Assembly: GCA_029556475.1 (NCBI GenBank)
Contig: JAKQEP010000007.1
Coordinates: forward strand, 1,274-65,273
Reading direction: 5' to 3'
Source of the DNA: Candidatus Atribacteria bacterium
GTDB lineage: Bacteria > Atribacterota > Phoenicimicrobiia > Phoenicimicrobiales > Stramentimicrobiaceae
Length of the DNA: 64,000 nucleotides
Part shown: in pieces, positions 1 through 64,000 of the stretch
Layout: the number at the start of each line of letters is the position of its first letter
How positions within the stretch are numbered: the stretch's first letter is position 1
The notes under the pieces: model-generated
The model's input: the letters and a program-made list of their open reading frames with translations, nothing else
Databases searched by the model: none
Told to the model about the DNA's origin: nothing
Program-made: the position numbers and the translations under genes

Positions 1-312
1 GTGAAAAAAGATATGGGTGTAAATGAGGGAGGTTTTTAGTTCATAGTTTTTAGTTTTTAGAAAAGTGAAAGAGTGCGGATTGCAGAGTTAAGATGGAGAA
101 ACAAATAGTGTAGAGATAAATGAGGGATTAAAAAATAAATAATATGGGCAACAGAGGATGAGATTGCCACGCCTGCCAAAAGCAGGCTCGCAACGACAAA
201 GATAAAGATGGGGGAATAATTGTAAGGGGTTAATAGTTTATAGTTTTTAGATTTTGAATAAATGAAAAGAAAAAGAGTGTGGGAATAAGTGTGGGAGGTT
301 AATAGTTTGTGG
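1..312. repeat. Mosaic intergenic repeat block (heptamer arrays, gtggg-box, conserved-flank hairpin at 157-201)
   Basis: 1-60 is similar to 2629-2688. 70-94 is similar to 2566-2591. 157-201 is a hairpin module. Heptamer runs occur at 31-60, 229-252 and 297-312. Confidence 0.8.
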
Positions 313-317
313 TGTGG

Positions 318-354
318 GAAAAAGAAAAGCCTCCGGATTTTTATACCCGGAGGC
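318..354 (-). terminator. Rho-independent terminator after the SLH-porin gene
   Basis: 8-bp GC-rich stem gcctccgg (329-336) / ccggaggc (347-354). On the minus strand it is followed by TTTTCTTTTT. It starts about 38 nt after the stop at 392. Confidence 0.8.
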
Positions 355-391
355 TTGTGTTCTAGTTTGAAGTTAAGTTAATGATAAATGA

Positions 392-2089
392 TTAGAATTT
401 GACTTCGATACCAGCATAGATCTTGGTCACATCATTATTGATTACGAAATCATCATGGTCTGACCAGTCAGCAATATCGGCTTCCCAATCATTCATCTCA
501 ACACCGACCTTTAAGACAGTGTTTTTAGCTACGTCGTATCTTAATTGAGCTTCTGCACTGTAGAAAGGAGTAAATGCTGAGGCTACACGTCCTTCTACCA
601 CCAGTTTCATTGGATCATCCGGGAAGGCGTAAGAAACGTTAGCAACTGCTCTGTATACCGGTACTGCAGCAAATAAGTAGTCTCCGTATACATTAAAGGC
701 AAACTCGTCATCATCACCAAAGGTAAGATTCAGGTATGAAGCTTCTGCATAAATATCGCCGCTCTCCAGTCTGTATTGTCCAAAGATGTAGGCTTTTTCA
801 GCAGGATTATCTTCATTGATATTGGTGAAGTCTAACTGTACACCAATTCTATTTCTCTTGAGAGTAGCAAAATCAGACTTCATTCTGTAATCCCATTTTG
901 GAGTGACTTTGATCTGTAAGTCATCGTCATCATCTGTCAGCATGAAGCCCAGAGCAACATTTACACCAACTTCATCAGGATTGTAGGCACTGTTGTCAAG
1001 GTCGAAATCAGGATGAGTATACCAGCCTTTTACAGTTAAGTCTATGCAATCATCATCACCGAAGACAGCATTTACTTTGGCAGCTGCGCCATAAGTAATA
1101 TTGGCAAAAGCCAGGTCGCTTGCTACAGCACCTTCTAAAGCTAACTTAACTTTAGCATCATCATCGTCATCGGTTAAATTGAAAGCAACATTAGCCCCAC
1201 CAAAGACTAACCCTGCTATATTGTCATAACCTGCAGTTATACCAACTGGAATGTCATCATCATCACCTAAATTAAAGGCAACATTTAAGTAGTAGAAATC
1301 TTCTACATTCATGAAGGCAGTCCAGGTGCCAAGATCTTCGTCGCTATCCCACTCCCACTGAGCCCATACGCCTGGGAATTCTTCATTTTCATCAAAATCA
1401 TAGACTAATCCCAAACCGATGGTATCAGGTGCGATATCACTGGAAATCCATAAGTTCCAATCACCGGCATATTTCAGGTTGTATTTACGAGGAGTGATGG
1501 TTACTGGCCCATTAAGAACATTATCAATTCTTAATTGAACTTCAGCAGTAGTTTCAGGATTAATTTCAGCTGCAAGTTTTAGGTCAACTCGATCAGTTAA
1601 AGTGGCAGGAGCCAGGGGATCACCGGACATGTCATAAACACCCTTACTGTAGTTAGCCTTCCATGTGCCGCTGATTTTTAAGGGCTCAAAGAATTTTTCA
1701 TGCTTGTCAACAACTGCCTTCATAGCAGCAATGGCTTCGCTGTGTTCACCGACAGTTGCTTCCAGGTCAGCTACAGTAACACCCAGGCTGGCTAATTCAT
1801 CGGCAAACTCTACTGCCAGTTTGGAAAGAATTTCTACATCTTCTCTAATTCCTCCATACTGTTCAACATAAGCTAACAATCTGGCGGTTGCTTCAGCAAA
1901 CTCGTAACGGGTTAATGTTCTCTGACCACCAAAAGTGCCATCGGGGTAACCAATGACAACACCTTTTGCTGCTAAAGTCTGAACTGCATCATAAGCCCAA
2001 TGTGTTAGAGGGACATCAACAAAAGGATTAGCTAAAGCCGGAATTGTAAGAGCAAGTACCATTAACAATACTAATGCTAATTTTTTCAT
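392..2089 (-). CDS. OmpM-type outer-membrane protein: signal peptide, N-terminal SLH domain, coiled-coil linker and C-terminal beta-barrel
   Basis: Signal peptide MKKLALVLLMVLALTIPALA. SLH motif FVDVPLTHWAYDAVQTLAAKGVVIGYPDGTFGGQRTLTRYEFA. Alternating hydrophobic strands in the C-terminal part. C-terminal ...IEVKF has a terminal Phe, typical of BAM substrates. RBS aaggag lies 5 nt before the ATG. Confidence 0.85.
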   Translation of the reverse strand: MKKLALVLLMVLALTIPALANPFVDVPLTHWAYDAVQTLAAKGVVIGYPDGTFGGQRTLTRYEFAEATARLLAYVEQYGGIREDVEILSKLAVEFADELASLGVTVADLEATVGEHSEAIAAMKAVVDKHEKFFEPLKISGTWKANYSKGVYDMSGDPLAPATLTDRVDLKLAAEINPETTAEVQLRIDNVLNGPVTITPRKYNLKYAGDWNLWISSDIAPDTIGLGLVYDFDENEEFPGVWAQWEWDSDEDLGTWTAFMNVEDFYYLNVAFNLGDDDDIPVGITAGYDNIAGLVFGGANVAFNLTDDDDDAKVKLALEGAVASDLAFANITYGAAAKVNAVFGDDDCIDLTVKGWYTHPDFDLDNSAYNPDEVGVNVALGFMLTDDDDDLQIKVTPKWDYRMKSDFATLKRNRIGVQLDFTNINEDNPAEKAYIFGQYRLESGDIYAEASYLNLTFGDDDEFAFNVYGDYLFAAVPVYRAVANVSYAFPDDPMKLVVEGRVASAFTPFYSAEAQLRYDVAKNTVLKVGVEMNDWEADIADWSDHDDFVINNDVTKIYAGIEVKF

Positions 2090-2361
2090 GTTTTCTCCTT
2101 GGTATTTATTTTTTTATTTCCAGCTTAATTCCTTTCATAAAGACATCAATTAGTCGAGTATCCTTCGTTTCCTCTCTAAGATGTTTTTTAAAAGAATCAA
2201 GATGGATGTTTGCACCATTTCTGAACAAACAAAGCAGGTACCAATATTTTCACCTCCTTTCTTCCCGCTTTATTTATAATTTGAGATGGCACAAAATATT
2301 TGATTATTGTTTTTTAAGCAGATTATTTAGTAGAAAAATTATATCAAAGAGCTTTTTTAAT

Positions 2362-2391
2362 ATTATAGGATGGTAAATTTGTGAATGTCAA
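2362..2391 (-). promoter_or_regulatory. Near-consensus sigma-70-type promoter upstream of the SLH-porin gene
   Basis: On the minus strand: TTGACA (2391-2386), an 18-nt spacer, then TATAAT (2367-2362). This implies a leader of about 265 nt before the ATG at 2089. Confidence 0.55.
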
Positions 2392-2565
2392 GCTTTTCTA
2401 TATAAAAAATATTTATATTTCCCTGTTTATAAAATAAATCAAATAATTATATATTGATTTATTCTTTATTTTATAGCTTTTTCTTTTTAAAATCAAGTAC
2501 AAGTGTAAAAAACCCCTACTAAAATTTTACACTAACTGTAAAAAATGATGGGGTAAGGAAGCAAT

Positions 2566-2960
2566 AGAGTGCGAGTTACAGAGTATAAGATTGTATAATA
2601 GTCGTTGGTCGATAGTAGTTGGTATTTAGTGAAAAAGATGTGGGAATAAATGAGAGAAGTTCATGGTTTTTAGTTTATGGTTTTTAGTTATAAGATGTGG
2701 GTAAAAGTGGAAGGGGTTTATGGTTTTTTGTTTATGGTTTTTGGTATAAGATAAAGAAAAAGATGTGGGATGTAAGTGGATGAGATTGCTTCGCTCCCTT
2801 CGGTCGCTCGCAAAGACGGAGGAGGGGGGGGGATGTTGCAATGACATTATGGTGGACATAAATGTTGGTGTAAGGTTTATGGTTTTTTGTTTATGGTTTT
2901 TGGTATAAGATAAAGAAAAAGAAGCTGTTGAGGTTTAAATAATAGGATTTTAGTTTTTAA
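2566..2960. repeat. Mosaic intergenic repeat block including a 49-bp perfect direct repeat (2715-2763 / 2874-2922), a hairpin module (2779-2848) and a G9 tract (2824-2832)
   Basis: Direct comparison of the two copies shows them to be identical. The modules are shared with the blocks at 1-312, 4393-4625, 14338-14630, 38437-38580 and 42651-42862. Confidence 0.85.
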
Positions 2961-2988
2961 GCTGAGCATGCCTTTATACTCAAGATAA

Positions 2989-4119
2989 TTAGTGGATAAT
3001 TTTTGTTGCTTCCATTCTGACCTTAAATGGACCGGAGGTCCAGGTATCATTTAAGGCAATTATCCTTATTTCCATCCCTGTTTCGCTCTGCACAATATCT
3101 CTGACCATCTCAAAGAGATTAACCGCAGAGATGGTGCCTACTAAACTGGTGCGCGGTTCTGGTATAACTCCCTCCTGTACCGCCCTTAGATTTACTTTGC
3201 GTAAGATAGAAAACAGTCTATCTTCAGCTTCCTTAGGAATTTTTATTACCGGTATCTCCTCCACTAAAATAACCTCATCTTTGTGAAAAATCAGCCTGTT
3301 TTCCAGTATAGCAAAATTGGCAATAACAACTTCACCCCTGATAACATTCATTGAAGCCAAGATGCGTACAATTAATTCTTCCTGGCTTTGACCTATCCTG
3401 TCTATTAAATCATCGAATTCTCTTTTAGAAATAATAAGTACCTGCCCGGTTTTCTCATCCGGTTCCGCTCCTAATTCCAGCACTTTTCCAGTTGCCTGAC
3501 TGAGAAGAGCAAAGAGTTCTTGTTCAATTTCTTCTTTTGCTCCTCCACCTTGAATTATGGTCATAGCGATCTCTTCACCTTGATCTATAATGATATCTCC
3601 GCTTCTTAACCAGTTAATTCCTGAATAAAGGGCTTTTATCGTTTCTTCTAATTCAACAATTTCCCCCTGTAAATTATCCCTCTCTTCAGTTAGCCTTTGT
3701 CTGGTATCAATCAAAGACTCCAATTGCCCTGTCTGTAGTTCAATCTGTTTATTCAGTATAGAGAAATTCTCTTCTAATTCTTCTAATTCCAATGTCTTTT
3801 CTTCTAATTCTCTGCGGGCATCTTCAATCATAACATTTCTTATCTTTATCTCCTGGGTAAGTTCGTATTGTCTCTGCCGTAGTTCGTCCAGACCAAACAG
3901 AGCTGTACGAACATCATTGGAAAGCATAGACAAAATAGTGATGGTCAGGATAGAGATGATTATCCCAGTTAAGATAGTGATAAATACAGCAGTGCGGTGA
4001 GGACGCCAGCCGAAAATACTAATTTTCTTTTTCCCCACACGGAAACCGGTTAAGTCTCCAATGTAGGCTATCGCTCCACTGATTAGAATCAGAGTTAATA
4101 TCAGTATAATGCTATACAT
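2989..4119 (-). CDS. DUF3084-like membrane protein (N-terminal TM pair, long coiled coil, C-terminal globular domain)
   Basis: The N-terminus MYSIILILTLILISGAIAYIGDLTGFRVGKKKISIFGWRPHRTAVFITILTG resembles the DUF3084 family as I remember it. A heptad-rich E/L/Q segment follows. Family assignment is from memory, not from a search. Confidence 0.6.
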   Translation of the reverse strand: MYSIILILTLILISGAIAYIGDLTGFRVGKKKISIFGWRPHRTAVFITILTGIIISILTITILSMLSNDVRTALFGLDELRQRQYELTQEIKIRNVMIEDARRELEEKTLELEELEENFSILNKQIELQTGQLESLIDTRQRLTEERDNLQGEIVELEETIKALYSGINWLRSGDIIIDQGEEIAMTIIQGGGAKEEIEQELFALLSQATGKVLELGAEPDEKTGQVLIISKREFDDLIDRIGQSQEELIVRILASMNVIRGEVVIANFAILENRLIFHKDEVILVEEIPVIKIPKEAEDRLFSILRKVNLRAVQEGVIPEPRTSLVGTISAVNLFEMVRDIVQSETGMEIRIIALNDTWTSGPFKVRMEATKIIH

Positions 4120-4129
4120 ATCTCATAAT

Positions 4130-4402
4130 GTTATCAGGGGGAAACCCCTGAAACTCCTTTAAAAGAAAGATTTTGGTTTTTAGTTTATAGTTTTTGGTAA
4201 TAATAATTTTGGGTTTGAAATACTTTGTCAAAACAGGTAACTTATTAGATTATCTAGGTAATTTAGTCAAGAGAAAAATTCCTTTAACTCTCTTTAATAA
4301 AAGATAAAGAAATACAACTTTTTTGCATATAATCAAGTATATATGTAAACAAGTTATCAGGGGGAAACCCCTGAAACTCCTTTAAAAGAAAGATTTTGGT
4401 TT
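4130..4402. repeat. 50-bp perfect direct repeat (4130-4179 and 4353-4402), each copy carrying the hairpin cagggg-gaaa-cccctg
   Basis: Character-by-character comparison gives identical copies: gttatcagggggaaacccctgaaactcctttaaaagaaagattttggttt. The period is 223 bp. Confidence 0.9.
4242..4270 (-). promoter_or_regulatory. Candidate promoter for the DUF3084 gene
   Basis: On the minus strand: TTGACT (4270-4265), a 17-nt spacer, then TAATAA (4247-4242). Confidence 0.35.
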
Positions 4403-4625
4403 ATGGTTTATAGTTTTTGGTTTATAGTTTTTGGTTAAATACAAATACAAAGAGCGTGGGAATAAATGAATGTGATTGCCACGTCACTTCGTTCCTCGCA
4501 ATGACAAAAGATATAAAAGCTCCTAGCAATGACAAATTCGTTGTGTTCTGTGTTCTGTGTTCTGTGCGTATTGCGTTAAAATCAGTATACCGTAAAATCA
4601 GTCGTTGTCCGTTAGTATTTAAACG
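4397..4625. repeat. Mosaic intergenic repeat block (heptamer arrays 4397-4438 and 4544-4578, gtggg-box, hairpin module 4468-4536)
   Basis: tggttta tggttta tagtttt tggttta tagtttt tggttaa; (tgttctg)x3 then tgcgtat tgcgtta; gattgcc...ctcgcaatgacaaaag followed by a second agcaatgacaaa. Confidence 0.85.
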
Positions 4626-5348
4626 TTAAAGGGTAAAGCGTTCACCAAGATAATATTTTCGGCTTATTTCCGAGTTAGCAACTTCAGAAGGGAGACCGGA
4701 GGCGAGTATTTGACCATCATGCATAATGTAGGTACGGTCGGTAATTTTCATAGTTTCCCGGACATTATGGTCAGTAATAAGGATACCCAACCCCTTTTCT
4801 TTCAGGTAGCTGATTATTTCCTGAATATCGTAAACTGCAATGGGGTCTATTCCGGTAAAAGGTTCATCAAGCAGAATAAAGGTGGGTGAGCTTGCTAAAG
4901 TACGGGCAATCTCCACTCTCCTGCGCTCGCCACCGGAAAGCATATACCCTTTATAATCAGCCAGGTGTTCAATCTCTAACTCCTTTAACATTTTACGGCA
5001 CCTATTATCCCATTCTTTACGGTCAACCCCAAGCGTCTCCAGCATTAACAGGATGTTTTCCTCAACGGTCAATTTTCGAAATATGGATGGTTCCTGGGCT
5101 AAATAACCCAATCCCATTCTTGCACGGCGAAACATAGGAGCATGGGTAATATCTTTGCCTCTAAAAAAGACTTGCCCCTTATCAGGTCGAATCAATCCTA
5201 CTATCATATAAAAGGTAGTTGTTTTACCAGCCCCATTAGAGCCGAGTAAGCCAACTACCTCTCCTTTGTTAATTTCTATATTAACCTCATTAACTACTTT
5301 TCGCTTACGATAAACTTTTACCAGTTGTTCGGTCCATATTTTTTCCAA
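4626..5348 (-). CDS. lptB: LPS export ABC transporter ATP-binding protein LptB
   Basis: Walker A GSNGAGKTT, ABC signature LSGGERRR, Walker B ILLDEP. The 240-aa length and C-terminal ...YLGERFTL are typical of LptB. Confidence 0.85.
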   Translation of the reverse strand: MEKIWTEQLVKVYRKRKVVNEVNIEINKGEVVGLLGSNGAGKTTTFYMIVGLIRPDKGQVFFRGKDITHAPMFRRARMGLGYLAQEPSIFRKLTVEENILLMLETLGVDRKEWDNRCRKMLKELEIEHLADYKGYMLSGGERRRVEIARTLASSPTFILLDEPFTGIDPIAVYDIQEIISYLKEKGLGILITDHNVRETMKITDRTYIMHDGQILASGLPSEVANSEISRKYYLGERFTL

Positions 5349-5443
5349 TTATTTCTCCTGTAAAATGATAAATGGCTAAAAACGGGATAACTGTTACATT
5401 GCTTAGCGCTTATCTAATAAAATAATTATAATCATTTTCTTAT

Positions 5444-5977
5444 TTATTTTTTACTGGCAGTTATTTTCTGAATTTCAGCAATCACATCCTGGGTAAGATT
5501 TTCACCACCGAATAAAATAATGGGATATTCATTTAGCTCATTTCCAGTAAATACCGGGACTTCGCTATTGATAATAGACAGGTATTTACCTTTTTCACCC
5601 ACAGCTTTTATTGCTTGTAAAATATCAGAATTTCTTTCTGCCTGCAAAGCCTGCATCTGAGACAATATTTTTTGCTTCACCGGGTCCCATTCTATATTAA
5701 ATTTTTCCTCCAACTTTTTCAGTTCTGTCTCTTCCAGTCCTTTACCCTCTTCGTTTAGTTTTGACTGTCTGGCCGACAATTCTGTTCTTAGTTCCAGTTC
5801 CAGCTGTTTGATTTTTTCAGTATTAGGATGACTGGCATTAACTCTGGCCAGGCTAATATAGCCAATATTCTGTGCAAGGGCACTCATTGAGAATAGAGTT
5901 ACTATAAAAACGATTAATGCTGATAAAAAGATGACTCTGTACCTATTTATCATTGTTGCCTTCAAGCTAAAAGCCAT
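5444..5977 (-). CDS. OmpH/Skp-like periplasmic chaperone
   Basis: 177 aa with a signal or anchor segment and a coiled-coil-rich K/E/L body. It lies immediately downstream of bamA, the canonical position for skp. Confidence 0.6.
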   Translation of the reverse strand: MAFSLKATMINRYRVIFLSALIVFIVTLFSMSALAQNIGYISLARVNASHPNTEKIKQLELELRTELSARQSKLNEEGKGLEETELKKLEEKFNIEWDPVKQKILSQMQALQAERNSDILQAIKAVGEKGKYLSIINSEVPVFTGNELNEYPIILFGGENLTQDVIAEIQKITASKK

Positions 5978-6072
5978 TTACTACTTCCTCCTTAATTTAT
6001 AAATCCACTGTATTTAATAATATTTTTAAAAAATTCTTATTATTATTTTATTCTTTCCTTCAGAATAGAAAT

Positions 6073-7821
6073 TTAAAAAGTATGCCCAATACTGAAATAA
6101 GCCTTTCCTTCTTGATCACCCTCACCAAAACCATAATCGATACTTATTGGTCCTAAGAAGGTATCAAATCGTATCCCTATACCTTTACCAAATTTCAAAT
6201 CTACAAATCCTATAGACTCACCATAATTCCAGGCATCTCCCCAGTCAGCAAAGAGTACTGCCTGTAAGTTTTCTGAAATGGGAAAACGGTATTCAACATT
6301 AAAAATAAGAGAATTATCACCTATGAATTCTTTGTATTCATATCCCCTAATAGTACCTAATCCCCCTATTTCATATTTTGCAAAAGAAGGCAAAGAGGTG
6401 CTTCCGATTCCTACCACTGCTCTTAAAGCCAGAACACCCTGATTTATGGTACCACTGATGGTAGTCTCTTCTGTCTTTGGTTCTTCTTTAAAAATATTGG
6501 TAGAAAGATATGTACGCAAATCTAAATCATATTTTCGAAAATCGTAATCTCCACCCAATATACCTCCGGCATTTTGAATAGAGGCAGTGCCATACCATCC
6601 TTCTTTAGGATTAAAGCGGTCATCACGGGTATCGTAAATCACTATAGGCCTGAAACTGTTAGCTACCCCTTCTTGAATATTAGAGGGCAGCTTACCGGAT
6701 ATTAGCTTATAGGTGGCTTCCTCAGTTTTTAACTCTAAGCCAATTTTTAGATATTCTTTAAAATTTCTCCCGAAGGTAAGTTTACCACCCAATCTTTCCA
6801 TTTCATATTTTGAATCAACACCATCAATTTTTTTATTAACTTCCAGGTAGGTGTCATAGACATCAAGACCAAAAAAAGTAGGAGTATTTGCCAGCCAGGG
6901 CTCATAGAAAGAAAAACTGTATGTAGTTCTAGCACCCACTTCCAGCTTTGCTTCTACACTCTGCCCACTTCCAAAAAGGTTGGATTCTTTTACACTGGCA
7001 TAAGCAAAGAGACCCTCGCCGGTACTGTAACCGCCTCCCCCTCCTAATAAACCGGTAGTTTTTTCTTTAACTTCAATTACCACTACAATCAGATTTTCAT
7101 TACTGCCAGGTTCTAATCTCATAGAGACATCTTCAAAAAACCCAAGGTTATAAATGTCCTGTAAAGATTTCCTTATTCTGCTGAAATCAAATAATTCTCC
7201 GGGCTCAATATCCAATTCACGCCTTATTACTCTATCTACTGTCTTCTCATTACCACTAATTTTTATCTCTTCGATAACCCCTTCTGCAAGCTTAATTGAA
7301 AGTGCACCGGTATTCTGGTTAAAATCAAACTCCTCCAGTTGAGCTAGAATTAAACCTTTGTCTTTGTATAATTGAGAAATTCTATCCAGGTCATTCTTTA
7401 ATATTTTTTGAGAAAAGACCTGTCCCTCTCGCAAGACCATAACTTTTTTAATTTCTTCCTCTTTTAATATAGTGCTTCCCTCTACAATAATATCTTTTAT
7501 CAGGGAATTTTCTTTAACCTGAAAGACAACACGATAACCATCTCTGAACGGCTCTAATTTAACCTGAACATCCTGAAAATAGCCTAAATCAAAGAGTGCC
7601 TTCATATCAGCCTGAACCTTATCTTTAGAAAAGAGGTCACCAATATTGGAAGAAATCAAAGAAACTAAAAACTTGGTATCAATTTGTTCATTACCCCGTA
7701 CTACAATAGCGGTAATTCTACCATTATTCTGGGCAAAAACTGTAGGGCTTAATGACAGGAAAAGCAGCATTAAGAATATGGAAAAAAATAAAAAACATTT
7801 TATTTTTGTTTTATTATTCAA
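6073..7821 (-). CDS. bamA: Outer membrane protein assembly factor BamA (POTRA repeats plus Omp85 barrel)
   Basis: Signal peptide, POTRA-like repeats (e.g. ITAIVVRGNEQIDTKFL, IKDIIVEGSTILKEEEI, IEEIKISGNEKT), an Omp85 C-terminal barrel and a terminal ...SIGHTF. Confidence 0.9.
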   Translation of the reverse strand: MNNKTKIKCFLFFSIFLMLLFLSLSPTVFAQNNGRITAIVVRGNEQIDTKFLVSLISSNIGDLFSKDKVQADMKALFDLGYFQDVQVKLEPFRDGYRVVFQVKENSLIKDIIVEGSTILKEEEIKKVMVLREGQVFSQKILKNDLDRISQLYKDKGLILAQLEEFDFNQNTGALSIKLAEGVIEEIKISGNEKTVDRVIRRELDIEPGELFDFSRIRKSLQDIYNLGFFEDVSMRLEPGSNENLIVVVIEVKEKTTGLLGGGGGYSTGEGLFAYASVKESNLFGSGQSVEAKLEVGARTTYSFSFYEPWLANTPTFFGLDVYDTYLEVNKKIDGVDSKYEMERLGGKLTFGRNFKEYLKIGLELKTEEATYKLISGKLPSNIQEGVANSFRPIVIYDTRDDRFNPKEGWYGTASIQNAGGILGGDYDFRKYDLDLRTYLSTNIFKEEPKTEETTISGTINQGVLALRAVVGIGSTSLPSFAKYEIGGLGTIRGYEYKEFIGDNSLIFNVEYRFPISENLQAVLFADWGDAWNYGESIGFVDLKFGKGIGIRFDTFLGPISIDYGFGEGDQEGKAYFSIGHTF

Positions 7822-8090
7822 TTTGTTTTCCCTCCCGGATATTTATTCTTCTCAATTATTTTTCAAAATATTTCTATCTTAATTTAATAAAATCTATTCT
7901 CAATACAAACAATATTCGAAATCTGTACAAATTAATAAAGGTACAACATCTTAAAAAAGATACAGGCATCTCTCTGTCAAGGTAACTTCAGGTTTTATAT
8001 TTTAGCTGTCTAATAGCATTTTATCCTTTATATTATATAACATATCTTAAAATATCTAAACTAATTTTATAAAAATATTTTTTATTTAGT

Positions 8091-11000
8091 TTAAAATTGA
8101 ATATGTAATTTTTTTGCCCAATCATCAAGATAAGAATAGAATATTGGAATAAAAACAAGGGTCAGAAAAGTAGAGGAAGTTAATCCTCCCATAATGGTAA
8201 TTGCCAGAGATGGTCTCATTTCTGCCCCTTCTCCGGTAGCAAGAGCCATAGGAACCATTGCCAGCACAGTGGTAAGAGTAGTCATCAGTATCGGTCTTAA
8301 TCGGGTTCTTCCGGCCTGAATTACTGCGTCATTACGCTCCATTCCTTTTTTCCTTAATTGATTAATATAATCTATTAAGACAATAGCATTATTTACCACG
8401 ATACCTCCCAGCATTATTAAACCGATGAGAGAAAGGACATTAAGACTGGTCCCTGTTAGCATTAAAGCTATAATCACTCCAATAAAGGCAAAGGGAACAG
8501 AAAGAATAACTGCAAAGGGGAATAATAGCGATTCAAACTGTGCAGCAATAATCATATACACTAAAAATAATGACAATATTAAGGCATAGAAAAGTTCGCG
8601 AAAGGATTTTACCATTTCCTGTTGTTCTCCGGCAAAGGCATAGAGATAACCATCAGGTAAAACTAATAAATCCAACTTTTCCTTACAATCCTTAATAACA
8701 CTACCTAAAAATCTGCCACTTATATTTCCGGTAACAGTTACCTGTCTCTGTTGATTTTCACGGTTAATTCCTTGAGGACCTATTCCTACCTTGACTTCGG
8801 CAATTTCTTTTAATGGAATTTGTAGACCATAGCTTGAACTTATAATCATATTCTCTAATTCCTGAAGTTCATCATAATCGCTTTTTTCTAATTTCACAGT
8901 TATATCATACCGATCTCCACCCTCTTGAAAGTAACCGGCTACCTTGCCCAAAAGAGCATCCTGTACATTTGAAGCAACCTGACCGGCGCTTAAGCCGTAA
9001 AGATTTACCTTCTCCCGGTCTATGGCAATATGTAATTCCGAACGTACTTCTTCGACGCTGCTTTGTAAATCATAAACCCCTTCTACTTCAGATAATATAG
9101 AAATAATGTTTCTGGCTATAAAATCTAACTCTTCTATAGAATCTCCGGTAATATTGATGGTGAGTGGTGAGCTCGAGGTAAAGGAGAGATTCTGCTCACT
9201 AAAATGTATTTTCGTATCGGGATACTCTCCTATTCTTTCCCGCAATTCAGCAATAATTTCTGAACTTTTCCGTTCTCTTTTGTCTTTTTCCAGCAAAGTT
9301 GCCATTATGGTAGCATTATTTGCCGATGAACCCATACCCATTGTTCCTCCGCTTCCAATGGTGGTAAAGGTGTCCTTGATTTCCGGAATATGTACAATAA
9401 CCTGTTCAATTTCTCTGGTAATCCCCTTGGTAACTTCAAAATTGGTTCCTACGGGTAAGGATATATTTATATTGAAGTTGCCCTGATCCATTGCCGGAAA
9501 GAATTCAACACCTACCAGAGAGAGGAGTGAAAAGGATACCACTAAAATTAAAATAGCCATAATAACCACAATACCCCGATGCCTTAAAGACCAATCAATG
9601 AGATAACTATATTCCTGTATAATAAAGGCAAAAAATCCCTTCTTTTTTGTTTTTTTAGCCCCTGCTGGTACATTGTTGGTATTTTGACCTGATAAGTGAA
9701 AAGATTTTCTCTGTTTAGAGGAAAGCATAGGTATCAGAGTCAAGGCAACCAACAATGACATTAGAAGAGAAAAAGTGATGGTAAGACCCATGGTCTTGAA
9801 CAATTCTCCCGCTATTCCTGATACATATACTATGGGCAGGAAAACGGCTATGGTAGTTAAAGTAGAGGCAGTAATTGCTTCTCCTACCTCATTGGCGCCC
9901 ATTTCAGCTGCCAGTGACGCCTCTTCGCCTAACTCCCGGTGCAGGAATATATTTTCCAAAACTACGATTGAGTTGTCCACCAGCATTCCAACTCCTAAGG
10001 AGAGACCGCCAAGGGTCATCATATTCAGAGTTAGTTTGCTAAAATAAAGCAGGGTAAAAGTCGAGATAACAGAAATGGGGATAGAGAGTCCAATAATTAA
10101 AGTGCTTTTAATACTTCTCAAAAAGGCATACAGGACTAACATAGCCAGTACAGCGCCAATAAGCAAATTATCACCTACCTCGGCAATAGTCTTCTTTATA
10201 AAATCCGAGGAATCAAAAACTACCATCAGGCGGGCATCACCGGGTAGTATATTGTTAATAGTTTTTAATTCTTTGTTTACTCTATTGGCTACCAGTACCG
10301 AGTTTGTTCCGGATTCTTTTTGTAGGCTAAAAGAGATACCGGCAAAACCATTGATATAAGCCTCAACAGTCTGCTCTTTAAAGGTATCTGAAACCCGGGC
10401 AATTTCCTTTAAGGATATTTGATTCCCTTGCATATTGGATATGATTACATTTTCAATATCTGCAATACTCTGAAAGCGTCCCAATGTCCTGATTAAAAAA
10501 TCAATATTGCCTTCCCTTAAGGTACCTGCAGGCAGATTAATATTCTCACTCCTTAAAGCCATAACCACATGATCCAGGGTTAAGTTGTTGGCTCTCAGTC
10601 TTCTATTATCAACAGAAACTAATATTTCCCGTTTCAATCCACCACTTACTGAAGCAAGGGCAATTCCTTCCAATCTCTCTAAACGAGGTTTAACTATATC
10701 CCGGGCAAAATTTTCCAGTTCATTAAGTTTATACTGCTCTGAATTCATTCCCAGTACCATAATGGGAATCATAGATGGGTCGAATTTAAAAACACTGGGA
10801 TCACTTGCCCCTTCAGGCAGAATACCTTTAATCTGGTCAACCTTCTCCCTGATTTCCAATGAGGCAATATCCATATTTGTTCCCCATTGAAAGGATAAGA
10901 GCAAAAGAGAATTTCCTTCCCTGGAGACAGAACTGATGGTATCAATACGATGAATGGTGCTGAGAACTTCTTCCAAAGGAATGGTAATCAATGTTTCTAT

Positions 11001-11174
11001 TTCTTCCGGAGCAACTCCCGGATAAGAGACCATTACTGCTGATATGGGAAAGGACATATCAGGCAGTAAATCCAGACCCAATCTTCCATAAGATACAATA
11101 CCAATGGCAATTAAGGCGATGAAAAGCATTAAGATGGTCACAGGGCGCCGGATAGAAAATCTGGGTAAATTCAT
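8091..11174 (-). CDS. RND (AcrB/HAE1-type) efflux transporter permease
   Basis: 1027 aa with 12-TM architecture and two large periplasmic loops. The N-terminus MNLPRFSIRRPVTILMLF is typical of the family. A 4-nt overlap with the upstream adaptor gene indicates coupling. Confidence 0.9.
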   Translation of the reverse strand: MNLPRFSIRRPVTILMLFIALIAIGIVSYGRLGLDLLPDMSFPISAVMVSYPGVAPEEIETLITIPLEEVLSTIHRIDTISSVSREGNSLLLLSFQWGTNMDIASLEIREKVDQIKGILPEGASDPSVFKFDPSMIPIMVLGMNSEQYKLNELENFARDIVKPRLERLEGIALASVSGGLKREILVSVDNRRLRANNLTLDHVVMALRSENINLPAGTLREGNIDFLIRTLGRFQSIADIENVIISNMQGNQISLKEIARVSDTFKEQTVEAYINGFAGISFSLQKESGTNSVLVANRVNKELKTINNILPGDARLMVVFDSSDFIKKTIAEVGDNLLIGAVLAMLVLYAFLRSIKSTLIIGLSIPISVISTFTLLYFSKLTLNMMTLGGLSLGVGMLVDNSIVVLENIFLHRELGEEASLAAEMGANEVGEAITASTLTTIAVFLPIVYVSGIAGELFKTMGLTITFSLLMSLLVALTLIPMLSSKQRKSFHLSGQNTNNVPAGAKKTKKKGFFAFIIQEYSYLIDWSLRHRGIVVIMAILILVVSFSLLSLVGVEFFPAMDQGNFNINISLPVGTNFEVTKGITREIEQVIVHIPEIKDTFTTIGSGGTMGMGSSANNATIMATLLEKDKRERKSSEIIAELRERIGEYPDTKIHFSEQNLSFTSSSPLTINITGDSIEELDFIARNIISILSEVEGVYDLQSSVEEVRSELHIAIDREKVNLYGLSAGQVASNVQDALLGKVAGYFQEGGDRYDITVKLEKSDYDELQELENMIISSSYGLQIPLKEIAEVKVGIGPQGINRENQQRQVTVTGNISGRFLGSVIKDCKEKLDLLVLPDGYLYAFAGEQQEMVKSFRELFYALILSLFLVYMIIAAQFESLLFPFAVILSVPFAFIGVIIALMLTGTSLNVLSLIGLIMLGGIVVNNAIVLIDYINQLRKKGMERNDAVIQAGRTRLRPILMTTLTTVLAMVPMALATGEGAEMRPSLAITIMGGLTSSTFLTLVFIPIFYSYLDDWAKKLHIQF

Positions 11175-12460
11175 TCTATATTCTCCCTGTTAGTTACTCT
11201 CACTCGCTCTCCTTCCTCTAAAGCAATATTTCCTAATATTACAATAATTTCATTTTCCTGCAAGCCATCAATCACTTCCACCTGGTTACTATGTGTGATA
11301 CCGATAATAACAGGTTTTTTTTGTATAGTTTCTTTATTCTTATCTAATACAAAAACAAATAATCCATCCAATCTTCTGCTTAACGCCGTAGAAGGTATAA
11401 CTAAAGTATCAGGATCTTGCGCAATAAGAATATTAGCCCTGGCAAACATACCGGGGGTTATATCAATATGGGGCTTAACAATTTTTATCTTTATTTCCAT
11501 TGTCTTGGAAAGGGGGTCCACTATTGCCCCTTTACTGGTAACCTCTCCAGAGAATACTTCCCCGGAAAAGGCATCAATAAATACCTCCGATCGCTGACCT
11601 ATGGTAATGGCAGCAATATCTTTTTCTGAGATGCCCGTTTTAAGATATAGTTCACTCTTATCCATAATTGATAACAAGGGCATTGCCGAAGAAACCAGTT
11701 CCCCTGTTTTCACTGAAAGTGCAGTAACACTTCCGCTGATGGGCGCTCTGATAATGGTATTGCCGAGCTGGGACTGAGCTAATTCCAGAGCAGATTGAGC
11801 CTGTCTGACCTGTGCTTCAACAGTTTTAATGTCTTCAGGAGAGGCTCCTTCAGTTACCAGTTTATAGCTTTCTGAAGCAACCTGATATTGGGCCTGGGCA
11901 ATTTCAAAATGATTTTTAGCCTGGTCGTGCTGTTGCTCTGAAACGGCACCCTCAGAAAACAATTTTCGCATCTTCTGATAATTCTCTTCAGCACTATCCA
12001 GATTTACCTTTGCCTGGCGAACTGCTGCTTCTGCTTGATTAATCTCCTGTGGTCTTGCCCCTGCTTTAATTCTCTCTAAAGAAGCCTGCGCCACATCCAA
12101 ATTTGCTTTGGCCTGGGCTACCTGAAGCCGGATTTGTTCATCATCCAAACGCATTAAAACATCATTTTTCTTTACCAGGTCACCTTCTTCTACCAAAACT
12201 TCCTTAGCCTGGCCAATACTCTTGGCAAAGACTCGTACGATTTCTTTTGGTTCTACTAATCCAGAAACGGTTAAAAAGGATTTAATTTCACCACGCTGAA
12301 CCCGGGCAACCTGTACCGGAACTATTCTTTCTGCCTGCACTTGAGGTAATGAGGTTTGTTCCTGTCTTTTTTTAAAAATGCGGTTAGTTGTCTGAAGGAT
12401 AAGTAATAATACCACTATTATGATAATTATGTAAAATGTCCTGCGTTTGGTTACTCTCAT
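11171..12460 (-). CDS. Efflux RND periplasmic adaptor (HlyD/MFP family)
   Basis: N-terminal anchor, alpha-hairpin coiled coil (AQAKANLDVAQASLERIKAG...) and lipoyl/beta-barrel segments. It sits between TolC and the RND pump. Confidence 0.85.
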   Translation of the reverse strand: MRVTKRRTFYIIIIIVVLLLILQTTNRIFKKRQEQTSLPQVQAERIVPVQVARVQRGEIKSFLTVSGLVEPKEIVRVFAKSIGQAKEVLVEEGDLVKKNDVLMRLDDEQIRLQVAQAKANLDVAQASLERIKAGARPQEINQAEAAVRQAKVNLDSAEENYQKMRKLFSEGAVSEQQHDQAKNHFEIAQAQYQVASESYKLVTEGASPEDIKTVEAQVRQAQSALELAQSQLGNTIIRAPISGSVTALSVKTGELVSSAMPLLSIMDKSELYLKTGISEKDIAAITIGQRSEVFIDAFSGEVFSGEVTSKGAIVDPLSKTMEIKIKIVKPHIDITPGMFARANILIAQDPDTLVIPSTALSRRLDGLFVFVLDKNKETIQKKPVIIGITHSNQVEVIDGLQENEIIVILGNIALEEGERVRVTNRENIE

Positions 12461-12523
12461 AAAAACAATTCCCTTCCTGAAAATTCTTGAAAAAATTAAC
12501 TTAGTATTTAAATTAAAATATTT

Positions 12524-13834
12524 TTAAAATAAACCCATAGCTTTTATTAAAGAAGCCCAGCTGGTGTTATACTCATACAGGGCATTTAAATGATTAGTTT
12601 CTGCCTCAATTAAAGCACTTTGGGCATCAATTACTTCGATATTGGTAGCAACCCCTTCATTATATTTCACCTGAGCAATTCTAAAGCTTTCCCTGGAATC
12701 TTTTATACCCTGTTCAGTCACCTTAAATAACTTCTCTGCCTCTTTCATGCTCAGATAAACAGAACGTATTTCAAGTTCTATCAACTGTTCTGCCTGTTTT
12801 TTACTCTGCTCTACCAGAGATAGATTCATTTCGGCTTGCTTGATTTTTGATTTATTCACTCCGCCATCAAAGATAGGTACTTCTCCCAGGACTGCCACCT
12901 TCCACCCGGCTAATCCTGACTCCATATTCATCACAATCTGTGGTTTTTTATTACTTTTTGCGATATCTACCATTCCTTCCATTATAACCCTTTGTTGATT
13001 AATATTGTGTATCTCGGGCCTGTTCTGTAGTGCAGCTTCCAATGCCTCTTCCAGTGAAATAATATGGGCTTCATAGGAAAGACTGTTCTGCAAATTGATG
13101 GTAGTCTGTAAGGGGATTCCCATAGCAGAATTCAGATAAAATACCGCCATCATATAACCATTTTCTGCTCTAATCAGATTGTGTTCCAGGTTAGAAAGTT
13201 GTGAATTAATACGGTTCAGATCAATGGGCGCAATCAATCCTTCTGCCAGCAGGGACCGAGAGGTTTCTAGATGTGCCTTAATCTGAGTTAAAGCCTGTTC
13301 ACTCACTCTCTTCAATCCTTCTGCCTGTAATACCCGATAATAAGCTTCGGTTACTTTAAAGATTAGTTCCTGCCTGTTTATTTCCAGGTCATTCACCGAT
13401 ATAGACTGTTCCGCCTTAGCCAGATCAATAAGAGTTTCCAGCTTACCACCACTATACAGTACTTTGCTGACATTTACCGAAATATAGGGAACTCCAGTAC
13501 CTGAGGAGTAGAGGTAACTATAATCGCCTTCGGCAATGCTTTCCATATCCGGAGCTTCATTCATTCTAATATAGCCGCCCTGAAATTTGGCGTTCACCCG
13601 TTTGGCACCCCTGACTTCTTTTATCTGTTCATCTTTTACTCCCACCTTACTCTGGGAAATCAAATAACCAAGATTGTTTTCTAAAGCAATTTCGATACAT
13701 TCTTCTAAATCCAGATTCAGGATTTCTGAAGAACAAACATTTTTCCAGGAAAATAAAAAAAGACAGAAAATCAAGGTAATAAAAAAAGTAACCCAAACCA
13801 ACTTTTCTTTTTTAAATAATGTGAGCAGATACAT
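12524..13834 (-). CDS. TolC-family outer membrane efflux protein
   Basis: Two TolC-like repeat halves rich in long helices. The track ORF begins at a TTG at 13852. An ATG at 13834 is preceded by aaaggagg at 7-nt spacing, so I prefer 13834 as the start. Confidence 0.8.
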   Translation of the reverse strand: MYLLTLFKKEKLVWVTFFITLIFCLFLFSWKNVCSSEILNLDLEECIEIALENNLGYLISQSKVGVKDEQIKEVRGAKRVNAKFQGGYIRMNEAPDMESIAEGDYSYLYSSGTGVPYISVNVSKVLYSGGKLETLIDLAKAEQSISVNDLEINRQELIFKVTEAYYRVLQAEGLKRVSEQALTQIKAHLETSRSLLAEGLIAPIDLNRINSQLSNLEHNLIRAENGYMMAVFYLNSAMGIPLQTTINLQNSLSYEAHIISLEEALEAALQNRPEIHNINQQRVIMEGMVDIAKSNKKPQIVMNMESGLAGWKVAVLGEVPIFDGGVNKSKIKQAEMNLSLVEQSKKQAEQLIELEIRSVYLSMKEAEKLFKVTEQGIKDSRESFRIAQVKYNEGVATNIEVIDAQSALIEAETNHLNALYEYNTSWASLIKAMGLF

Positions 13835-13885
13835 AGATAAACCTCCTTTCAAATTTAAAGATAAGGTAGTAATAAAATGGCATTA

Positions 13886-14290
13886 CTAAGACCGACTGTT
13901 CTTATTTTCTTTTTCCATCTCTTTCATCTTTTTCCAGACTGAGAGTGCCTCTTCAGCATTATTAACCTTTACATCCCCAAAAACATGGGGATGACGGCGG
14001 ATAAACTTTTCTCTGGCACCGGTCAAGACCTGTTCATAATCAAATAAACCTGCTTCTTGAGCAATCTGTATCTCAATCAGGATATCCATCAATAAGTCTC
14101 CCAGTTCTTCACATAAGTTGGTATAATTCTTGTTCGCTACTGCTTCGGTTACTTCCTGTGCTTCCTCAGCAATGTTAATTGCCATTGAGTCGATGGTTTG
14201 TTTCCTGTCCCAGAGACAGCCCTGAGGACCTCTGAGTCGGGTAACGATGGAAATTAATTCTGAAAACAATTCTTTCTCTTTTTGATGCAT
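13886..14290 (-). CDS. MazG-type nucleoside triphosphate pyrophosphohydrolase domain protein
   Basis: Motifs WDRKQT, EEAQEVTEA, EELGDLL and RRHPHVFG are characteristic of the MazG domain. Confidence 0.8.
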   Translation of the reverse strand: MHQKEKELFSELISIVTRLRGPQGCLWDRKQTIDSMAINIAEEAQEVTEAVANKNYTNLCEELGDLLMDILIEIQIAQEAGLFDYEQVLTGAREKFIRRHPHVFGDVKVNNAEEALSVWKKMKEMEKENKNSRS

Positions 14291-14337
14291 TATAATTTTG
14301 CTCCTTCTGATATTGAGTTAAAATCAGTTTTTGTTCA

Positions 14338-14630
14338 TTAGTTTTTAAAGTTAATCGTTCATGGTTTTTAGTTTTTAGTAAGATACGATAAAACACCACC
14401 CTTAAATTCACTTGCTTAAGTCTAATGGAGACATGTTGGAAATATGTCGTGACAATCACATTCAATTATGCCCACACTCTTTTCTTTATCTTTGTATTTT
14501 ACCAAAAACTAAAAACCATAAACCAAAAACTTTATAACCAACGACTAACGACTATTTAATGCTTTCACATATGCCCACACTCTTTGCCTATGCATTTTGA
14601 CTAAAAACTATAAACTATAAACAATAAGCT
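14338..14630. repeat. Mosaic intergenic repeat block with modules in both orientations
   Basis: Plus-orientation heptamers at 14338-14380. Reverse-orientation modules: gtggg-box (cccacactc at 14471-14479 and 14574-14582), heptamers at 14501-14556 and 14600-14630, and a partial hairpin flank (gtgacaatcac). Confidence 0.8.
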
Positions 14631-14758
14631 GAATTATTAACTGAATTATAATAACATTATAATAGTAAATTTTTAATAACATTTTAATTAAATATAAAAT
14701 ATTTATAAAAATCGCAACTATTTCTCCCAGAAGCAAGAGGATTATACCATCTGTAATT

Positions 14759-17700
14759 CTAATAATCTCCGTTGTTGGGAATAGCTTTTTCTAAAAAGGG
14801 CAAAATCTGATTGAAAATATTACTGGAACAAGCCGGTAGGCCAGTTTTTTCTAAAACAAATTTTAGTTCATAATGAGAGCCCTTCTGAGAATAGCTTATA
14901 TTCTTTTTAGGTTCATTTTTCAAGGCTTTTTTAATCTTATTCTCCAAGAGAGAACCAACCCGATATTTTAGAGAAATATGGTGAGAGGTAACCCTGATAT
15001 TGGTTACACCCTGGTTTTTGAGCTTTAACTTTACCTGTATTACCAGAAGCAAATTTTCTACCTCTTTCGGGTATGAACCGTAAATATCCCGTAGTTCTCT
15101 TTTGATATCATTCAGTTCCGCCTCTGCCTTTATCTGACTTAATCTCTGGTAATAACTTATTCTCAATTCAGGGTTTGAAATGTAGTATTCCGGAATATAG
15201 CTCTCCAGTTTAACTTCTATTTCAGGTTCCTCATCCTGCCCTTTATCCGTATCAGTATCCACCTTTAGAATCTGATTGATACTCTCTTCTAATAACTGGC
15301 AGTAATAATTAAAACCAACATCACTTACAAAACCATGCTGTTCTTTCCCCAGCAGATTACCAGCTCCTCTTATTTCTAAATCACGCATAGCCAATCGAAA
15401 CCCAGAACCCAAATCGCTGAATTCTCTAATTGCATCTAATCTTCGCCTGGCATTTTCACTCAAGCCTTTTTGAGAAGGGTAAAGCAGATAGGCATAGGCT
15501 CTTCGGCTACTGCGTCCAACCCTTCCCCTGAGCTGATATAACTGCGACAACCCAAACTGATGGGCATCATCAATAATTATGGTATTCACATTGGGTATGT
15601 CCAGACCTATTTCGATAATGGTAGTACAAATTAAAACATCATACTTTTTGTTCAGAAAATCAATCATTATATTTTCCAGCTGCTCCTCAGGCATTTGCCC
15701 ATGCGCAATAACAGCTTTTGCTTCAGGAATTAAAAGGTTTAGCTTTTCTGCAACACTATCAATATCCTGAACCCTATTATAAACATAATAGACCTGACCG
15801 CCTCTGCTCAACTCTCGTTTAATTGCCTCCCTGATAATTTCATCTGTTTTCGGCTTAAAAAAAGTAATTATGGGCAAGCGTAGTTCGGGCGGAGTATTTA
15901 TAATACTCATCTCTCTGATGCCGGTTAATGATAAATACATTGTTCTGGGAATTGGAGTGGCAGTCAGAGTTAAAGAGTCAACCTGTTCTCTTAATTTTTT
16001 AATCCGTTCTTTATGATTAACCCCAAAACGCTGTTCCTCGTCAACAATTAATAAGCCAAGATCTTTAAAGAATATGTCCTGCTGAACAAGCCGATGAGTG
16101 CCAATAATAATATCAATATTTCCCTTTTTTAAATCAGTAATGATTTCCTGCTGTTCCTTTTTAGATTTAAATCTGGAAAGCATTTCAACTCTGATCGGAA
16201 AGGCCTTCATCCTTTCAGAAAAATTTTCCCAGTGTTGTTGTGCCAGTATAGTGGTAGGTGCGAGCACCGCTACCTGTTTACCATCCATTACCGCTTTAAA
16301 GGCTGCCCTGATGGCAATCTCAGTTTTACCATAACCTACATCCCCGCAGATTAACCGTTCCATTGGCTGAGCTAATTCCATATCCTTTTTCACATCCTGA
16401 AATGCTTTTTCTTGATCAGGTGTCTCTTCAAAAGGGAAAGCCATCTCCAATTCTTGCTGCCATACTGTATCTGGAGAAAAAGGGAAGCCCTGAACACTCT
16501 TCCTCTTTCTATATAATTCATATAATTCACGGGCAGTCTTTTGAACAGATTCCTTTACCCTTTTTTTAGTTGTCTTCCAACTACCGTCAGTCAGACGATT
16601 TATTTTGGGAGTACTCCCTCCTACGCCAATATACTTATGGACCAATGAGAGTTGTTCTACAGGCACATATAGTTCATCATCTGAAGCATACTGAATTAAA
16701 ATATAATCTTTTCTGATTCCTTCGGTATTGCGTGATTTAATTCCAGCAAATTGACCTATACCATGGTTAATATGAACTACATAATCACCTGTTCTCAACT
16801 CATCCAATTGATAAAAAGGCTTGCCCTGAAACCTTTTTGAGCGGTAACCTCTATCTCTCTGTTTACCAAAGATTTCCTGTTCTGTAACAACAGTTAGGTT
16901 TAAGGAGGGGATAGAAAACCCATAGTTGACCAATCCATAGCTCAGGCATATTTTACCGGGATATACTTCAGCCTCCGGCAAAGCCATCATCTGGTAATCG
17001 GTAATGCCCCTATCTTCAAATATCTCTGCCATCCGTAAAGCTCGTCCTTTGTTACGAGTTAAAATCAGAATATTCTGCTTTTCTCGCCTGCTTTTTTTTA
17101 TATTTTTAAAGAAGAGTTCCAGATTACCAAAATAGTTCTCTGTAGGTTTACTTTCTATCGAGAAAGGCTGGTATTCCATACCTTTAATTTCTTTTGAGGG
17201 AGAATATTCTTGCTCTAGCCAGGATGTTATCTTTACTAAACGCTGTTTTTGATAAATCAATTTGTTTACCTGATTCCAGTTCAGATAGTAGTAAGATGGG
17301 GGCAATATGCCTTTATTGGTATCTTTTTTGTTAAGAAAACTATTCTCACTTTCCCTTTCAAAATCCCGAACATTATTTTCAAAATCAGAAAATTGGCTTA
17401 TAAAAATATCACAATATTCGGGTAAATAATCAAAAAAAGTATTGGTTTCTCCATCCTTTGCCTCTGATTTCAGACTCAGTTCTCTCTTGGGAAGTAAAAG
17501 AATTCCCTCAACTCTTTGAATAGATCTTTGCGATTCAGGGTCAAAATAACGCAGAGATGCAATCCGGTCACCATCAAACTCTATTCGTAATGGAATTTCC
17601 TCAGTAAGAGGAAATAGATCTACGATTCCGCCCCGTTGACTGAATTGCCCTTCCGTTTCAATCAGATTTGAGTATTGATAGCCTTGTTCGAGAAGATAAT

Positions 17701-18208
17701 TTAAAAGGTATTCTATTTTTAATTGGCCTCCCAGCTTTAATTTAAGATGCTGTTGATGAAATTGCTGGAGGGGCATAATTTTAGGGAGAATTGCCCGATA
17801 AGTGCTGATAATAATCAAAGGAAGATGAGAGTTACATTTATTAGGCTGGCGACATTGAAGATGTGCCAATATAGATAATACTTTTATTCTCTGCTTCACA
17901 ATTTGGGAATCAGGGGATAAGTCTTCATAAGGTAAAACCTCATGTGGGGGATAGATAAAGATATGCTTATCATCCGGTAAGCTGGTAAAACTTAACAAAT
18001 CCTGGTATAGATGAAGTGCCTCTGTAATATTGCTGGTTAAAAAAAGCAATATTTCTAATTCACCTTTTAAAATCAGAGAAGAAACAAAAAAAGAGAGGGC
18101 GCTACCCTGTAATCCCTCAATAATTAAAGACTTTTTATTCTTTACCCGAAATCCTTTGAGGAATTGGTTATAAGTGGCATTTTCATCCCATAATCTATTT
18201 AATGGCAT
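14759..18208 (-). CDS. mfd: Transcription-repair coupling factor Mfd
   Basis: 1149 aa. CarD/TRCF RNAP-interacting region (GDYVVHINHGIGQF). SF2 helicase motifs GDVGYGKTE, DEEQRFG and QLRGRVGRS. Located downstream of pth. Confidence 0.95.
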   Translation of the reverse strand: MPLNRLWDENATYNQFLKGFRVKNKKSLIIEGLQGSALSFFVSSLILKGELEILLFLTSNITEALHLYQDLLSFTSLPDDKHIFIYPPHEVLPYEDLSPDSQIVKQRIKVLSILAHLQCRQPNKCNSHLPLIIISTYRAILPKIMPLQQFHQQHLKLKLGGQLKIEYLLNYLLEQGYQYSNLIETEGQFSQRGGIVDLFPLTEEIPLRIEFDGDRIASLRYFDPESQRSIQRVEGILLLPKRELSLKSEAKDGETNTFFDYLPEYCDIFISQFSDFENNVRDFERESENSFLNKKDTNKGILPPSYYYLNWNQVNKLIYQKQRLVKITSWLEQEYSPSKEIKGMEYQPFSIESKPTENYFGNLELFFKNIKKSRREKQNILILTRNKGRALRMAEIFEDRGITDYQMMALPEAEVYPGKICLSYGLVNYGFSIPSLNLTVVTEQEIFGKQRDRGYRSKRFQGKPFYQLDELRTGDYVVHINHGIGQFAGIKSRNTEGIRKDYILIQYASDDELYVPVEQLSLVHKYIGVGGSTPKINRLTDGSWKTTKKRVKESVQKTARELYELYRKRKSVQGFPFSPDTVWQQELEMAFPFEETPDQEKAFQDVKKDMELAQPMERLICGDVGYGKTEIAIRAAFKAVMDGKQVAVLAPTTILAQQHWENFSERMKAFPIRVEMLSRFKSKKEQQEIITDLKKGNIDIIIGTHRLVQQDIFFKDLGLLIVDEEQRFGVNHKERIKKLREQVDSLTLTATPIPRTMYLSLTGIREMSIINTPPELRLPIITFFKPKTDEIIREAIKRELSRGGQVYYVYNRVQDIDSVAEKLNLLIPEAKAVIAHGQMPEEQLENIMIDFLNKKYDVLICTTIIEIGLDIPNVNTIIIDDAHQFGLSQLYQLRGRVGRSSRRAYAYLLYPSQKGLSENARRRLDAIREFSDLGSGFRLAMRDLEIRGAGNLLGKEQHGFVSDVGFNYYCQLLEESINQILKVDTDTDKGQDEEPEIEVKLESYIPEYYISNPELRISYYQRLSQIKAEAELNDIKRELRDIYGSYPKEVENLLLVIQVKLKLKNQGVTNIRVTSHHISLKYRVGSLLENKIKKALKNEPKKNISYSQKGSHYELKFVLEKTGLPACSSNIFNQILPFLEKAIPNNGDY

Positions 18209-18235
18209 ATTATTTCACTCTGAAAAGAAAAGGAA

Positions 18236-18811
18236 TTAATTAAACTCTCTCATAGCAATCTGATAACCATTGTTCAGGATTTCTTCCACTGCCTGTACTG
18301 CCCGGGTAATGGTATTTTCTACCACCTCTTTTTCTTCGGGCAAGAAATTAGTTAATACAAAATCTGAGTAATCTAAATTTTCAAGTAACCTATCATTTCT
18401 TATCCCGATTCTTAAGCGTGGAAAATCTTCTGATTGGAGGTAACTTATTATAGAATCCATACCATGATGTCCACCCGAGCTACCCCTTTCCTTTATCCTA
18501 ATTCTTCCCAGAGGAAGATGAAAATCATCATAAATAACTAACAATTGACTATAATCGATATTGTAATAATCAGTAATATCTTTCACTGCCCTGCCACTCA
18601 GGTTCATGAAAGTTTGTGGTTTTACTAAAATAAGGTCTTTATCCTGAAATTTGAGATTGAGAATACAGGCAAAAAACTTTTTTTTCCATTTCAAATTGTG
18701 ACCAGCATTAGAAACGGTAGCTACAATTTTTTCTAAAACAGAAAACCCAATATTATGCCTGGAATTCTGGTATTGGGTTCCTGGATTACCCAAACCCACA
18801 ATTATATCCAC
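18236..18811 (-). CDS. pth: Peptidyl-tRNA hydrolase
   Basis: N-terminus IVGLGNPGTQYQNSRHNIGF and a central GHHGMDSI-like motif. Confidence 0.9.
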   Translation of the reverse strand: MDIIVGLGNPGTQYQNSRHNIGFSVLEKIVATVSNAGHNLKWKKKFFACILNLKFQDKDLILVKPQTFMNLSGRAVKDITDYYNIDYSQLLVIYDDFHLPLGRIRIKERGSSGGHHGMDSIISYLQSEDFPRLRIGIRNDRLLENLDYSDFVLTNFLPEEKEVVENTITRAVQAVEEILNNGYQIAMREFN

Positions 18812-18865
18812 ATCAACACAACCTTAGCATGATTTAGTTTAATTATTGTGCTTCTTTCCCTTGCC

Positions 18866-19546
18866 CTATTCCTTTTCTTCCTTTTTCTCCGCTTTTACTT
18901 CTTTATCTTTAACCTTTGCGTCAGCAGCCCCTTCTACTACTTCTTCTACCTCTTCTACAGCTTCCTCTTCCATTCTGCTGGGAGCAATAACTGAGGCAAC
19001 AGTGCGGTTAATATCAGTAATTAATTTTACACCCTTGGGCATAACAACATCCTGAAGGGTAATAACATCATTGAAACCCATTTCGCTGATATTAATAGTT
19101 ATTGCCTCCGGTGCATCAGCAGGCAAACATTCCACTTCTACCTCTCGCAAAGAGATATCCAGAATGCCGCCTTCTTTAATACCTTTGGGTTCCCCTTCTA
19201 AGATAAGAGGAAGTTCCAAAGTTACTTTCTCTTTCATGGTAACTCCGTAGAAATCAAAATGGTTGATTTTTTTCTTTAATGAGTTATACTGAAAATCTTT
19301 CATCAGCGCTAAACGGGTTATTTCTTTTTCATCCTCTGTTTTTATCTTTAAATCAATTATGCCATGGGCATGTTTTTTATCAGATAAAAAACGGAAGAGT
19401 TCTTTTTCTGGAATTTTCAATAGAATATTATCTTTATCATGAGGAGAATAAAAGATACCTGGAACATATCCATTATTTTTAAGTCTTTTACTCTCTTCTT
19501 TCCCGCTTTTCTCTCTGGTTTCTACCTGTAGTTGAATTCGTTTCAT
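18866..19546 (-). CDS. rplY: 50S ribosomal protein L25/general stress protein Ctc
   Basis: The Ctc-type L25 N-terminal domain begins MKRIQLQVETREKSGKEESKRLKNNGYVPGIFY, followed by an acidic/lysine-rich tail. I chose the start at 19546, which has gaggtg upstream, over the longer track ORF ending at 19606. Confidence 0.85.
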   Translation of the reverse strand: MKRIQLQVETREKSGKEESKRLKNNGYVPGIFYSPHDKDNILLKIPEKELFRFLSDKKHAHGIIDLKIKTEDEKEITRLALMKDFQYNSLKKKINHFDFYGVTMKEKVTLELPLILEGEPKGIKEGGILDISLREVEVECLPADAPEAITINISEMGFNDVITLQDVVMPKGVKLITDINRTVASVIAPSRMEEEAVEEVEEVVEGAADAKVKDKEVKAEKKEEKE

Positions 19547-19697
19547 AATTTGTTCACCTCGCAACAATTCTTTTTGCACAAATTTATTATTTTTAATTAA
19601 TATCAAATTATTATTATACTATATAAGTACAATACAATTAAAGTAATTTTTTAAATATTTTATTTGAACCATTTGAACTTAAACTCTTATCTAAATC

Positions 19698-20636
19698 TCA
19701 TCTAAATAAGGCACTAATGGATTGATTGAAATGAATGCGCTTGATGGCTTCGGCAAATAGTTTGGAAACTGATAATACTTTTATACAGGGTAGCTGTTTT
19801 TCAGGAGGAACCGGGATGGTATTGGTAACTACTATCTCCTGAAATAAACGTTCCTGCCATTGCTTCTCCAGGCGCTCCCGAGCTGGATTGGCAAAAATGG
19901 GATGTGTAGCGCAAACAAACACCTCTTTAGCTCCGGCTTCCATTAACGCCTGACTTCCCTTTATAATAGAGCCCGCAGTATCAATCATATCATCCACTAT
20001 AATAGCAGTTCTGTTTTTGACATTCCCAACTATATGCATAATTTCAACACTGGTTTCAGAAGACCTGTATTTGTCAATAATAGCTATGGGCTTATCTAAA
20101 TAGCCGGCAAAATTCCTGGCTCGTGCTGTTCCCCCTACATCGGGAGACACCACTACCACTTTTGATAGATCCTTCGTTTTAAAATAATCTGCCAATATGG
20201 GCGCAGCCTCTAAATGGTCAACAGGAATATCAAAAAAACCCTGTATCTGTCCAGCATGCAAATCCATAGTTAAAATACGAACAGCACCTGCTTTTACCAA
20301 TAAATTGGCAATTAACTTTGCAGTGATCGGTTCTCTGGGGCGGGTCTTTCTATCCTGCCTGGCATAACTGTAATAAGGTATTACAGCAGTGATTCTACCA
20401 GCTGAAGCGCGATGCAGCGCATCAATCATCACTAGTAACTCCATCAGGTGATCATGAACCGGATGACAGGTAGGCTGAATTACAAATACATCCAGTCCCC
20501 TGACATTATCATCAATTTTTACCTGTATTTCTCCGTCCGGAAATCTGGAAACTTTTGCTTTACCAAGTTCTGTTCCCAGATGTGCTACAATTTCCCTGGC
20601 TAATGGCAGATTAGCATTACCGGAAAAAATCTGCAT
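19698..20636 (-). CDS. prs: Ribose-phosphate pyrophosphokinase
   Basis: MQIFSGNANLPLAREI start and a PRPP-binding loop AIIVDDMIDTAGS. I chose the start at 20636, preceded by agagg, over 20660. Confidence 0.9.
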   Translation of the reverse strand: MQIFSGNANLPLAREIVAHLGTELGKAKVSRFPDGEIQVKIDDNVRGLDVFVIQPTCHPVHDHLMELLVMIDALHRASAGRITAVIPYYSYARQDRKTRPREPITAKLIANLLVKAGAVRILTMDLHAGQIQGFFDIPVDHLEAAPILADYFKTKDLSKVVVVSPDVGGTARARNFAGYLDKPIAIIDKYRSSETSVEIMHIVGNVKNRTAIIVDDMIDTAGSIIKGSQALMEAGAKEVFVCATHPIFANPARERLEKQWQERLFQEIVVTNTIPVPPEKQLPCIKVLSVSKLFAEAIKRIHFNQSISALFR

Positions 20637-20680
20637 GCCTCTATTGTCACATGCAATCAATTCTTTGCCTCCTTATCATT

Positions 20681-22087
20681 TCATTCTTTTTCTTTTTTTT
20701 TGTTTTGCTTTTTAATATTTTTCTTATCAACCCAGCCCACAATATTTTCCTGTCTGGCTCTGGCTATACCTAAGCTTCGGGGAGGAACATTACTGGTGAT
20801 GGTAGAACCGGCAGCAGTATAAGAATCTTTGCCAATAATTACCGGGGCAACCAGAGAATTATTGCTGCCAATGAATACTCCGTCTTCAATAGTGGTGGTA
20901 TTCTTTCTTATACCGTCATAATTACAGGTTATAGTACCAGCTCCAATGTTCACCTTTTTCCCTAAAGTTGCATCTCCCAGATAAGTAAGATGACTGACTC
21001 TGGTACCTTTATCAATAAATGCTTTCTTAATTTCTACGTAGTTGCCTATTTTTACTTCATCTCCAATAACGCTTTCAGGTCTGATATGGGCATAAGGTCC
21101 AATCGAGGTATTGCTGCCAATTTGACTGTGCTCAATCATAGAAGATAAAACCCTGGTTTGGTCTGCAATATGGCTTTCTACAATATAGGAATATGGACCA
21201 ATGTGGCAATTGCTTCCTATACGACTGCCAGCAGTAATAATGGTGAAGGGGAAAATAGTAGTTCCTCTACCTATTTGCACATCACTTTCCAGAAAAGTGT
21301 TATCTGGGGAAATAATAGTAACCCCTTTTTCCATATGTTCTAAAGCATTTTTTTGATATACCAGATTGTTAATCTGGGAAAGCTCCTGTTGAGTATTTAT
21401 GCCCCTTATTTCAGCAGGGTCTTCTACAGTAATACTTTCAATAGAACTTCCCTTATCTCTCATTATTTTAATAACATCTGTTAAATAATACTCTTTTTGC
21501 TCATTATCTCGCTTCACTGAAGTCAGCGCTGTAAATAGTTCTTTACTGTCAAAACAGTATATTCCCCCGTTAATTTCATTTATCTGCCCCTCTTCTTCAC
21601 TTAAATCGCTCTGTTCTTTAATTTCTACCACTTCATTAAATTTGTTTCGTATTATTCTGCCATATCCCTTTGGATTTTCTAATTTTGCAGTTAACAGAGT
21701 ACAACAGGCTGAGCTGTTCTTATGATGTGTAATGATTTTTTGTAGAGTGGCCATTTTCAATAGTGGAATATCTGCATATAAAACTAACAGTACACCATAA
21801 AAATCAGTTAGATATGGTTCTGCTTCCATTAATGCCTGAGCAGTACCAAGCTGCTCTTTCTGATGAACGCAAATAATATCCCGGTCGATACTGTTAACTG
21901 ATTCTTTAATTTTTTCAATTTGATTACCAAGCACTAAAATTTTCTTTTCGATTCCCAAAGATTTAAGCAGGTCTAAAGAATAAAAAAGCATTGGCTTCCC
22001 TGCCACCGGGTGTAGAACTTTGGGAAGTGGGGATTCCATTCTTTTTCCCTGACCGGCTGCTAAAATTACCGATGCAATAGCACTCAT
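20681..22087 (-). CDS. glmU: Bifunctional UDP-N-acetylglucosamine pyrophosphorylase / glucosamine-1-phosphate acetyltransferase GlmU
   Basis: N-terminal LAAGQGKRM nucleotidyltransferase motif and C-terminal left-handed beta-helix hexapeptide repeats. 468 aa. Confidence 0.9.
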   Translation of the reverse strand: MSAIASVILAAGQGKRMESPLPKVLHPVAGKPMLFYSLDLLKSLGIEKKILVLGNQIEKIKESVNSIDRDIICVHQKEQLGTAQALMEAEPYLTDFYGVLLVLYADIPLLKMATLQKIITHHKNSSACCTLLTAKLENPKGYGRIIRNKFNEVVEIKEQSDLSEEEGQINEINGGIYCFDSKELFTALTSVKRDNEQKEYYLTDVIKIMRDKGSSIESITVEDPAEIRGINTQQELSQINNLVYQKNALEHMEKGVTIISPDNTFLESDVQIGRGTTIFPFTIITAGSRIGSNCHIGPYSYIVESHIADQTRVLSSMIEHSQIGSNTSIGPYAHIRPESVIGDEVKIGNYVEIKKAFIDKGTRVSHLTYLGDATLGKKVNIGAGTITCNYDGIRKNTTTIEDGVFIGSNNSLVAPVIIGKDSYTAAGSTITSNVPPRSLGIARARQENIVGWVDKKNIKKQNKKKEKE

Positions 22088-22199
22088 CTTATTATCCTGC
22101 CAAAAATATTATGAAATTTTTTGAAAAAGAAATTTAGAGACTGGGGTTAAAATATTTTATAAATTATATAAAATCGGACAAATAAAAATAAAAAGTATC

Positions 22200-22273
22200 T
22201 GGCTGGGGTGGAAGGATTCGAACCTTCGGTGAGGGAGCCAAAGTCCCTTGCCTTACCTCTTGGCTACACCCCA
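22200..22273 (-). tRNA. tRNA-Gln (anticodon UUG), CCA encoded
   Basis: Hand-folded cloverleaf: acceptor TGGGGTG/CACCCCA, anticodon arm AGGGA-CTTTGGC-TCCCT, T arm GAAGG-TTCGAAT-CCTTC. Confidence 0.85.
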
Positions 22274-22377
22274 ATGACAAGGCAGGATATGACCCGCAAT
22301 AATAGAAAATAAAGCTCCGCAATATCGCTTTAGACTTCTAACTTCTACATAAAGGCATAATGATAAAGGTGTTTCTT

Positions 22378-22418
22378 GATCATTGCGAACTACCCATAGT
22401 CAGCATGGCAATCTCATA
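22378..22418 (-). repeat. Solo copy of the conserved-flank hairpin module (reverse orientation)
   Basis: The reverse complement reads atgagattgcc-atgctgactatgggtagt-tcgcaatgatcaag. Confidence 0.7.
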
Positions 22419-22517
22419 CATTGTTGCCTATTACCTTTTTTCTTGGTATTTTATCAAAAATATAAACAATAAACTTCTCTTTATTTCAGTATAAATGGAT
22501 GATGTTATTCAGAAAAG

Positions 22518-22566
22518 TATATTTTGGTGTTTTAAAATTGTAAATATACAAATACACCAAAATATA
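22518..22566 (-). terminator. 13-bp perfect inverted repeat, possible spoVG terminator
   Basis: tatattttggtgt (22518-22530) pairs with acaccaaaatata (22554-22566) around a 23-nt loop. On the minus strand it is followed by cttttctg. The stem is AT-rich, so this is tentative. Confidence 0.35.
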
Positions 22567-22752
22567 CTCGTTTCCCGCTGGAGTTTACAGTCAGGAGAAT
22601 CACTGATTTTTACTAAAAAGGGCTGTTTTATATTTCAATTATGTCCCCTCTTATCCTCCTGACTAATTCAGATTAATTTCAACAGCTAATACCATATTAA
22701 ATTAATAATTCAATATTTCAAGTAAATTCAAGCTAATTATTTATTATTCGAT

Positions 22753-23088
22753 TCACTCTAAATCTTCTGAAAGCTCAGTGCTACTGCCCTCTGCTTCTTC
22801 CACTTCCGAGTGTTCTACACTAACATTTGCATCCCGTTCAGAGGCCTCATATTCCTTTAATACAGCAGATTGAATCTTTTCTCTGACTTCTGTATTTATA
22901 GGGTGAGCTATGTCCTTATGGTTTCCATTGGGTAGGAGTTTGCTGGGCATAGCAACAAACATACCCTTTCTTCCATCAATAATCCTCAAATCATGTACCA
23001 CAAAGGAATCATCAAAAGTAATGGATACATATGCTCTCAATTTCCCATCAGTCTGTATTTTTCTAATTCTAACATCAGTAACTTGCAC
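22753..23088 (-). CDS. spoVG: Septation/regulatory protein SpoVG
   Basis: (GTG)[48 protein letters not shown] is a very typical SpoVG N-terminus. GTG start with ggcggtg upstream. Confidence 0.9.
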
Positions 23089-23314
23089 TTGCTTACACCG
23101 CCTTTTCCTTTTTTGTTTTTTCTATTATCTAGTTATTGCCTACAAATCCACACCAACATTAAAATAATGTCTAAAACACATTAAGAAAACAAATTATTTC
23201 CTTCCAAAATTCAACATAATACTCTCCCATTGCTACATATTTTCATTTACCTCCTGTTATATATCGCATTTTAGCAAGTATTATATCATTTTAACCTATC
23301 AGATATCTTCATTA

Positions 23315-23348
23315 TCAAAAAATAAACACAGCAAAGAATATTGCTGTG
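23315..23348 (-). terminator. Rho-independent terminator
   Basis: Stem cacagcaa (23327-23334) / ttgctgtg (23341-23348). On the minus strand it is followed by TTTATTTTTT. Confidence 0.75.
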
Positions 23349-23576
23349 CTAAAAATAATCCATATTCATTAACCAGCTTAAAATAATACCCTACTCTTAC
23401 TGTGGCAATCAAATATTTTTGTGCTAACATATTACCTAATTCTCAAAGTCATTCCTTTTTCAGAGCTTGTCAAATTTTAGCATGTAAAATAGTTATTTGT
23501 CAAAAAACTTTTATTTTTCTATATTTTTTTACTGGATTTACACAGTATTAATAATTTTAAAAATATTTAATATGAA

Positions 23577-24473
23577 CTAGATTACTATAATTCCTTTTAA
23601 AGCTTTGGTGAGCCGGGATAAATCTTCTAAAGGCAGGGTCTCTCCTCTTCGATTTGGATTGATGCCAGAATCCTCAAATATGTTTTCAAGCAGGTTTTCT
23701 TGTAAACGTGTTCCAAAATATGATTTCAGGGCATTGATAAGGTTTTTTCTCCTGTATTGAAAAATAGCATGAACTATATCGAAAAACAGTTTTTCATCTA
23801 TTACTCTAATTCTCGGTTCTTCTAAAAAATGTATTCTGATAAGCATAGATTCAATCTTGGGTTTAGGGAAAAAAACATCTGGCTTTATCAGACGGATTTT
23901 TTCAGTCTCGGTATAATAATTGAATAATACTGATAGTAACCCATATTCTTTACTGCCGGGTTTTGCCAGTATACGGTCTGATACTTCTTTCTGTACTACT
24001 ATTACGGCAATTTTTAACAGGCTCCTTATCTCTATAATCTTTTTTAACAAGGGGAAAGAGATGGAATAAGGCAAATTACCAACCAATTTTTCGATAGGGG
24101 AGCCATCATCTCTTTTTTGGTTCAGAAATTGGGCTAAATCAAAAGTTAAGATATTCTGATATATTACCGTAACAACATTATTATAAGGAGAGAAGATATC
24201 ATCTAATATTGGTTTAAGCCTGGTATCTCTTTCTATTGAAAAAATATGCCTTACCAGTGGAATCAAAGAGAGGGTGAGTCCTCCCAATCCGGTGCCGATT
24301 TCAAATAAAGCTTCCTCTTTTTCTAAATTTAAAGTATTGACAATAATATTTTTTATATTATTGTCAATTAAAAAATTTTGACCTAATTTCTTTCGGGGGC
24401 TGATTTTATATTTTTCCAGATATTCTCTTAATTTTTTAAGGGGGAGAGCAGGGATGGATGGGATTTCTGGCAT
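23577..24473 (-). CDS. rsmA: 16S rRNA (adenine1518/1519-N6)-dimethyltransferase RsmA/KsgA
   Basis: KKLGQNFLID motif, SAM-binding EIGTGLGGLT and NLPYSIS motif. Confidence 0.9.
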   Translation of the reverse strand: MPEIPSIPALPLKKLREYLEKYKISPRKKLGQNFLIDNNIKNIIVNTLNLEKEEALFEIGTGLGGLTLSLIPLVRHIFSIERDTRLKPILDDIFSPYNNVVTVIYQNILTFDLAQFLNQKRDDGSPIEKLVGNLPYSISFPLLKKIIEIRSLLKIAVIVVQKEVSDRILAKPGSKEYGLLSVLFNYYTETEKIRLIKPDVFFPKPKIESMLIRIHFLEEPRIRVIDEKLFFDIVHAIFQYRRKNLINALKSYFGTRLQENLLENIFEDSGINPNRRGETLPLEDLSRLTKALKGIIVI

Positions 24474-24580
24474 AAATTTCTTATTACCTCAATACATTCG
24501 GGAACGAATCTCTCTAAATCATTTTTATTATTTTTAAACTTATTCTTAATATCTAAGGGTTCTTCCTTGCTGAAAAGGAG

Positions 24581-24656
24581 TGGAGCCGGTGATCTGAGTC
24601 GAACAGACAACCTACGGATTACGATTCCGTTGCTCTGCCAATTGAGCTACACCGGC
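24581..24656 (-). tRNA. tRNA-Thr (anticodon CGU), CCA encoded
   Basis: 76-nt cloverleaf: acceptor GCCGGTG/CACCGGC, D arm GCTC-AATTGGCA-GAGC, anticodon arm ACGGA-ATCGTAA-TCCGT, T arm GTCTG-TTCGACT-CAGAT. Confidence 0.9.
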
Positions 24657-25345
24657 TCGTTATCTAACATTAATTTAAGCAAGAAAATTGTATCCTCTTT
24701 AAGTTTAGACTTAACCCAGGCTTTTTGTTTTTCATTTACCAATTCGCCTATTCCAGATAAAATACCACGCGTAGGTATTTCTTCCACAAATTTAATACAT
24801 TTTTTTAAATAATCAGCAAATCTCATTTTTGTCCTTTTTTCTATAATTGCTCTATTTATCTCCCAATCAGACTTAAGAAAATAATGTATGTCAAAAATAT
24901 CACGATTAGCTATTTTTCCACGTTCAGTCAGAGCAACTAATTTGTGAGCAAACATATCTTCTCTCCTTATAACCAACATAGAAATACCGAGATAATTTTT
25001 AACTTCATATTGCGAATTGAAGCTTCTTTTATTGATTTCAATTTTAATATTTTGTGCTTCTTCTGAATAAGAAAGTAGAAAAAAGAGAGTATTTCTTTTG
25101 TTTGTTTTTTCTTTAATTGTGCCATATTCCCTGGCTATTTCTTCTACTTTCTTGAAAACTTCCTGCTCCTTAACTTTTTTCAATAAATCAAAATCAAGAT
25201 CAACGGAAAAACGATCCAATCCGTAAAAAAGATATGCAGCTGTGCCACCTTTGAAACCCAAAAGAGGGCCAAGTGAACCATCTGTATAGATATCTTTTAG
25301 AATTTTAATCAAAATATTTTTATGAACTGTTATACCTAATGCCAT
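24647..25345 (-). CDS. AbiEii/AbiGii-family nucleotidyltransferase toxin (type IV TA, DUF1814)
   Basis: The N-terminal region LGFKGGTAAYLFYGLDRFSVDLDFDLL matches the AbiEii nucleotidyltransferase signature (GGTA...R.S.DLDF). It overlaps the upstream antitoxin-like gene by 26 nt. The last three sense codons and the TAG stop lie inside tRNA-Thr. Confidence 0.8.
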   Translation of the reverse strand: MALGITVHKNILIKILKDIYTDGSLGPLLGFKGGTAAYLFYGLDRFSVDLDFDLLKKVKEQEVFKKVEEIAREYGTIKEKTNKRNTLFFLLSYSEEAQNIKIEINKRSFNSQYEVKNYLGISMLVIRREDMFAHKLVALTERGKIANRDIFDIHYFLKSDWEINRAIIEKRTKMRFADYLKKCIKFVEEIPTRGILSGIGELVNEKQKAWVKSKLKEDTIFLLKLMLDNEPV

Positions 25346-25910
25346 ATCTTTTTAAAAAAGACTTAACTTCTTTCTCCATTCTTCTATTTGAATAAATGGG
25401 TAAAATTTCAAGAACCTTATTCCAATCCAAAACTGATAAATTATCAAAGGCATAATTTTTGTCTAAGTAAATTATATCCAGGAAAGCCCTTTCAGAAATA
25501 GCACCAAAATAATTATCTTTATACTCTATGCCGGCACTGTTAGTCAATATCGAATCTTTTATCTTTCTATAACGATAAGTTTGTCCATCTACCACTATCT
25601 CTCTACTTAAATATGAAGCGATAAATATTTGACCATAATGCTGGAAAGTAACACCTGCCTTACCCAGGATAGTTTCAAAACTAAGGTATGAAGGATTATA
25701 GATTTTAATAGCTAACTCATATTTGTTATAGTTTTTATCTTTTGCATAGAATCCTTTTCTTATCGAATATAGTTTACCCGCCTTAACATAACGATATATT
25801 CTCTTTTTAACAAGTCTGGTGTTCGATTCCTCCCAGAGCAAAGCAATATCCTTGGTAGAAAAAACAGTATTATTACTATGGTATAAGCCTAAAATCATAG
25901 CTTTTTTCAT
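25320..25910 (-). CDS. AbiEi-like antitoxin / transcriptional regulator (type IV TA)
   Basis: 196 aa, upstream of and overlapping the AbiEii gene. The N-terminal part is winged-helix-like (VFSTKDIALLWEESNTRLVKKRIYRYVKAGKLYSIRKGFY). The call rests mainly on context and architecture. Confidence 0.65.
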   Translation of the reverse strand: MKKAMILGLYHSNNTVFSTKDIALLWEESNTRLVKKRIYRYVKAGKLYSIRKGFYAKDKNYNKYELAIKIYNPSYLSFETILGKAGVTFQHYGQIFIASYLSREIVVDGQTYRYRKIKDSILTNSAGIEYKDNYFGAISERAFLDIIYLDKNYAFDNLSVLDWNKVLEILPIYSNRRMEKEVKSFLKRYGIRYNSS

Positions 25911-25954
25911 ATATATGAACCAATGGCACCCTTTATTGTCTACTTATAGTTTAA

Positions 25955-25996
25955 ATTATAATAAATATAGTGTCAAGTCACAAATTGATGCATCAA
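25955..25996 (-). promoter_or_regulatory. Candidate abiE promoter with adjacent 12-bp palindrome (possible AbiEi operator)
   Basis: On the minus strand: TTGTGA (25983-25978), a 17-nt spacer, then TATAAT (25960-25955). A perfect palindrome ttgatgcatcaa (25985-25996) abuts the -35 element. Confidence 0.4.
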
Positions 25997-26146
25997 TCAT
26001 AACTGTTAATACCAAATAACATTTACCTTAAATAATCAAATCTTACAATTTAACCAGTTTGATAAATTTACCCGAATAAGTATTAATAGTTCTTCCACTC
26101 ATTCAATAAGTGTTAGAATAGCAACAATTCTTTGAGAAGGATTTTT

Positions 26147-26180
26147 ACAAAAAATAGCAAGGGTCCTAGGGAACCCTTGC
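26147..26180 (-). terminator. Rho-independent terminator after the amidohydrolase gene
   Basis: Stem gcaagggt (26157-26164) / acccttgc (26173-26180). On the minus strand it is followed by TATTTTTTGT. Confidence 0.75.
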
Positions 26181-26255
26181 TCATAATGAAACAAAAACAA
26201 TTTTATTCTAATACTGAGTAATGTTCTTGTTATAGAAATAAATTAATAATAATAT

Positions 26256-27641
26256 TTATTTATTTCTGTTCAGTTTAATTATTTTTCCATAACCGGGGTT
26301 AACTTTGATTTCTCCCAGTTCATAGACTACCTGACCCCTGACTATAGTCTTTTCAGGTTGCCCATAGACTTCCCAGCCATCATAAACAACTGCACTATCC
26401 CTGCACTTGGTAAACATCTTCTCTTTATCAATAACCCCTTTTTTATGGGGGTCAATAATTACCAGATCGGCATCAGAGCCGGGCATAAGAACTCCCTTTT
26501 GAGGATATAAACCAAATATACGAGCAGGATTTTCACTGATTAAATGAACCATTTGCTCTAATTCCAGTTTTCCTTCTTTTACCGCGGTATACATTAAGGG
26601 CAGACGGGTAGATAAACCCGGGAACCCGGCAGGTGGAACAAAAATATCATCTTTCCCCTTTTCTTTCTCTTCTTTAGTATAGGGGGCATGGTCACTTCCT
26701 ATAAAATCAAAATAATCATTGGACAGATATTCCCACATTTTCTTTCGTTCTTCTTCTGACCTGACCGGGGGATTACATTTGGCAAAAGCTCCAAACTTTA
26801 TTAAAGCATCTTCATTTAAAAATAAATAATGGGGACAGGTTTCCGCTATGGCATACACCCCTTTTGCCTTAGCCTGTCTGACCAATTCAGCAGCTTCAGG
26901 AGTGCTGATATGGGCAATTTCCACTTTTGCTCCGGTTTTTTCTGCAAAAAGGAGAATTTTTGCAGTAGTTTCTATTTCAACTACCGGGGGGCGAGAACGT
27001 TCGTGGTAGATGGGAGAAACCTTTCCCTCTTTTTTTAGTCGACTGATATTTTTTTTAATCATATCATTATTTTCAGCGTGGAAAGCGGTAATCAAATCAG
27101 TATTGGCCAGGATTTCCATCAGTTCGTACTGGTCACCGGTATCAGGAGCAGTCAGGCCAATAAACTCTCCCTCTCTTCCGGCAGGGGCTTCGTGTAAAAA
27201 AGTTTTAAAGCCAACAATACCGGACTTAGAACAGGGAATAATGAATTCTTTTTTATCAATTCCAGCTGCACCAAAGAAGGCTATATCTACTACAGCTTCT
27301 TTTTCAGCCAAAGCCATCCTGTTCTGTACAATTTCAGGAGAATAAGGAGGAGGAGAAGAAATGGGCATTTCTAAAATGGTGGTCACCCCACCCAGGGCAG
27401 CCTCCTGTGTACCGGAAAGAAAGGTTTCTCTGTATTCATGTCCTGGAGCTCTGAGGTGCACATGGGGGTCAATGGTTCCAGGTAAGACCAGTTTATCCTG
27501 AGCATCAATTATCACATCCCCTTTTAGCTCATCAGTACTTATGGTGACTATAACCCCACCCTTTATGCCCATATTACAGTTCATTAAATGGTCATTAACG
27601 TACATCTGATTGGAACGTACTACCAAATCATATTTTTCCAT
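26256..27641 (-). CDS. Cyclic amidohydrolase of the allantoinase/hydantoinase/dihydroorotase superfamily
   Basis: Metal-binding DPHVHLRAPG and a carboxylated-lysine context GIVGFKTFL. The 461-aa length and the EMP...SPP segment look more allantoinase/hydantoinase-like than class-I PyrC. The substrate cannot be called from sequence alone. Confidence 0.75.
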   Translation of the reverse strand: MEKYDLVVRSNQMYVNDHLMNCNMGIKGGVIVTISTDELKGDVIIDAQDKLVLPGTIDPHVHLRAPGHEYRETFLSGTQEAALGGVTTILEMPISSPPPYSPEIVQNRMALAEKEAVVDIAFFGAAGIDKKEFIIPCSKSGIVGFKTFLHEAPAGREGEFIGLTAPDTGDQYELMEILANTDLITAFHAENNDMIKKNISRLKKEGKVSPIYHERSRPPVVEIETTAKILLFAEKTGAKVEIAHISTPEAAELVRQAKAKGVYAIAETCPHYLFLNEDALIKFGAFAKCNPPVRSEEERKKMWEYLSNDYFDFIGSDHAPYTKEEKEKGKDDIFVPPAGFPGLSTRLPLMYTAVKEGKLELEQMVHLISENPARIFGLYPQKGVLMPGSDADLVIIDPHKKGVIDKEKMFTKCRDSAVVYDGWEVYGQPEKTIVRGQVVYELGEIKVNPGYGKIIKLNRNK

Positions 27642-27829
27642 AAATAATCTTCTCCTTCAAAAAAAATATAAAACAACTATCCCTTCAATATCATCCTATT
27701 TTACTACTTGAATTCTTTCCAATACTTATGGTAAAGTACTTTTTTATCCCTCTAAGCCCCTATTTACAACCCAATAGCGTGAATGGGGGGATACAGCTCA
27801 ACTGTAGCACATTATTATATTGTTGAATA

Positions 27830-29248
27830 CTATTTGTTTAACAGGTCTTTTCTAGCTATACCGATATTGGTCATTTCATAAGGATCGAGAATTTTATTTA
27901 ATTTATCCTCATCCATAATCTTATATTTCAGGATAAGCTCTCTGACGCTCTTATCTTCTAAAAGTGCTTCCCTGGCAATAGCACAGGATTTCTCATAGCC
28001 AATATGAGGATTTAAGGCAGTTATTATTCCGATGCTCCTCTCTGCATATTCTTTGCATCTTTCTTCATTGGCAATTATCCCGTTGATACATTTTTCTCTA
28101 AGCATATTCTGAGCATTGGTCATTATGTCAAAACTTTGCATTAAATTAAAAGCCAGTACCGGTTCCATCACATTCAGTTCCAGCTGGCCAGCCTCAGTTG
28201 CCAGATTAATGGTAAGATCATTCCCCATAACCTGAAATACAACCTGATTGGTTGCCTCCAGAATTACCGGATTTACTTTTCCTGGCATTATGGAAGAGCC
28301 TGGCTGGACTTCTGGCAACTTAATTTCATATAGACCTGCCCGTGGTCCGGAAGCCATCAGCCTTAAATCATTACATATTTTTGATAAAACTACTGCCCAT
28401 GCTTTTATTGCCGATGATACCTCTACATAGGCATCAGCATTTTGAGTGCCATCTACTAAATCCTCCGCAACGTATAGATCGTACCCGGAAATTTCTCTCA
28501 AACTTTCCTCAACAAATCTAATATATTGGGGATCGGCATTAAGTCCGGTCCCTACAGCAGTGGCGCCCATATTGACACTCTTCAGGCTCTGAACAGCAAG
28601 AGATATTCTCTCTTTGGACCTTTTAGCAGCAGTGGCATAGGCATTGAATTCCTGCCCTAATCGTATGGGAACGGCATCCTGCAAATGAGTTCTTCCCATT
28701 TTTAATACATGGTCAAACTCCTTTGCTTTTGCACGGAAAGTTTGTTCTAATTTCTCAGTTGCCTCCAGCAATGCTTCTGTTTTTATTAAAAGCGCTATTC
28801 GAATTGCGGTGGGAACTGCATCATTGGTTGATTGAGCCATATTGACATGGGTCAGGGATGAAATAACAGAACTGTCGCCTTTTTCCCCTTCTCCATATAA
28901 CTCTATTGCTCTGTTAGCAATTACCTCATTGGCATTCATATTGTTGGAAGTACCAGCTCCCCCCTGAATCGGGTCTAACACAAAGTGTTCATCCAGTTTT
29001 CCATCGATAACTTCCTGTGAAGCACTGATGATTGCCTTTGCACGCCTTTCATCGAGCAAGCCAGTCTTCTGATTAGCTATAGCAGCTGCTTTTTTTACTA
29101 TCCCTAATGCTTTAATAAAATCTCTATCTATTCTGTAACCTGTGAGTTTAAAGTTTTCTTGTGCCCTTAAGGTCTGTATACCATAGTACACCTCATCAAG
29201 TACTTCTCTCTTTCCCAGTAGATCTTGTTCGATTCGATATTTTGTCAT
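27830..29248 (-). CDS. aspA: Aspartate ammonia-lyase
   Basis: Fumarase/aspartase signature GSSIMPGKVNP. The N-terminus YRIEQDLLGKREVLDEVYYGIQTLRAQENF and QLELNVMEPV favour aspartase over fumarase. Confidence 0.8.
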   Translation of the reverse strand: MTKYRIEQDLLGKREVLDEVYYGIQTLRAQENFKLTGYRIDRDFIKALGIVKKAAAIANQKTGLLDERRAKAIISASQEVIDGKLDEHFVLDPIQGGAGTSNNMNANEVIANRAIELYGEGEKGDSSVISSLTHVNMAQSTNDAVPTAIRIALLIKTEALLEATEKLEQTFRAKAKEFDHVLKMGRTHLQDAVPIRLGQEFNAYATAAKRSKERISLAVQSLKSVNMGATAVGTGLNADPQYIRFVEESLREISGYDLYVAEDLVDGTQNADAYVEVSSAIKAWAVVLSKICNDLRLMASGPRAGLYEIKLPEVQPGSSIMPGKVNPVILEATNQVVFQVMGNDLTINLATEAGQLELNVMEPVLAFNLMQSFDIMTNAQNMLREKCINGIIANEERCKEYAERSIGIITALNPHIGYEKSCAIAREALLEDKSVRELILKYKIMDEDKLNKILDPYEMTNIGIARKDLLNK

Positions 29249-29582
29249 TTTTAATTTTCTCCTTATATTTTATTTTCCCCATCATTTTTCAAAATCCAAT
29301 TAATATGAACACAAAAAAGTTAACTTAAAAAACAATTCTATACTGAACTAATCGTAATCGCTTTTTCTATTGAGCTAATTCTTATAGTATTCTCATAATA
29401 TTTCTTTTTCAAGGAAATGATGGGAATATTTTTATTTTCCGGATTAAAAATTGGTTAAAAGTTTGTTTTTACAATCAGTGGCTATTTAAAGTTGCTCAAA
29501 GAATATTTTGAATAGACAGGGAGGATTTATACCATAGAGGCTGCAATCCTCCCTATCTTATTTTCTATCTATACAGCTATTT

Positions 29583-30812
29583 CTATCTGTCTTTCCAGGC
29601 AGGTGCCGGATAGAGGGGCTTATTGCCCTGAGATTCTTCAGGATAAACAATTATATATTTACCATTTTGAACCTGAACTACCGGATGCACCCATTTTATA
29701 TTCTGACCCTTCTCATTGAAGGCTACAGGTGACCAGCAAGATAGTTCAACATCAAGACTGGCTAAAGCATCCCTTACTTTTTCAGTTTCAATGGAATCAG
29801 CCTTTTCTATGGCCATCTGTAATAAAACTCCAACAGCGGAACCGCTTGAGGTCCAGTATTGTGGCTTAAAGTTTTCTCCATGCAGGTCTTTGCAAGCCTT
29901 TATATAGTCAGCAGTGGTTCCAAAGATATGGTCCTCGCTCTTCATTTCGGGAACCCACCATTCCCCTTCGACAAGATAATCAGCATCTTTGCCCATTTCT
30001 TCCACAAAGCCAGTTACCATAGCACCAACCGAGCTGGCAAACAGTTTGGGACTAAAATCTAATTCCTTGCATTGTCTAACAATCATCATGTCATCTGCAG
30101 TATATCCCCCTCCTGCTAAGACATCGGGATTCAAAGCTTTAACCTTGGTTAAAAGAACTGATAAATCTGTGGCACCAGCAGGGTATTTTTCATAAAGGAC
30201 AACCTCAAATCCTAATTCCTCGCAAATTTCTTTGAATCCATCAGCAACACTGAGTGGGAACAGGTCATTGGCAGGTATAATTGCCACTGTCTTTGGTCTT
30301 GGCTCTAACATGGTATCCATCATATAGGCAATAGGAACCATTATCATAGGAGCTGGCGGCAGGACAGAGAAAATGTATTTATATCCCCTTTCATATATGT
30401 TAACAGCATTTGCCTCGGGCGCAATGGTAATAACGCCATACTTTTCACCAATAGATGAGGTGGCAAAAGTAATAGAGCTGGAATAAGGGCCTCCTAAGAA
30501 ATGAACCTTATCTTCAGTAATCAGTTTCTCAGTCAATCTTGCCCCACGTACCGGGTCGCTCTCATCATCATAATAGATAATTTTGACACCATAGGTTTTA
30601 CCCCCGGCTTTAATACCACCATGTTCGTTAACCCATTTTTCCCAGACTTCATATCCCTGCTTAACTAAAATACCTTCATAAGCAGTTTTACCGGTAAGGG
30701 AGACGGCTGCACCAATCTTGATAATATCATCAAATGATTGGGCAAATGTAATTCCCACTACTGAAAACAGAAATATGCTTACCAAAAATGCTAAAGATAA
30801 TTTTTTAATCAT
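29583..30812 (-). CDS. ABC transporter periplasmic substrate-binding protein (LivK/type-I PBP family), ligand unknown
   Basis: Signal peptide MIKKLSLAFLVSIFLFSVVGITFAQS and a Leu/Ile/Val-binding-protein-like fold signature (KIGAAVSLTGKTAYEG). I chose the start at 30812, which has ggagg upstream, over 30842. Confidence 0.8.
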   Translation of the reverse strand: MIKKLSLAFLVSIFLFSVVGITFAQSFDDIIKIGAAVSLTGKTAYEGILVKQGYEVWEKWVNEHGGIKAGGKTYGVKIIYYDDESDPVRGARLTEKLITEDKVHFLGGPYSSSITFATSSIGEKYGVITIAPEANAVNIYERGYKYIFSVLPPAPMIMVPIAYMMDTMLEPRPKTVAIIPANDLFPLSVADGFKEICEELGFEVVLYEKYPAGATDLSVLLTKVKALNPDVLAGGGYTADDMMIVRQCKELDFSPKLFASSVGAMVTGFVEEMGKDADYLVEGEWWVPEMKSEDHIFGTTADYIKACKDLHGENFKPQYWTSSGSAVGVLLQMAIEKADSIETEKVRDALASLDVELSCWSPVAFNEKGQNIKWVHPVVQVQNGKYIIVYPEESQGNKPLYPAPAWKDR

Positions 30813-30974
30813 TGTTGTATTTTTCCTCCATTTATTCTTCATTTACCATTAACAATTTAATCCATAATTTATATATAGATTATACCACCTCCTTGTTTAT
30901 AAATTCATTGCCTGGTATTATTGGCTTATCATTTTAGCAGTAAAATTGCATTAAGATATTTTTAAAAAGCCTTT

Positions 30975-31703
30975 TTAGGCAATACCCAGATAAGCAGTCT
31001 TTATGTGCTTATTTTTGGCCAGTTTATCACTGCTGTCCTGCATAACTGAATGACCGCTTTCCAATACATAACCACGGTCAGCAACATCTAAAGCTACCTG
31101 TACATCCTGCTCCACTATCAGTATGGTAATCCCCTCTTTATCTCTTAATTTAACGATTGTTTCAATTAAATCATCTACAACCACCGGTGCCAAACCCAGG
31201 GACAGTTCATCAATGATAAGAAGTGTAGGTTTAGACATAAGCGCACGACCAATAGCACACATTTGTTGTTCTCCTCCGGAAAGATTTCCGGCAAATTTTT
31301 TCCTATACCCCTTCAAAGGTTTGAACAGGTTATAGACGAAATCAAGGTCTGACAGAATTTCTTTTTTGCTGTATTTTCGCTGAAAGGCCCCCATAAGAAG
31401 GTTATCTTCCACAGTCAAACCAAAAAAAAGATGTCTTCCTTCCGGTGCAAAGCCAATTCCTCTTTTAATACGTTCCGGGGCAGGTAAGTTAGTTATATTT
31501 TGATTGAAATACTTTATTTCTCCTTTAAAGGGAATTACCATGCCGACAATATTTTTTAGCAAGGTGCTTTTTCCAGCACCATTTGCTCCGATAATACAGA
31601 CAATTTCTTTACTTTTTAATTCTAAATTGATATCCCATAAAACCTGAATTGCCCCGTAACCAGAATTCAAATTATTAATCTCCAATAAATGGTCATTTTT
31701 CAT
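30975..31703 (-). CDS. Liv-type ABC transporter ATP-binding protein (LivF-like)
   Basis: Walker A GANGAGKST, signature LSGGEQQM, Walker B LIIDELS. Confidence 0.85.
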   Translation of the reverse strand: MKNDHLLEINNLNSGYGAIQVLWDINLELKSKEIVCIIGANGAGKSTLLKNIVGMVIPFKGEIKYFNQNITNLPAPERIKRGIGFAPEGRHLFFGLTVEDNLLMGAFQRKYSKKEILSDLDFVYNLFKPLKGYRKKFAGNLSGGEQQMCAIGRALMSKPTLLIIDELSLGLAPVVVDDLIETIVKLRDKEGITILIVEQDVQVALDVADRGYVLESGHSVMQDSSDKLAKNKHIKTAYLGIA

Positions 31704-32467
31704 CAGCCACTTATAACCTCCTTGGCATACTTTTTCCCTAAATAAGCTTCAATAACAGCCGGGTTGTCACATACTTCTGTTGGCGAGCCCTCACAAATTT
31801 TCTGCCCGTGGTGCAACACGATTATTCGGTCTGAGATTCCCATCACTGCCTTCATAATATGTTCAATATAAACAATGGTTAATTGTTTTTCAGCTCTAAT
31901 ATTTTTAACCAATTCCATTGACTCTTCAACTTCAGAAGGGTTAAGCCCGGCCATAACCTCATCCAAAAAGATAACCTCCGGGTCCATAGCTAAAACCCTG
32001 GCAAATTCCATTCTCTTTAAATCGGGAAGCGTAACATCGCTTACCTTAGAATCTTTCTTTTTCTCCAATCCCACCAATTCCATAATATGATGGGTAGTTT
32101 TTCTGGCACTGTTTAAATCATTTTCCCTATCACTGCGACCAAAAAGAGAGCCAACTAATATATTCTCTTCCACAGTCATACCCTGTAATGGTTTTACCAC
32201 CTGATATGTTCTGGTTAGGCCAATACGGGCAATCTGAAATGGTTGCATATTGCTCACATTGATACCCTTAAAATGTACTTCTCCTTCTGTTTTTCTTAAT
32301 TCACCGGTAACCAGATTAGTTATTGTTGTTTTTCCCGCACCATTAGGACCAATTAAACCGACAATTTCTCCCTTTTTTACCTGAAAGTTAACCTTATCCA
32401 CCGCTTTTAGAGCGCCAAAATGTTTGCTAATTGATCTGACATCTAAAATAACGCCATTATCAGACAT
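31703..32467 (-). CDS. Liv-type ABC transporter ATP-binding protein (LivG-like)
   Basis: Walker [10 protein letters not shown], Walker [11 protein letters not shown] and a LivG-like C-terminus [10 protein letters not shown]. Confidence 0.85.
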
Positions 32468-33443
32468 TGGTCACCTCCGTTTTTTTACTTAATTTAATTC
32501 TCCTGTTCCTCATCTTATCGGTTATCGTGCCAATAAGTCCTCTGGGAATAAAAAATACTATTATTATAGTAGCAATACCTAAAGCTGCCAGATGATACTG
32601 CATAAACCCACTCCAGGCTACCTCTGATACCGTTTCTACGATAAATGCGCCAAATATGGGACCCAATATAGTACCAGCGCCACCAATAAGCATCATTATT
32701 ATAGAATTTGTGATAAACATCAGGTCGAATACCTCATCTGGGGCTATAAAGGACATCCAGTAACCATACAGACCACCAGCAATGCTGGTAAACATAGCAG
32801 CTATAGCCCAGGTAGACACTTTTGTAAAAGTGGTATTTATTCCCATAGAATTAGCTGCATCTTCATTTGCTTTAATGCTTCGAATCCCGAAACCAAATTT
32901 TGAATTGACAATCATATTCATTACCAATGATGTAATTACCATCAGTCCAAACATTGCCAGGTAAAAATATTTGTAAACAACTGCAGGCGGGACAGTAATA
33001 ATAGGAAAAGTTGTTCCTCTGGCTCCCCCGGTAATTTCAGTGGCATTCTGCACAACTGTCATTATTGCTCCATTCATACCGATAGTGGCGATGGCAAAAT
33101 AATGTCCTCTCAATCTCAGTACTGGAAAACCTAAAATTATACTAATCACAATGGCACAAAAACAGGCTGCCGGAATTGCTACAAAAACAGGTAACCCGGT
33201 TTTCATTAAAATGGCACTTATATAAGCTCCTATGCCAAAGAACATAACATGGCCAAAAGGTAGATATCCCATATAGCCAGACATTAAATTGATACATTGG
33301 GCAATGGTGGCATACATAAAAATTGCTGTGAATATACGGGTATAATACCCAGAAATATAATTGGGTAATAGAATAAAGATTATAAGGGCAGCAACAATCA
33401 GAATTATGTTTATATTTAATTTTCTGTCATTTTGTGCTATCAC
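32460..33443 (-). CDS. Liv-type ABC transporter permease (LivM-like)
   Basis: Polytopic membrane protein with motifs such as GYMGYLPFGHVMFFGIGAY. It overlaps the downstream ATPase gene by 8 nt. Confidence 0.8.
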   Translation of the reverse strand: MIAQNDRKLNINIILIVAALIIFILLPNYISGYYTRIFTAIFMYATIAQCINLMSGYMGYLPFGHVMFFGIGAYISAILMKTGLPVFVAIPAACFCAIVISIILGFPVLRLRGHYFAIATIGMNGAIMTVVQNATEITGGARGTTFPIITVPPAVVYKYFYLAMFGLMVITSLVMNMIVNSKFGFGIRSIKANEDAANSMGINTTFTKVSTWAIAAMFTSIAGGLYGYWMSFIAPDEVFDLMFITNSIIMMLIGGAGTILGPIFGAFIVETVSEVAWSGFMQYHLAALGIATIIIVFFIPRGLIGTITDKMRNRRIKLSKKTEVTNV

Positions 33444-33487
33444 TTATCTCACACTTCCTTCCTTTAAAAATAGTTCCCTAATAATGA

Positions 33488-34357
33488 CTAACCAAAGAAT
33501 TTCTTCCCTATTAAACCATGTGGTCTTAATAGTAATACCAGAACCATTATGACCAGTCCGATAGCTTCCTGCCAGTGAGAGCCTATAAAGATGGCCCCTG
33601 ATGTTTCTACAAAGGCTAATAATAGCCCACCGGCAGCAGCTCCCCAGATATTCCCTAACCCCCCTAAAATGGCAATAATAAAGACCCTGCCTATTATTAC
33701 ATCCATAACATGAGGAGAAAAGCTGTAAATGGTTGCCCATAGGGTTCCCGTAACTCCTCCCAGGGCAGTGCCCAGGGCAAAATTTATTAAATACATCTTC
33801 TGGTCATCAACCCCTACTGCCATCGCTCCTTCTTTATCTAAAGCGACTGCCTGTATCCCTTTCCCAATTTTAGTATTCATCATAAACTGATAGGTAAGAT
33901 AGATAATCACCCCGGCTATTATGAAGGTCAAAAATTTAGTTAAAGGAACAAAGGCTCCTAAAAATTGGAAATTGCTTCCGGCATAGCTTACCCTGATAGT
34001 ACGATAGTCTGCAGACCAGACCAGAAGTATTATATTTTCTATTATTAATCTGATGGCAAAAGTAACAATAAGAGTAAAGACAATACCGCCTTTAAGGAGA
34101 GGCTGAAGTGTGAATCGATATATAAAAGCACCTAATAAAAACAATATAGCCCCGGTAACAAACATACTGATGAAGGGGTCTATATGAAACATATTGAAAA
34201 TGATTAAAGAGAGATAAGAACCGAGCAATACCATAGCGCCATAGGATAGATTAATAATGCCGCTTATCCCCCATTGCAAAGAAAATCCTATTCCCATCAA
34301 TGCATACAACCCCCCTAAAAGAAGCGCATTGACGAACATCTGCAAACCCAATCCCAT
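33488..34357 (-). CDS. Liv-type ABC transporter permease (LivH-like)
   Basis: 289-aa polytopic protein. The N-terminus LQMFVNALLLGGLYALMGIGFSL is typical of LivH. Confidence 0.8.
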   Translation of the reverse strand: MGLGLQMFVNALLLGGLYALMGIGFSLQWGISGIINLSYGAMVLLGSYLSLIIFNMFHIDPFISMFVTGAILFLLGAFIYRFTLQPLLKGGIVFTLIVTFAIRLIIENIILLVWSADYRTIRVSYAGSNFQFLGAFVPLTKFLTFIIAGVIIYLTYQFMMNTKIGKGIQAVALDKEGAMAVGVDDQKMYLINFALGTALGGVTGTLWATIYSFSPHVMDVIIGRVFIIAILGGLGNIWGAAAGGLLLAFVETSGAIFIGSHWQEAIGLVIMVLVLLLRPHGLIGKKFFG

Positions 34358-34421
34358 TTAATTCCTCCTTGAATTTTCAATTTTAGCAATAGTTATAAAT
34401 AGAACAAAAGTATATAGAACA

Positions 34422-35336
34422 CTACTTTATCAAACCAACAATATCTTTTACTGATTTATATTTTTTTTTGTTGAGATACCCTGCAATCCCTTCAATAATA
34501 TTTAGCATTACATAAGGATTGCTAAAATTAGCACTTCCAACCTGAACGGCACTAGCTCCTGCTAAGAACATTTCCAGGGCATCCCGGGTGCTGGTAATTC
34601 CTCCTACCCCAACAATTGGTATTTTCACCCTTTGGCTGGCTTCCCAGATCATCCGCACAATAATCGGTCTAATGCCCGGACCTGATATCCCCCCCACCTT
34701 ATTCCCTAACCTCGGTATTAGTTTTTCTGAATCTATTGCCATACCCAGGAAAGTGTTAGCAATAATGATAATATCTGCACCTGCCTCTTCAGCTGTCAGA
34801 GCCATTTCGGTAATATCAGTTACATTAGGAGATAGCTTTGCCATCACCACTTTTCCAGTATTCTTTTTAAGCTGATAAATTAAATCTCCCAAAACATCTT
34901 TATTGGTACCAAAATATAAACCATCGTTTAGATTTGGGCAGGATAAATTTATCTCCAAGGCTGAAATCTTCTCAAAATTATCCAATTTTTTTGCCAGCTG
35001 GCAGAAATCAGTAATGGAGTCTCCCACCATACTTACAATAATTGGTACACAAAAGTCTTCTAATAAGGGTAATATGTTTTCTTTAAAGTATTCAAATCCT
35101 TCAGCAGGAATTCCTACCGCATTCATCATTCCGGCTTCTGTTTCCCAGATGCGGGGACCGGGATTACCCAGTCTTTTATGTGAGGCAATGCTTTTGGTGA
35201 TGATGGCACCTAAAGAGTTCAGCTGTTCTTTGTTGAGTATAGTATCTCTGATATCAAAAGTACCAGAGGCAGGCATAACTGGATTTTTTAACTGTAGATT
35301 GCCTAAGTTTATTGACAAGTCCACTTTATTATTCAT
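34422..35336 (-). CDS. pyrD: Dihydroorotate dehydrogenase class 1B, catalytic subunit
   Basis: LKNPVMPASGTF start region, the Cys-containing loop LSCPN and GGISGPGIRP. It overlaps pyrK by 8 nt. Confidence 0.9.
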   Translation of the reverse strand: MNNKVDLSINLGNLQLKNPVMPASGTFDIRDTILNKEQLNSLGAIITKSIASHKRLGNPGPRIWETEAGMMNAVGIPAEGFEYFKENILPLLEDFCVPIIVSMVGDSITDFCQLAKKLDNFEKISALEINLSCPNLNDGLYFGTNKDVLGDLIYQLKKNTGKVVMAKLSPNVTDITEMALTAEEAGADIIIIANTFLGMAIDSEKLIPRLGNKVGGISGPGIRPIIVRMIWEASQRVKIPIVGVGGITSTRDALEMFLAGASAVQVGSANFSNPYVMLNIIEGIAGYLNKKKYKSVKDIVGLIK

Positions 35337-36132
35337 TTAAAATTACCTCTTCTAAAGGAAAAACCGGCCCTTCTTTACAAACTCTTTGATAACCATAAAT
35401 AGTATTTATGACGCAACCTTTACAGGCACCTATCCCACAGCCCATTCGTTCTTCCAGGCTGATATAAGCGGCAAAATGGTATTCTTTCTGTAATTCTCTT
35501 ATATGCCTTGCTAACCTTTTTGAACCGCAAACATAAACGGCTTCAAAATCCGTTCTGTTATTTTTAAGTAATTCTTCTAAGAAAAAAGTCACCTTCCCAT
35601 CTGTTCCTTTCCAATCATCATCTGTGGTATAAAAAATATGGGAAGAGAGTGGCCCCAGTTTATCTGGTCCCAGTAATAAGTTTTTTTCTCGGGCGGACAG
35701 GAAACTGTAAATCTCTAATCCCTTCTTTTTACCCTCTATGGCTAAAGGAAGAAGAGTAGCTACTCCTATTCCCCGGGCAACCAGGGCAATTTTCCCTACA
35801 TTTTCAGGAAGGGAAAAACCATTTCCACAGGACCCAATCAATTCTACCTGGTCTGCTTTCTTTGATTGCGATAATATTTCAGTACCCTTCCCGATCTTTT
35901 TATATAAGATAGCAAATCTTCCCTGTTCAGCATCAATCTGATAAAAACTGAATGGTCTCTTTAGAAAAAGGTTATTAATGTTCCACCTGGAGAGCATTAC
36001 AAATTGGCCTGGTCGTGCATTCCTGGCTATATCAGGTGCCTCAATAACTATTTCAAAATAATCACCATTAATATTTCTATTCTCTAATACTTTACCTGTA
36101 ACAAATAAAGGCTTATTTTCAGCAGATTTCAT
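35329..36132 (-). CDS. pyrK: Dihydroorotate dehydrogenase class 1B, electron-transfer (FAD/2Fe-2S) subunit
   Basis: Ferredoxin-reductase-like fold (RPFSF) and a C-terminal cluster motif MGCGIGACKGCV. Confidence 0.85.
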   Translation of the reverse strand: MKSAENKPLFVTGKVLENRNINGDYFEIVIEAPDIARNARPGQFVMLSRWNINNLFLKRPFSFYQIDAEQGRFAILYKKIGKGTEILSQSKKADQVELIGSCGNGFSLPENVGKIALVARGIGVATLLPLAIEGKKKGLEIYSFLSAREKNLLLGPDKLGPLSSHIFYTTDDDWKGTDGKVTFFLEELLKNNRTDFEAVYVCGSKRLARHIRELQKEYHFAAYISLEERMGCGIGACKGCVINTIYGYQRVCKEGPVFPLEEVILNE

Positions 36133-36210
36133 TCATTTCCCAATCTTTTCATTTTTTATAGGTTCTTTTTATAAGCCAGTCAAGGAAATAAAAGGAACCA
36201 AACAAACTTT

Positions 36211-37134
36211 TTATCTTACACCACTGACCAGTGCTAGCAAAGCCATTCTAACAAAGATTCCATTATGAGCCTGGCGGAAATATGCTGCTCCTTCATAATC
36301 ATCAAGATCAGTTGAAATCTCGTCTACCCTTGGCAGGGGATGGAGAACAGTAATTCCTTTTTTAGCTTTATTGATAGTGTTCCGGTCAATAATGTAGGAA
36401 CCTTTTAGTTTTTCATATTCTTCAGGGTTGTTAAATCTTTCTCTCTGTATACGGGTAACATAAACTATATCACTCCTGGAAAGGGCTTCTGACACATTAT
36501 CAGTTTCTTCTATTTCAGCTCCACGACTTCTAAAATCAGCCGTTAATTCTTCGGGCATACGAAGAGATTCCGGGGAAACAAAAATCATTTTATTCTTATA
36601 CATAGTCATAAAGTAACCCAGGGAATGAACAGTTCTACCATATTTTAAATCTCCTAAGAAAGTTATGGTATGCCCTTCTAAAGAACCCTTCTCTTTTCGG
36701 ATAGTATAGATATCCAAGAGAGCCTGGGTGGGATGCTGTCCACTGCCATCACCAGCATTTATAACCGGATGCCGGGCATTATCTGCGGCAATACGGGCTG
36801 AACCAATCTCAGGATGCCTCATAACAATAACATCTATATATCCATCTATTGTTCTGATAGTATCAACCAGAGTTTCACCTTTGGCTGTGGAAGAGCTACC
36901 GGCACTGGAAACACTGATAACTCTGGCTCCTACCCTATTGGCAGCTGATTCAAAGGATAGTCTGGTCCTGGTACTTGGTTCAAAAAACAGACAGGCAACG
37001 ACCCTTCCATCCATATCCCTGATTATTTCATAATTTTTGACCTTCTGTTCATAATCTGCAGCGGTGTCCATAATTAAACTTAGTTCGTCAATTGAAAACT
37101 GAGCAGTGTTTAAAATATCTTTACCCTTTAACAT
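36211..37134 (-). CDS. pyrB: Aspartate carbamoyltransferase catalytic chain
   Basis: STRTRLSFE carbamoyl-phosphate motif, HPTQALLD and HPLPR. No pyrI is adjacent. Confidence 0.9.
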   Translation of the reverse strand: MLKGKDILNTAQFSIDELSLIMDTAADYEQKVKNYEIIRDMDGRVVACLFFEPSTRTRLSFESAANRVGARVISVSSAGSSSTAKGETLVDTIRTIDGYIDVIVMRHPEIGSARIAADNARHPVINAGDGSGQHPTQALLDIYTIRKEKGSLEGHTITFLGDLKYGRTVHSLGYFMTMYKNKMIFVSPESLRMPEELTADFRSRGAEIEETDNVSEALSRSDIVYVTRIQRERFNNPEEYEKLKGSYIIDRNTINKAKKGITVLHPLPRVDEISTDLDDYEGAAYFRQAHNGIFVRMALLALVSGVR

Positions 37135-37199
37135 TTTGATACTTCCCTTCTTTTTAATTATTATATTTTATTATTATATAATTTTTTTATCTGATAGTC

Positions 37200-37949
37200 T
37201 TAACCTATCAATTTAGAAATTTCATTACCGGCAGCTACCACCAGTTGAATAAGAAAACTATTGCTCCTAACCGGAACTTTACCCAACAATCCCACAACAG
37301 TAATACTGGCTTCAATCTTTCCATTCACATTTTTAATGGGGGCAGAAATAGCCCTGATTCCTTCTTCCAGCTCTTCATCACAGATGGCATAACCCTGAGT
37401 TTGAATCTTTTTAAAATGGATAATAAGAGTCTCCGGTTCAGTTATGGTCTTGGAAGTATATCTTTTTAATTCCGTGCTGTTAACTACTCTGGAGATTTCT
37501 TCCGGTGATTGGTAAGCCAGGAGTATTTTAGAGGCAGCGGCACAATGATAGGGCATTATTTTACCAACCTCTACAAAGAGGTTTCGGGAACCAAGTTTAT
37601 GTGAGGAGCTTACCGAATCTATACAAATCCCATTATCATCCTGCCATATACTTAAAAAAGTAGTCAAACCAGTATTTTCACTGATTCTTTTTAGAATATC
37701 TTTAGAATATTCTCTTAAATCAAAGGAACTATAAAAGGAGTGAGCATATCTTAATAGCTGTATCCCTAATCTGTATTTGGAGGTCTCCAGGTCTTTGCTG
37801 ACCAGAGAATATTTCATTAAAGATTTTAAAATACGGTGTACTGTACTTTTAGGAATGGACAATTTTGAACTTATCTCAGTAACTCCTAATTTACCGTCTG
37901 TATCGCTAAGGCAATTGAGGATTTGAATGGTTTTTTCTACTGAGTTCAT
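37200..37949 (-). CDS. IclR-family transcriptional regulator
   Basis: N-terminal wHTH (LGVTEISSKLSIPKSTVHRILKSL) plus a C-terminal IclR effector domain. 249 aa. Confidence 0.85.
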   Translation of the reverse strand: MNSVEKTIQILNCLSDTDGKLGVTEISSKLSIPKSTVHRILKSLMKYSLVSKDLETSKYRLGIQLLRYAHSFYSSFDLREYSKDILKRISENTGLTTFLSIWQDDNGICIDSVSSSHKLGSRNLFVEVGKIMPYHCAAASKILLAYQSPEEISRVVNSTELKRYTSKTITEPETLIIHFKKIQTQGYAICDEELEEGIRAISAPIKNVNGKIEASITVVGLLGKVPVRSNSFLIQLVVAAGNEISKLIG

Positions 37950-38350
37950 AAAATGATTAATTCCTTAATTCCATATTGTGGAACATGGTTTCATTATTAC
38001 GAATAATCACTTTATGATAATAACATACTACGACTATTAAGTCAATTTTTTTAATTATGGTTAATTTTCCAGATTGTGCCCCGGACGAGAGTTTGTGAGT
38101 TACTTTTGACACATTATCTATAGATAATTTCTATTAATCATTAGTTTGCGTTACCTTATTATTTTCAATACGTTAAAAAACAAGAATCTGGCTTAAATAT
38201 TTTTTAACCAATTTTTGAGTTAAACGCAATTGCGGTAATATATCAGTAAGATATTATGAGGATAGAGCTATCCATTGTGGAAAATAGGGAAGGAAGCGTA
38301 TTGAGGAAAGATGTTTTATTATATTGAATTTTAATATTTTTTATAAAAAA

Positions 38351-38427
38351 TGGTAGGCGGAACAGGACTTGAACCTGTGACCCCCTACATGTGAAGCAGG
38401 TGCTCTGCCGACTGAGCTATCCGCCCA
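38351..38427 (-). tRNA. tRNA-Val (anticodon CAC), CCA encoded
   Basis: Acceptor GGGCGGA/TCCGCCT (G1-U72), D arm GCTC-AGTCGGCA-GAGC, anticodon arm CCTGC-TTCACAT-GTAGG, T arm ACAGG-TTCAAGT-CCTGT. My hand fold gives 77 nt, with one extra nucleotide between the D and anticodon stems. This needs tRNAscan confirmation. Confidence 0.75.
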
Positions 38428-38436
38428 TAATAAAAT

Positions 38437-38580
38437 GGTTATTAGTATTTAGTCGTTTGTCGTAGTATTTGGTATTAAAGTTTTTGGTTTATAGTTCTTA
38501 GTTTTTGGTCAAACATTCATAGCATTAAAGGATATCCTCTTTATTCTTCATTAAAAACTTAAAACAATGAACTAAAAACC
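38437..38580. repeat. Heptamer array (11 phased units, 38437-38513) and an inverted partner array (38549-38580) between tRNA-Val and tRNA-Glu
   Basis: tggttat tagtatt tagtcgt ttgtcgt agtattt ggtatta aagtttt tggttta tagttct tagtttt tggtcaa. The opposite-orientation run is ttaaaaacttaaaacaatgaactaaaaacc. Confidence 0.85.
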
Positions 38581-38609
38581 TTATTGCCTACAATTATTCT
38601 AAAATAAAT

Positions 38610-38685
38610 GGTGCCTCCAAGGGGATTTGAACCCCTGCCGCCGCCGTGAAAGGGCGGTGTCCTTAACCCCTAGACGATGGAGGCA
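38610..38685 (-). tRNA. tRNA-Glu (anticodon UUC), CCA encoded
   Basis: Acceptor GCCTCCA/TGGAGGC, anticodon arm CCGCC-CTTTCAC-GGCGG, T arm AGGGG-TTCAAAT-CCCCT. 76 nt. Confidence 0.9.
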
Positions 38686-38691
38686 ATGATT

Positions 38692-38767
38692 GGTAGGCCG
38701 TGCAGGCCTCGAACCTGCGACCCTCTGATTAAGAGTCAGATGCTCTACCTACTGAGCTAACGGCCCG
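38692..38767 (-). tRNA. tRNA-Lys (anticodon CUU), CCA encoded
   Basis: Acceptor GGGCCGT/ACGGCCT (G1-U72), anticodon arm TCTGA-CTCTTAA-TCAGA, T arm GCAGG-TTCGAGG-CCTGC. 76 nt. It lies 6 nt upstream of tRNA-Glu. Confidence 0.9.
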
Positions 38768-38805
38768 CAAATATGACTCAAATGCCTTTTTTGATTGCTT
38801 TTCAA

Positions 38806-38834
38806 TGTTACAATATTTTATAAAAAGTGTCAAC
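38806..38834 (-). promoter_or_regulatory. Candidate promoter of the tRNA Lys-Glu-Val cluster
   Basis: On the minus strand: TTGACA (38834-38829), a 17-nt spacer, then TAACAT (38811-38806). It ends about 38 nt before the tRNA-Lys 5-prime end. Confidence 0.4.
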
Positions 38835-38877
38835 GATAAATTCAGAAAAAAAATTACTAAAATAGCCTTTATCCATT

Positions 38878-40215
38878 TTACTCATCTTCTTCCAGAATTC
38901 TGGCTAAATTCTCAAAGCGGGTATACTCTTTTAAAAAGGCCAATTCTAAAGTACCGGTAGGTCCATTTCTTTGTTTGCCAATGGTTACCTCGGCAATTCC
39001 TTTTTTACTGCTTTTTGGTTTATAGTATTCTTCCCGGTAAATAAAAACTACTACATCAGCATCCTGCTCCAAAGCTCCACTCTCTCTTAAATCTGAAAGA
39101 CGGGGACGTTGATTGGAGCGCTGTTCCACTGCTCTGGATAACTGTGACACTGCTACTACGGGAATATTCAATTCCCGGGCAAGCCCTTTTAAGGAACGGG
39201 ATATTTGGGATATCTCCTGCTGACGATTTTCTACCCTTAGTCCAGTTTGTATTAGCTGGAGATAATCAATCAATATGAGCCCTAAATCGTATTTAGCTTT
39301 TAATCTTCTAGCCTTCGCCTTGATTTCCAAAGGGGATATACCGGCAGAATCATCAATAAAGATGGGGGCAGCAGATAATCTTCCGGCAGCCATAGACAGC
39401 TTTGGCCAATCTTCTTCCGGCATTGTTCCCCGGCGTAAAGCATGGGTATCAATACGAGCTTCAGAACAGAGCATTCTCTGAACAATCTGAGATTTTGACA
39501 TCTCTAAACTGAAGATAGCTACTGGTATTTTATGCTGCATTGCCGCAAATTGAGCAATATTCATACAAAAAGCGGTTTTCCCCATAGATGGTCTTCCGGC
39601 AACAATGATTAATTCAGATGGCTGGAAACCGGTAGTCAACTCATCCAATTTTGCAAAACCAGTAGGCACCCCGGTAATAAAATTTCCACTATGGTATAAA
39701 TCTTCAATCTTTTCAAAGCTTTCTGTTAGCAAATCTTTAATAGGACTAAAGAAAGTGGAAATCTTCTGTTGAGAAACATCAAAAATCAGGTTTTCCGCCT
39801 TATCAAGCAGCACTCGTGCCTCTTCCTGTTCTTCATAACCCATAGTCACAATTTGTGTAGCATGATTAATCAATTTTCTCAGAATTGCCTTTTCTTCAAC
39901 TATTCTGGCATAATAAATTACATTGGCAGCTGTGGGAACACTGTCCATTAAAGTTGTCAGATAGGAAGCCCCCCCTACATCATCTAATTGCTTTCTTTTT
40001 TTAAGTTCTTCAGTTAGCGTAATCAGATCTACTGCCTGATTTTTTTCAAATAAGTCCAAAGCACATTGATAAATAAGTTGGTGAGCAGTTTTATAAAAAT
40101 CTTCCCAGTGTAATATTTCTACACAATTTAATATAGAATCTTTCTCCAGAAGAATAGAACCCAAAGTAGCCTGTTCTGCACTAATATTTTGAGGCGCACT
40201 TCTGGTTAATTCCAT
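38878..40215 (-). CDS. dnaB: Replicative DNA helicase DnaB
   Basis: N-terminal PQNISAEQATLGSIL, Walker A GRPSMGKTAF and RecA-like motifs (SLEMS, LIDYLQL, QLSR). Confidence 0.95.
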   Translation of the reverse strand: MELTRSAPQNISAEQATLGSILLEKDSILNCVEILHWEDFYKTAHQLIYQCALDLFEKNQAVDLITLTEELKKRKQLDDVGGASYLTTLMDSVPTAANVIYYARIVEEKAILRKLINHATQIVTMGYEEQEEARVLLDKAENLIFDVSQQKISTFFSPIKDLLTESFEKIEDLYHSGNFITGVPTGFAKLDELTTGFQPSELIIVAGRPSMGKTAFCMNIAQFAAMQHKIPVAIFSLEMSKSQIVQRMLCSEARIDTHALRRGTMPEEDWPKLSMAAGRLSAAPIFIDDSAGISPLEIKAKARRLKAKYDLGLILIDYLQLIQTGLRVENRQQEISQISRSLKGLARELNIPVVAVSQLSRAVEQRSNQRPRLSDLRESGALEQDADVVVFIYREEYYKPKSSKKGIAEVTIGKQRNGPTGTLELAFLKEYTRFENLARILEEDE

Positions 40216-40278
40216 CTCCTTTTCTCCTTTTCTGGTTAAAAGACCTTTATAGTTCTTGCTCTAATTATTCTATTTTAC

Positions 40279-40773
40279 TTAACCTTTTATCTCTTCACCC
40301 GAGACCTTGTCATCCCTCTTTGTTTCTTCCTCAGGAGCTATTATGACATTTAAACGGGTGGCAACTTCTTTGTGCAGACGAATAGTCACCGGGTAATCTC
40401 CAATTTTTTTCATTGTTTCATTAAACTCAATCTTCTTGCGATCAATCTCTATCTGGTAATTTTCTGCTAAATATTGAGCAATATCCTTATTGGTTATTGA
40501 CCCGAATAACCTTCCATCTTTCCCTGCCTTTGCTTTAAATACAATATTCAGTTGATTAAGCTTAGCTGCCAGCTCTTTGGCTTCCAATAATTCCCGATTT
40601 CTTTTTTCCCATTCTTTTTTCTTAAGATGTTCCATAGATTTTAAATTGCCACTGGAGTGTTCAATAGCAAGGCCTCTGGGAAATAAATAATTTCGGGCAT
40701 ATCCCTTGTTCACCTCAACTACGTCGCCAATATAGCCCAAATTGTCTACATTTCCTTTTAAGATAACTTTCAT
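40279..40773 (-). CDS. rplI: 50S ribosomal protein L9
   Basis: MKVILKGNVDNLGYIGDVVEVNKGYARNYLFPRGLA is canonical for L9. Confidence 0.95.
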   Translation of the reverse strand: MKVILKGNVDNLGYIGDVVEVNKGYARNYLFPRGLAIEHSSGNLKSMEHLKKKEWEKRNRELLEAKELAAKLNQLNIVFKAKAGKDGRLFGSITNKDIAQYLAENYQIEIDRKKIEFNETMKKIGDYPVTIRLHKEVATRLNVIIAPEEETKRDDKVSGEEIKG

Positions 40774-40844
40774 CGGATGTACCTCCCTGAAGTTTGTGAG
40801 AAAACATTTTTCCCTAATATTTCTATTTCTGTATTTATCATTTT

Positions 40845-41813
40845 CTAATCATTTCTCTTTTCTGTAAAAAATAACCTGCGAAAATCAATCCAAACATCGA
40901 GTATTCCAATCCAGGTAACCAATAATGAGAGCAGGGGCTGAATAAAGACAATACCGCAGGTTACCCAGAAGAAAAAAGGTTTAATCTTATAATATTGAAA
41001 AAGATGGGCTATCAAAGCCAAACCAGTAATTAAAAATATTATAGAGAATAATAATTGAATATTCACCCCTATCCTTTGCAATACTGGCAAATTGTATTTT
41101 GTGTTAATAATTAGCAGAAACATTCCCAGCAGATAACTCCAAAAGAAAGAGTGTCCTACCCGCCATTGATGGAATGGGGTAAATGGTTCCATCGAATAAC
41201 CCAATCTTTTCAGTATCCTCTCTGTTACCCAATAATTAATAATCGTATCAAAGACCGAACTAAGTATTAGCATTGCCGGGAAGGCTATTTTAATTAATTC
41301 TAAGGATTGTAAAAGAGAATTTTTATAGGTTTCCAACTGTTCGGGATTAATACCCATATTCTGATAAAAATTCAGGCTTTGATTGATACCCTGGTCAATC
41401 TGTTCCAACCCAAGCAGTAAAGGGTTGACACCCATCAGCCAGAGTCCTATGAACATTAATAGTATTTTGGCAATAAAAGAGGCAAAGCTGCCTATCAAAA
41501 GAATCTCCAGGATGGATAGTTTTTTCTTTATAACTATACCTAAGGTAATTCCCAATATCCCAAAACCCAATACTGCAATTAATCCTTGAAAGGGTCCGGC
41601 TACCAGCGTAACCAAAAAAAAGGAGATAAAAAGTGCCAGCAATGCCACTTTCACATTATGGCGCAAACACAAAATAATTATTGGTAAAGGGCATAAAAAG
41701 CTAATTAAAGTTCCCAGCAAAGGAATATAAAAACTAGCTAAAAAAAGTAACGCTGTGATCGCTGAAAGAAAAGCTCCTTCAACAATTGATTTAGTTGACA
41801 TACGGTCTCTCAA
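40845..41813 (-). CDS. DUF2232/YybS-like polytopic membrane protein
   Basis: About 10 predicted TM segments. It sits between rpsR and rplI, as yybS does in Bacillus. No gdpP-like gene follows. Confidence 0.6.
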   Translation of the reverse strand: MRDRMSTKSIVEGAFLSAITALLFLASFYIPLLGTLISFLCPLPIIILCLRHNVKVALLALFISFFLVTLVAGPFQGLIAVLGFGILGITLGIVIKKKLSILEILLIGSFASFIAKILLMFIGLWLMGVNPLLLGLEQIDQGINQSLNFYQNMGINPEQLETYKNSLLQSLELIKIAFPAMLILSSVFDTIINYWVTERILKRLGYSMEPFTPFHQWRVGHSFFWSYLLGMFLLIINTKYNLPVLQRIGVNIQLLFSIIFLITGLALIAHLFQYYKIKPFFFWVTCGIVFIQPLLSLLVTWIGILDVWIDFRRLFFTEKRND

Positions 41814-41870
41814 TAAACAAACAACCCCTTCTGTACTGCTTCTCCTTTACTGTTATACTTGAAATATTTT

Positions 41871-42107
41871 CTAACGATTGACAAAGGGCAATAGAGCAAT
41901 TTCTCTGGCCCTTTTTATTGCCATAGCTAAAATTCTTTGATGTTTGGCACAATTTCCGGTAACCCTGCGTGGTAAAATCTTTCCCTGATCGCTTATAAAG
42001 CGATTTAAAAGGTCAACATCTTTATAGTCTGCTTCTTTTTTTTCAGCACAAAAGTAGCAAATTTTTTTTCTTACCCGTAATCCTCGATAACTATTTCTTT
42101 TTATCAT
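41871..42107 (-). CDS. rpsR: 30S ribosomal protein S18
   Basis: [42 protein letters not shown] is canonical for S18. Confidence 0.95.
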
Positions 42108-42207
42108 TCACCGTTTCCTTCCTGTTTTCAAAATCTTGATTGCTTAAATAATTTCAACATATTACCCAACAGCAAAGTTTTTATGGTATTAAATTTATAT
42201 TAAAAAT

Positions 42208-42537
42208 TTATTTTTTAACTTGCGGTTGCTCTTCGTGGGGTTTAGTGACTTTTTGTGAACCAAGAACCAGAAGATATCTAATTATTTTTTCTTCAAATCT
42301 GATGCTGTTTTCAAGATTGGCAATATTATTTGGTTCCAGTTCAAAATCAATGACTACATATAGGGCTTCTTGAAATTTCTTAATTTCATAAGCTAATTTT
42401 CTTTTGCCCCATTCAGTTATTTTTATTATTTTTCCTTGATTGGTATTTATTGTTTGATGGATTTTTTCCAGTAAGGCTTTTTTTTCTTCGTCCTGAAGAT
42501 TGGGGTCAAATAGAATCACTAATTCGTAATTACGCAT
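42208..42537 (-). CDS. rpsF: 30S ribosomal protein S6
   Basis: MRNYELVILFDPNL...WGKRKLAYEI is canonical for S6. Confidence 0.95.
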   Translation of the reverse strand: MRNYELVILFDPNLQDEEKKALLEKIHQTINTNQGKIIKITEWGKRKLAYEIKKFQEALYVVIDFELEPNNIANLENSIRFEEKIIRYLLVLGSQKVTKPHEEQPQVKK

Positions 42538-42650
42538 TTACTCACCTCCTTTTGGTCTTAATAGCCCCTACCTGCTATTTTAGATAGGAGCAAGGAAAAA
42601 TGCTTTATCATTATAGCATTCTGTTTTTTAGATGGCAAGAATATTATTTA

Positions 42651-42862
42651 AAGTTTTTGGTTTTTGGTAAATAGAAAGAAAAGAGTGTGGGCTAAAGTAG
42701 ATGAGACTGCCGCGCTGCTTCGCAGCGCACAGTGACAAATTAGTTGTGTGTTGTACATCGTTTGTATTAAAAGAGGGAGACAGTATTACATAAAACATCA
42801 AAAGAAATGAGATAGTCATTGGTGATTTGACTATAAACTAAAAACTATGAACTATAAACTAT
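42651..42862. repeat. Repeat element with inverted heptamer arrays flanking a gtggg-box and hairpin module (42700-42739)
   Basis: Left arm agtttttggtttttggt. Core aaaagagtgtgggctaaagtagatgagactgcc-gcgctgcttcgcagcgc-acagtgacaaa. Right arm ctataaactaaaaactatgaactataaact, in inverted orientation. Confidence 0.8.
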
Positions 42863-42878
42863 ATTTATTCTAAAACAT

Positions 42879-43067
42879 TTAATCCCGTTTAATGATAAGT
42901 TTTATCCTTCTTTCAATCTTTGCTCTTGGTACCAATACTTTTCTTCCACAACAAAGACATTTTAATCCAATATCAATTCCTGTTCGGGCAATTTCCCAGT
43001 GATAACCTCCACAGGGGTGTTTCTTTTTTAGTTTGATTATATCTCCTACTCTTAAATCCAGGGGCAT
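42879..43067 (-). CDS. DUF951 (YyzM-like) small zinc-ribbon-like protein
   Basis: 62 aa with HPCGGYHWEI...CLCCGRKV. It sits upstream of rpsF, as in Bacillus. Confidence 0.7.
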   Translation of the reverse strand: MPLDLRVGDIIKLKKKHPCGGYHWEIARTGIDIGLKCLCCGRKVLVPRAKIERRIKLIIKRD

Positions 43068-43083
43068 CTGATATACCTTTTCT

Positions 43084-44367
43084 TTAAACTTCTAATATAG
43101 GAAGAAGCTTATCTTTTTTCATTTTAATATCGCTGGGAGAAAAAGCCACTAATTTTATCTTATGATTTTGAAAGATGCCTTCGGCAAGCTTCCTGATATC
43201 CTCTACCTGAATACTTTCTATCTTTTCTATAATCTCCTTGTAATCATATTCCTTGTTGTACAAGAGAGCATAACTTCCCAGACGAAAAGCATAGCTTAAG
43301 GTGTTTTCCAGCCCTAGCAATAAACCTCCTTTATAAATTTCTTTAGCAATTTTTAACTCAATTTCACTGACTTGGCACTCTTTCATCTTTTTTAATTCAT
43401 CCAAAATTTTCTGGATACTGTGCGATAGCTCATCTGCGATTACTCCAGCATAGATATTTAAAGAGCCGGTTTGGTCAAAATACTGGGAATAGGAATGTAT
43501 GTCATAGGCCAACCCTTCTTTGACACGAATCTCTTGGAATAATCTGGAACCAAGCCCTCCGCCCAAAATTATGTTCAAGAGGTCCATAGTAATTTTATCA
43601 GGATGAAACCTGGAAATACCTTCAAAACCAAAACAGAGGTGAGCTTGTTTGACTTTTTTGCTTATTATTTTTAACTCCGGTACCTTACTTGGCTCTTTCT
43701 CAAAAGAGGATATTTCTCTGGGTATAATGTTACTACCGGGAAAAGAAAACCTTCCCATCATATCGCCAATTATGTCAGAAGAGAAATTCCCGGTGATGGT
43801 AATAACCATATTTTGGGGCTGATACATTTCCTGAAAATAGGGTAACAACAGATTACGGTTAAATCTTTGCACTGTTTGCTTTTCTCCCAGAACATTCTGT
43901 CCCAATACCGAATTTTTCCACATCAGTTTATTTATTAAAAAAGTAATCCAGTCTTCCGGGATATCCTGATATTTGTTAATCTCTTCCAAAATTATCTTTT
44001 TTTCCTGACCTATATCTTCTTCTCTAAAGAGTGAATTATTCAAAATATCTAACAGCACATCAAGCGTTTCTATAAAATTGTTATGCAATACCTTGCTGTA
44101 AAGGAAGGTGCATTCTTCTGAAGTAGAAGCATTTATTTCTCCGCCCAACTGTTCAATAGCCTGGGATATTTCTAAAGTATTCTTCCTCTTTTCAGTGCCT
44201 TTGAAGAGCATATGTTCAATGAAATGAGAAATACCCTGCTCTTCTTTTCTTTCATAGATAGAACCGGCTTTGACTCCTATCACTATGGAGACAGATTGCA
44301 TATGTGGCATAGGGCAAGTAATAAGTCGCAGACCATTAGTCATTCTTATCGATTCAACTTTATTCAT
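43084..44367 (-). CDS. M16-family (pitrilysin/insulinase-like) zinc peptidase
   Basis: Inverted zinc motif HFIEH followed by LFKGT, with a two-domain M16 architecture. Confidence 0.85.
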   Translation of the reverse strand: MNKVESIRMTNGLRLITCPMPHMQSVSIVIGVKAGSIYERKEEQGISHFIEHMLFKGTEKRKNTLEISQAIEQLGGEINASTSEECTFLYSKVLHNNFIETLDVLLDILNNSLFREEDIGQEKKIILEEINKYQDIPEDWITFLINKLMWKNSVLGQNVLGEKQTVQRFNRNLLLPYFQEMYQPQNMVITITGNFSSDIIGDMMGRFSFPGSNIIPREISSFEKEPSKVPELKIISKKVKQAHLCFGFEGISRFHPDKITMDLLNIILGGGLGSRLFQEIRVKEGLAYDIHSYSQYFDQTGSLNIYAGVIADELSHSIQKILDELKKMKECQVSEIELKIAKEIYKGGLLLGLENTLSYAFRLGSYALLYNKEYDYKEIIEKIESIQVEDIRKLAEGIFQNHKIKLVAFSPSDIKMKKDKLLPILEV

Positions 44368-44388
44368 AAATCAGAATTTACTCCTCAT

Positions 44389-45228
44389 TCATTTCTCATA
44401 GTCAGGGGATTTGACGATAAAGACCTCTTCTAATTTGTTAAAGTCAGCATCCGGTTTGATTAAAATTCTTTGAAAAAGGTCATGTTTCTCCTTTTTAATA
44501 ACCACAACCCGCCCAATATTAATTCCTTTTGGAATAGTACTACCCATACCTGAGGTAACCACAACATCATTGAGTTGGACATCAGCATCGTGTGCAACAT
44601 AATCAAGATAACAATAGACACTTTCGGTAGCTCCCTTTATTACCCCCACTTCTCTCGGTCTCTGAACCATAGCACCTACTGAACAGCCCTGATCGATTAA
44701 CAGAAGGACCTCTGAGGTATTTCTTTCCACCTGAATAACTTTTCCCACCAGGCCCTTGTGGGTAGCCACTCCCATATCAATCTCAATACCATCTTTACTC
44801 CCCATATCTACAATTATGCTGTGAAACCAATTGTCTGGTTCCCTGCCAATTACCTGAGCCGGTATCATCTCATAATTATAATATTCTTTAAACTGCACCA
44901 TTTTTGCTATCCGTTCATAGGCAGTCAGCTTTTCTTTAAGAATAGCGTTCTCTTGTAAAAGCTCTTGGTTTTCTTGCTCTAATTTCCCGCTTTTTTCAAT
45001 AATGCTTTCCACATCAGCAAACATCTGATAGTATTTTACAAAATGGCGCTGGGTATTCTGAACAATCTTATTTACTGGTTTTAGTATTAAAAAGCCTGTG
45101 TCTTTCAATAATCCTAAAAACCCCTTACCATGGTAATCAACAGTAATAAGCAAAGCTGATAATAAGGAAAGGAATAAAAACACAGCAAAGGCTTTTCTCT
45201 CTTTAGAAAGCTTTTTCAATAAAAACAC
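44389..45228 (-). CDS. mreC: Rod shape-determining protein MreC
   Basis: N-terminal anchor, coiled coil (LEQENQELLQENAILKEKL) and a beta-rich C-terminal domain. It lies downstream of mreB. No mreD-like ORF follows. Confidence 0.85.
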   Translation of the reverse strand: MFLLKKLSKERKAFAVFLFLSLLSALLITVDYHGKGFLGLLKDTGFLILKPVNKIVQNTQRHFVKYYQMFADVESIIEKSGKLEQENQELLQENAILKEKLTAYERIAKMVQFKEYYNYEMIPAQVIGREPDNWFHSIIVDMGSKDGIEIDMGVATHKGLVGKVIQVERNTSEVLLLIDQGCSVGAMVQRPREVGVIKGATESVYCYLDYVAHDADVQLNDVVVTSGMGSTIPKGINIGRVVVIKKEKHDLFQRILIKPDADFNKLEEVFIVKSPDYEK

Positions 45229-45326
45229 TCCCCACTCCTATTTTAAACTCTGTAAAAATACAATGAACAGTACATCGTACAGAAGTATCTTTGCAAATTA
45301 AAAACACCTTATTTATTATTTTCCCA

Positions 45327-46379
45327 TCACCTGCTCCTGGAAGTCTTTATGAGAACCCTACTATGACTATCAAAGTTTTCCAGTGCTTCTCCTGTTCCTT
45401 TGGCTACACAGTATTGCGGTTCTTTGGACACAAAAACAGGGATTTTTATTTGCTCCTGAATAAATTTATCTAAATCTGACAAAAGAGACCCTCCTCCGGT
45501 CATAATTAACCCTTTATTGATAATATCAGAAATTAATTCAGGAGGGGTCTTCTCTAAAACCAGCTTCACTGTGCTGGCTATTTCCACAACTGAATCATAG
45601 AGAGCTTCTTTTAATTCATTTTTGGTTAGTTCTATTTTAATAGGCAGTCCAGTGAGTCGGTCCCTGCCCCTTGCTTCAAAAGAATCTTCTTTATAATCCT
45701 CTTCACTTATATCGTTTCGTTTAGAAAGAGATATCTTTAACTCTTCCGCAGTTAGATCTCCAATGAAAAGACCACGGTTTTCCTTGACATATTTGATTAT
45801 CTGATGGTTCAAATAATCACCGGCAACCTTAGTTATTTCACTTACCACGATTCCTCCCAAAGAGATAACCGCCACTTCTGAAGTACCTCCGCCAATATCT
45901 ACAATCAGATTGCCCATGGGCTCAAAAACAGGCAATCCGGCACCAATAGCCGCCGCAATGGGTTCTTCAATCAAAAATACTCTTCTCGAACCACATTCAT
46001 AAGCAACTTCAGAAACTGCTCTCTTTTCAACTTCAGAAACACCCGAGGGAACACAAATAGTGATGTAGGGTTTGATAAACTGATAACGGGAAAATATTTG
46101 TTTTATAAAATAGCGGAGCATTTCAGCAGTCACTTCAAAATTGGCAATCACACCATACTGCAATGGACGAATGGTGTAAACACCTTTTGGTGTTCTGCCA
46201 ATCATAAATTTGGCTTCTTTCCCCACTTTTAAAACTCGATTGTCATTTTTTTGATATGCCACTATGGAAGGTTCTTCTAAAATAATTCCCTTTCCTTTAA
46301 CATATATCAGAGTGGTACTGGTGCCAAGGTCTATACCAATGTTGCGGGAAAGTGATAGAGAAAATGAAAGGTTAAACAT
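45327..46379 (-). CDS. mreB: Rod shape-determining protein MreB (actin-like ATPase)
   Basis: IGIDLGTSTTLIYV phosphate-1 motif, DIGGGTSEVAV and MTGGGSLL. Confidence 0.95.
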   Translation of the reverse strand: MFNLSFSLSLSRNIGIDLGTSTTLIYVKGKGIILEEPSIVAYQKNDNRVLKVGKEAKFMIGRTPKGVYTIRPLQYGVIANFEVTAEMLRYFIKQIFSRYQFIKPYITICVPSGVSEVEKRAVSEVAYECGSRRVFLIEEPIAAAIGAGLPVFEPMGNLIVDIGGGTSEVAVISLGGIVVSEITKVAGDYLNHQIIKYVKENRGLFIGDLTAEELKISLSKRNDISEEDYKEDSFEARGRDRLTGLPIKIELTKNELKEALYDSVVEIASTVKLVLEKTPPELISDIINKGLIMTGGGSLLSDLDKFIQEQIKIPVFVSKEPQYCVAKGTGEALENFDSHSRVLIKTSRSR

Positions 46380-46521
46380 TTATTGAGCCCCTTTTGGTTA
46401 ATATTTTTTGAATTATAAGGATTTTTTAATATTTCCGTATTTAAAGAATATAGAATATATGATATCATTTTTGTGAAATTGTAAAAATATTAAATTTTTT
46501 ACATTAAGTAATTCTCTGTAT

Positions 46522-47046
46522 TCAGTAATATCTTTTTACTTCAAATCTTTCAATGAAAAAATCTTCGTCTGTATATATCCCTGCTTTTTGCCTGGCGATA
46601 TCTATCTGCTGTTCTGCACTATCTACTCCTTCCAGGTCAGGCAACAAAAGACCTTTCTTATAACCTGAACTGACTATCACCCCGTACTTCCTGGGGTCGA
46701 GCTGGCTGATATCTTTCACTTTTTCCGGAGCAGTAAGAATATCAACTGATATGGACAGGCTTTCCACTTCATCCAGAGTAACCGGACAAAACCTGGGGTC
46801 ACGTATAGCTGCACTTACAGCATTTTCTATAATCTCCAAAGCAGTATTACTCTTTGTGGGAAGGAAGGTACCAATGCAGCCCCTCAGTCTTCCTTCTTTT
46901 TTTAAAGAAACGAATACCCCTGCTTGCTTCCCCATCAATTCTTTGGGCAGATCGGCAGGAAGAGGAAGTTTTTTTCTGTTTTGCAAATAATAGATAATGC
47001 TTCTTTTAGCCAATACTACCGGGGGACTCTCGTTTTTGTGACTCAT
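46522..47046 (-). CDS. AMMECR1 domain protein
   Basis: LRGCIGTF core motif and the DPRF motif. 174 aa. Confidence 0.8.
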   Translation of the reverse strand: MSHKNESPPVVLAKRSIIYYLQNRKKLPLPADLPKELMGKQAGVFVSLKKEGRLRGCIGTFLPTKSNTALEIIENAVSAAIRDPRFCPVTLDEVESLSISVDILTAPEKVKDISQLDPRKYGVIVSSGYKKGLLLPDLEGVDSAEQQIDIARQKAGIYTDEDFFIERFEVKRYY

Positions 47047-47185
47047 GGCAATTCAGCTCCTTTTTAGAAATCTATATAATAAGAATAAATAGTAAAGATT
47101 TTAAAAGACAGAACAGTTAACAGCTTATCTTAATTTATTTGACCTGAAATTTCAATCTCAATTATTTATATAGCAATTGAGATTT

Positions 47186-48196
47186 TCAACATATTCTGGG
47201 AAGCTGCTCTCCGCTAAGCATTCCCACTATTCTCTTTCCACCGATTTCAGTTAGAAGATATACCTCCGCCTTCCCCCGGGCAACTACTCTCCCTATAATA
47301 GCCGCCTGTTCTCCATAACAACTTTTTTTCATCTTTTCTAACACCTTTTCTGCATATTGCTCTGGCACAAAGGCAATCAATTTCCCCTCATTGGCTAAAT
47401 AGAGAGGGTCATAACCTAAAATTTGACAGGTATCTTTTACAGCCTCGTCCATAGGGATTTTTACTTCCCCAATTTCTATTTCAACCTGAGAAGATTGGGC
47501 AATTTCATTTAAAGCAGTAGCCAGACCTCCTCTGGTAGGATCACGCAGCACATGTATCTCTCTGGTTATGGACAACATCTGTTGAACCAAATCTGCCAGT
47601 GGGGCAGTATCACTCGGTATACTCTCTTCCAGCTCCAAATTTTCGCGGGAGGCAAGTATGCTGATACCATGATTTCCGATGGGACCGTTGATCAGAATGA
47701 AATCGTTGACCTGTGCCCTGGCGGGATTAATATCAACATCTAAATCAATATAACCAATACCTGTGGTATTTACAAATATTCCATCAACATCACCCTTATT
47801 TACCACCTTGGTATCTCCGGTAACAATTAGAATGTCGGTTTGTTGTGCCGCCTCAGCCATACTGGAGGTAATCTGTTCCAGGGCATACATTGAGGTACCC
47901 TCTTCAATAATCAGTGATACACTAAGATATTTTGGAATAGCCCCACACATAGCTAAATCATTTACAGTACCATGTATTGCCAGTTTACCTATATCTCCTC
48001 CATTAAAAAATATGGGGCTCACAGTGTATGAATCTGTGGAAAAGGCAATTTTTTTATCTGATGGTGGTAATATTGCTCCATCATGCAGCTGATTTAAGAA
48101 AGGATTATTAAAATATCTTAAAAAAAGGGAGCGAATAAGCTGATTGCTTAATTTCCCGCCGCTTCCATAATCAAGAGTAATAATATCTTCCGTCAT
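47186..48196 (-). CDS. hypE: [NiFe]-hydrogenase maturation protein HypE
   Basis: AIR-synthase-like fold and a C-terminal ...LPRIC, which carries the cysteine that bears thiocyanate. Confidence 0.9.
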   Translation of the reverse strand: MTEDIITLDYGSGGKLSNQLIRSLFLRYFNNPFLNQLHDGAILPPSDKKIAFSTDSYTVSPIFFNGGDIGKLAIHGTVNDLAMCGAIPKYLSVSLIIEEGTSMYALEQITSSMAEAAQQTDILIVTGDTKVVNKGDVDGIFVNTTGIGYIDLDVDINPARAQVNDFILINGPIGNHGISILASRENLELEESIPSDTAPLADLVQQMLSITREIHVLRDPTRGGLATALNEIAQSSQVEIEIGEVKIPMDEAVKDTCQILGYDPLYLANEGKLIAFVPEQYAEKVLEKMKKSCYGEQAAIIGRVVARGKAEVYLLTEIGGKRIVGMLSGEQLPRIC

Positions 48197-48347
48197 TTTC
48201 CTAACCTTTTTGATTAATGATATAATCTAACAACTATTATGTTATTATTTTCAAAATTTTTGCTTTTTTAATTTCTGGGTTTTATTCTATATTTATAAAA
48301 CATACTGTCAAAACTTAAAATCTTAAGCCGATATTAAACTCTCACCG

Positions 48348-49424
48348 TTAATTATACCGGTAATAAGCTGAACAGGTCCCTTCACTGGAAACCATGCATG
48401 ACCCTACAGGATTTTCAGGAGTGCATACACTTCTAAAAAGAGGACATTGCCTGGGAGTAATAGCTCCCCTTAAGACATCTCCACATCTGCACAACTCATT
48501 CTCTCTTTCTCTTTCTATTTTTACCGAAAAATTACGGGCATTCAAATTAGAGAATTCCGGTCTCAGCTCTAAGCCGCTTTCTGCCACCATACCGATGCCC
48601 CTCCACTCACTAGGAACCGTTAAAAATACCTGGTTTATTAAAGCAAGGGCTAAAGGATTTCCTTCTTCCCTCACCGCTCTTCTGTATTTATTTTCTACCT
48701 GCGGAATCTTTTTAATCCTCTGTTCAATAATATGGTATATGGCATTTAAGATATCAACCGGTTCAAATCCGGCTATTACACAGGCAATATCATAACGTTC
48801 AGGAATGAATTGATATGGTTTGGTGCCAATAATAGTACTGACATGCCCGGGGCAGAGCATTCCGTCTATCTTCACCTCATTACTCTCCAATAGCGTTTTG
48901 ATAATCGGAGGCATTAATTTAGCCAGGCTGAACAGAAAAAAATTGTCAATCCGTCTCTTCTTTGCTTCCAAAACAGTACTGGCTAGCAATGGTATGGTTG
49001 TTTCAAAACCAATTCCTATCAGAATGACTCGTTTCTGAGGAAACTGCTCTGCTATCCCCAACGCCTGTAGGGGAGAATATATTACCCTGATATCTGCCCC
49101 TTCAGCTTTTTTCTTTTTTAAACTGGAAGTGCTGCCGGGGACATTAATCATATCTCCAAAAGTAGTTATTATGGTTTCCTCCATATCAGAAAGTGATATC
49201 ATATGGTCTATTTCATTAATGGGAGTAACACATACCGGACACCCGGGTCCTGAAATCAAACTAATATTCGCCGGTAAAAGATTTTTAATGCCGTAACGAA
49301 AAATGGACATGGTATGGGTACCACAGACTTCCATTATTCTTATTTCTTCTTTTGTTAATTTTTTAATCTTTTCTATTATCAGCTGGCAAAGATTTTTATC
49401 CCTGTATTCATCATAATATTTCAA
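48348..49424 (-). CDS. hypD: [NiFe]-hydrogenase maturation protein HypD
   Basis: Motifs MEVCGTHT, GPGCPVCV and the C-terminal cysteine-rich FeS region (CRCGDVL...CPLF...C). It overlaps hypC by 4 nt. Confidence 0.9.
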   Translation of the reverse strand: MKYYDEYRDKNLCQLIIEKIKKLTKEEIRIMEVCGTHTMSIFRYGIKNLLPANISLISGPGCPVCVTPINEIDHMISLSDMEETIITTFGDMINVPGSTSSLKKKKAEGADIRVIYSPLQALGIAEQFPQKRVILIGIGFETTIPLLASTVLEAKKRRIDNFFLFSLAKLMPPIIKTLLESNEVKIDGMLCPGHVSTIIGTKPYQFIPERYDIACVIAGFEPVDILNAIYHIIEQRIKKIPQVENKYRRAVREEGNPLALALINQVFLTVPSEWRGIGMVAESGLELRPEFSNLNARNFSVKIERERENELCRCGDVLRGAITPRQCPLFRSVCTPENPVGSCMVSSEGTCSAYYRYN

Positions 49425-49636
49425 GAGTGCATCTCCTCCCAGAGCTGGTTTATCTCGTTTGCCTCTTCAGGATCGATTTTGGTAATGGCATATCCGGCAT
49501 GTATAAGCACATAATCTCCTTCTTTAATTTCAGGAAAAAGGTCAATCCTTACCAACTTTTTGATCTTTCCTATAAGAACCTCTGCCTCTATAGAATTGAC
49601 TTTTTTTAAAACCTTACCAGGAATCGCAAGACACAT
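49421..49636 (-). CDS. hypC: [NiFe]-hydrogenase maturation chaperone HypC
   Basis: MCLAIPGKV N-terminus with the essential Cys2. 71 aa. Confidence 0.9.
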   Translation of the reverse strand: MCLAIPGKVLKKVNSIEAEVLIGKIKKLVRIDLFPEIKEGDYVLIHAGYAITKIDPEEANEINQLWEEMHS

Positions 49637-49684
49637 ACAGATACTCCTTCTATATTTTCCAATACATTATACTGTGGTTTATAA

Positions 49685-51982
49685 CTAAGAGTGATCTCTT
49701 ACAGACCTAATCCTTATATCAGCAACAATTGCCTGGCCCAGAGAAATACAGGCATCGTTGGGCGGAAGTTTTTTATGTATCATTACTTTAAAATTCTCTT
49801 CTTTTAATCTCTTTATGGTTTGGGCCAAGAGGAAGCTATTCTGAAAAACTCCTCCACTGAGAACGACATAATTAATATGGAATTTTTCTCTTATTTTAAC
49901 ACATTGGGAGAAAATAATATCGGTAATTGTATTATGAAACTGAGTGGCAATCCGGTTTAAAGAAGCTTTTCTTTCCAAATCAAAAATTATCTGATTGAAC
50001 ATTTCTCCACTATCCACAACCCAGCCGGTGTTTTCATAAATAATCTGATATTTATAATTCTCCTTATATTTAGGCTGACACAAGGCTTCCAGTTCCATAG
50101 CTGCCTGTCCCTCAAAATCCACCTCATCCCTCAACCCAATCAGAGAGGCAACCGCATCAAACAACCTTCCACAGCTGGAGGTGAGTGGTGAGTTTATATT
50201 CTTGTCTACCATCTGTTGTAACAGGTGGATATCTTTTTTCAATCTTCTTTCTTTTAATATTAGATAAATGGAATCAGCTTCCCACCCGGAAAAGGAATAG
50301 AGATAACTAAAAGCCATTCTCCATGGTTGAAGTATAGCCTGCTCTCCTCCGGGCAGAGCCGTATATTTTAAGTGACCAACCCTGGTGAATTCCTTGGTAG
50401 ACACTATTAGAAACTCCCCACCCCATATAGAACCATCCTGCCCGAATCCGCTACCATCTAAAGCAACTCCGATTACTTTTCCCTTAATATGGTTTTCAGC
50501 CATACAGCTGGCAATGTGCGCATGGTGATGTTGAACTTTTATCAAAGGGACTTTGAACTGTTCTGACAGCTCCTGAGCATAATGTGTGGAAAGATAATCG
50601 GGATGCAGGTCACAGGCAATAACTTCAGGTTCAAACTGAAATACCTTCATCAGGCGTCCGATAGCTTCCTGGTATGCCTGGAAGCTTTCACTTTTTTTTA
50701 AATCACCCAAGTGCTGGCTGGGGAAGGCATAACGGTCTTGGGTGATACATACTGTATTCTTTTCCTCAGGTCCTAAAGCCAGTACTGATTTTGATTTTTT
50801 GGGGAGCAGAATTGGGAAAGGAGCATATCCTCTTGATCTACGAATGAAGATAGGAAGGTTGCCAGCTATCTTTAAGACAGAATCATCACAGCGGTTATAA
50901 ATCTTCCGATCATGTATAAGCAGAAAATCGACCTGTTTGGATAGCTTCTGAAAAGCATCCTCATTTTCAATAATAATCGGTTCATCGCTGAAATTGGCAC
51001 TGGTCATAACCAGGACCAGATCGCTTTTTTCTAATAATAAAAAATGTAAGGGAGTATATGGCAGCATAAAACCAAGATAGGCATTCCCCGGTGCTATGTC
51101 TGGCGACAGATTGAACGCCTTTTTCTTTTTAAGAAGCACGATAGGTTTTTCCCTGCCCTCCAAAAACCTCTCAGCTAGAGCAGATACAAAACAAAATTTT
51201 TTTATTTTTACTACACTTTCAGCCATTAGCGCAAAGGGCTTCTGATCTCTTTTCTTTATATTTTTTATTCTGGAAACCGCCTCTCTATTCTGAGCATCAC
51301 AGGCAAGATGGAAACCCCCTAACCCTTTTATTACCCCTATTTGTCCTTTTTTTAACCTGTTTTGCGCTTCCAGAATAGGATTGGTAACATTGATTTTATG
51401 CTCCCCTTTATATAGATAAATTTGTGGACCACAAACCGGGCAAGCATTGGCTTCTGCATGGTAGCGACGATCAACTAAATTATGATACTCCTCAAGACAA
51501 TCTCTACACATAGAAAAATCCTGCATAGTAGTGTTATCTCTATCATAAGGCATATCTTTAATAATGGTAAAACGCGGTCCGCAATTGGTACAATTGATAA
51601 AAGGATAACGGTAGCGACGGTTAGATGGATCTTTTAACTCTCTCAAACAATCCTGACAGATGGAGATATCAGGGGGCATAAGAATAAGGGGATGTTTGTG
51701 GTCAGAGTTACTCTCTTTTATGATAAATTCGGAAAAACCTAAAGGGGGCAACTCTTTAATTTTTATTTTTTCAATAAGAGTTAAGGGTGGGGTATTCTTT
51801 TTCAGCTCAGCAAATAATTTTAAGCAGTCGAATTTATTCCCCTCAATTTCCATTTCAACTCCTCTATTGGAATTTCGAATCCAGCCATAAATATGGTAAT
51901 TCTTTACTAATTTATGAATAAAAGGTCGAAATCCCACCCCCTGCACTATTCCATATATGGTAACCTTGAATCTTGTCTTCAT
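49685..51982 (-). CDS. hypF: Carbamoyltransferase HypF
   Basis: Acylphosphatase domain (VQGVGFRPF), two zinc-finger CxxC pairs (CQDC...CTNCGPR; CRDC...CPVCGP), and YrdC and Kae1-like domains. 765 aa. Confidence 0.95.
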   Translation of the reverse strand: MKTRFKVTIYGIVQGVGFRPFIHKLVKNYHIYGWIRNSNRGVEMEIEGNKFDCLKLFAELKKNTPPLTLIEKIKIKELPPLGFSEFIIKESNSDHKHPLILMPPDISICQDCLRELKDPSNRRYRYPFINCTNCGPRFTIIKDMPYDRDNTTMQDFSMCRDCLEEYHNLVDRRYHAEANACPVCGPQIYLYKGEHKINVTNPILEAQNRLKKGQIGVIKGLGGFHLACDAQNREAVSRIKNIKKRDQKPFALMAESVVKIKKFCFVSALAERFLEGREKPIVLLKKKKAFNLSPDIAPGNAYLGFMLPYTPLHFLLLEKSDLVLVMTSANFSDEPIIIENEDAFQKLSKQVDFLLIHDRKIYNRCDDSVLKIAGNLPIFIRRSRGYAPFPILLPKKSKSVLALGPEEKNTVCITQDRYAFPSQHLGDLKKSESFQAYQEAIGRLMKVFQFEPEVIACDLHPDYLSTHYAQELSEQFKVPLIKVQHHHAHIASCMAENHIKGKVIGVALDGSGFGQDGSIWGGEFLIVSTKEFTRVGHLKYTALPGGEQAILQPWRMAFSYLYSFSGWEADSIYLILKERRLKKDIHLLQQMVDKNINSPLTSSCGRLFDAVASLIGLRDEVDFEGQAAMELEALCQPKYKENYKYQIIYENTGWVVDSGEMFNQIIFDLERKASLNRIATQFHNTITDIIFSQCVKIREKFHINYVVLSGGVFQNSFLLAQTIKRLKEENFKVMIHKKLPPNDACISLGQAIVADIRIRSVRDHS

Positions 51983-52033
51983 CTTTTCCTTAAAACTTAT
52001 ATAAATATAGGGTAAACTTGACTGGATATTGCT

Positions 52034-52522
52034 CTACAGTCCGGTATCTTTCCGGTAATCCAATAAAAACCTTCTGGCAATTATATAAGCAGCAAAATCA
52101 TCGTATGGACAGGGAGGTATACGAAGAGAAGCGGGTAAAAGTTTCAGCCATCCTCTTGGTGGGTTATAATTAAAATACTCTTTTCTGGCCAACATGGTAC
52201 TATCTTTTTCAATTACAGTGGTCAATCTTATATCTGAAAAATGATTTTTTACAATTTTAAAAATCTCCTGAGAATTAGTTCCTCCGCCTATGGCTATATC
52301 TTTAATCGTATACTTTTCAAGGAAGAACTTCAGTTCCCCTATCAACTTCTCTTTATCAATTACTTTCCCTGCTACTAATTTCATCTCATTATTTATAACT
52401 GCTATACCACATTTTTTTCTACCCGGATCTATTGCCAGAACATTATCTGGAGTATCTTTATCAGATTTTTTTAAATTCATTCTACCACTTTCCAACAAAG
52501 ATAGTATTACTTTTTCTTTCAA
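52034..52522 (-). CDS. Hypothetical protein with a YqgF/RuvX-like RNase H-fold N-terminal region
   Basis: VLAIDPGRKKCGIAV followed by DIAIGGGTNS resembles resolvase-like RNase H-fold proteins. The assignment is weak. Confidence 0.4.
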   Translation of the reverse strand: MKEKVILSLLESGRMNLKKSDKDTPDNVLAIDPGRKKCGIAVINNEMKLVAGKVIDKEKLIGELKFFLEKYTIKDIAIGGGTNSQEIFKIVKNHFSDIRLTTVIEKDSTMLARKEYFNYNPPRGWLKLLPASLRIPPCPYDDFAAYIIARRFLLDYRKDTGL

Positions 52523-52527
52523 TCCCC

Positions 52528-53496
52528 TTATTGGTTATTTTTATATTTTTCCAGTATATCAAGAAATCCTTTAATTATAATACACGATATGAAGGCAATT
52601 GTACCTAATTTTCCACCCGTTCCACAAAAATAAGGAGAGCTGTAGATAAAAAGAAAGGTACTCAATACAGCAGCAAGGGCAACATATAATTCATTTGGGA
52701 GCCTGGCCTGTGAAGACATCCCCACAAATGATGCACATATCATCATTACTGCCGCACTTCCCCCTATTTCAGAAAAAATCTGAGGCATAATCAGTCCTGC
52801 TAACAAGCCTACAACTCCTGAACCTGTAACTGCCCCGTATTTAAGCCTTATATTTAGCACATAGGAAATAACGGCGGCAATAACCGAGTATAATAACAAA
52901 TACTTTCCGGTATCCCAAGCTGGAATAGGGCTTATGTCTATAACCTTCTTATCAGCAAAAAAGGAGGCTATAATACACCCGGTTAGAGCAATGGTTCCTA
53001 ATTTTCCTCCAAATCCATTAAATACATTTTTGGATAGAACAAAGACCATACCGGCAACTATAGCAGCGAAAGCGAGATAAACATGAGTAGTAAAAAGAAT
53101 ACAGGATGCCATACCTACAAAGGAACCACAATAGGCCGGAACAGCAAATTTTGGGACCATTAGGGCAGACAAGACCCCAACCAGGGCTGAGGCAACCACA
53201 GGACCCATTTTTAGATAATTATTAAAAACAAAAGAAAGATATGCCCCAATAAGAAGGGTAATGAAGTTATAAAAATCTATGTTATCAAAGGAATATTTCT
53301 TTCCAACTTCTCTCTTCCTCTCACTATTAATCCCATAGATTAGACCAATCAACAGGATTGCCTGAAGAAAAAACAACCAGGAATAACCATGTGTTACGAT
53401 ATTACCCTCAAAAGTATAGCCAAATAATGCCAGCACTGTTAGGGGCAAAATAACAAAACCGATAACTGAAACCATAAGAATAACCTCTCTTTTCAA
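52528..53496 (-). CDS. Uncharacterized polytopic membrane protein with internal duplication
   Basis: Two homologous halves each contain LK(M/Y)G...SFVGM(A/S)S...G(F/T)GGKLGTIA(L/F)..CII. I could not recognise a family. Confidence 0.6.
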   Translation of the reverse strand: MKREVILMVSVIGFVILPLTVLALFGYTFEGNIVTHGYSWLFFLQAILLIGLIYGINSERKREVGKKYSFDNIDFYNFITLLIGAYLSFVFNNYLKMGPVVASALVGVLSALMVPKFAVPAYCGSFVGMASCILFTTHVYLAFAAIVAGMVFVLSKNVFNGFGGKLGTIALTGCIIASFFADKKVIDISPIPAWDTGKYLLLYSVIAAVISYVLNIRLKYGAVTGSGVVGLLAGLIMPQIFSEIGGSAAVMMICASFVGMSSQARLPNELYVALAAVLSTFLFIYSSPYFCGTGGKLGTIAFISCIIIKGFLDILEKYKNNQ

Positions 53497-53550
53497 AATA
53501 TTTTTTGATAGATTGAATTTGCAGGTTTTATTTTTTAGGTTTTGTCTTTA

Positions 53551-54327
53551 TTAATCAACTATATTCTCAGGGAAAGAGTAAATATTCATTCTATTATCCC
53601 GTGCAAAACCGATTAATGTAATTAGCGCATCTTGAGCAAGTTTGACAGCATTATCAGTAACAGCCGAACGGGATATCACTGTGGAAACCTTCCCATTTAT
53701 GATTTTTTTCAATATTCCTTCAGTAATGCGACAAGAGGTAAGAAGAATCTTATCTACTACCTTTATGTTTTTTAACAAAGCCTCCCCCAGTATACGGTCT
53801 ACGGTGTTATAACGGCTTATATCTTCACAGAATAATAACAGGGAACCCTCCCTATCTGCCAGAGCGCAACTATGTACGCCACCAGTCTTATTAAACAAAA
53901 AAGCTTTCTCTTGCAGGTGGTTGAGGAGAGTAAAAATGGTATCTGATTTAATGATGATTCTTTTCTCTTTGTCATATAATTTTTTTGATTCTGCCACTGT
54001 TCCTGGCTTTAAAAAGCCTATGGGCAAATGAAGGTTAATCTCTTTCTCAACTGGCATCACTGTATTATTTAATGTTATATCGACTTTGTTTTCACCAGTT
54101 TTTATAGATACTATATCTTCTCTTCCAGTTATTATGCCATTAGTATATAAAAAACCTACCGCTAAGAATTGATAATTCCCCGGACTGCAGTTTAAGGATA
54201 TGAGCTTACGGTTATTTATCAGAATTGTTAATTCAACTTCCCGGGCAGTTAAGTCTGTTATACTGAGTCTCTTCTTATCTTCTATACGAATTATTTTTAT
54301 TTTCCTGCTTGAACTATCCCTTACCAA
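53551..54327 (-). CDS. fdhD: Formate dehydrogenase accessory protein FdhD-like
   Basis: The C-terminal half TGGVHSCALA...EDISRYNTVDRILGEAL...ISRSAVTDNAVKLAQDALITLIGFAR matches FdhD. I chose a TTG start at 54327, preceded by aagagg at 8-nt spacing. The longer track ORF would overlap mobA by 104 nt. Confidence 0.75.
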   Translation of the reverse strand: MVRDSSSRKIKIIRIEDKKRLSITDLTAREVELTILINNRKLISLNCSPGNYQFLAVGFLYTNGIITGREDIVSIKTGENKVDITLNNTVMPVEKEINLHLPIGFLKPGTVAESKKLYDKEKRIIIKSDTIFTLLNHLQEKAFLFNKTGGVHSCALADREGSLLLFCEDISRYNTVDRILGEALLKNIKVVDKILLTSCRITEGILKKIINGKVSTVISRSAVTDNAVKLAQDALITLIGFARDNRMNIYSFPENIVD

Positions 54328-54976
54328 TATTTTTACCTCTTTGGTAGAGCAGTATTTCTGCTTTTTTAAAATCGCTTTGAAAATTAATGTTAAAGAAAGA
54401 ATGTAATTCCGAATCAAATATTCTGATCTCTTCTTCTCTGATCCAGCGTATTTTACAACGAGGGAAAATTCCCCTTACTGCCAATATATTATTTTTTAGA
54501 TTCTGCTCCATAGTCTTCAGGCAATTTTTACTATAAATAGCGCATAAAGGTTCATACAATTCCTTACCGTAGGTCGGAATCACCATATCATAACCCTTAC
54601 TATTGCTAAGCATATATTCAACTAATTTTGACTCAACAAAGGGCATATCGTATCCTATTACCAGGTTATAAAATGTATTCGAATACTGTAAGCCGGAAAA
54701 AATTCCCCCCAGTGGACCTTTTTGTGGGTAGAGGTCTTCTACCACAGTAAATCCATGTCTGGAGTACTTTTCTTTTGGTCCTACAATAATAACATTATTC
54801 TTGTCTACTCCTTCGATAGATAGGATATTGACAAGAACGTATTCTATCAGACTGGTACCTTTAAATTGCATATGGCCTTTATCTTTATTTAATCCCATTC
54901 TACTGCTTCTGCCACCGGCTAAGACTAAGACTGAAAAGGGAGTGTGTTTTTTCTTTTTAAACATTTTTTTACTCAT
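54314..54976 (-). CDS. mobA: Molybdenum cofactor guanylyltransferase MobA
   Basis: LAGGRSSRMG nucleotide-binding motif. 220 aa. Confidence 0.8.
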   Translation of the reverse strand: MSKKMFKKKKHTPFSVLVLAGGRSSRMGLNKDKGHMQFKGTSLIEYVLVNILSIEGVDKNNVIIVGPKEKYSRHGFTVVEDLYPQKGPLGGIFSGLQYSNTFYNLVIGYDMPFVESKLVEYMLSNSKGYDMVIPTYGKELYEPLCAIYSKNCLKTMEQNLKNNILAVRGIFPRCKIRWIREEEIRIFDSELHSFFNINFQSDFKKAEILLYQRGKNIGKG

Positions 54977-55026
54977 AAACCTGGGTTAATTAATGGTCGG
55001 TAATAATTAAGAAGATTTCTGATAGG

Positions 55027-55071
55027 TCAAAAAAGGGGCTATACTATACCTTCTGCGACAGTATAACCCCT
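55027..55071 (-). terminator. Strong Rho-independent terminator closing the FDH operon
   Basis: 12-bp stem with 11 of 12 positions paired: aggggctatact (55034-55045) / agtataacccct (55060-55071). On the minus strand it is followed by TTTTTT. It lies 28 nt after the focA stop. Confidence 0.85.
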
Positions 55072-55098
55072 TCTGATTCTTTTAATTGGGTTTTTAAA

Positions 55099-55995
55099 CT
55101 ATTTATTCTCCCTTAAATAGACATACCAATACAGGGTAGCTACAAAAAAGGCTCCACCAATTATATTGCCTATGGTTACCGGTAACAAATTGTTAAACAA
55201 AAGTCCGCTTATATTTAGCTTGTCAAGCTTGCCTGTTAATCCGGCTGCTTCTACAACTGAAATATTGTTCTTGAGTAGAATTCCCATAGGTATAAAATAC
55301 ATATTGGCAATGCTATGCTCAAAACCACTGGCTACAAAAGCCATAATGGGAAAATATATGCCCAGGATTTTTCCCGGAACATCTTTAGCTGCTACTGCCA
55401 TCCATACTGCCAGACACACCAGCCAGTTACAGAGAATTCCTCTGGCTATTGCTGCACCCCAGGTTATATTGACTTTACCATTTGCTATCGCTAAAGCTCT
55501 TGCCCCTACAGCAAAATTTCCGGTGGTCCAAAGTTTTGCAAGATACATTAACCATACTACCAGCAAAGAACCAACAAAATTGGCTATATATACCCAAAAC
55601 CAGCTGTTTAATAATTTTTCTACGGTTATATTTTTGTTTAAAGTACCTACCACTATTAAGTTATTTCCGGTAAACAATTCTGCTCCAGCAATAACTACCA
55701 GCATCAAGCCAACAGAAAAAACACTGCCAAATAGAACTTTGGCGATACCATCACCGACATATTTTGCTGTATCATAAGTGGCCATAGTGGCAAGCTGTGC
55801 TCCAAAGCTGATATAAGCACCGGCTAGAATACCTAAAATAATCATTTTAGCCAGTGATAGACTTGCCTTGGTCTTGCCAATAGTGCAAAAAGCATTGGCA
55901 ATTGCCGCAGGTGCATTGCATGGTGTTGCTACATCCTGTACCAGCTGAATATTTTCTTTCTCTGGACTCAATTTGATTTCCTCCTCTTTTGACAA
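55099..55995 (-). CDS. focA: Formate/nitrite transporter family channel (FocA-like)
   Basis: FNT family features: AGAELFTGN, the GFEHSIANM central His motif, and six TM segments. Confidence 0.9.
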   Translation of the reverse strand: MSKEEEIKLSPEKENIQLVQDVATPCNAPAAIANAFCTIGKTKASLSLAKMIILGILAGAYISFGAQLATMATYDTAKYVGDGIAKVLFGSVFSVGLMLVVIAGAELFTGNNLIVVGTLNKNITVEKLLNSWFWVYIANFVGSLLVVWLMYLAKLWTTGNFAVGARALAIANGKVNITWGAAIARGILCNWLVCLAVWMAVAAKDVPGKILGIYFPIMAFVASGFEHSIANMYFIPMGILLKNNISVVEAAGLTGKLDKLNISGLLFNNLLPVTIGNIIGGAFFVATLYWYVYLRENK

Positions 55996-56010
55996 TATAT
56001 TATTATATTT

Positions 56011-58782
56011 TTAGGATATTTTTTTAACTTTAACTGCACATACTTTATATTCTGGTATCTTGGAAATGGGATCAAGAGCTGCAATAGTCAACAAATTTGC
56101 CGCAGCTTCATGGAAATGGAAGCTCATAAATACCACTCCCTCATCTGATTTTTCTGTAACTTTAGCCTTTGCCCTAACTTTTCCTCTGCGAGAGGCAACT
56201 TCAATTATTTCTCCATCAGTAATGTTTAGTTCCTGAGCATCCTGGGGACTGATTTCCACTAATGCTTCTTTGTAAATCTCGTTCAACCCTTTGGACCTTC
56301 GAGTAACTGTTCCGGTATGGAAATGGTACAATACTCTTCCTGTAGTTAGGATTAACGGGTATTCTTCATCGGGCAGTTCAACCGCCTCTTTAAATTCAAT
56401 TGGGATAAACTTTCCTTTTCCTCTGCTGAATTTATCCTTATGTAAAAACCTGGTCCCCGGATGTTCCATATTGGGACAGGGCCATTGCAGGCCCTCTTTT
56501 CCCAATCTGGGATAGAGAATCCCTCCGTAAATAGGAGTTAAACTGGCAATTTCTTCCATAATTTCAGCAGGGCTATTATAACTCATTTGATAGCCCATTT
56601 TTTGAGCCAGCTCACAAATTATTTGCCATTCAGGCTTGGCTTCTCCTAAAGGTTCTATAGCTTTATGGAATCTCTGCACTCTTCTTTCGGTATTGGTGAT
56701 TGTTCCATCCTTCTCAGCAAAAGTAACTCCGGGTAATACCACATCAGCTACCTCAGCTGTTTCGGTCAAAAATATGTCAGATACCACTAAAAAATCAACC
56801 CTCTTCAGAGCTTCACGGGCATGTGCCAAATCCGGGTCTGACATAGCCGGATTCTCAGCCATTACAAAAATTCCTCTGATTTTACCATCATAGGCAGCAT
56901 TTAATATTTCTACCACCGTTAATCCTATTTTATCTGGTAGTTCCACTCCCCAGGCTTTAGAAAATTTCTCTCTGGCCTGCGGGTCAGTAACAGCCTGATA
57001 ACCGGAATAGACGTTGGGCAGTGCTCCCATATCGCAGGCACCCTGAACATTGCTTTGCCCGCGCAATGGATTTACACCGGCATTTTCTTTTCCAACATTA
57101 CCGGTTAACATGGCCAGATTAGCCGTAGACATTACATTGTCAGTACCGGTGCTGTGCTGAGTAATTCCCATTGAATAGATTAAAGAAGCACTCTCAGCAC
57201 TGGCATAAATCCGGGCAGCTTTTCTAATGTCTTCAGCCGGCACACCGGTAATTTTTGCTACTATTTCCGGGGTATATTTTAAGACTACTTCTCTCAACTT
57301 TTCATAATCTTCTGTTCTTTCTTTAATAAATTCTTTGTCTTCCAGTCCTTCCATGATAATGACATTCATTAAACCATTAAAGAGAGCCACATCAGTTCCA
57401 GGCCTATGTCTTAACCAGAGTGTGGCATATTTAACTAATTCTATCTCTCTGGGGTCTGCCACAATCAATTTTGCTCCATTTTTGGTAACTGCTTTTTTAA
57501 TTTCCAAAGCAATTATAGGATGGTTCTCAGTAGTATTGGAACCGGTCAGATAGATTACCGGTGCGTTGGCAATCTCTTTAATAGAGTTGGTCATAGCTCC
57601 ACTTCCAAAAGATTGTGCCAGACCGGCAACCGTAGCAGAGTGACAGAGGCGCGCACAGTGGTCCACATTATTGGTTCCAAAAACAGCCCGGGCAAATTTC
57701 ATAAGGAGAAAATTCTCTTCATTAGTACATTTAGCTGAAGAAAGTGCGGCCAGGCTATCACTGCCGCTCTCTTTTTTAATCTCCTGGAACCTATTACTGA
57801 TTAAGGTAAGCGCTTCATCCCAGGAAGCGGGTTCCAGCTTACCATTTTTTCTAATTAACGGAGTTTTTAAGCGATCCTCTTTATGAATGTAGTCATTTCC
57901 AAAACGACCTTTCACACAAAGATTAATTCCATTTACTATACTATCAGAATTGGAAGTTACTTTAACTACCTTTCCGTCTTTAATATTTAAATCAAATCCG
58001 CATCCACATCCACAATAATTACAGGTAGTATGGACTTTTTGAAATTCCCACACCCTTCCTTTTCCTTCAGCTGCTTTGTCAGTTAAGGCTCCAACAGGGC
58101 ATACCGCAACACACTGGCCACAGGAAACACAATTGGAATAATCAGGATTATCTTTTGAACCAATGGTCATTTTGGTCTCATGCCCTAATTTGTGGCCCAA
58201 ACCGGCTATTACCTCTGTTTTTGTTCCACGAAAGCCGAATCCAATGGCTCTTGATTGCTGAATTTCATTACATATTTCAACACATCTCCGACAAAGAATG
58301 CATTTATTTAAATCTCTTAAAATAAAAGGGTTGCTGTTATCAATGGGAAGATTTCTCTCCTTCCTGCCAAAGCCGGACTCTTTAATCCCGAATTCATAGG
58401 CCAAATCCTGTAAATCACATTCTCCATTTTTTTCACAGGTCATACAATCCAGCGGGTGTGTGGTTAATAACAATTCCAATACAGCCCGGCGAGCATTAAC
58501 CACTCTATCGCTATGAGTATATATGACCATCCCTTCATTTACCGGGTAAACACATGAGGCTACCAGACAGGGATGACCTTTAACCTCTACCACACACATA
58601 CGACAGGATCCTGGATAATGATTTATCTCTGACATAGCACATAATGTGGGTATTTTTATACCGGCTTTATTGGCAGCATCCAGAATTGTAGAGCCTGGTT
58701 CTATCATAACTTTTTGGTCATTTATTGTAACTTGAACCATAGGTATTTCTGTTTTTTTATCTTTTATTTCTGTAGCTTTCAT
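56011..58782 (-). CDS. Formate dehydrogenase catalytic subunit (FdhA/FdsA/FdhF2-type) with a fused NuoG-like N-terminal FeS domain; cysteine, not selenocysteine, at the active site
   Basis: N-terminal 2Fe-2S (CAMSEINHYPGSCRMC). A His-ligated cluster (HPLDCMTCEKNGEC). Two ferredoxin-type 4Fe-4S motifs (CILCRRCVEIC, CVSCGQCVAVCP). A MopB cluster (CNYCGCGC). Active-site segment HCARLCHSATV. No in-frame TGA. Confidence 0.9.
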   Translation of the reverse strand: MKATEIKDKKTEIPMVQVTINDQKVMIEPGSTILDAANKAGIKIPTLCAMSEINHYPGSCRMCVVEVKGHPCLVASCVYPVNEGMVIYTHSDRVVNARRAVLELLLTTHPLDCMTCEKNGECDLQDLAYEFGIKESGFGRKERNLPIDNSNPFILRDLNKCILCRRCVEICNEIQQSRAIGFGFRGTKTEVIAGLGHKLGHETKMTIGSKDNPDYSNCVSCGQCVAVCPVGALTDKAAEGKGRVWEFQKVHTTCNYCGCGCGFDLNIKDGKVVKVTSNSDSIVNGINLCVKGRFGNDYIHKEDRLKTPLIRKNGKLEPASWDEALTLISNRFQEIKKESGSDSLAALSSAKCTNEENFLLMKFARAVFGTNNVDHCARLCHSATVAGLAQSFGSGAMTNSIKEIANAPVIYLTGSNTTENHPIIALEIKKAVTKNGAKLIVADPREIELVKYATLWLRHRPGTDVALFNGLMNVIIMEGLEDKEFIKERTEDYEKLREVVLKYTPEIVAKITGVPAEDIRKAARIYASAESASLIYSMGITQHSTGTDNVMSTANLAMLTGNVGKENAGVNPLRGQSNVQGACDMGALPNVYSGYQAVTDPQAREKFSKAWGVELPDKIGLTVVEILNAAYDGKIRGIFVMAENPAMSDPDLAHAREALKRVDFLVVSDIFLTETAEVADVVLPGVTFAEKDGTITNTERRVQRFHKAIEPLGEAKPEWQIICELAQKMGYQMSYNSPAEIMEEIASLTPIYGGILYPRLGKEGLQWPCPNMEHPGTRFLHKDKFSRGKGKFIPIEFKEAVELPDEEYPLILTTGRVLYHFHTGTVTRRSKGLNEIYKEALVEISPQDAQELNITDGEIIEVASRRGKVRAKAKVTEKSDEGVVFMSFHFHEAAANLLTIAALDPISKIPEYKVCAVKVKKIS

Positions 58783-58817
58783 TTTATCTTATTCCATTCC
58801 TTCCTTTCTCTTCAAAA

Positions 58818-61800
58818 TTAGTCTTCTCTGTATTCACAACGCAGGCATCTGCTGCTCTCCCGGCAAGCTATCTCTTTACTCCAGGTTTTCTCCACTTCAT
58901 CATGGATACCTCTTTCGACAACAGGGATGAGATTATCATGTGAACGGGCATAATCCACCGGGTCAGCTTCGGGGTCAAAGTCCACGTTGATAGGATATTT
59001 CACCCTCCAGGGATAAACTCTCTTCTTGCCTGTTAAATAAAAATCAATTGCTTCAGCAGCATTTTGAGCATCACCTATGGCTTCAACTACTGTAGCAGGT
59101 CCTAATGCGACATCGCCACCGGCAAATATATCTCTTATATTAGTTATACCTTTTTCAGTGGAAATAGTCTGATCACGATTAAGATTTACTTCTCCATTAT
59201 TGAACAATTCTGAAAGGGCAGGCTTCTGCCCGATGGATAAGATCAGGGAATCAACTCTCTTATTAAAATTGGAACCCTTATTTTCAACAGGTCTGCGTCG
59301 CCCTGAAGCATCATAATCCCCTAATTTCATATTTACCAGTTCAACTTCCAGATAACCGTTTTCAGACTTTACTGATTTTATATTCTGCAATAGAGAAATG
59401 GCAATACCTTCTCTTTCTGCTTCATTTATTTCAGCTTCATCAGCAGGCATTTCCTCTCTGGTCCTTCGATAAACAATAGTAACGTTTGCTCCTAACCTTT
59501 TAGCAGTTCTGGCAGCATCAATAGCTGAATTGCCCCCACCAATTACCATTACTTCTTTACCAACATCGAGTTTCTCTTTTCTGTTAAATCTGGATAAGAA
59601 TTCTAAACCGCTGAAAATTCTGGGGTTTTCCAAATTGTCCATCTCAGGCATAATAGAATCCCAGGCACCGGCTGAAATATAAAATGCCTGATACCCTTCT
59701 TTTCTAAGCTGATCTAAAGTGATATCTTCTCCCACAATTGTATTGGTTTTTATCTCAACTCCATAATCTATCAGAGCCTGAATTTCTTTATCTACAATAT
59801 TTTTTGGTAAACGGTAAGAAGGTATGGCATAGGTCAACATTCCGCCAGCTTTTGGCTGGGCTTCAAATACGGTTGTTTCATATCCTAACATAGTTAGAAA
59901 ATAAGCATTAGAGAGTCCGGAAGGACCACCACCGATGATGGCAACTTTTTTACCATTTTTCCTATTTTTTTCAGGGAAACAGGCCAGATAATTATCAACC
60001 TGATCTGCCATAAATCTCTTTACAGCACGAATATTGACAGCATCATCAATATCTCTTCGACGACATCTGGTTTCACAAAATGCAGGACATACCCTTCCGC
60101 ATACCGCCGGGAAGGGATTTGTTCTTAAATGCGCCTCCATAGCTTTCTCATATTGTCCTTCTTTAGTGTAAGCCAGATAGGCAGATACATTAACCGAGGC
60201 AGGACAGGAGTTAGTACAGGGCGCGTATACCAATTCTGCGCAAACTCCAGCTCTGCATTTCTTATCTCTGATATGCTCAATATATTCATGTTTGAAATAT
60301 CTTAAGGTGGACAAGATCGGGTTGGGAGCAGTCTGCCCCAGACCACAAAGAGCTGTATCCTGAATCCTATAAGATAATTCCTCTAAGGTATCCAAATCTT
60401 CCATCTTACCTTTGCCTTCACAAATCCTGGTCAATATCTCCAGCATCACCCTGGTCCCTTCACGGCAAGGAGTGCATTTTCCACAGGATTCATCCTGAAT
60501 GAACTCCATAAAATAGCGGGCTATGTCAACCATACAGGTGTCCTCATCCATAACTATCAACCCGCCTGAGCCCATAATAGCTCCAAGTTCTTTTAATGAT
60601 TCATAATCAACTACTGCATTGAGATGCTGTGCCGGAATACAGCCACCTGATGGTCCTCCAATTTGAACAGCTTTGAATTTTTTATTTCCCGGAATTCCCC
60701 CGCCAATATTGTAAACAATTTCACCTAAGGTAATGCCGATGGGAACTTCGATTAAACCGGTATTGTTAATATTTCCGGCAAGGGCAAATACCTTGGTCCC
60801 TTTGCTCTTTTCAGTTCCCACAGAAGCAAAGTTTTCAGCTCCATAAAGAATTATATAAGGTATATTGGCTAAGGTTTCTACATTGTTTAAAACAGTAGGA
60901 GATTGAAATAGCCCTTTGTTGGCAGGGAAAGGTGGTCTTGGTCTGGGCTCTCCCCTCTTACCTTCAATGGAGTGCATTAAGGCAGTCTCTTCACCACAGA
61001 CAAATGCTCCAGCTCCTAATCTAATTTCAACATCAAAATCAAAGCCAGTTCCCAGGATATTTTTACCGAGTAAATTATGTTTCTTCATCTCATTAATAGC
61101 TATTCTTAATCTTTCAATAGCTAAGGGGTATTCCGCTCGAACGTAAATATATCCCTGGTTAGCACCGATAGCATAACCGCCAATCATCATAGCCTCCAAT
61201 ACGCTGTAGGAATCCCCCTCCAGCATACTGCGGTCCATAAATGCACCCGGGTCTCCTTCATCTGCATTGCATAAAATATATTTTGGCTGACCGGATGCTT
61301 TGGCAGCAAATTCCCACTTCAATCCTGTTGGAAAGCCAGCTCCACCTCTGCCCCTTAATCCTGATTTTTTAATTTCGTCAATAACCTGCTGAGGGGTCAT
61401 CTCTGTCAATACCTTGGCTAAAGCCATAAAACCATCTGCCCCGATATAATCATCAATAGTGTTAACATCGATGATTCCACAGTTTCTGCGGGCAATTTTT
61501 CTCTGCAATTTAAAGAAATCAATGTCTTCCATCATAGCCACTAATTCTTCTGTTTTAGGCTTTTTATAAAAAAGCCGCTGTACCACTCTTCCCTTTAAAA
61601 TATGTTCCTGTACAATTTCCCGGGCATCTTCTGGTTTTAATTGCTGGTAAAACACACCATCGGGATAGACCACCATAATAGGTCCCAGTTCACAGATACC
61701 CATGCAACCGGTATGTATTATTTCTACTTCTTTTTCCAGATTAGCCTCTTTTAATGCCTCTTCCAATGCTTCTCTCACTCTCGCTGCTCCATTAGACATA

Positions 61801-61847
61801 CAGGAAGTACCATGACACAGAAGAAGCTGTGTTCTTATATTATTCAT
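58818..61847 (-). CDS. Fusion protein: thioredoxin-like 2Fe-2S domain + NuoF-like FMN/NADH/4Fe-4S module + GltD/NfnB-like FAD/NAD(P)H oxidoreductase module
   Basis: CHGTSC...CMGICELGP (2Fe-2S). GLRGRGGAGFPTGLKW (FMN). ESCGKCTPCREG (N3-type cluster). Then NPFPAVCGRVCPAFCETRC, the FAD motif VAIIGGGPSGLS and the NAD(P)H motif VIGGGNSAIDAA, typical of glutamate synthase small-subunit-like proteins. One uninterrupted 1009-aa ORF. Confidence 0.85.
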   Translation of the reverse strand: MNNIRTQLLLCHGTSCMSNGAARVREALEEALKEANLEKEVEIIHTGCMGICELGPIMVVYPDGVFYQQLKPEDAREIVQEHILKGRVVQRLFYKKPKTEELVAMMEDIDFFKLQRKIARRNCGIIDVNTIDDYIGADGFMALAKVLTEMTPQQVIDEIKKSGLRGRGGAGFPTGLKWEFAAKASGQPKYILCNADEGDPGAFMDRSMLEGDSYSVLEAMMIGGYAIGANQGYIYVRAEYPLAIERLRIAINEMKKHNLLGKNILGTGFDFDVEIRLGAGAFVCGEETALMHSIEGKRGEPRPRPPFPANKGLFQSPTVLNNVETLANIPYIILYGAENFASVGTEKSKGTKVFALAGNINNTGLIEVPIGITLGEIVYNIGGGIPGNKKFKAVQIGGPSGGCIPAQHLNAVVDYESLKELGAIMGSGGLIVMDEDTCMVDIARYFMEFIQDESCGKCTPCREGTRVMLEILTRICEGKGKMEDLDTLEELSYRIQDTALCGLGQTAPNPILSTLRYFKHEYIEHIRDKKCRAGVCAELVYAPCTNSCPASVNVSAYLAYTKEGQYEKAMEAHLRTNPFPAVCGRVCPAFCETRCRRRDIDDAVNIRAVKRFMADQVDNYLACFPEKNRKNGKKVAIIGGGPSGLSNAYFLTMLGYETTVFEAQPKAGGMLTYAIPSYRLPKNIVDKEIQALIDYGVEIKTNTIVGEDITLDQLRKEGYQAFYISAGAWDSIMPEMDNLENPRIFSGLEFLSRFNRKEKLDVGKEVMVIGGGNSAIDAARTAKRLGANVTIVYRRTREEMPADEAEINEAEREGIAISLLQNIKSVKSENGYLEVELVNMKLGDYDASGRRRPVENKGSNFNKRVDSLILSIGQKPALSELFNNGEVNLNRDQTISTEKGITNIRDIFAGGDVALGPATVVEAIGDAQNAAEAIDFYLTGKKRVYPWRVKYPINVDFDPEADPVDYARSHDNLIPVVERGIHDEVEKTWSKEIACRESSRCLRCEYRED

Positions 61848-61878
61848 AATTAATCTACTCCTTATTTTCCTTATTTAA

Positions 61879-62376
61879 CTATTTATATTTTTCTAATATT
61901 GCATCTAATTTGCTGGCAGTTAACCGACCATGAACATCCTGGTCAATCATAATGACAGGTGCCATTCCACAGGAGCCAAAACAACGCTGTTCTCCTAAGG
62001 TAAACCTCAGATCTTCTGTTGTTTCACCTATCTTTATTCCTAACTTATCTTCCAAAGCTTCTAAAATCTTTTTAGCACCCCTCACATAACAGGCTGTTCC
62101 CATACAGACAGTAATAGTATGCCTTCCTACAGGTTGTGTTTTAAAATAGGAATAGAATGTTACCACTCCAAATACTTCACTTACCGAGATATTCATCTCA
62201 TCCGCAATGAATTTTTGGACTTCTTTAGGTAAGTAACCAAACAAAGATTGCGCTTTATACAAAACTGGGATTAAATAGCCTCTTTTTTCTCTATTTTCCC
62301 TAATAAAGTTACCCAATTCCTGATATTTTTCTTCAGCGGTCAATTCTTCATTTTTAATAACAGTTGTTTCATTCAT
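61879..62376 (-). CDS. NuoE/HydC-like thioredoxin-fold 2Fe-2S subunit
   Basis: CMGTACYVRG...CFGSCGMAP cluster motif. 165 aa. The start overlaps the upstream stop (TAATG). Confidence 0.85.
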   Translation of the reverse strand: MNETTVIKNEELTAEEKYQELGNFIRENREKRGYLIPVLYKAQSLFGYLPKEVQKFIADEMNISVSEVFGVVTFYSYFKTQPVGRHTITVCMGTACYVRGAKKILEALEDKLGIKIGETTEDLRFTLGEQRCFGSCGMAPVIMIDQDVHGRLTASKLDAILEKYK

Positions 62377-62744
62377 TATTTTTTCCCCTTTGAAAATAGA
62401 TATTGTTCTACTACTCTATTGTTTAAAACATGTTCGTTAAAGATTAGCCTTGCCGCTTCTATATCAACATTTCGATAGGTTACCGGCCTTTGCTCTTCAA
62501 CATAGATATGAATCATAGGCTCCTGAGCGCAAAACCCAAAACAACCTGATGCCGTAACTATAATATCAGATCTTTTGCTGTTTTCTATCAAGGTTACAAA
62601 TTCATTCATAACCTCTCTGGCACCAGCCGCTATTCCACAACTGCCCATTCCAACCACAATTTTGATCCGGTGTTGCCCTGACCTCAACCTCAGATCTTGT
62701 TTTACTTTCTCCCGCATCAATTTTAGTTCTTCAATATTTTTCAT
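62376..62744 (-). CDS. Small thioredoxin-like (2Fe-2S) ferredoxin-domain protein
   Basis: GMGSCGIAAGA...ASGCFGFCAQEP. 122 aa. Comparable small proteins occur in HydABC-type hydrogenase clusters. Confidence 0.7.
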   Translation of the reverse strand: MKNIEELKLMREKVKQDLRLRSGQHRIKIVVGMGSCGIAAGAREVMNEFVTLIENSKRSDIIVTASGCFGFCAQEPMIHIYVEEQRPVTYRNVDIEAARLIFNEHVLNNRVVEQYLFSKGKK

Positions 62745-62794
62745 AACTCCTACTCCCCAAACATTATTTTTTTAAAATGTATTTTATATTCTAT

Positions 62795-63319
62795 TTATAT
62801 CCTTAACTCTTTTTGGGATACCTCTTGAATGTGTTTTCTTATATTGCTGTAATCCTTTTGTCCTTTCTCAATTTCAATTCTTAATTCCTGGAAATCTAAA
62901 ACCAGTTTTTCAGTATCATTTTCTATTCTAAACAGCTTTAGGGCGAGTTCTGGCCAGGCAAAGAAGATATCTGAAAAAGTTCTGGATAGATCGCCGAGAG
63001 GCTTAGCATCAATATGGGTCAGATACATTTTAAACTGAAGAGCAGTACCACCACTCTCATCTATTCTCATTATCTTTAAATACCCACAGGTGTCCTCCAC
63101 CGCTCTTTTTAATAAAGGAAGGCCTAATCCTACTCTTCTGGTCTTTCTGGAAGTGACAAAAGGGTCTAATACTTCCTGACCGTTAATTCCTTTTCCATTG
63201 TCAGATATAGAGCAAAAAAAATAACTCTTAGTATGAGCTATTTTTACAATAACTTCATTTGCTCCGGCATTCACTGAATTTTCTAAAATATCAAAAAGAT
63301 GGTCTGCTAAATCTTTCAA
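62795..63319 (-). CDS. Stand-alone histidine-kinase-like ATPase (HATPase_c) domain protein
   Basis: N-box ILENSVNAGA, G1 box DNGKGI and G2-like GLGLPLL. There is no HisKA, sensor or TM region in its 174 aa. Confidence 0.7.
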   Translation of the reverse strand: MKDLADHLFDILENSVNAGANEVIVKIAHTKSYFFCSISDNGKGINGQEVLDPFVTSRKTRRVGLGLPLLKRAVEDTCGYLKIMRIDESGGTALQFKMYLTHIDAKPLGDLSRTFSDIFFAWPELALKLFRIENDTEKLVLDFQELRIEIEKGQKDYSNIRKHIQEVSQKELRI

Positions 63320-64000
63320 TTTTTATCTTTCTTAAAAAATATTTTAATGAATCAAAATCAACTATATAATGCTCATCTTCTACTTCGAAAAAAAATGTTC
63401 CAATATCTTCTAAAAAATGACTATCTGAACCGCTAATAACCGGAAATCCTTCAATCAAATCCCCGATTTTACACTTCTTTTTTATCCACTCATATCTTGA
63501 TAATTCAACAGCATCAAACTCACTTTTGGGATCCAAAAAACCAATCTGGCTCTTTATACTGCAATAATCTCTGTAAATATGAGCAGGGATAGCCAATCCA
63601 CCAAGATGATGAATGAGTTTTACCAACTCATCTAAACTTATTTGTAGAGCATTTTGTCTTAACAGGCAATCTATTTCAACTATCTCCCCCTCTTGGTCAT
63701 AGATGAGCTGGTCACCAAAAAAAGAAGCCCTGTTCTCCATTTGGGGTAAATACTCGTTTATCTTTTCCCCCATCTCTCTTATACTTACTTCATCCGGGAA
63801 ATAACCCAATAAATGAACTTCTTCTTTAGTAGTAAGCTCGACTCCGAGTATGATATTAACCGGGCTTGCTTTTTTAATTTCACTGATTAAGATAGAATGT
63901 GCAATCGCGTTGTGATCAGTAATGGCAATTAGATTTAATCCACTCTGTTCTGCCTTTTTCAATATATTTTGTGGAGACATAATATTTTCCCCACAGGCAG
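63291..64000 (-). CDS. PHP (polymerase/histidinol-phosphatase) domain protein, 5-prime partial at the window edge
   Basis: IAITDHN and GSDSH metal-binding motifs. The frame stays open upstream of the first Met (..ACGENIMSPQNI..) to position 64000, so the true N-terminus lies outside the window. It overlaps the HATPase gene by 29 nt. Confidence 0.7.
   Translation of the reverse strand, partial: ACGENIMSPQNILKKAEQSGLNLIAITDHNAIAHSILISEIKKASPVNIILGVELTTKEEVHLLGYFPDEVSIREMGEKINEYLPQMENRASFFGDQLIYDQEGEIVEIDCLLRQNALQISLDELVKLIHHLGGLAIPAHIYRDYCSIKSQIGFLDPKSEFDAVELSRYEWIKKKCKIGDLIEGFPVISGSDSHFLEDIGTFFFEVEDEHYIVDFDSLKYFLRKIKIERFSRPSF

Follow-up and report, generated by a model that had tools for sequence, protein, structure and literature searches.

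Eleven intact, co-directional genes occupy positions 26256-37949 on the minus strand of the analysed window, a 64-kb stretch of DNA from an uncultured Candidatus Atribacteria bacterium. They comprise iclR, a gene for aspartate carbamoyltransferase (ATCase) with no pyrI alongside, pyrK and pyrD, livHMGF, a binding-protein gene, aspA, and a gene for a cyclic amidohydrolase. This order, including the terminator behind the amidohydrolase, had been read in an earlier note made from the DNA letters and was recovered in full, as were the 8-nt overlap of pyrK and pyrD and the hairpin in the 334-nt gap between the binding-protein gene and aspA. Further overlaps join livM to livG (8 nt) and livG to livF (1 nt). 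The hairpin, located 3′ of the binding-protein gene (29514-29558, minus strand), is stable (-28.1 kcal/mol, z = -6.3 against shuffles) and, having no U tail, probably serves as an mRNA stabiliser or a partial stop; a promoter-like site lies downstream of it at 29384-29412. The cluster ends in an intrinsic terminator (26156-26181, minus strand) with an 11-bp stem containing six G-C pairs and a T run behind it, and the 928-nt gap upstream of iclR contains three tRNA genes. As noted earlier, the window lacks pyrE and pyrF by tblastn, and carAB and pyrR are not among its annotated genes (judged, like pyrI, by annotation and not by name search). A carbamate kinase was not found in the 64 kb by tblastn either, and the window has neither a racemase nor an AFOR-family gene. 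A 1027-aa ORF considered as a possible CarB turned out to be AcrB. An Rfam scan returned tRNAs only, with no PyrR element or other riboswitch.

The ATCase catalytic chain (307 aa; 36211-37134, minus strand) reaches 374 bits with TIGR00670 (cut-off 237), in line with its previous reading as PyrB without PyrI. It belongs to the archaeal/E. coli type, its best solved match being the Pyrococcus abyssi ATCase 1ml4 (334 bits), and bears the motifs STRTR, HPTQ, RIQRER, and HPLP; by the motif criteria in Table 1 of PMC4016543, it is a genuine ATCase. All aspartate-binding motifs are retained, which, together with the neighbouring AspA, indicates that the product is aspartate and not beta-alanine or ureidoglycine. 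In nine of the twelve loci where the region upstream of the ATCase gene is visible, a carbamate kinase gene directly precedes it (L003, L007, L010, L012, L016, L017, L021, L030, and L031), its product scoring 372-379 bits with TIGR00746 against a cut-off of 358; two relatives (L005/L006 and L013) carry the cluster without this gene. According to reviews, adjacency of carbamate kinase separates catabolic from anabolic transcarbamylases (PMC6022934). A second ATCase was not found in the cluster-bearing lineages, and a Bacillus-type PyrB/PyrC pair is confined to one small Atribacterota lineage, there also after a PyrKD-Liv-binding-protein module; thus, the ATCase and the amidohydrolase of the cluster may be the sole ones in these lineages and so be needed for synthesis. 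None of the cluster's genes encodes a ureidosuccinase-type amidase, be it in the window or in those related loci for which genes were listed. Conversion of carbamoyl-aspartate to aspartate, as suggested in the earlier note, is therefore kept as a step, but its ureidosuccinase-type route gives way to ATCase phosphorolysis, the most likely mode of cleavage.

The PyrK-like FAD/2Fe-2S electron-transfer subunit (267 aa; 35329-36132, minus strand; Pfam DHODB_Fe-S_bind) has an RPFS motif and four C-terminal cysteines and falls below every NCBIfam PyrK equivalog cut-off (181 versus 219). PyrD, the catalytic subunit of a class 1B dihydroorotate dehydrogenase (304 aa; 34422-35336, minus strand), passes NF005574 (351 versus 269) with its catalytic Cys in LSCPN. 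The cluster PyrD forms a clade of its own (support 100) apart from the housekeeping Atribacterota PyrD, to which it is 41% identical as compared with 61-80% among the cluster orthologues; the two are old paralogues. A separate pyrF-pyrK-pyrD-pyrE set adjoins the cluster in L002/L003 and L031, and other Atribacterota, among them the assembly with L016, keep the housekeeping pyrFKDE operon within conserved gene surroundings. PyrKD is missing from the cluster in two relatives, L016 and L030.

The importer is of the Liv type, with LivH (33488-34357) and LivM (32460-33443) matching BPD_transp_2, LivG (31703-32467) and LivF (30975-31703) matching ABC_tran, and a BCA_ABC_TP_C domain also detected by Pfam within this minus-strand block (30975-34357); none of the subunits reaches the equivalog cut-offs for LivHMGF or UrtBCDE. 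The substrate-binding protein (419 aa; 29583-30842, minus strand; Pfam Peripla_BP_6) stands apart from the binders of branched-chain amino acids, clustering with which had been named in the earlier note as contrary to its proposal: it scores 101 on the LivJ-type model (cut-off 477), and its closest solved relative is SAR11_0655, a binder of L-pyroglutamate, i.e., of a cyclic amide with an α-carboxylate (phmmer 137 bits versus at most 70 for LivJ/LivK; Foldseek E = 1e-28, using a model with pLDDT 88). A cyclic amide or ureide carboxylate, e.g., orotate or dihydroorotate, is proposed as the ligand. Surveyed in Atribacterota, in Synergistaceae, and in about 20 loci of Spirochaetota, this binding-protein family has PyrK-PyrD as its commonest neighbour outside the transporter within the set of proteins looked for, which points to the substrate of PyrD, not aspartate, as the ligand; in Spirochaetota, the family is paired with PyrKD, with no ATCase.

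Aspartate ammonia-lyase (AspA, 472 aa; 27830-29248, minus strand) passes NF008909 (681 versus 510) and stays below the cut-off of TIGR00839 (655 versus 681), the fumarase model scoring far lower. Its gene is adjacent in the window, and the same holds for half of those loci of relatives that span the region. The cyclic amidohydrolase (461 aa; 26256-27641, minus strand) combines a hydantoinase-like scaffold with a dihydroorotase-type HVHLRAPG motif. The only cut-off it passes is that of TIGR00857 (pyrC_multi, 295 versus 279), while those for the hydantoin-5-propionate amidohydrolase ErtD, its best NCBIfam match (365 versus 650), and for allantoinase (342 versus 358) are missed. Among solved structures, it matches the L-hydantoinase 1gkr best (259 bits; dihydroorotase 3mpg, 195), and its EMPISSPPP loop is similar to the L-hydantoinase sequence. 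The motifs are kept in all orthologues; the Arg of HVHLR contrasts with the Asn of HVHFN in the Bacillus halodurans allantoinase, and the Asn of the allantoinase MPLNS loop is absent. The description of this protein as more allantoinase/hydantoinase-like than PyrC was thus right about the hydantoinase-like features but has to accommodate the dihydroorotase-type HVHLR, and opening of the dihydroorotate ring is proposed as its activity. In a Synergistaceae genome, a pyrK-pyrD-pyrF-pyrE-liv-pyrB operon includes one orthologue each of the binding protein (60% identity) and the amidohydrolase (66%), the latter after pyrB in the PyrC slot. This operon looks biosynthetic or salvage-oriented, which counts against a catabolic role.

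The IclR-family regulator (249 aa; 37200-37949, minus strand; Pfam HTH_IclR and IclR_C) has the catabolic regulators BhcR, PcaR, KdgR, and AllR as its best NCBIfam matches, all below cut-off. A consensus scan detected a promoter-like site upstream of iclR (38017-38045, minus strand; TTGACT, 17 nt, TG-TATTAT; 10/12 matches, extended -10 TG), whose -35 and extended -10 elements are kept across the aligned upstream regions of eight orthologous iclR genes. The search for an IclR operator, suggested earlier, yielded an IclR-type site of overlapping palindromes, TGAAAC-N4-GTTCCA-N5-TGGAA, which lies past the -10 element and ahead of the start codon of iclR (37969-37993, minus strand). The exact palindrome TTCCACAATATGGAA occurs only once in the window, and L003, L005, L007, L010, L012, L017, L021, and L030 share the consensus ATGGAACAnTGTTCCATATTATGGAAC at the matching position ahead of iclR. 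An autoregulated IclR-type repressor acting at this conserved operator is proposed to control the cluster.

The cluster is kept in about 20 Atribacterota-type genomes, where its genomic neighbourhood differs from species to species, as in accessory islands. Relatives add genes for class II fumarase, malic enzyme, PEP carboxykinase (PEPCK), and a hydantoin/allantoin racemase closest to allantoin racemase; of the eight relatives whose loci reach the amidohydrolase gene, seven have the racemase and an AFOR-family enzyme ahead of it. RNA contigs 90-97% identical to the window, found in a sludge metatranscriptome, cover the genes for ATCase, PyrK, PyrD, LivF, the binding protein, AspA, and the amidohydrolase; the cluster of a close relative is transcribed in situ.

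With a probability of roughly 0.55, the locus is a regulated uptake-and-utilisation system whose substrate is an acidic cyclic ureide, orotate and/or (S)-dihydroorotate being the likeliest, and in which the first steps of pyrimidine synthesis run in reverse. Clostridium oroticum, studied by Lieberman and Kornberg in the 1950s, reportedly ferments orotate via dihydroorotate and carbamoyl-aspartate. [quoted passage not shown] Most relatives would draw ATP from carbamoyl phosphate through carbamate kinase, with CO2 and NH3 as the other products, and in relatives fumarase, malic enzyme, and PEPCK would take the carbon to pyruvate or PEP, malic enzyme regenerating the NAD(P)H used by PyrDK. In the genome of the window, carbamoyl phosphate would pass to a kinase encoded elsewhere or to other consumers, e.g., arginine synthesis and HypF. 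The IclR repressor, bound upstream of its own gene, would control the whole unit.

The catabolic orotate/carbamoyl-aspartate reading, put forward in the earlier note, is the best supported, and its support comes from the relatives rather than from the window, whose lack of carbamate kinase counts against it. It is favoured because carbamate kinase adjoins ATCase in most orthologous clusters, because relatives have a second, housekeeping pyrFKDE beside a distinct cluster PyrD, and because the binding protein's nearest solved relative takes L-pyroglutamate; the accessory fumarase, malic enzyme, PEPCK, and racemase fit stoichiometric aspartate breakdown and a racemisable ring substrate. IclR control through a conserved operator, with no PyrR element or riboswitch found, and the island-like variation in location argue in the same direction. 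An ATP-driven importer uses up much of the ATP yield of carbamate kinase, which is a point against catabolism.

Rather unlikely is that the cluster forms a de novo pyrimidine front end, with the relatives' carbamate kinase making carbamoyl phosphate, AspA making aspartate from fumarate, the importer bringing aspartate or a precursor, and ATCase, the amidohydrolase as dihydroorotase, and PyrDK leading to orotate. All reactions of the set are reversible, the amidohydrolase retains HxHxR and stands after pyrB in a Synergistaceae operon that has pyrF and pyrE, and a housekeeping-type ATCase family was not found for the cluster-bearing lineages; the absence of carAB from 15 Atribacteria single-cell genomes (Bird et al. 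2019, PMC6469976) leaves room for an anabolic carbamate kinase, and the host of the closest ATCase, P. abyssi, was for a long time believed to use a carbamate-kinase-like synthetase. However, Thermococcus kodakarensis, which lacks the synthetase, does not rely on carbamate kinase for carbamoyl phosphate, a catabolic transcarbamylase being the source (PMC13260591). A divergent second PyrKD is left unexplained where pyrFKDE already supplies one, nothing in anabolism calls for a hydantoin racemase, fumarase, malic enzyme, and PEPCK exceed the needs of pyrimidine synthesis, and neither IclR control, the shifting location, the pyroglutamate-type binding protein, nor its pairing with PyrKD in ATCase-free Spirochaetota suits such a pathway. 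The aspartate-supply alternative is thereby weakened, yet the window without carbamate kinase, the single ATCase found, and the Synergistaceae operon make an anabolic or amphibolic role possible.

C. oroticum also possesses a carboxymethylhydantoinase, and it is conceivable, if improbable, that the catabolic substrate is racemic 5-carboxymethylhydantoin (hydantoin-5-acetate) or a related hydantoin, which the amidohydrolase would open to carbamoyl-aspartate, PyrDK providing a side entry for orotate or doing another job. The ErtD and L-hydantoinase matches, the EMPISSPPP loop, the racemase and AFOR-family genes of the relatives, and the two clusters devoid of PyrKD would suit this, but the window has PyrDK and neither of those two genes, the ErtD cut-off is missed widely, the PyrC slot of the Synergistaceae operon is taken by a member of the amidohydrolase family, and PyrKD, not a racemase, is the commonest neighbour of the binding-protein family outside the transporter within the set of proteins looked for. 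Least credible is allantoin degradation by allantoinase, ureidoglycine or oxamate carbamoyltransferase, and carbamate kinase, the interpretation that Bird et al. 2019 gave to neighbouring ‘allantoinase’ and ‘oxamate carbamoyltransferase’ genes together with carbamate kinase in Atribacteria. The near-threshold allantoinase score and the allantoin-type racemase agree with it, but the fit is poor: the transferase has the RxQ and HPLP of genuine ATCases instead of the HPLA and AIA of the characterised ureidoglycine enzyme, the amidohydrolase departs from allantoinase in both HVHLR and the MPLNS loop, and PyrDK and AspA would have no role. AllFGH, moreover, has an unrelated fold; it is reported to be the real oxamate transcarbamylase of E. 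coli (PMC11326118).

If the preferred reading, breakdown of orotate-type ring compounds through carbamoyl-aspartate, is true, the cluster would be an instance of the long-postulated, unproven “catabolic” aspartate carbamoyltransferase.

The minus-strand gene cluster of the window is probably a reverse pyrimidine pathway in which aspartate carbamoyltransferase (ATCase) would split carbamoyl-aspartate, a proposal that rests entirely on comparative genomics. The window has a GC content of about 37%, and its minus strand carries nearly all genes. Its sequence is identical to that of a metagenome contig from JGI, and its relatives place it in an Atribacterota genome of sludge or digester origin. 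HMM scans bear out every gene and coordinate that the earlier note had read from the sequence, and the overlaps and gaps within the cluster are also as it described them. The unit starts with an IclR regulator (37200-37949) and continues on the minus strand with ATCase (36211-37134; TIGR00670 374 bits versus a cut-off of 237, Pfam OTCace_N and OTCace), PyrK (35329-36132), PyrD of class 1B (34422-35336; NF005574 351 versus 269, TIGR01037 324 versus 270), LivH, LivM, LivG, and LivF (30975-34357), a Peripla_BP_6 binding protein (29583-30842), aspartase (AspA; 27830-29248), and a cyclic amidohydrolase of 461 aa (26256-27641). A strong terminator on the same strand (26156-26181) closes the unit, and the 334-nt gap between the binding-protein gene and aspA contains a highly stable hairpin lacking a U tail.

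Upstream of the cluster lie dnaB and the L9 gene, with tRNA-Val, tRNA-Glu, and tRNA-Lys in the 928-nt gap preceding iclR, while downstream there are an AbiEi/AbiEii pair, tRNA-Thr, ksgA, spoVG, glmU, and prs. The cluster is bracketed by tRNA genes, three upstream of iclR (38351-38766) and tRNA-Thr downstream (24581-24656). The AbiEi-like/AbiEii toxin-antitoxin pair (24647-25910) is situated directly past the cluster terminator and shares about 10 nt at its 3′ end with tRNA-Thr. HypE and HypF, involved in [NiFe]-hydrogenase maturation, are encoded at 47186-48196 and 49685-51982, some 10-12 kb upstream of the cluster; carbamoyl phosphate is consumed by HypF (PMC13260591). Within the 64-kb window, tblastn detects no carbamate kinase, pyrE, or pyrF, and by ORF annotation, as distinct from a search by name, no ORF is carAB or pyrR; the sole CarB-sized candidate checked, a 1027-aa ORF, is AcrB. 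An Rfam scan of the window gave tRNAs only, with no PyrR element or riboswitch. Thus, the features expected of a de novo pyr operon (carAB, pyrE, pyrF, and PyrR-type control beside pyrB/C/D) are not found in the window, where the regulator belongs to the IclR family.

The earlier note had suggested a search for the IclR operator, and a conserved candidate site has been located at 37969-37993. It is a composite palindrome, TGGAAC-N4-GTTCCA-N5-TGGAAC, common to the relatives of the cluster and placed between the promoter and the iclR start codon; the promoter, with its extended -10 element upstream of iclR, is likewise shared among relatives. The palindrome, which resembles the classical IclR box, implies a putative autoregulation of the unit starting at iclR. 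No further copy was found in the window within three mismatches, including the regions upstream of the ATCase and aspA genes, so transcription of aspA and the amidohydrolase gene may start at a promoter of their own or depend on upstream read-through. Contigs from a sludge metatranscriptome are 90-97% identical to most cluster genes, highest over the binding-protein gene; they belong to a related strain and cannot show regulation or the inducer, but they do show that the cluster of a close relative is transcribed in situ.

A search with the binding protein gave many homologues from Atribacterota-type metagenome genomes, and look-ups together with one scan of species-representative genomes yielded 90 loci (designated by L numbers), which were mapped by tblastn. 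The orthologous cluster, for which an identity of 66% or more to the binding protein of the window was required, is present in about 20 species. Its full form comprises IclR, carbamate kinase, ATCase, PyrK, PyrD, LivHMGF, and the binding protein, followed by (fumarase, malic enzyme), AspA, (an AFOR-family enzyme, hydantoin/allantoin racemase), the amidohydrolase, and (PEP carboxykinase, PEPCK). The racemase and AFOR-family genes precede the amidohydrolase gene in seven of the eight loci reaching that far, being more constant there than AspA, which is present in only half; loci L009, L011, L012, L017, L021, L022, and L031 carry both between the binding-protein and amidohydrolase genes. For the racemase, the nearest matches are allantoin and hydantoin racemases. 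The AFOR-family protein, a tungsten-type oxidoreductase of 642 aa, scores 217 bits versus a cut-off of 868. The window cluster is a trimmed variant that lacks the kinase, the racemase, and the AFOR-family gene and keeps AspA. The position of the cluster in the genome differs among species. Just upstream of iclR, L005/L006 encode an NMT1/THI5-type binding protein, a permease, and an ATPase (1-2630), and in L010, L012, L021, and L030 only genes for ABC ATPases, 33-45% identical to LivF/LivG, were detected there; nothing comparable precedes iclR in the window. Clusters 66-80% identical to those of Atribacterota have been deposited as Eubacteriales, Caldisericota, Verrucomicrobia, and Actinomycetota (L003, L007, L015, and L019), names that could reflect mis-binning or recent transfer.

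The window ATCase is closest to archaeal enzymes (Pyrococcus abyssi, 334 bits; Methanocaldococcus jannaschii, 309 bits). It bears the motifs STRTR, HPTQ, RIQRER, and HPLP, as do all 14 cluster orthologues. Genuine ATCases (ATC II, PyrB) are distinguished by S[TR]RT, HP[ST]Q, HP[LG]P, and RxQ (Table 1 in Barba et al., PMC4016543), and because this motif table is matched, the window transferase is predicted to be a genuine ATCase, not a pseudo-ATCase like ureidoglycine transcarbamylase. The PyrI regulatory chain, a feature of class B holoenzymes, is lacking, with no pyrI-like ORF adjoining the ATCase gene in the window or in the related loci. In nine relatives (L003, L007, L010, L012, L016, L017, L021, L030, and L031), the gene directly before ATCase encodes a true carbamate kinase (TIGR00746 above cut-off); it is missing from the cluster in the window, L005/L006, and L013. 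An adjacent carbamate kinase is the criterion used in reviews for catabolic transcarbamylases, of which only three were considered established in 2018 (PMC6022934), and a family review of 2015 stated of a catabolic ATCase that would draw energy from carbamoyl-aspartate that it “remains to be proven” (PMC4581275).

The window PyrD retains its catalytic Cys, in LSCPN. PyrK falls below every cut-off (best 181 versus 219) and has the Fe-S domain, the four Cys, and RPFS, which marks it as a putative divergent PyrK. A separate pyrF-pyrK-pyrD-pyrE operon exists in relatives and is arranged tail-to-tail with the cluster in L002/L003/L004; L031 has a pyrE orthologue adjacent to the cluster. In other Atribacterota, pyrFKDE occupies its own conserved neighbourhood, for example, in the assembly of L016 and L089, where the cluster is without PyrKD. 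In a phylogenetic tree that separates three clades without resolving the order among them, the cluster PyrDs form a clade of their own (support 100, long stem), and the housekeeping copies of Atribacterota fall elsewhere, together with clostridial PyrDs.

The best solved match of the amidohydrolase is the Arthrobacter L-hydantoinase (259 bits), and solved dihydroorotases score below hydantoinases. Its best NCBIfam model, hydantoin-5-propionate amidohydrolase, remains far under cut-off, the allantoinase model TIGR03178 is just missed (342 versus 358), and the subfamily-domain model TIGR00857 is passed (295 versus 279), while all dihydroorotase equivalog models fail. The loop EMPISSPPP is hydantoinase-like and has no Asn. 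At the same time, DPHVHLRAPG contains the HxHxR motif of dihydroorotases. The Arg of this motif binds the substrate carboxylate, the Asn of the MPN loop in dihydroorotases having a role as well; at the Arg position, Asn is found in allantoinase and different residues in hydantoinases. Every cluster orthologue retains the motif unchanged; it occurs also in the canonical PyrC of L033 (a small Atribacterota lineage), and is absent from dihydropyrimidinase-like enzymes of Spirochaetota loci. In an alignment with 3hm7, the protein has Arg for Asn and ISS for LNS, departing from HxHxN and MPLNS of AllB. By sequence it is a hybrid, hydantoinase-like with a dihydroorotase motif; the initial description as more allantoinase/hydantoinase-like than canonical PyrC overlooked the dihydroorotase-type HVHLR.

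The binding protein is not of the LivJ type (NF011933, 101 bits versus a cut-off of 477), and model scores and nearest solved relatives led to rejection of the reading as a branched-chain amino-acid importer. The grouping with branched-chain binders that the earlier note had set against a catabolic role is not seen: the nearest solved relative is SAR11_0655, with 137 bits versus at most 70 for LivJ/LivK-type proteins, and Foldseek relates the two with E = 1e-28 on a predicted model with pLDDT 88. SAR11_0655 from Pelagibacter (PDB 8WCH) binds L-pyroglutamate with a Kd <5 nM (PMC11485210). Closest by both sequence and fold, at an identity of only about 28%, it carries a Liv annotation although its ligand is a cyclic amide carboxylate, and its gene adjoins that of a ring-opening enzyme, 5-oxoprolinase, whereas the neighbours of the window protein are PyrDK, the amidohydrolase, and ATCase. 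Among the proteins searched for, PyrKD is the commonest non-transporter partner of the binding-protein family; the ligand would therefore most simply be the substrate or product of PyrD (orotate or dihydroorotate), not aspartate.

More distant loci place the importer in other company. About 20 loci of Spirochaetota (e.g., L027, L046, L056, L069, and L070) have LivHMGF and a binding protein 42-55% identical to that of the window, then PyrK-PyrD; none contains ATCase, and some carry a dihydropyrimidinase-like hydrolase and xanthine-dehydrogenase-family genes on the other strand. In L040 and L049 (Syntrophaceae/Thermodesulfobacteriota), an ornithine carbamoyltransferase (OTC), a dihydropyrimidinase-like hydrolase, a genuine ATCase (56% identical), a carbamate kinase, and a pseudo-ATCase form a row that points away from an IclR gene and the genes of a homologous Liv-type importer. 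Three transferases accompany one kinase there, the pseudo-ATCase bearing SNRT and QIP motifs. The small Atribacterota lineage (L033, L090, and L091) combines two PLP enzymes, a YgeY-type M20 hydrolase, a YgeW/OTC-like carbamoyltransferase, PyrK-PyrD, LivHMGF, a binding protein (46%), and, last, a Bacillus-type PyrB in translational coupling with a type I PyrC. The layout is like that of the window cluster, but ATCase and dihydroorotase are not orthologous to those of the window. Finally, L026 from Synergistaceae comprises an aspartate-aminotransferase-like gene, PyrK, PyrD, PyrF, PyrE, LivHMGF, a binding protein (60%), a Bacillus-type PyrB, and an amidohydrolase (66%). The amidohydrolase family can thus occupy the PyrC slot, which supports a predicted dihydroorotase activity; L026 also shows that the importer can belong to an operon with the irreversible anabolic steps PyrE and PyrF.

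Several known systems resemble the cluster in part. In the arginine deiminase (ArcB-ArcC) and agmatine deiminase (putrescine transcarbamylase) pathways and with the ureidoglycine transcarbamylase of Rubrobacter xylanophilus, an upstream hydrolase makes a ureido substrate, an OTC/ATC-fold enzyme cleaves it with phosphate, and a kinase uses the carbamoyl phosphate. The same hydrolase and cleavage steps are proposed here, and in most cluster relatives the adjacent carbamate kinase would take the last one, the window being without it. The cluster differs in that its transferase is by motif a genuine ATCase, with carbamoyl-aspartate as the presumed ureido substrate. Its ABC importer, dependent on a binding protein, stands in place of the antiporter that is usual in the arginine deiminase pathway. 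Clostridium oroticum reportedly ferments orotate via orotate reductase, dihydroorotase, carboxymethylhydantoinase, and ureidosuccinase, according to biochemistry of the 1950s. The intermediates proposed here (orotate, dihydroorotate, N-carbamoyl-aspartate, and aspartate) and a class 1B dihydroorotate dehydrogenase as orotate reductase are the same, and cluster relatives carry hydantoin-related genes. However, C. oroticum splits carbamoyl-aspartate hydrolytically, whereas the cluster, hosted by Atribacterota, has no such amidase and has ATCase, with carbamate kinase in relatives, which would imply phosphorolysis and ATP conservation. In the literature searched, no description was found of the C. 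oroticum orotate-fermentation genes, of such a gene cluster, or of a catabolic ATCase cluster.

The Bacillus-type pyr operon, pyrR-pyrP-pyrB-pyrC-pyrAA-pyrAB-pyrK-pyrD-pyrF-pyrE, with its embedded uptake gene, also unites pyrB-, pyrC-, pyrK-, and pyrD-type genes with a transporter, and L026 resembles this arrangement. Unlike it, the window cluster is devoid of pyrE and pyrF (by search) and of pyrR and carAB (by ORF annotation) and has IclR control, an archaeal-type ATCase, a hydantoinase-like amidohydrolase, and AspA; relatives add carbamate kinase, racemase, fumarase, and malic enzyme and possess the separate pyrFKDE operon. For Atribacteria, adjacent “allantoinase”, “oxamate carbamoyltransferase”, and carbamate kinase genes have been read as allantoin degradation (PMC6469976). 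The real oxamate transcarbamylase of E. coli is reported to be AllFGH (PMC11326118). If the genes so named in Atribacteria belong to the families described here, the motifs would argue for carbamoyl-aspartate instead. The allantoin reading was rejected on the transferase and amidohydrolase motifs.

Reverse catabolic flux is favoured indirectly by the carbamate kinase adjacency, the divergent PyrDK duplicate, the racemase, the genes for aspartate carbon, the IclR control, and the variable position of the cluster, and regulated uptake with reverse-pathway use of orotate or dihydroorotate is given a probability of roughly 0.55. Fumarase, malic enzyme, and PEPCK of the relatives would convert aspartate carbon to pyruvate or PEP, and the NAD(P)H spent by PyrDK would be recovered through malic enzyme, making the fermentation redox-balanced. 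The catabolic orotate/carbamoyl-aspartate locus suspected from the sequence is partly supported. The relatives favour it (kinase adjacency, duplicated PyrDK, and racemase); the kinase-free window and the pyr operon of L026 speak against a purely catabolic role. So does the finding that housekeeping-type PyrB/PyrC were detected in the phylum solely in the small separate lineage: a search for a housekeeping ATCase in cluster-bearing lineages with the Bacillus-type PyrB of L033 as a query found none, returning about ten close relatives and then proteins of 58-60% identity from other phyla. The lack of carAB in 15 Atribacteria single-cell genomes (Bird et al., PMC6469976) points in the same direction. 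Nevertheless, the regulator is IclR, not a pyrimidine sensor, and the idea of an anabolic kinase is softened by Thermococcus kodakarensis, which has no synthetase and in which an ornithine transcarbamylase working catabolically, and not carbamate kinase, is the source of carbamoyl phosphate (PMC13260591). An anabolic front end appears unlikely. It is improbable that hydantoin-5-acetate is the main substrate, and for allantoin the chance is very slight.

By analogy with T. kodakarensis, a ureide taken up by the cell and cleaved by reverse ATCase could be a source of energy as well as of carbamoyl phosphate. A far-reaching version of reverse-pathway use can be put forward tentatively, being rather doubtful as a whole: the cluster family would represent the long-postulated catabolic ATCase, with orotate/dihydroorotate imported, dihydroorotate dehydrogenase, dihydroorotase, and ATCase run backwards, and energy conserved by carbamate kinase in a redox-balanced, ATP-yielding fermentation to pyruvate. 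In this version, the reverse ATCase reaction would also be the sole provider of the carbamoyl phosphate needed to make arginine and to mature [NiFe]-hydrogenase, because the phylum is reported to lack carbamoyl-phosphate synthetase.

For specialists in nitrogen-heterocycle catabolism and Atribacterota physiology, the cluster offers clonable candidates for the question of a catabolic ATCase: the ATCase itself, carbamate kinase, a paralogous PyrDK, a dihydroorotase-like hydrolase, the binding protein, and the regulator with its operator. It also cautions annotators that biosynthesis does not follow from a pyrB, pyrC, or pyrD assignment in a cluster of this kind, and that an importer labelled “Liv” may transport something other than branched-chain amino acids. 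If true, the reverse pathway proposed for orotate or dihydroorotate would supply genes for orotate fermentation, known biochemically since the 1950s, bear on the carbamoyl phosphate supply of the phylum, and revise the published “allantoin” reading for Atribacteria, which are dominant in subsurface sediments and anaerobic digesters.

Follow-up and report, generated by a model that had tools for sequence, protein, structure and literature searches.

In a Candidatus Atribacteria formate dehydrogenase operon, the C-terminal 2x[4Fe-4S] ferredoxin-like domain (B3/B4) of a bifurcating-type NuoF subunit (BfuB) is, judging from domain matches and alignments, replaced by a StnC/NfnA-type GltD module. 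The locus is tentatively interpreted, with a likelihood somewhat short of even, as a Cys-type Mo/W formate dehydrogenase of the cytoplasm with a Bfu (HydABC-like) core, whose low-potential branch would end at FAD/NADP(H) instead of ferredoxin and which would couple CO2/formate to NAD(H) and NADP(H). The NuoF-GltD fusion design is real and widespread, and is known from sequence alone. Newly seen in the loci compared are the replacement of B3/B4 by GltD, an [FeFe] hydrogenase as the majority partner and FdhA as a minority partner.

The operon and its formate dehydrogenase

The features considered in the window, referring to the whole 64,000-nt stretch of DNA analysed, are the following.

63291..63980, minus strand: PHP-domain protein, 229 aa, upstream accessory gene (Pfam PHP/PHP_C)
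62795..63319, minus strand: histidine-kinase-like ATPase domain protein, 174 aa, upstream accessory gene (Pfam HATPase_c)
62376..62744, minus strand: small thioredoxin-like protein, 122 aa (weak NCBIfam match to 2Fe-2S ferredoxin)
61879..62376, minus strand: NuoE/HydC-like BfuC subunit, 165 aa (Pfam 2Fe-2S_thioredx, 179 bits)
58818..61847, minus strand: BfuB(NuoF)-GltD fusion, 1009 aa (Pfam, NCBIfam, structure matches, conservation)
61578..61847, minus strand: fusion residues 1-90, N-terminal thioredoxin-like [2Fe-2S] domain (Pfam, residues 6-81)
60270..61463, minus strand: fusion residues 129-526, NuoF core (TIGR01959, 501 bits)
60240..60275, minus strand: fusion residues 525-536, hinge part of the B2 site (equivalence to NfnB ligands, PMC12018979)
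58821..60230, minus strand: fusion residues 540-1009, StnC/NfnA-type GltD module (Pfam Fer4_20 and Pyr_redox_2)
56011..58782, minus strand: FdhA, 923 aa, BfuA type 1 (TIGR01591, 915 bits; Pfam)
57643..57645, minus strand: codon of the FdhA active-site Cys380 (alignment to 1aa6_A)
55099..55995, minus strand: FocA-type formate channel, 298 aa (Pfam Form_Nir_trans, 274 bits)
55029..55070, minus strand: intrinsic terminator closing the operon after FocA (hairpin and U6)
54314..54976, minus strand: MobA, molybdenum cofactor guanylyltransferase (Pfam and NCBIfam)
53551..54417, minus strand: FdhD, formate dehydrogenase sulfurtransferase (Pfam and NCBIfam)

The gene order on the minus strand is 122-aa protein, NuoE/HydC-like subunit, 1009-aa fusion, FdhA, FocA, terminator, MobA and FdhD. 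According to the ORF list, 56011-62744 holds four genes, all with the coordinates previously given, and not the five counted in the sequence-only reading, since the fifth, FocA, lies outside this span. The gaps between the 122-aa, NuoE-like, 1009-aa and FdhA genes are -1, 31 and 35 nt, and FocA adjoins FdhA at a distance of 15 nt. The strong terminator that had been placed after FocA was recovered 3' of this gene as an 11-bp GC-rich stem followed by U6 (dG -24.2 kcal/mol, z = -4.8), which a simple scanner missed because the loop measures 14 nt. The best NCBIfam equivalog match of FocA is formate_focA, with 237 bits under the 290-bit cut-off of the model. FdhD homologues have 250-260 aa, and FdhD itself probably starts farther downstream than at the listed TTG. 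In several phyla the NuoE/NuoF-GltD module has homologues of the PHP-domain protein upstream, which marks this as an accessory gene accompanying the module, and the HATPase_c gene is kept beside the module in loci L001, L004, L006, L011, L014, L018, L022, L025, L029 and L033.

FdhA carries a NuoG-like N-terminus with a 2Fe-2S cluster, a His-ligated 4Fe-4S cluster, two ferredoxin-type 4Fe-4S clusters (161-171 and 218-228) and a pterin-proximal 4Fe-4S cluster, and this FeS chain is fused to a Mo/W-bisPGD formate dehydrogenase with solved-structure matches to FdsA, FdhF and HDCR. In the alignment to E. coli FdhH, Cys380 falls on Sec140, the adjoining His and active-site Arg are intact, and an in-frame TGA occupies exactly the Cys380 position in the FdhA of locus L022. 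Judged from these motifs, FdhA is a type-1 BfuA with a NuoG-like FeS chain and an intact pterin site, in agreement with the Cys-type formate dehydrogenase that had been proposed.

The NuoE-like protein, likewise anticipated, is by its ligands and matches a BfuC carrying cluster C1, with the [2Fe-2S] site formed by Cys91, 96, 132 and 136 and, among solved structures, the highest scores with C subunits from bifurcating enzymes (7t2r_C, 156 bits; 7q4v_C, 151 bits). The 122-aa protein had been described as a small 2Fe-2S protein; the gene is there, but a full four-Cys 2Fe-2S site is not, as it contains only three Cys (36, 68 and 72). An alignment of 15 homologues revealed that CxnCx3C is kept and the first Cys mostly missing, with the L014 homologue having no Cys. 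In position and size it resembles, by analogy, the fourth subunit HydD.

A GltD module in the place of B3/B4

Parsing of the 1009-aa ORF with Pfam/NCBIfam models recovered 2Fe-2S_thioredx (residues 6-81), Complex1_51K (159-330), SLBB (354-402; 26.7 bits, slightly under the 27-bit Pfam cut-off), NADH_4Fe-4S (441-525), Fer4_20 (532-618) and Pyr_redox_2 (633-926). The parse bears out a thioredoxin-like 2Fe-2S domain, a NuoF core and a complete GltD-like module in a single ORF, in which the Cys-rich motif NPFPAVCGRVCPAFCETRC and two dinucleotide folds are present as quoted. Domains, motifs and conservation likewise uphold two pyridine-nucleotide sites on one polypeptide, namely the NuoF site and the FAD/NAD(P)H module of GltD.

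The N-terminal [2Fe-2S] ligands Cys11, 16, 48 and 52 are invariant across all fusions examined, and the NuoF core features the FMN loop GGAGFPTG at 168, GAGAFVCGEE at 278 and the B1 [4Fe-4S] ligands Cys455, 458, 461 and 501. Residues 5-540, B2 hinge included, share ~70% identity (800 bits) with the bifurcating HydB proteins 7t2r_B and 7q4v_B, as against only ~390 bits with the non-bifurcating FdsB and Nqo1 (~385-395 bits for FdsB). These matches identify the protein as a BfuB of the bifurcating type that has the N-terminal 2Fe-2S domain, an FMN/NAD(H) site, B1 and a complete B2 hinge.

All B2 ligands are present, comprising His525, Cys531 and Cys536 of the hinge and Cys438 and Cys476 of the core. 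The corresponding ligands of T. sibiricus NfnB are H524, C529, C534 and C437, and NiFe-HydB has an extra C476, which makes its B2 a [2Fe-2S] cluster and not a Zn site (PMC12018979). Conservation was compared between the window fusion and 16 other fusions, 47-91% identical and from about 9 phyla. His525, Cys438, Cys531 and Cys536 are kept in all of them, while at residue 476 the window fusion and half of the others have Cys and the remaining eight have Thr; the only further exception among the candidate ligands is Cys583 (Leu in one). By analogy with T. sibiricus, B2 may be a redox-inert Zn site in the Thr476 fusions, in which case C1 would need direct reach to the GltD clusters.

In the GltD module, Cys544, 548, 583, 587, 591 and 595, Lys610 and the C-terminal Cys1001 and 1004 are candidate ligands of 2x[4Fe-4S]; the FAD fold GGGPSG lies at 639 and the NADP(H) fold GGGNSA at 770, followed by a YRR motif (793-795) kept in 15/16 other fusions. 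The solved-structure ranking is NfnA (379 bits), StnC-type proteins (349 and 315), NfnL (292) and GltD (204), confirming the GltD/NfnB-like character that had been assigned to the C-terminal region. By position we infer that the FAD-proximal cluster would have Lys610 as its Lys ligand, where NfnL carries Glu (PMC12018979).

HydB alignments to the fusion end at residue ~540, at 'IRDKKCxAGVC', and a motif scan of the entire 1009-aa ORF found no CX2CX2CX3C, so that B3/B4 is replaced and not merely supplemented by GltD. The module sets in directly, Fer4_20 starting at residue 532 with 7 residues between the last B2 ligand Cys536 and Cys544. The putative wiring geometry from B2 to the GltD clusters is inferred from this linker length alone, the AlphaFold model being of too low confidence for use (pLDDT 67, pTM 0.51). 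In NfnABC, ferredoxin docks at B3/B4 and knockout of B4 abolishes bifurcation (PMC12018979). With this docking domain missing, a ferredoxin-bifurcating function cannot simply be assumed; of the bifurcating or transhydrogenating complex suggested from the sequence, the Bfu-type architecture stands and the ferredoxin coupling is doubtful.

Distribution and known relatives

Full-length fusion homologues (47-93% identity) occur in at least nine phyla. The exact 1009-aa protein is present in public collections, and the cluster around it at an identity of at least 90% counts 16 members, which come from independent assemblies and, where named, are labelled Atribacterota or Caldatribacteriota; this excludes a frameshift or assembly artefact. 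In the 17 loci compared that carry full-length fusions, the commonest neighbour is an [FeFe] hydrogenase, while FdhA as partner was confined, among the loci examined, to Atribacterota and a single Sec-type deltaproteobacterial MAG. Joining to a formate dehydrogenase, the feature highlighted by the sequence-only reading, is thus true here but not the general arrangement. The operon is kept in JS1-type relatives and recurs with Sec-type FdhA in L022.

A literature search turned up no biochemically characterised example of the NuoF-GltD formate dehydrogenase architecture, as had been surmised. A precedent in writing is the GltD-bearing HydB of a trimeric [FeFe] hydrogenase in the 2018 genome paper of Vallitalea guaymasensis L81 (PMC6163223), similar to the majority arrangement with HydA directly after the fusion; its partner is not FdhA, and annotation is its sole basis. 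Fdh-Bfu type 1 is clade 49 of Schut et al. 2022, with HylABC-FdhF2 of Gottschalkia acidurici as biochemical precedent (PMC9304861). Bfu-family formate dehydrogenases share with the window the NuoE-like BfuC, the bifurcating-type NuoF-like BfuB (N-terminal 2Fe-2S, FMN, B1, B2 hinge) and FdhA with a NuoG-like N-terminus as BfuA, whereas their invariant BfuBC cofactor set includes B3/B4 and the window has GltD instead (FAD, NADP(H) and two differently folded [4Fe-4S]).

The same three cofactor modules are found in StnABC/NfnABC, a Bfu-type NADH-dependent ferredoxin:NADP+ oxidoreductase (PMC7483475, PMC10482914, PMC12018979, PMC11829005): a BfuBC core, a GltD-type FAD/NADPH module with the putative FAD-proximal-cluster Lys, and a C-terminal RCLxC. 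It also has a NuoG/FdhA-like subunit, and its GltD part is the closest solved-structure relative. In Stn, however, GltD is fused to BfuA and feeds a mid-potential path into B1, the pterin domain is catalytically dead (no formate activity), and B3/B4 is retained for use of ferredoxin, in contrast to the window, where GltD is fused to a BfuB without B3/B4 at the presumed low-potential end and the formate dehydrogenase site is intact by its residues. NfnSL/NfnAB, another NADH-dependent ferredoxin:NADP+ oxidoreductase, likewise has a GltD-like subunit, which binds FAD and two [4Fe-4S] and carries an NADPH site (292 bits to 5jca_L), but its NfnS/PyrK-like partner gene is missing in the window, the putative proximal-cluster residue is Lys and not Glu, and the first CxxC is at the C-terminus instead of the N-terminus. 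The non-bifurcating NAD+-dependent metal enzyme FdsABG (Rhodobacter capsulatus, Cupriavidus necator; 6tg9, 6vw7) consists of FdhA/NuoG-like alpha (~730 bits between window FdhA and FdsA), NuoF-like beta and NuoE-like gamma subunits; FdsB has neither the N-terminal 2Fe-2S domain nor B2 nor any C-terminal module, all of which are present in the window BfuB.

Possible electron routes

The gated low-potential branch of canonical enzymes goes from C1 through B2 and B3/B4 to ferredoxin. In the proposed enzyme, the A clusters and B1 would carry electrons between the pterin and the 'flavobicluster' of FMN, NAD(H) would react at FMN, and the low-potential branch would lead from C1 over B2 and the GltD clusters to FAD and NADP(H), linking CO2/formate to both nucleotides with no ferredoxin site of the canonical kind. 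Given FocA in the operon and a fermentative or syntrophic lifestyle of the Atribacterota host, the reaction would probably run as NADH + NADPH + 2 CO2 -> 2 formate, with formate then exported, NADH oxidation pulled by a more reducing NADPH pool and reduced ferredoxin spared for a membrane-bound hydrogenase. The equal standard potentials of both pyridine nucleotides speak against it, since only a strong difference between the cellular NADPH/NADP+ and NADH/NAD+ ratios would give more than a small driving force.

The JS1 literature names the operon a formate dehydrogenase that bifurcates electrons ('EBFdh') and assumes a ferredoxin-dependent enzyme (PMC6776118). Such a canonical ferredoxin- and NAD+-dependent bifurcating or confurcating enzyme is rather unlikely here; the GltD FAD would be an added NADP(H) port, yielding a four-substrate formate dehydrogenase plus Stn/Nfn-like transhydrogenase. 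It accords with the bifurcating-type core, whose N-terminal 2Fe-2S and B2 are intact. Ferredoxin could dock on the [4Fe-4S] domain of GltD, by analogy with the homologous NfnL clusters, which pass electrons to ferredoxin in NfnSL (PMC8097209, PMC12018979); other conceivable places are between BfuC and GltD and at the conserved small thioredoxin-like subunit that goes with the module. Against this, the experimentally defined docking domain is absent, GltD is of the StnC/NfnA type with Lys610, in which such clusters are an internal wire and not a ferredoxin exit (PMC10482914, PMC12018979), and the small subunit is poor in Cys. An NADH- or NADPH-using formate dehydrogenase with GltD as second entry or exit port and two energetically uncoupled sites is unlikely; the StnC FAD is a non-bifurcating, plain two-electron to one-electron converter (PMC10482914), and an NADP-dependent formate dehydrogenase is reported from Thermococcus onnurineus (PMC8965080). 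Yet an ungated FMN-FeS-FAD wire would be a futile NADPH:NAD+ transhydrogenase, and the fusion keeps every gated-core feature (mobile-type BfuC, B2 hinge, N-terminal domain), unlike NuoF2, the stripped-down HydB form of non-bifurcating type that adjoins it in relatives. The Thermococcus enzyme contains a GltD-like NADP(H) subunit and is not known to have a NuoE/NuoF (FMN/NAD) core.

It is highly improbable that the small/NuoE/NuoF-GltD trio is an autonomous NADH:NADP+ transhydrogenase or NAD(P)H:acceptor oxidoreductase with another redox partner and a merely co-transcribed FdhA. The trio has no adjacent BfuA in Lentisphaerota L001/L002, so the module may have a function of its own, and in L003, L004, L011 and L018 a complete second set of NuoE2/NuoF2/HydA comes after it. 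In L004 and L018, which are more distant relatives, the N-terminal 2Fe-2S Cys and the B2 ligands are missing from NuoF2, so the second set is a self-contained hydrogenase of the non-bifurcating type, leaving FdhA (81% identical to window FdhA) as partner of the fusion module. Moreover, the NuoG-like N-terminus of FdhA binds the NuoF/NuoE pair in all solved relatives, the JS1 operon has no other NuoEF pair, the close fusion-FdhA adjacency independently recurs in L022, and HydA lies directly 3' of the fusion in seven other lineages.

The operon and its predicted subunits

The genes described in the sequence-only reading were found again on the minus strand at the same positions in the ORF listing, with one correction: the span 56011-62744 holds four genes instead of five, and FocA is the fifth. 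The strong terminator claimed behind FocA was confirmed by direct reading and folding, which recovered it after the terminator scanner had overlooked it (14-nt loop).

Features of the operon and its downstream flank
62376-62744, minus strand: small protein, 122 aa (ORF listing)
61879-62376, minus strand: NuoE-like protein, 165 aa; 1-nt overlap with the preceding small-protein gene
58818-61847, minus strand: NuoF-GltD fusion, 1009 aa (ORF listing)
56011-58782, minus strand: formate dehydrogenase FdhA, 923 aa (ORF listing)
55099-55995, minus strand: FocA, 15 nt downstream of FdhA
55029-55070, minus strand: intrinsic terminator after FocA; 11-bp stem and U6, dG -24.2 kcal/mol, z = -4.8 against shuffles
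54314-54417, minus strand: 104-nt overlap of the listed FdhD ORF (TTG start at 54417) with MobA
47186-51982, minus strand: HypE, HypD and HypF ([NiFe]-hydrogenase maturation), downstream of the formate dehydrogenase operon

The NuoE-like protein scores 179 bits in Pfam, and its best matches are C subunits from bifurcating enzymes (7t2r_C at 156 bits). It carries the four C1 cysteines (Cys91, 96, 132 and 136) and is classed as the BfuC, marked by the C1 [2Fe-2S] cluster, of the bifurcating HydABC-like Bfu family. In FdhA, an N-terminus of Fer2_4, NADH-G_4Fe-4S_3 and two Fer4 domains precedes Molybdopterin and Molydop_binding domains (Pfam), and the predicted N-terminal clusters (one 2Fe-2S, one His-ligated 4Fe-4S and two ferredoxin-type 4Fe-4S) are as in NuoG, HydA and FdsA. 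The catalytic domain is intact: in the alignment to E. coli FdhH (1aa6_A), Cys380-His381 fall on Sec140-His141 and the Arg of NPLRGQSNVQG, which is kept, falls on Arg333. The TIGR01591 score of 915 bits lies above the 666-bit cut-off, and the pterin-proximal 4Fe-4S and bis-PGD-binding domains typical of metal-dependent formate dehydrogenases (FdhA/FdhF type) are present as well. FdhA is a type-1 'Fdh-Bfu' BfuA as defined in PMC9304861, the subunit in which NuoG-like clusters carry or receive the third-substrate site. The small protein, with a thioredoxin-like fold and only three conserved Cys that are all lost in one lineage, resembles by its position HydD, the fourth subunit of tetrameric hydrogenases (PMC6288185, PMC6163223).

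The fusion protein and the ferredoxin-exit domain

HMM domain parsing bore out that a NuoF core and a GltD module lie on one 1009-aa polypeptide. The Pfam order is 2Fe-2S_thioredx (6-81), Complex1_51K (159-330), SLBB (354-402, just under cut-off), NADH_4Fe-4S (441-525), Fer4_20 (532-618) and Pyr_redox_2 (633-926), and the NuoF core scores 501 bits on TIGR01959 (NCBIfam). The exact protein is present in public collections, its cluster at 90% identity or more contains 16 members from independent assemblies, and more than 100 further full-length homologues with 58-93% identity occur among the matches listed. Because of this cluster and the many independent full-length homologues, the fusion is not an artefact, and a frameshift or assembly origin is ruled out; the apparent split in L018, an Atribacterota locus, is an NN scaffold gap and not two ORFs. 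The finding is genuine and its architectural reading was correct. The named members of the cluster are labelled Atribacterota or Caldatribacteriota and annotated just as 'NuoF' or FAD-dependent oxidoreductase, a systematic annotation problem; the complex is also presumed to be ferredoxin-dependent.

Residues 5-540 align without large gaps, at about 70% identity and 790-800 bits, with the HydB subunits of two proven bifurcating enzymes, the NiFe-HydB of Acetomicrobium mobile (7t2r_B) and HydB of Acetobacterium woodii (7q4v_B), whereas scores against the solved structures of FdsB and Nqo1, both non-bifurcating, stay at 385-395 bits. An N-terminal thioredoxin-like [2Fe-2S] domain, present in BfuB of the Bfu family and in the fusion, is absent from non-bifurcating homologues; its Cys11, 16, 48 and 52, as well as Cys455, 458, 461 and 501 of the B1 [4Fe-4S] cluster, are invariant across the window protein and each of the 15 + 16 fusions aligned. 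In the Bfu family, B2 is a hinge site made of His and 3-4 Cys that lies between four-helix bundle and C-terminal domain, and the fusion has it. The B2 ligands published for Thermococcus sibiricus NfnB are C437, H524, C529 and C534, to which the NiFe enzyme adds a fifth, Cys476, and there the five-ligand site binds a [2Fe-2S] cluster and not Zn (PMC12018979). Aligned to these ligands, the site in the window comprises Cys438, Cys476, His525, Cys531 and Cys536, all kept in the aligned fusions except at residue 476: like the window protein, 8 of the 16 other fusions compared have Cys there, and the remaining ones have Thr. Assignment of C531 and C536 to a GltD cluster was rejected, since with His525 and Cys438 they make up the published B2 set (PMC12018979) and the RCLxC motif supplies the needed CxxC.

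Behind the hinge, canonical BfuB has a ferredoxin-like domain of about 55 residues with two CX2CX2CX3CP motifs, the clusters B3 and B4. The cryo-EM structure from T. sibiricus placed ferredoxin between this domain and BfuC's C-terminal domain, and destruction of B4 lowered the bifurcating activity from 17.2 to 0.76 U/mg (PMC12018979). This docking domain, a defining feature of the Bfu family, is missing in the fusion. Motif reading found no CX2CX2CX3C motif anywhere in the 1009-aa ORF, the HydB alignments stop at about residue 540, at 'IRDKKCRAGVC', where Fer4_20/GltD comes next, and Cys544, the first GltD-cluster Cys, stands 7 residues after Cys536, the last B2 ligand. These observations show, at the level of the alignments, that the GltD module replaces the B3/B4 ferredoxin-exit domain right behind an intact B2 site, instead of being added to a complete BfuB. 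The key insight added to the earlier reading is that the NADP(H) module is located where ferredoxin should bind. An AlphaFold2 model of the fusion, built on a 15-sequence alignment, reached a pTM of 0.51 and a mean pLDDT of 67; most of the NuoF half stayed below 50, and the model is unfit for inter-domain or cluster distances.

Among solved structures, residues 540-1009 match best the Bfu-type NfnA of T. sibiricus (379 bits), followed by NfnA of C. saccharolyticus (349 bits), the Sporomusa StnC-type chain (315 bits), NfnL (262-292 bits), glutamate synthase GltD (about 204 bits) and dihydropyrimidine dehydrogenase (116 bits). Both dinucleotide folds are conserved, GGGPSG at 639 for FAD and GGG at 770 for NADPH, and Y793-R794-R795 is found in all fusions but one; by analogy with GltD/NfnB, its two Arg presumably bind the 2'-phosphate of NADP(H). 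An RCLxC motif, which we take to be the one that opens canonical GltD, stands at the extreme C-terminus of every fusion and aligns with the RCLxCG after the GltD domain of NfnA. Cys1001, 1004, 544, 548, 587, 591 and 595 with Lys610 (plus Cys583) would suffice for two [4Fe-4S] clusters. Lys610 is invariant among the aligned fusions and is the probable counterpart of the NfnA/StnC Lys that serves as a ligand to the FAD-proximal cluster, the mismatch in direct numbering, an 8-residue offset, being put down to chain numbering.

With Stn/NfnABC the window thus shares a GltD-type FAD/NADPH module with a candidate Lys-ligated proximal cluster; in those enzymes, however, GltD is carried by a NuoG-like BfuA whose pterin domain is inactive, whereas here it is carried by BfuB and the FdhA site is intact. 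NfnSL (NfnAB) differs in its PyrK-like NfnS (2Fe-2S/FAD) and in the Glu that NfnL carries at the proximal-cluster Lys position (PMC12018979). GltD proper has a GltB partner and an N-terminal RCLxC...CP, whereas the RCLRC of the fusion is C-terminal and its score to GltD structures is low. A genuine glutamate synthase, sulfide dehydrogenase or NfnSL subunit was rejected as the identity of the GltD part, since there is no NfnS-like gene in the window operon and no gltB among the genes annotated within 38878-63980, and Lys occupies the inferred proximal-cluster position.

Partners in other genomes and a possible mechanism

Gene maps of loci from other genomes (L001-L033) were obtained from encoding-contig look-ups and from scanning a single genome for each species, with subsequent ORF and BLASTP mapping; the scan used N-terminal NuoF patterns only and gave at least 80 loci with about 17 full-length fusions, and the partner frequencies are those of a small, non-random sample. 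A conserved trio of small protein, NuoE and NuoF-GltD recurs in these maps. The MAGs that carry full-length fusions are labelled Atribacterota, Verrucomicrobiota and Lentisphaerota, Nitrospiraceae, Actinomycetota and Armatimonadota, and also Desulfobacterota including Smithella, Halanaerobiales and other Bacillota, and Brocadiia. Among the matches listed, the next gene downstream is usually the [FeFe] hydrogenase HydA (L010, L013, L014, L016, L019, L025, L033), and the adjacency to fdhA seen in the window is borne out in just two cases, the JS1-type clade of Atribacterota to which the window belongs and L022. The former (L006-L009) shows 81-93% identity and the same FocA-MobA-FdhD tail. L022 is a deltaproteobacterial MAG in which the trio is followed by FdhA (13772-16471) whose reading frame has a TGA precisely where the window has its Cys380 codon, which makes it a selenocysteine enzyme. 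The fusion complex is a new variant within a known family, widespread and hydrogenase-linked in most lineages and formate dehydrogenase-linked in JS1 Atribacterota.

In the more distant Atribacterota L004 and L018 (71-76% identity), the trio is followed by a second NuoE/NuoF pair (NuoE2 and NuoF2), HydA, an ECF-transporter gene, FdhA and FocA. NuoF2 (547 aa) has neither the N-terminal 2Fe-2S Cys nor any of the B2 ligands, and no C-terminal domain; it looks like a non-bifurcating HydB type, and with NuoE2 and HydA like a self-contained set. The fusion is immediately followed by the NuoE2/NuoF2/[FeFe]-HydA set in L004 (11048-14982), L018 (13797-17743), L003 (11725-17651) and L011 (11602-15609), and the JS1 clade of the window is without this set. 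Because of the gene order and an FdhA 81% identical to that of the window, the JS1 operon looks like the L004/L018 unit minus the hydrogenase genes, and FdhA is a plausible BfuA of the fusion module in Atribacterota.

A search with the junction (residues 440-700) against 1.84 billion cluster representatives gave 1538 matches at E <= 1e-30, comprising fusions of about 1000 aa and a separate family of about 570-660 aa in which the NuoF C-terminal 4Fe-4S helical domain is joined to GltD. Found in two protein families, the junction is therefore old and reused. Members of the shorter family (P0141, P0146, P0157, P0171, P0173) combine PF10589, Fer4_20 and Pyr_redox_2 without an FMN domain, and possibly represent the NF009410/PRK12771 family. 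In P0172 (1130 aa) and P0244 (1038 aa), a weakly matching Complex1_51K and SLBB region, possibly RnfC- or NuoF-like, is followed by GltD and then a complete Fer4 dicluster domain.

The statement that no characterised example was known held up in full-text literature searches, which found no report on the biochemistry of a NuoF-GltD fusion, and fusion-type complexes have been noticed only in passing. The Bfu survey takes an invariant BfuBC cofactor set as the family definition and describes GltD-like domains on BfuA only (Nfn-Bfu), and the words GltD, fused and fusion are absent from its text (PMC9304861). The HydDB rule 'GltD ... but not NuoF' (PMC5037454) may reflect such fusions met during classification.

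In canonical Bfu enzymes the low-potential electron passes from FMN via the mobile C1 cluster and (B2) B3/B4 to ferredoxin (PMC8880783, PMC12018979). In the fusion the corresponding branch would lead on to the GltD clusters, then FAD and NADP(H). The complex would then link CO2/formate through the A clusters and B1, NAD(H) through FMN and NADP(H) through FAD. It is possible, if somewhat doubtful, that this is a hitherto unrecognised, ferredoxin-free Bfu subtype whose gated low-potential FMN 'flavobicluster' branch is hard-wired to a second pyridine-nucleotide site, confurcating NADH and NADPH onto CO2 (H+ in the hydrogenase versions) and exploiting the potential gap between the NADP and NAD pools. 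NADPH (about -370 mV) is physiologically more reducing than NADH and could therefore stand in for ferredoxin thermodynamically when formate concentrations are low; NADH has been given as about -280 mV (PMC9304861). The favoured direction would be NADH + NADPH + 2 CO2 -> 2 formate, in the context of a fermentative host, FocA in the operon, the membrane NiFe hydrogenase upstream in relatives and the Hyp genes of the window.

Other readings keep the same architecture. Ferredoxin may dock on the GltD cluster domain or beside BfuC, giving a four-substrate enzyme; the literature on the JS1 operon presumes NADH and reduced ferredoxin as donors, without mention of the fusion (PMC6776118), and the fusion lacks the domain beside which ferredoxin was located in T. 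sibiricus. GltD may instead be an uncoupled second port, and the FAD of StnC is indeed a non-bifurcating, plain NADPH port (PMC10482914); against this, the whole gated core is retained in the fusion, unlike in the stripped NuoF2 that adjoins it in relatives. The trio may also be autonomous: no BfuA gene was found next to it in the Lentisphaerota loci looked up; against this, FdhA directly follows it in the JS1-type clade.

Anaerobic energy metabolism depends centrally on Bfu/HydABC enzymes, whose mechanism of FMN-based bifurcation is still being worked out. An enzyme that has an NADP(H)-FAD module in place of the ferredoxin exit but keeps the remainder of the gated core offers a direct experimental handle on the role of the low-potential branch, and tests whether 'bifurcation' can run between two nucleotide pools. 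If confurcation of NADH and NADPH is true, it would be a new energy-coupling mode for syntrophs and fermenters of at least nine phyla. For the subsurface JS1 Atribacterota, abundant in methane-rich sediments, the answer alters how electrons are predicted to be balanced: NADH and NADPH may be consumed in making formate, sparing reduced ferredoxin for the energy-conserving membrane hydrogenase. The position of the NADP(H) module at the ferredoxin site yields a specific, testable prediction that would bear on how Bfu enzymes work and on the flow of carbon and electrons in the subsurface.

Genomic surroundings

MobA and FdhD lie downstream of the terminator, and PHP and HATPase_c genes upstream of the operon (Pfam, NCBIfam). 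As FdhD homologues have 250-260 aa, the real FdhD start is probably further downstream than the listed TTG. A multi-pass membrane ORF of 322 aa (52528-53496, minus strand), flanked by FdhD and a YqgF/RuvX-like gene, had no Pfam or NCBIfam match, and the close relative L006 has no counterpart of it in the corresponding spot. In close relatives (L006-L008, positions 1-4300), a group-4 membrane-bound NiFe hydrogenase cluster with HycI is located just upstream of the formate dehydrogenase operon.

The PHP-domain and HATPase_c genes (62795-63980, minus strand) travel with the trio in several phyla (L001, L004, L006, L011, L018, L022, L025, L029, L033), and DRTGG and CBS-HATPase genes are found further upstream in relatives; together they form a conserved, putatively accessory or regulatory set. 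With one exception, which overlaps FocA on the other strand and looks spurious, every window ORF of 150 aa or more lies on the minus strand, and the GC skew is negative in nearly all 2-kb bins (cumulative -4.5), which fits a long same-direction stretch on one replichore.
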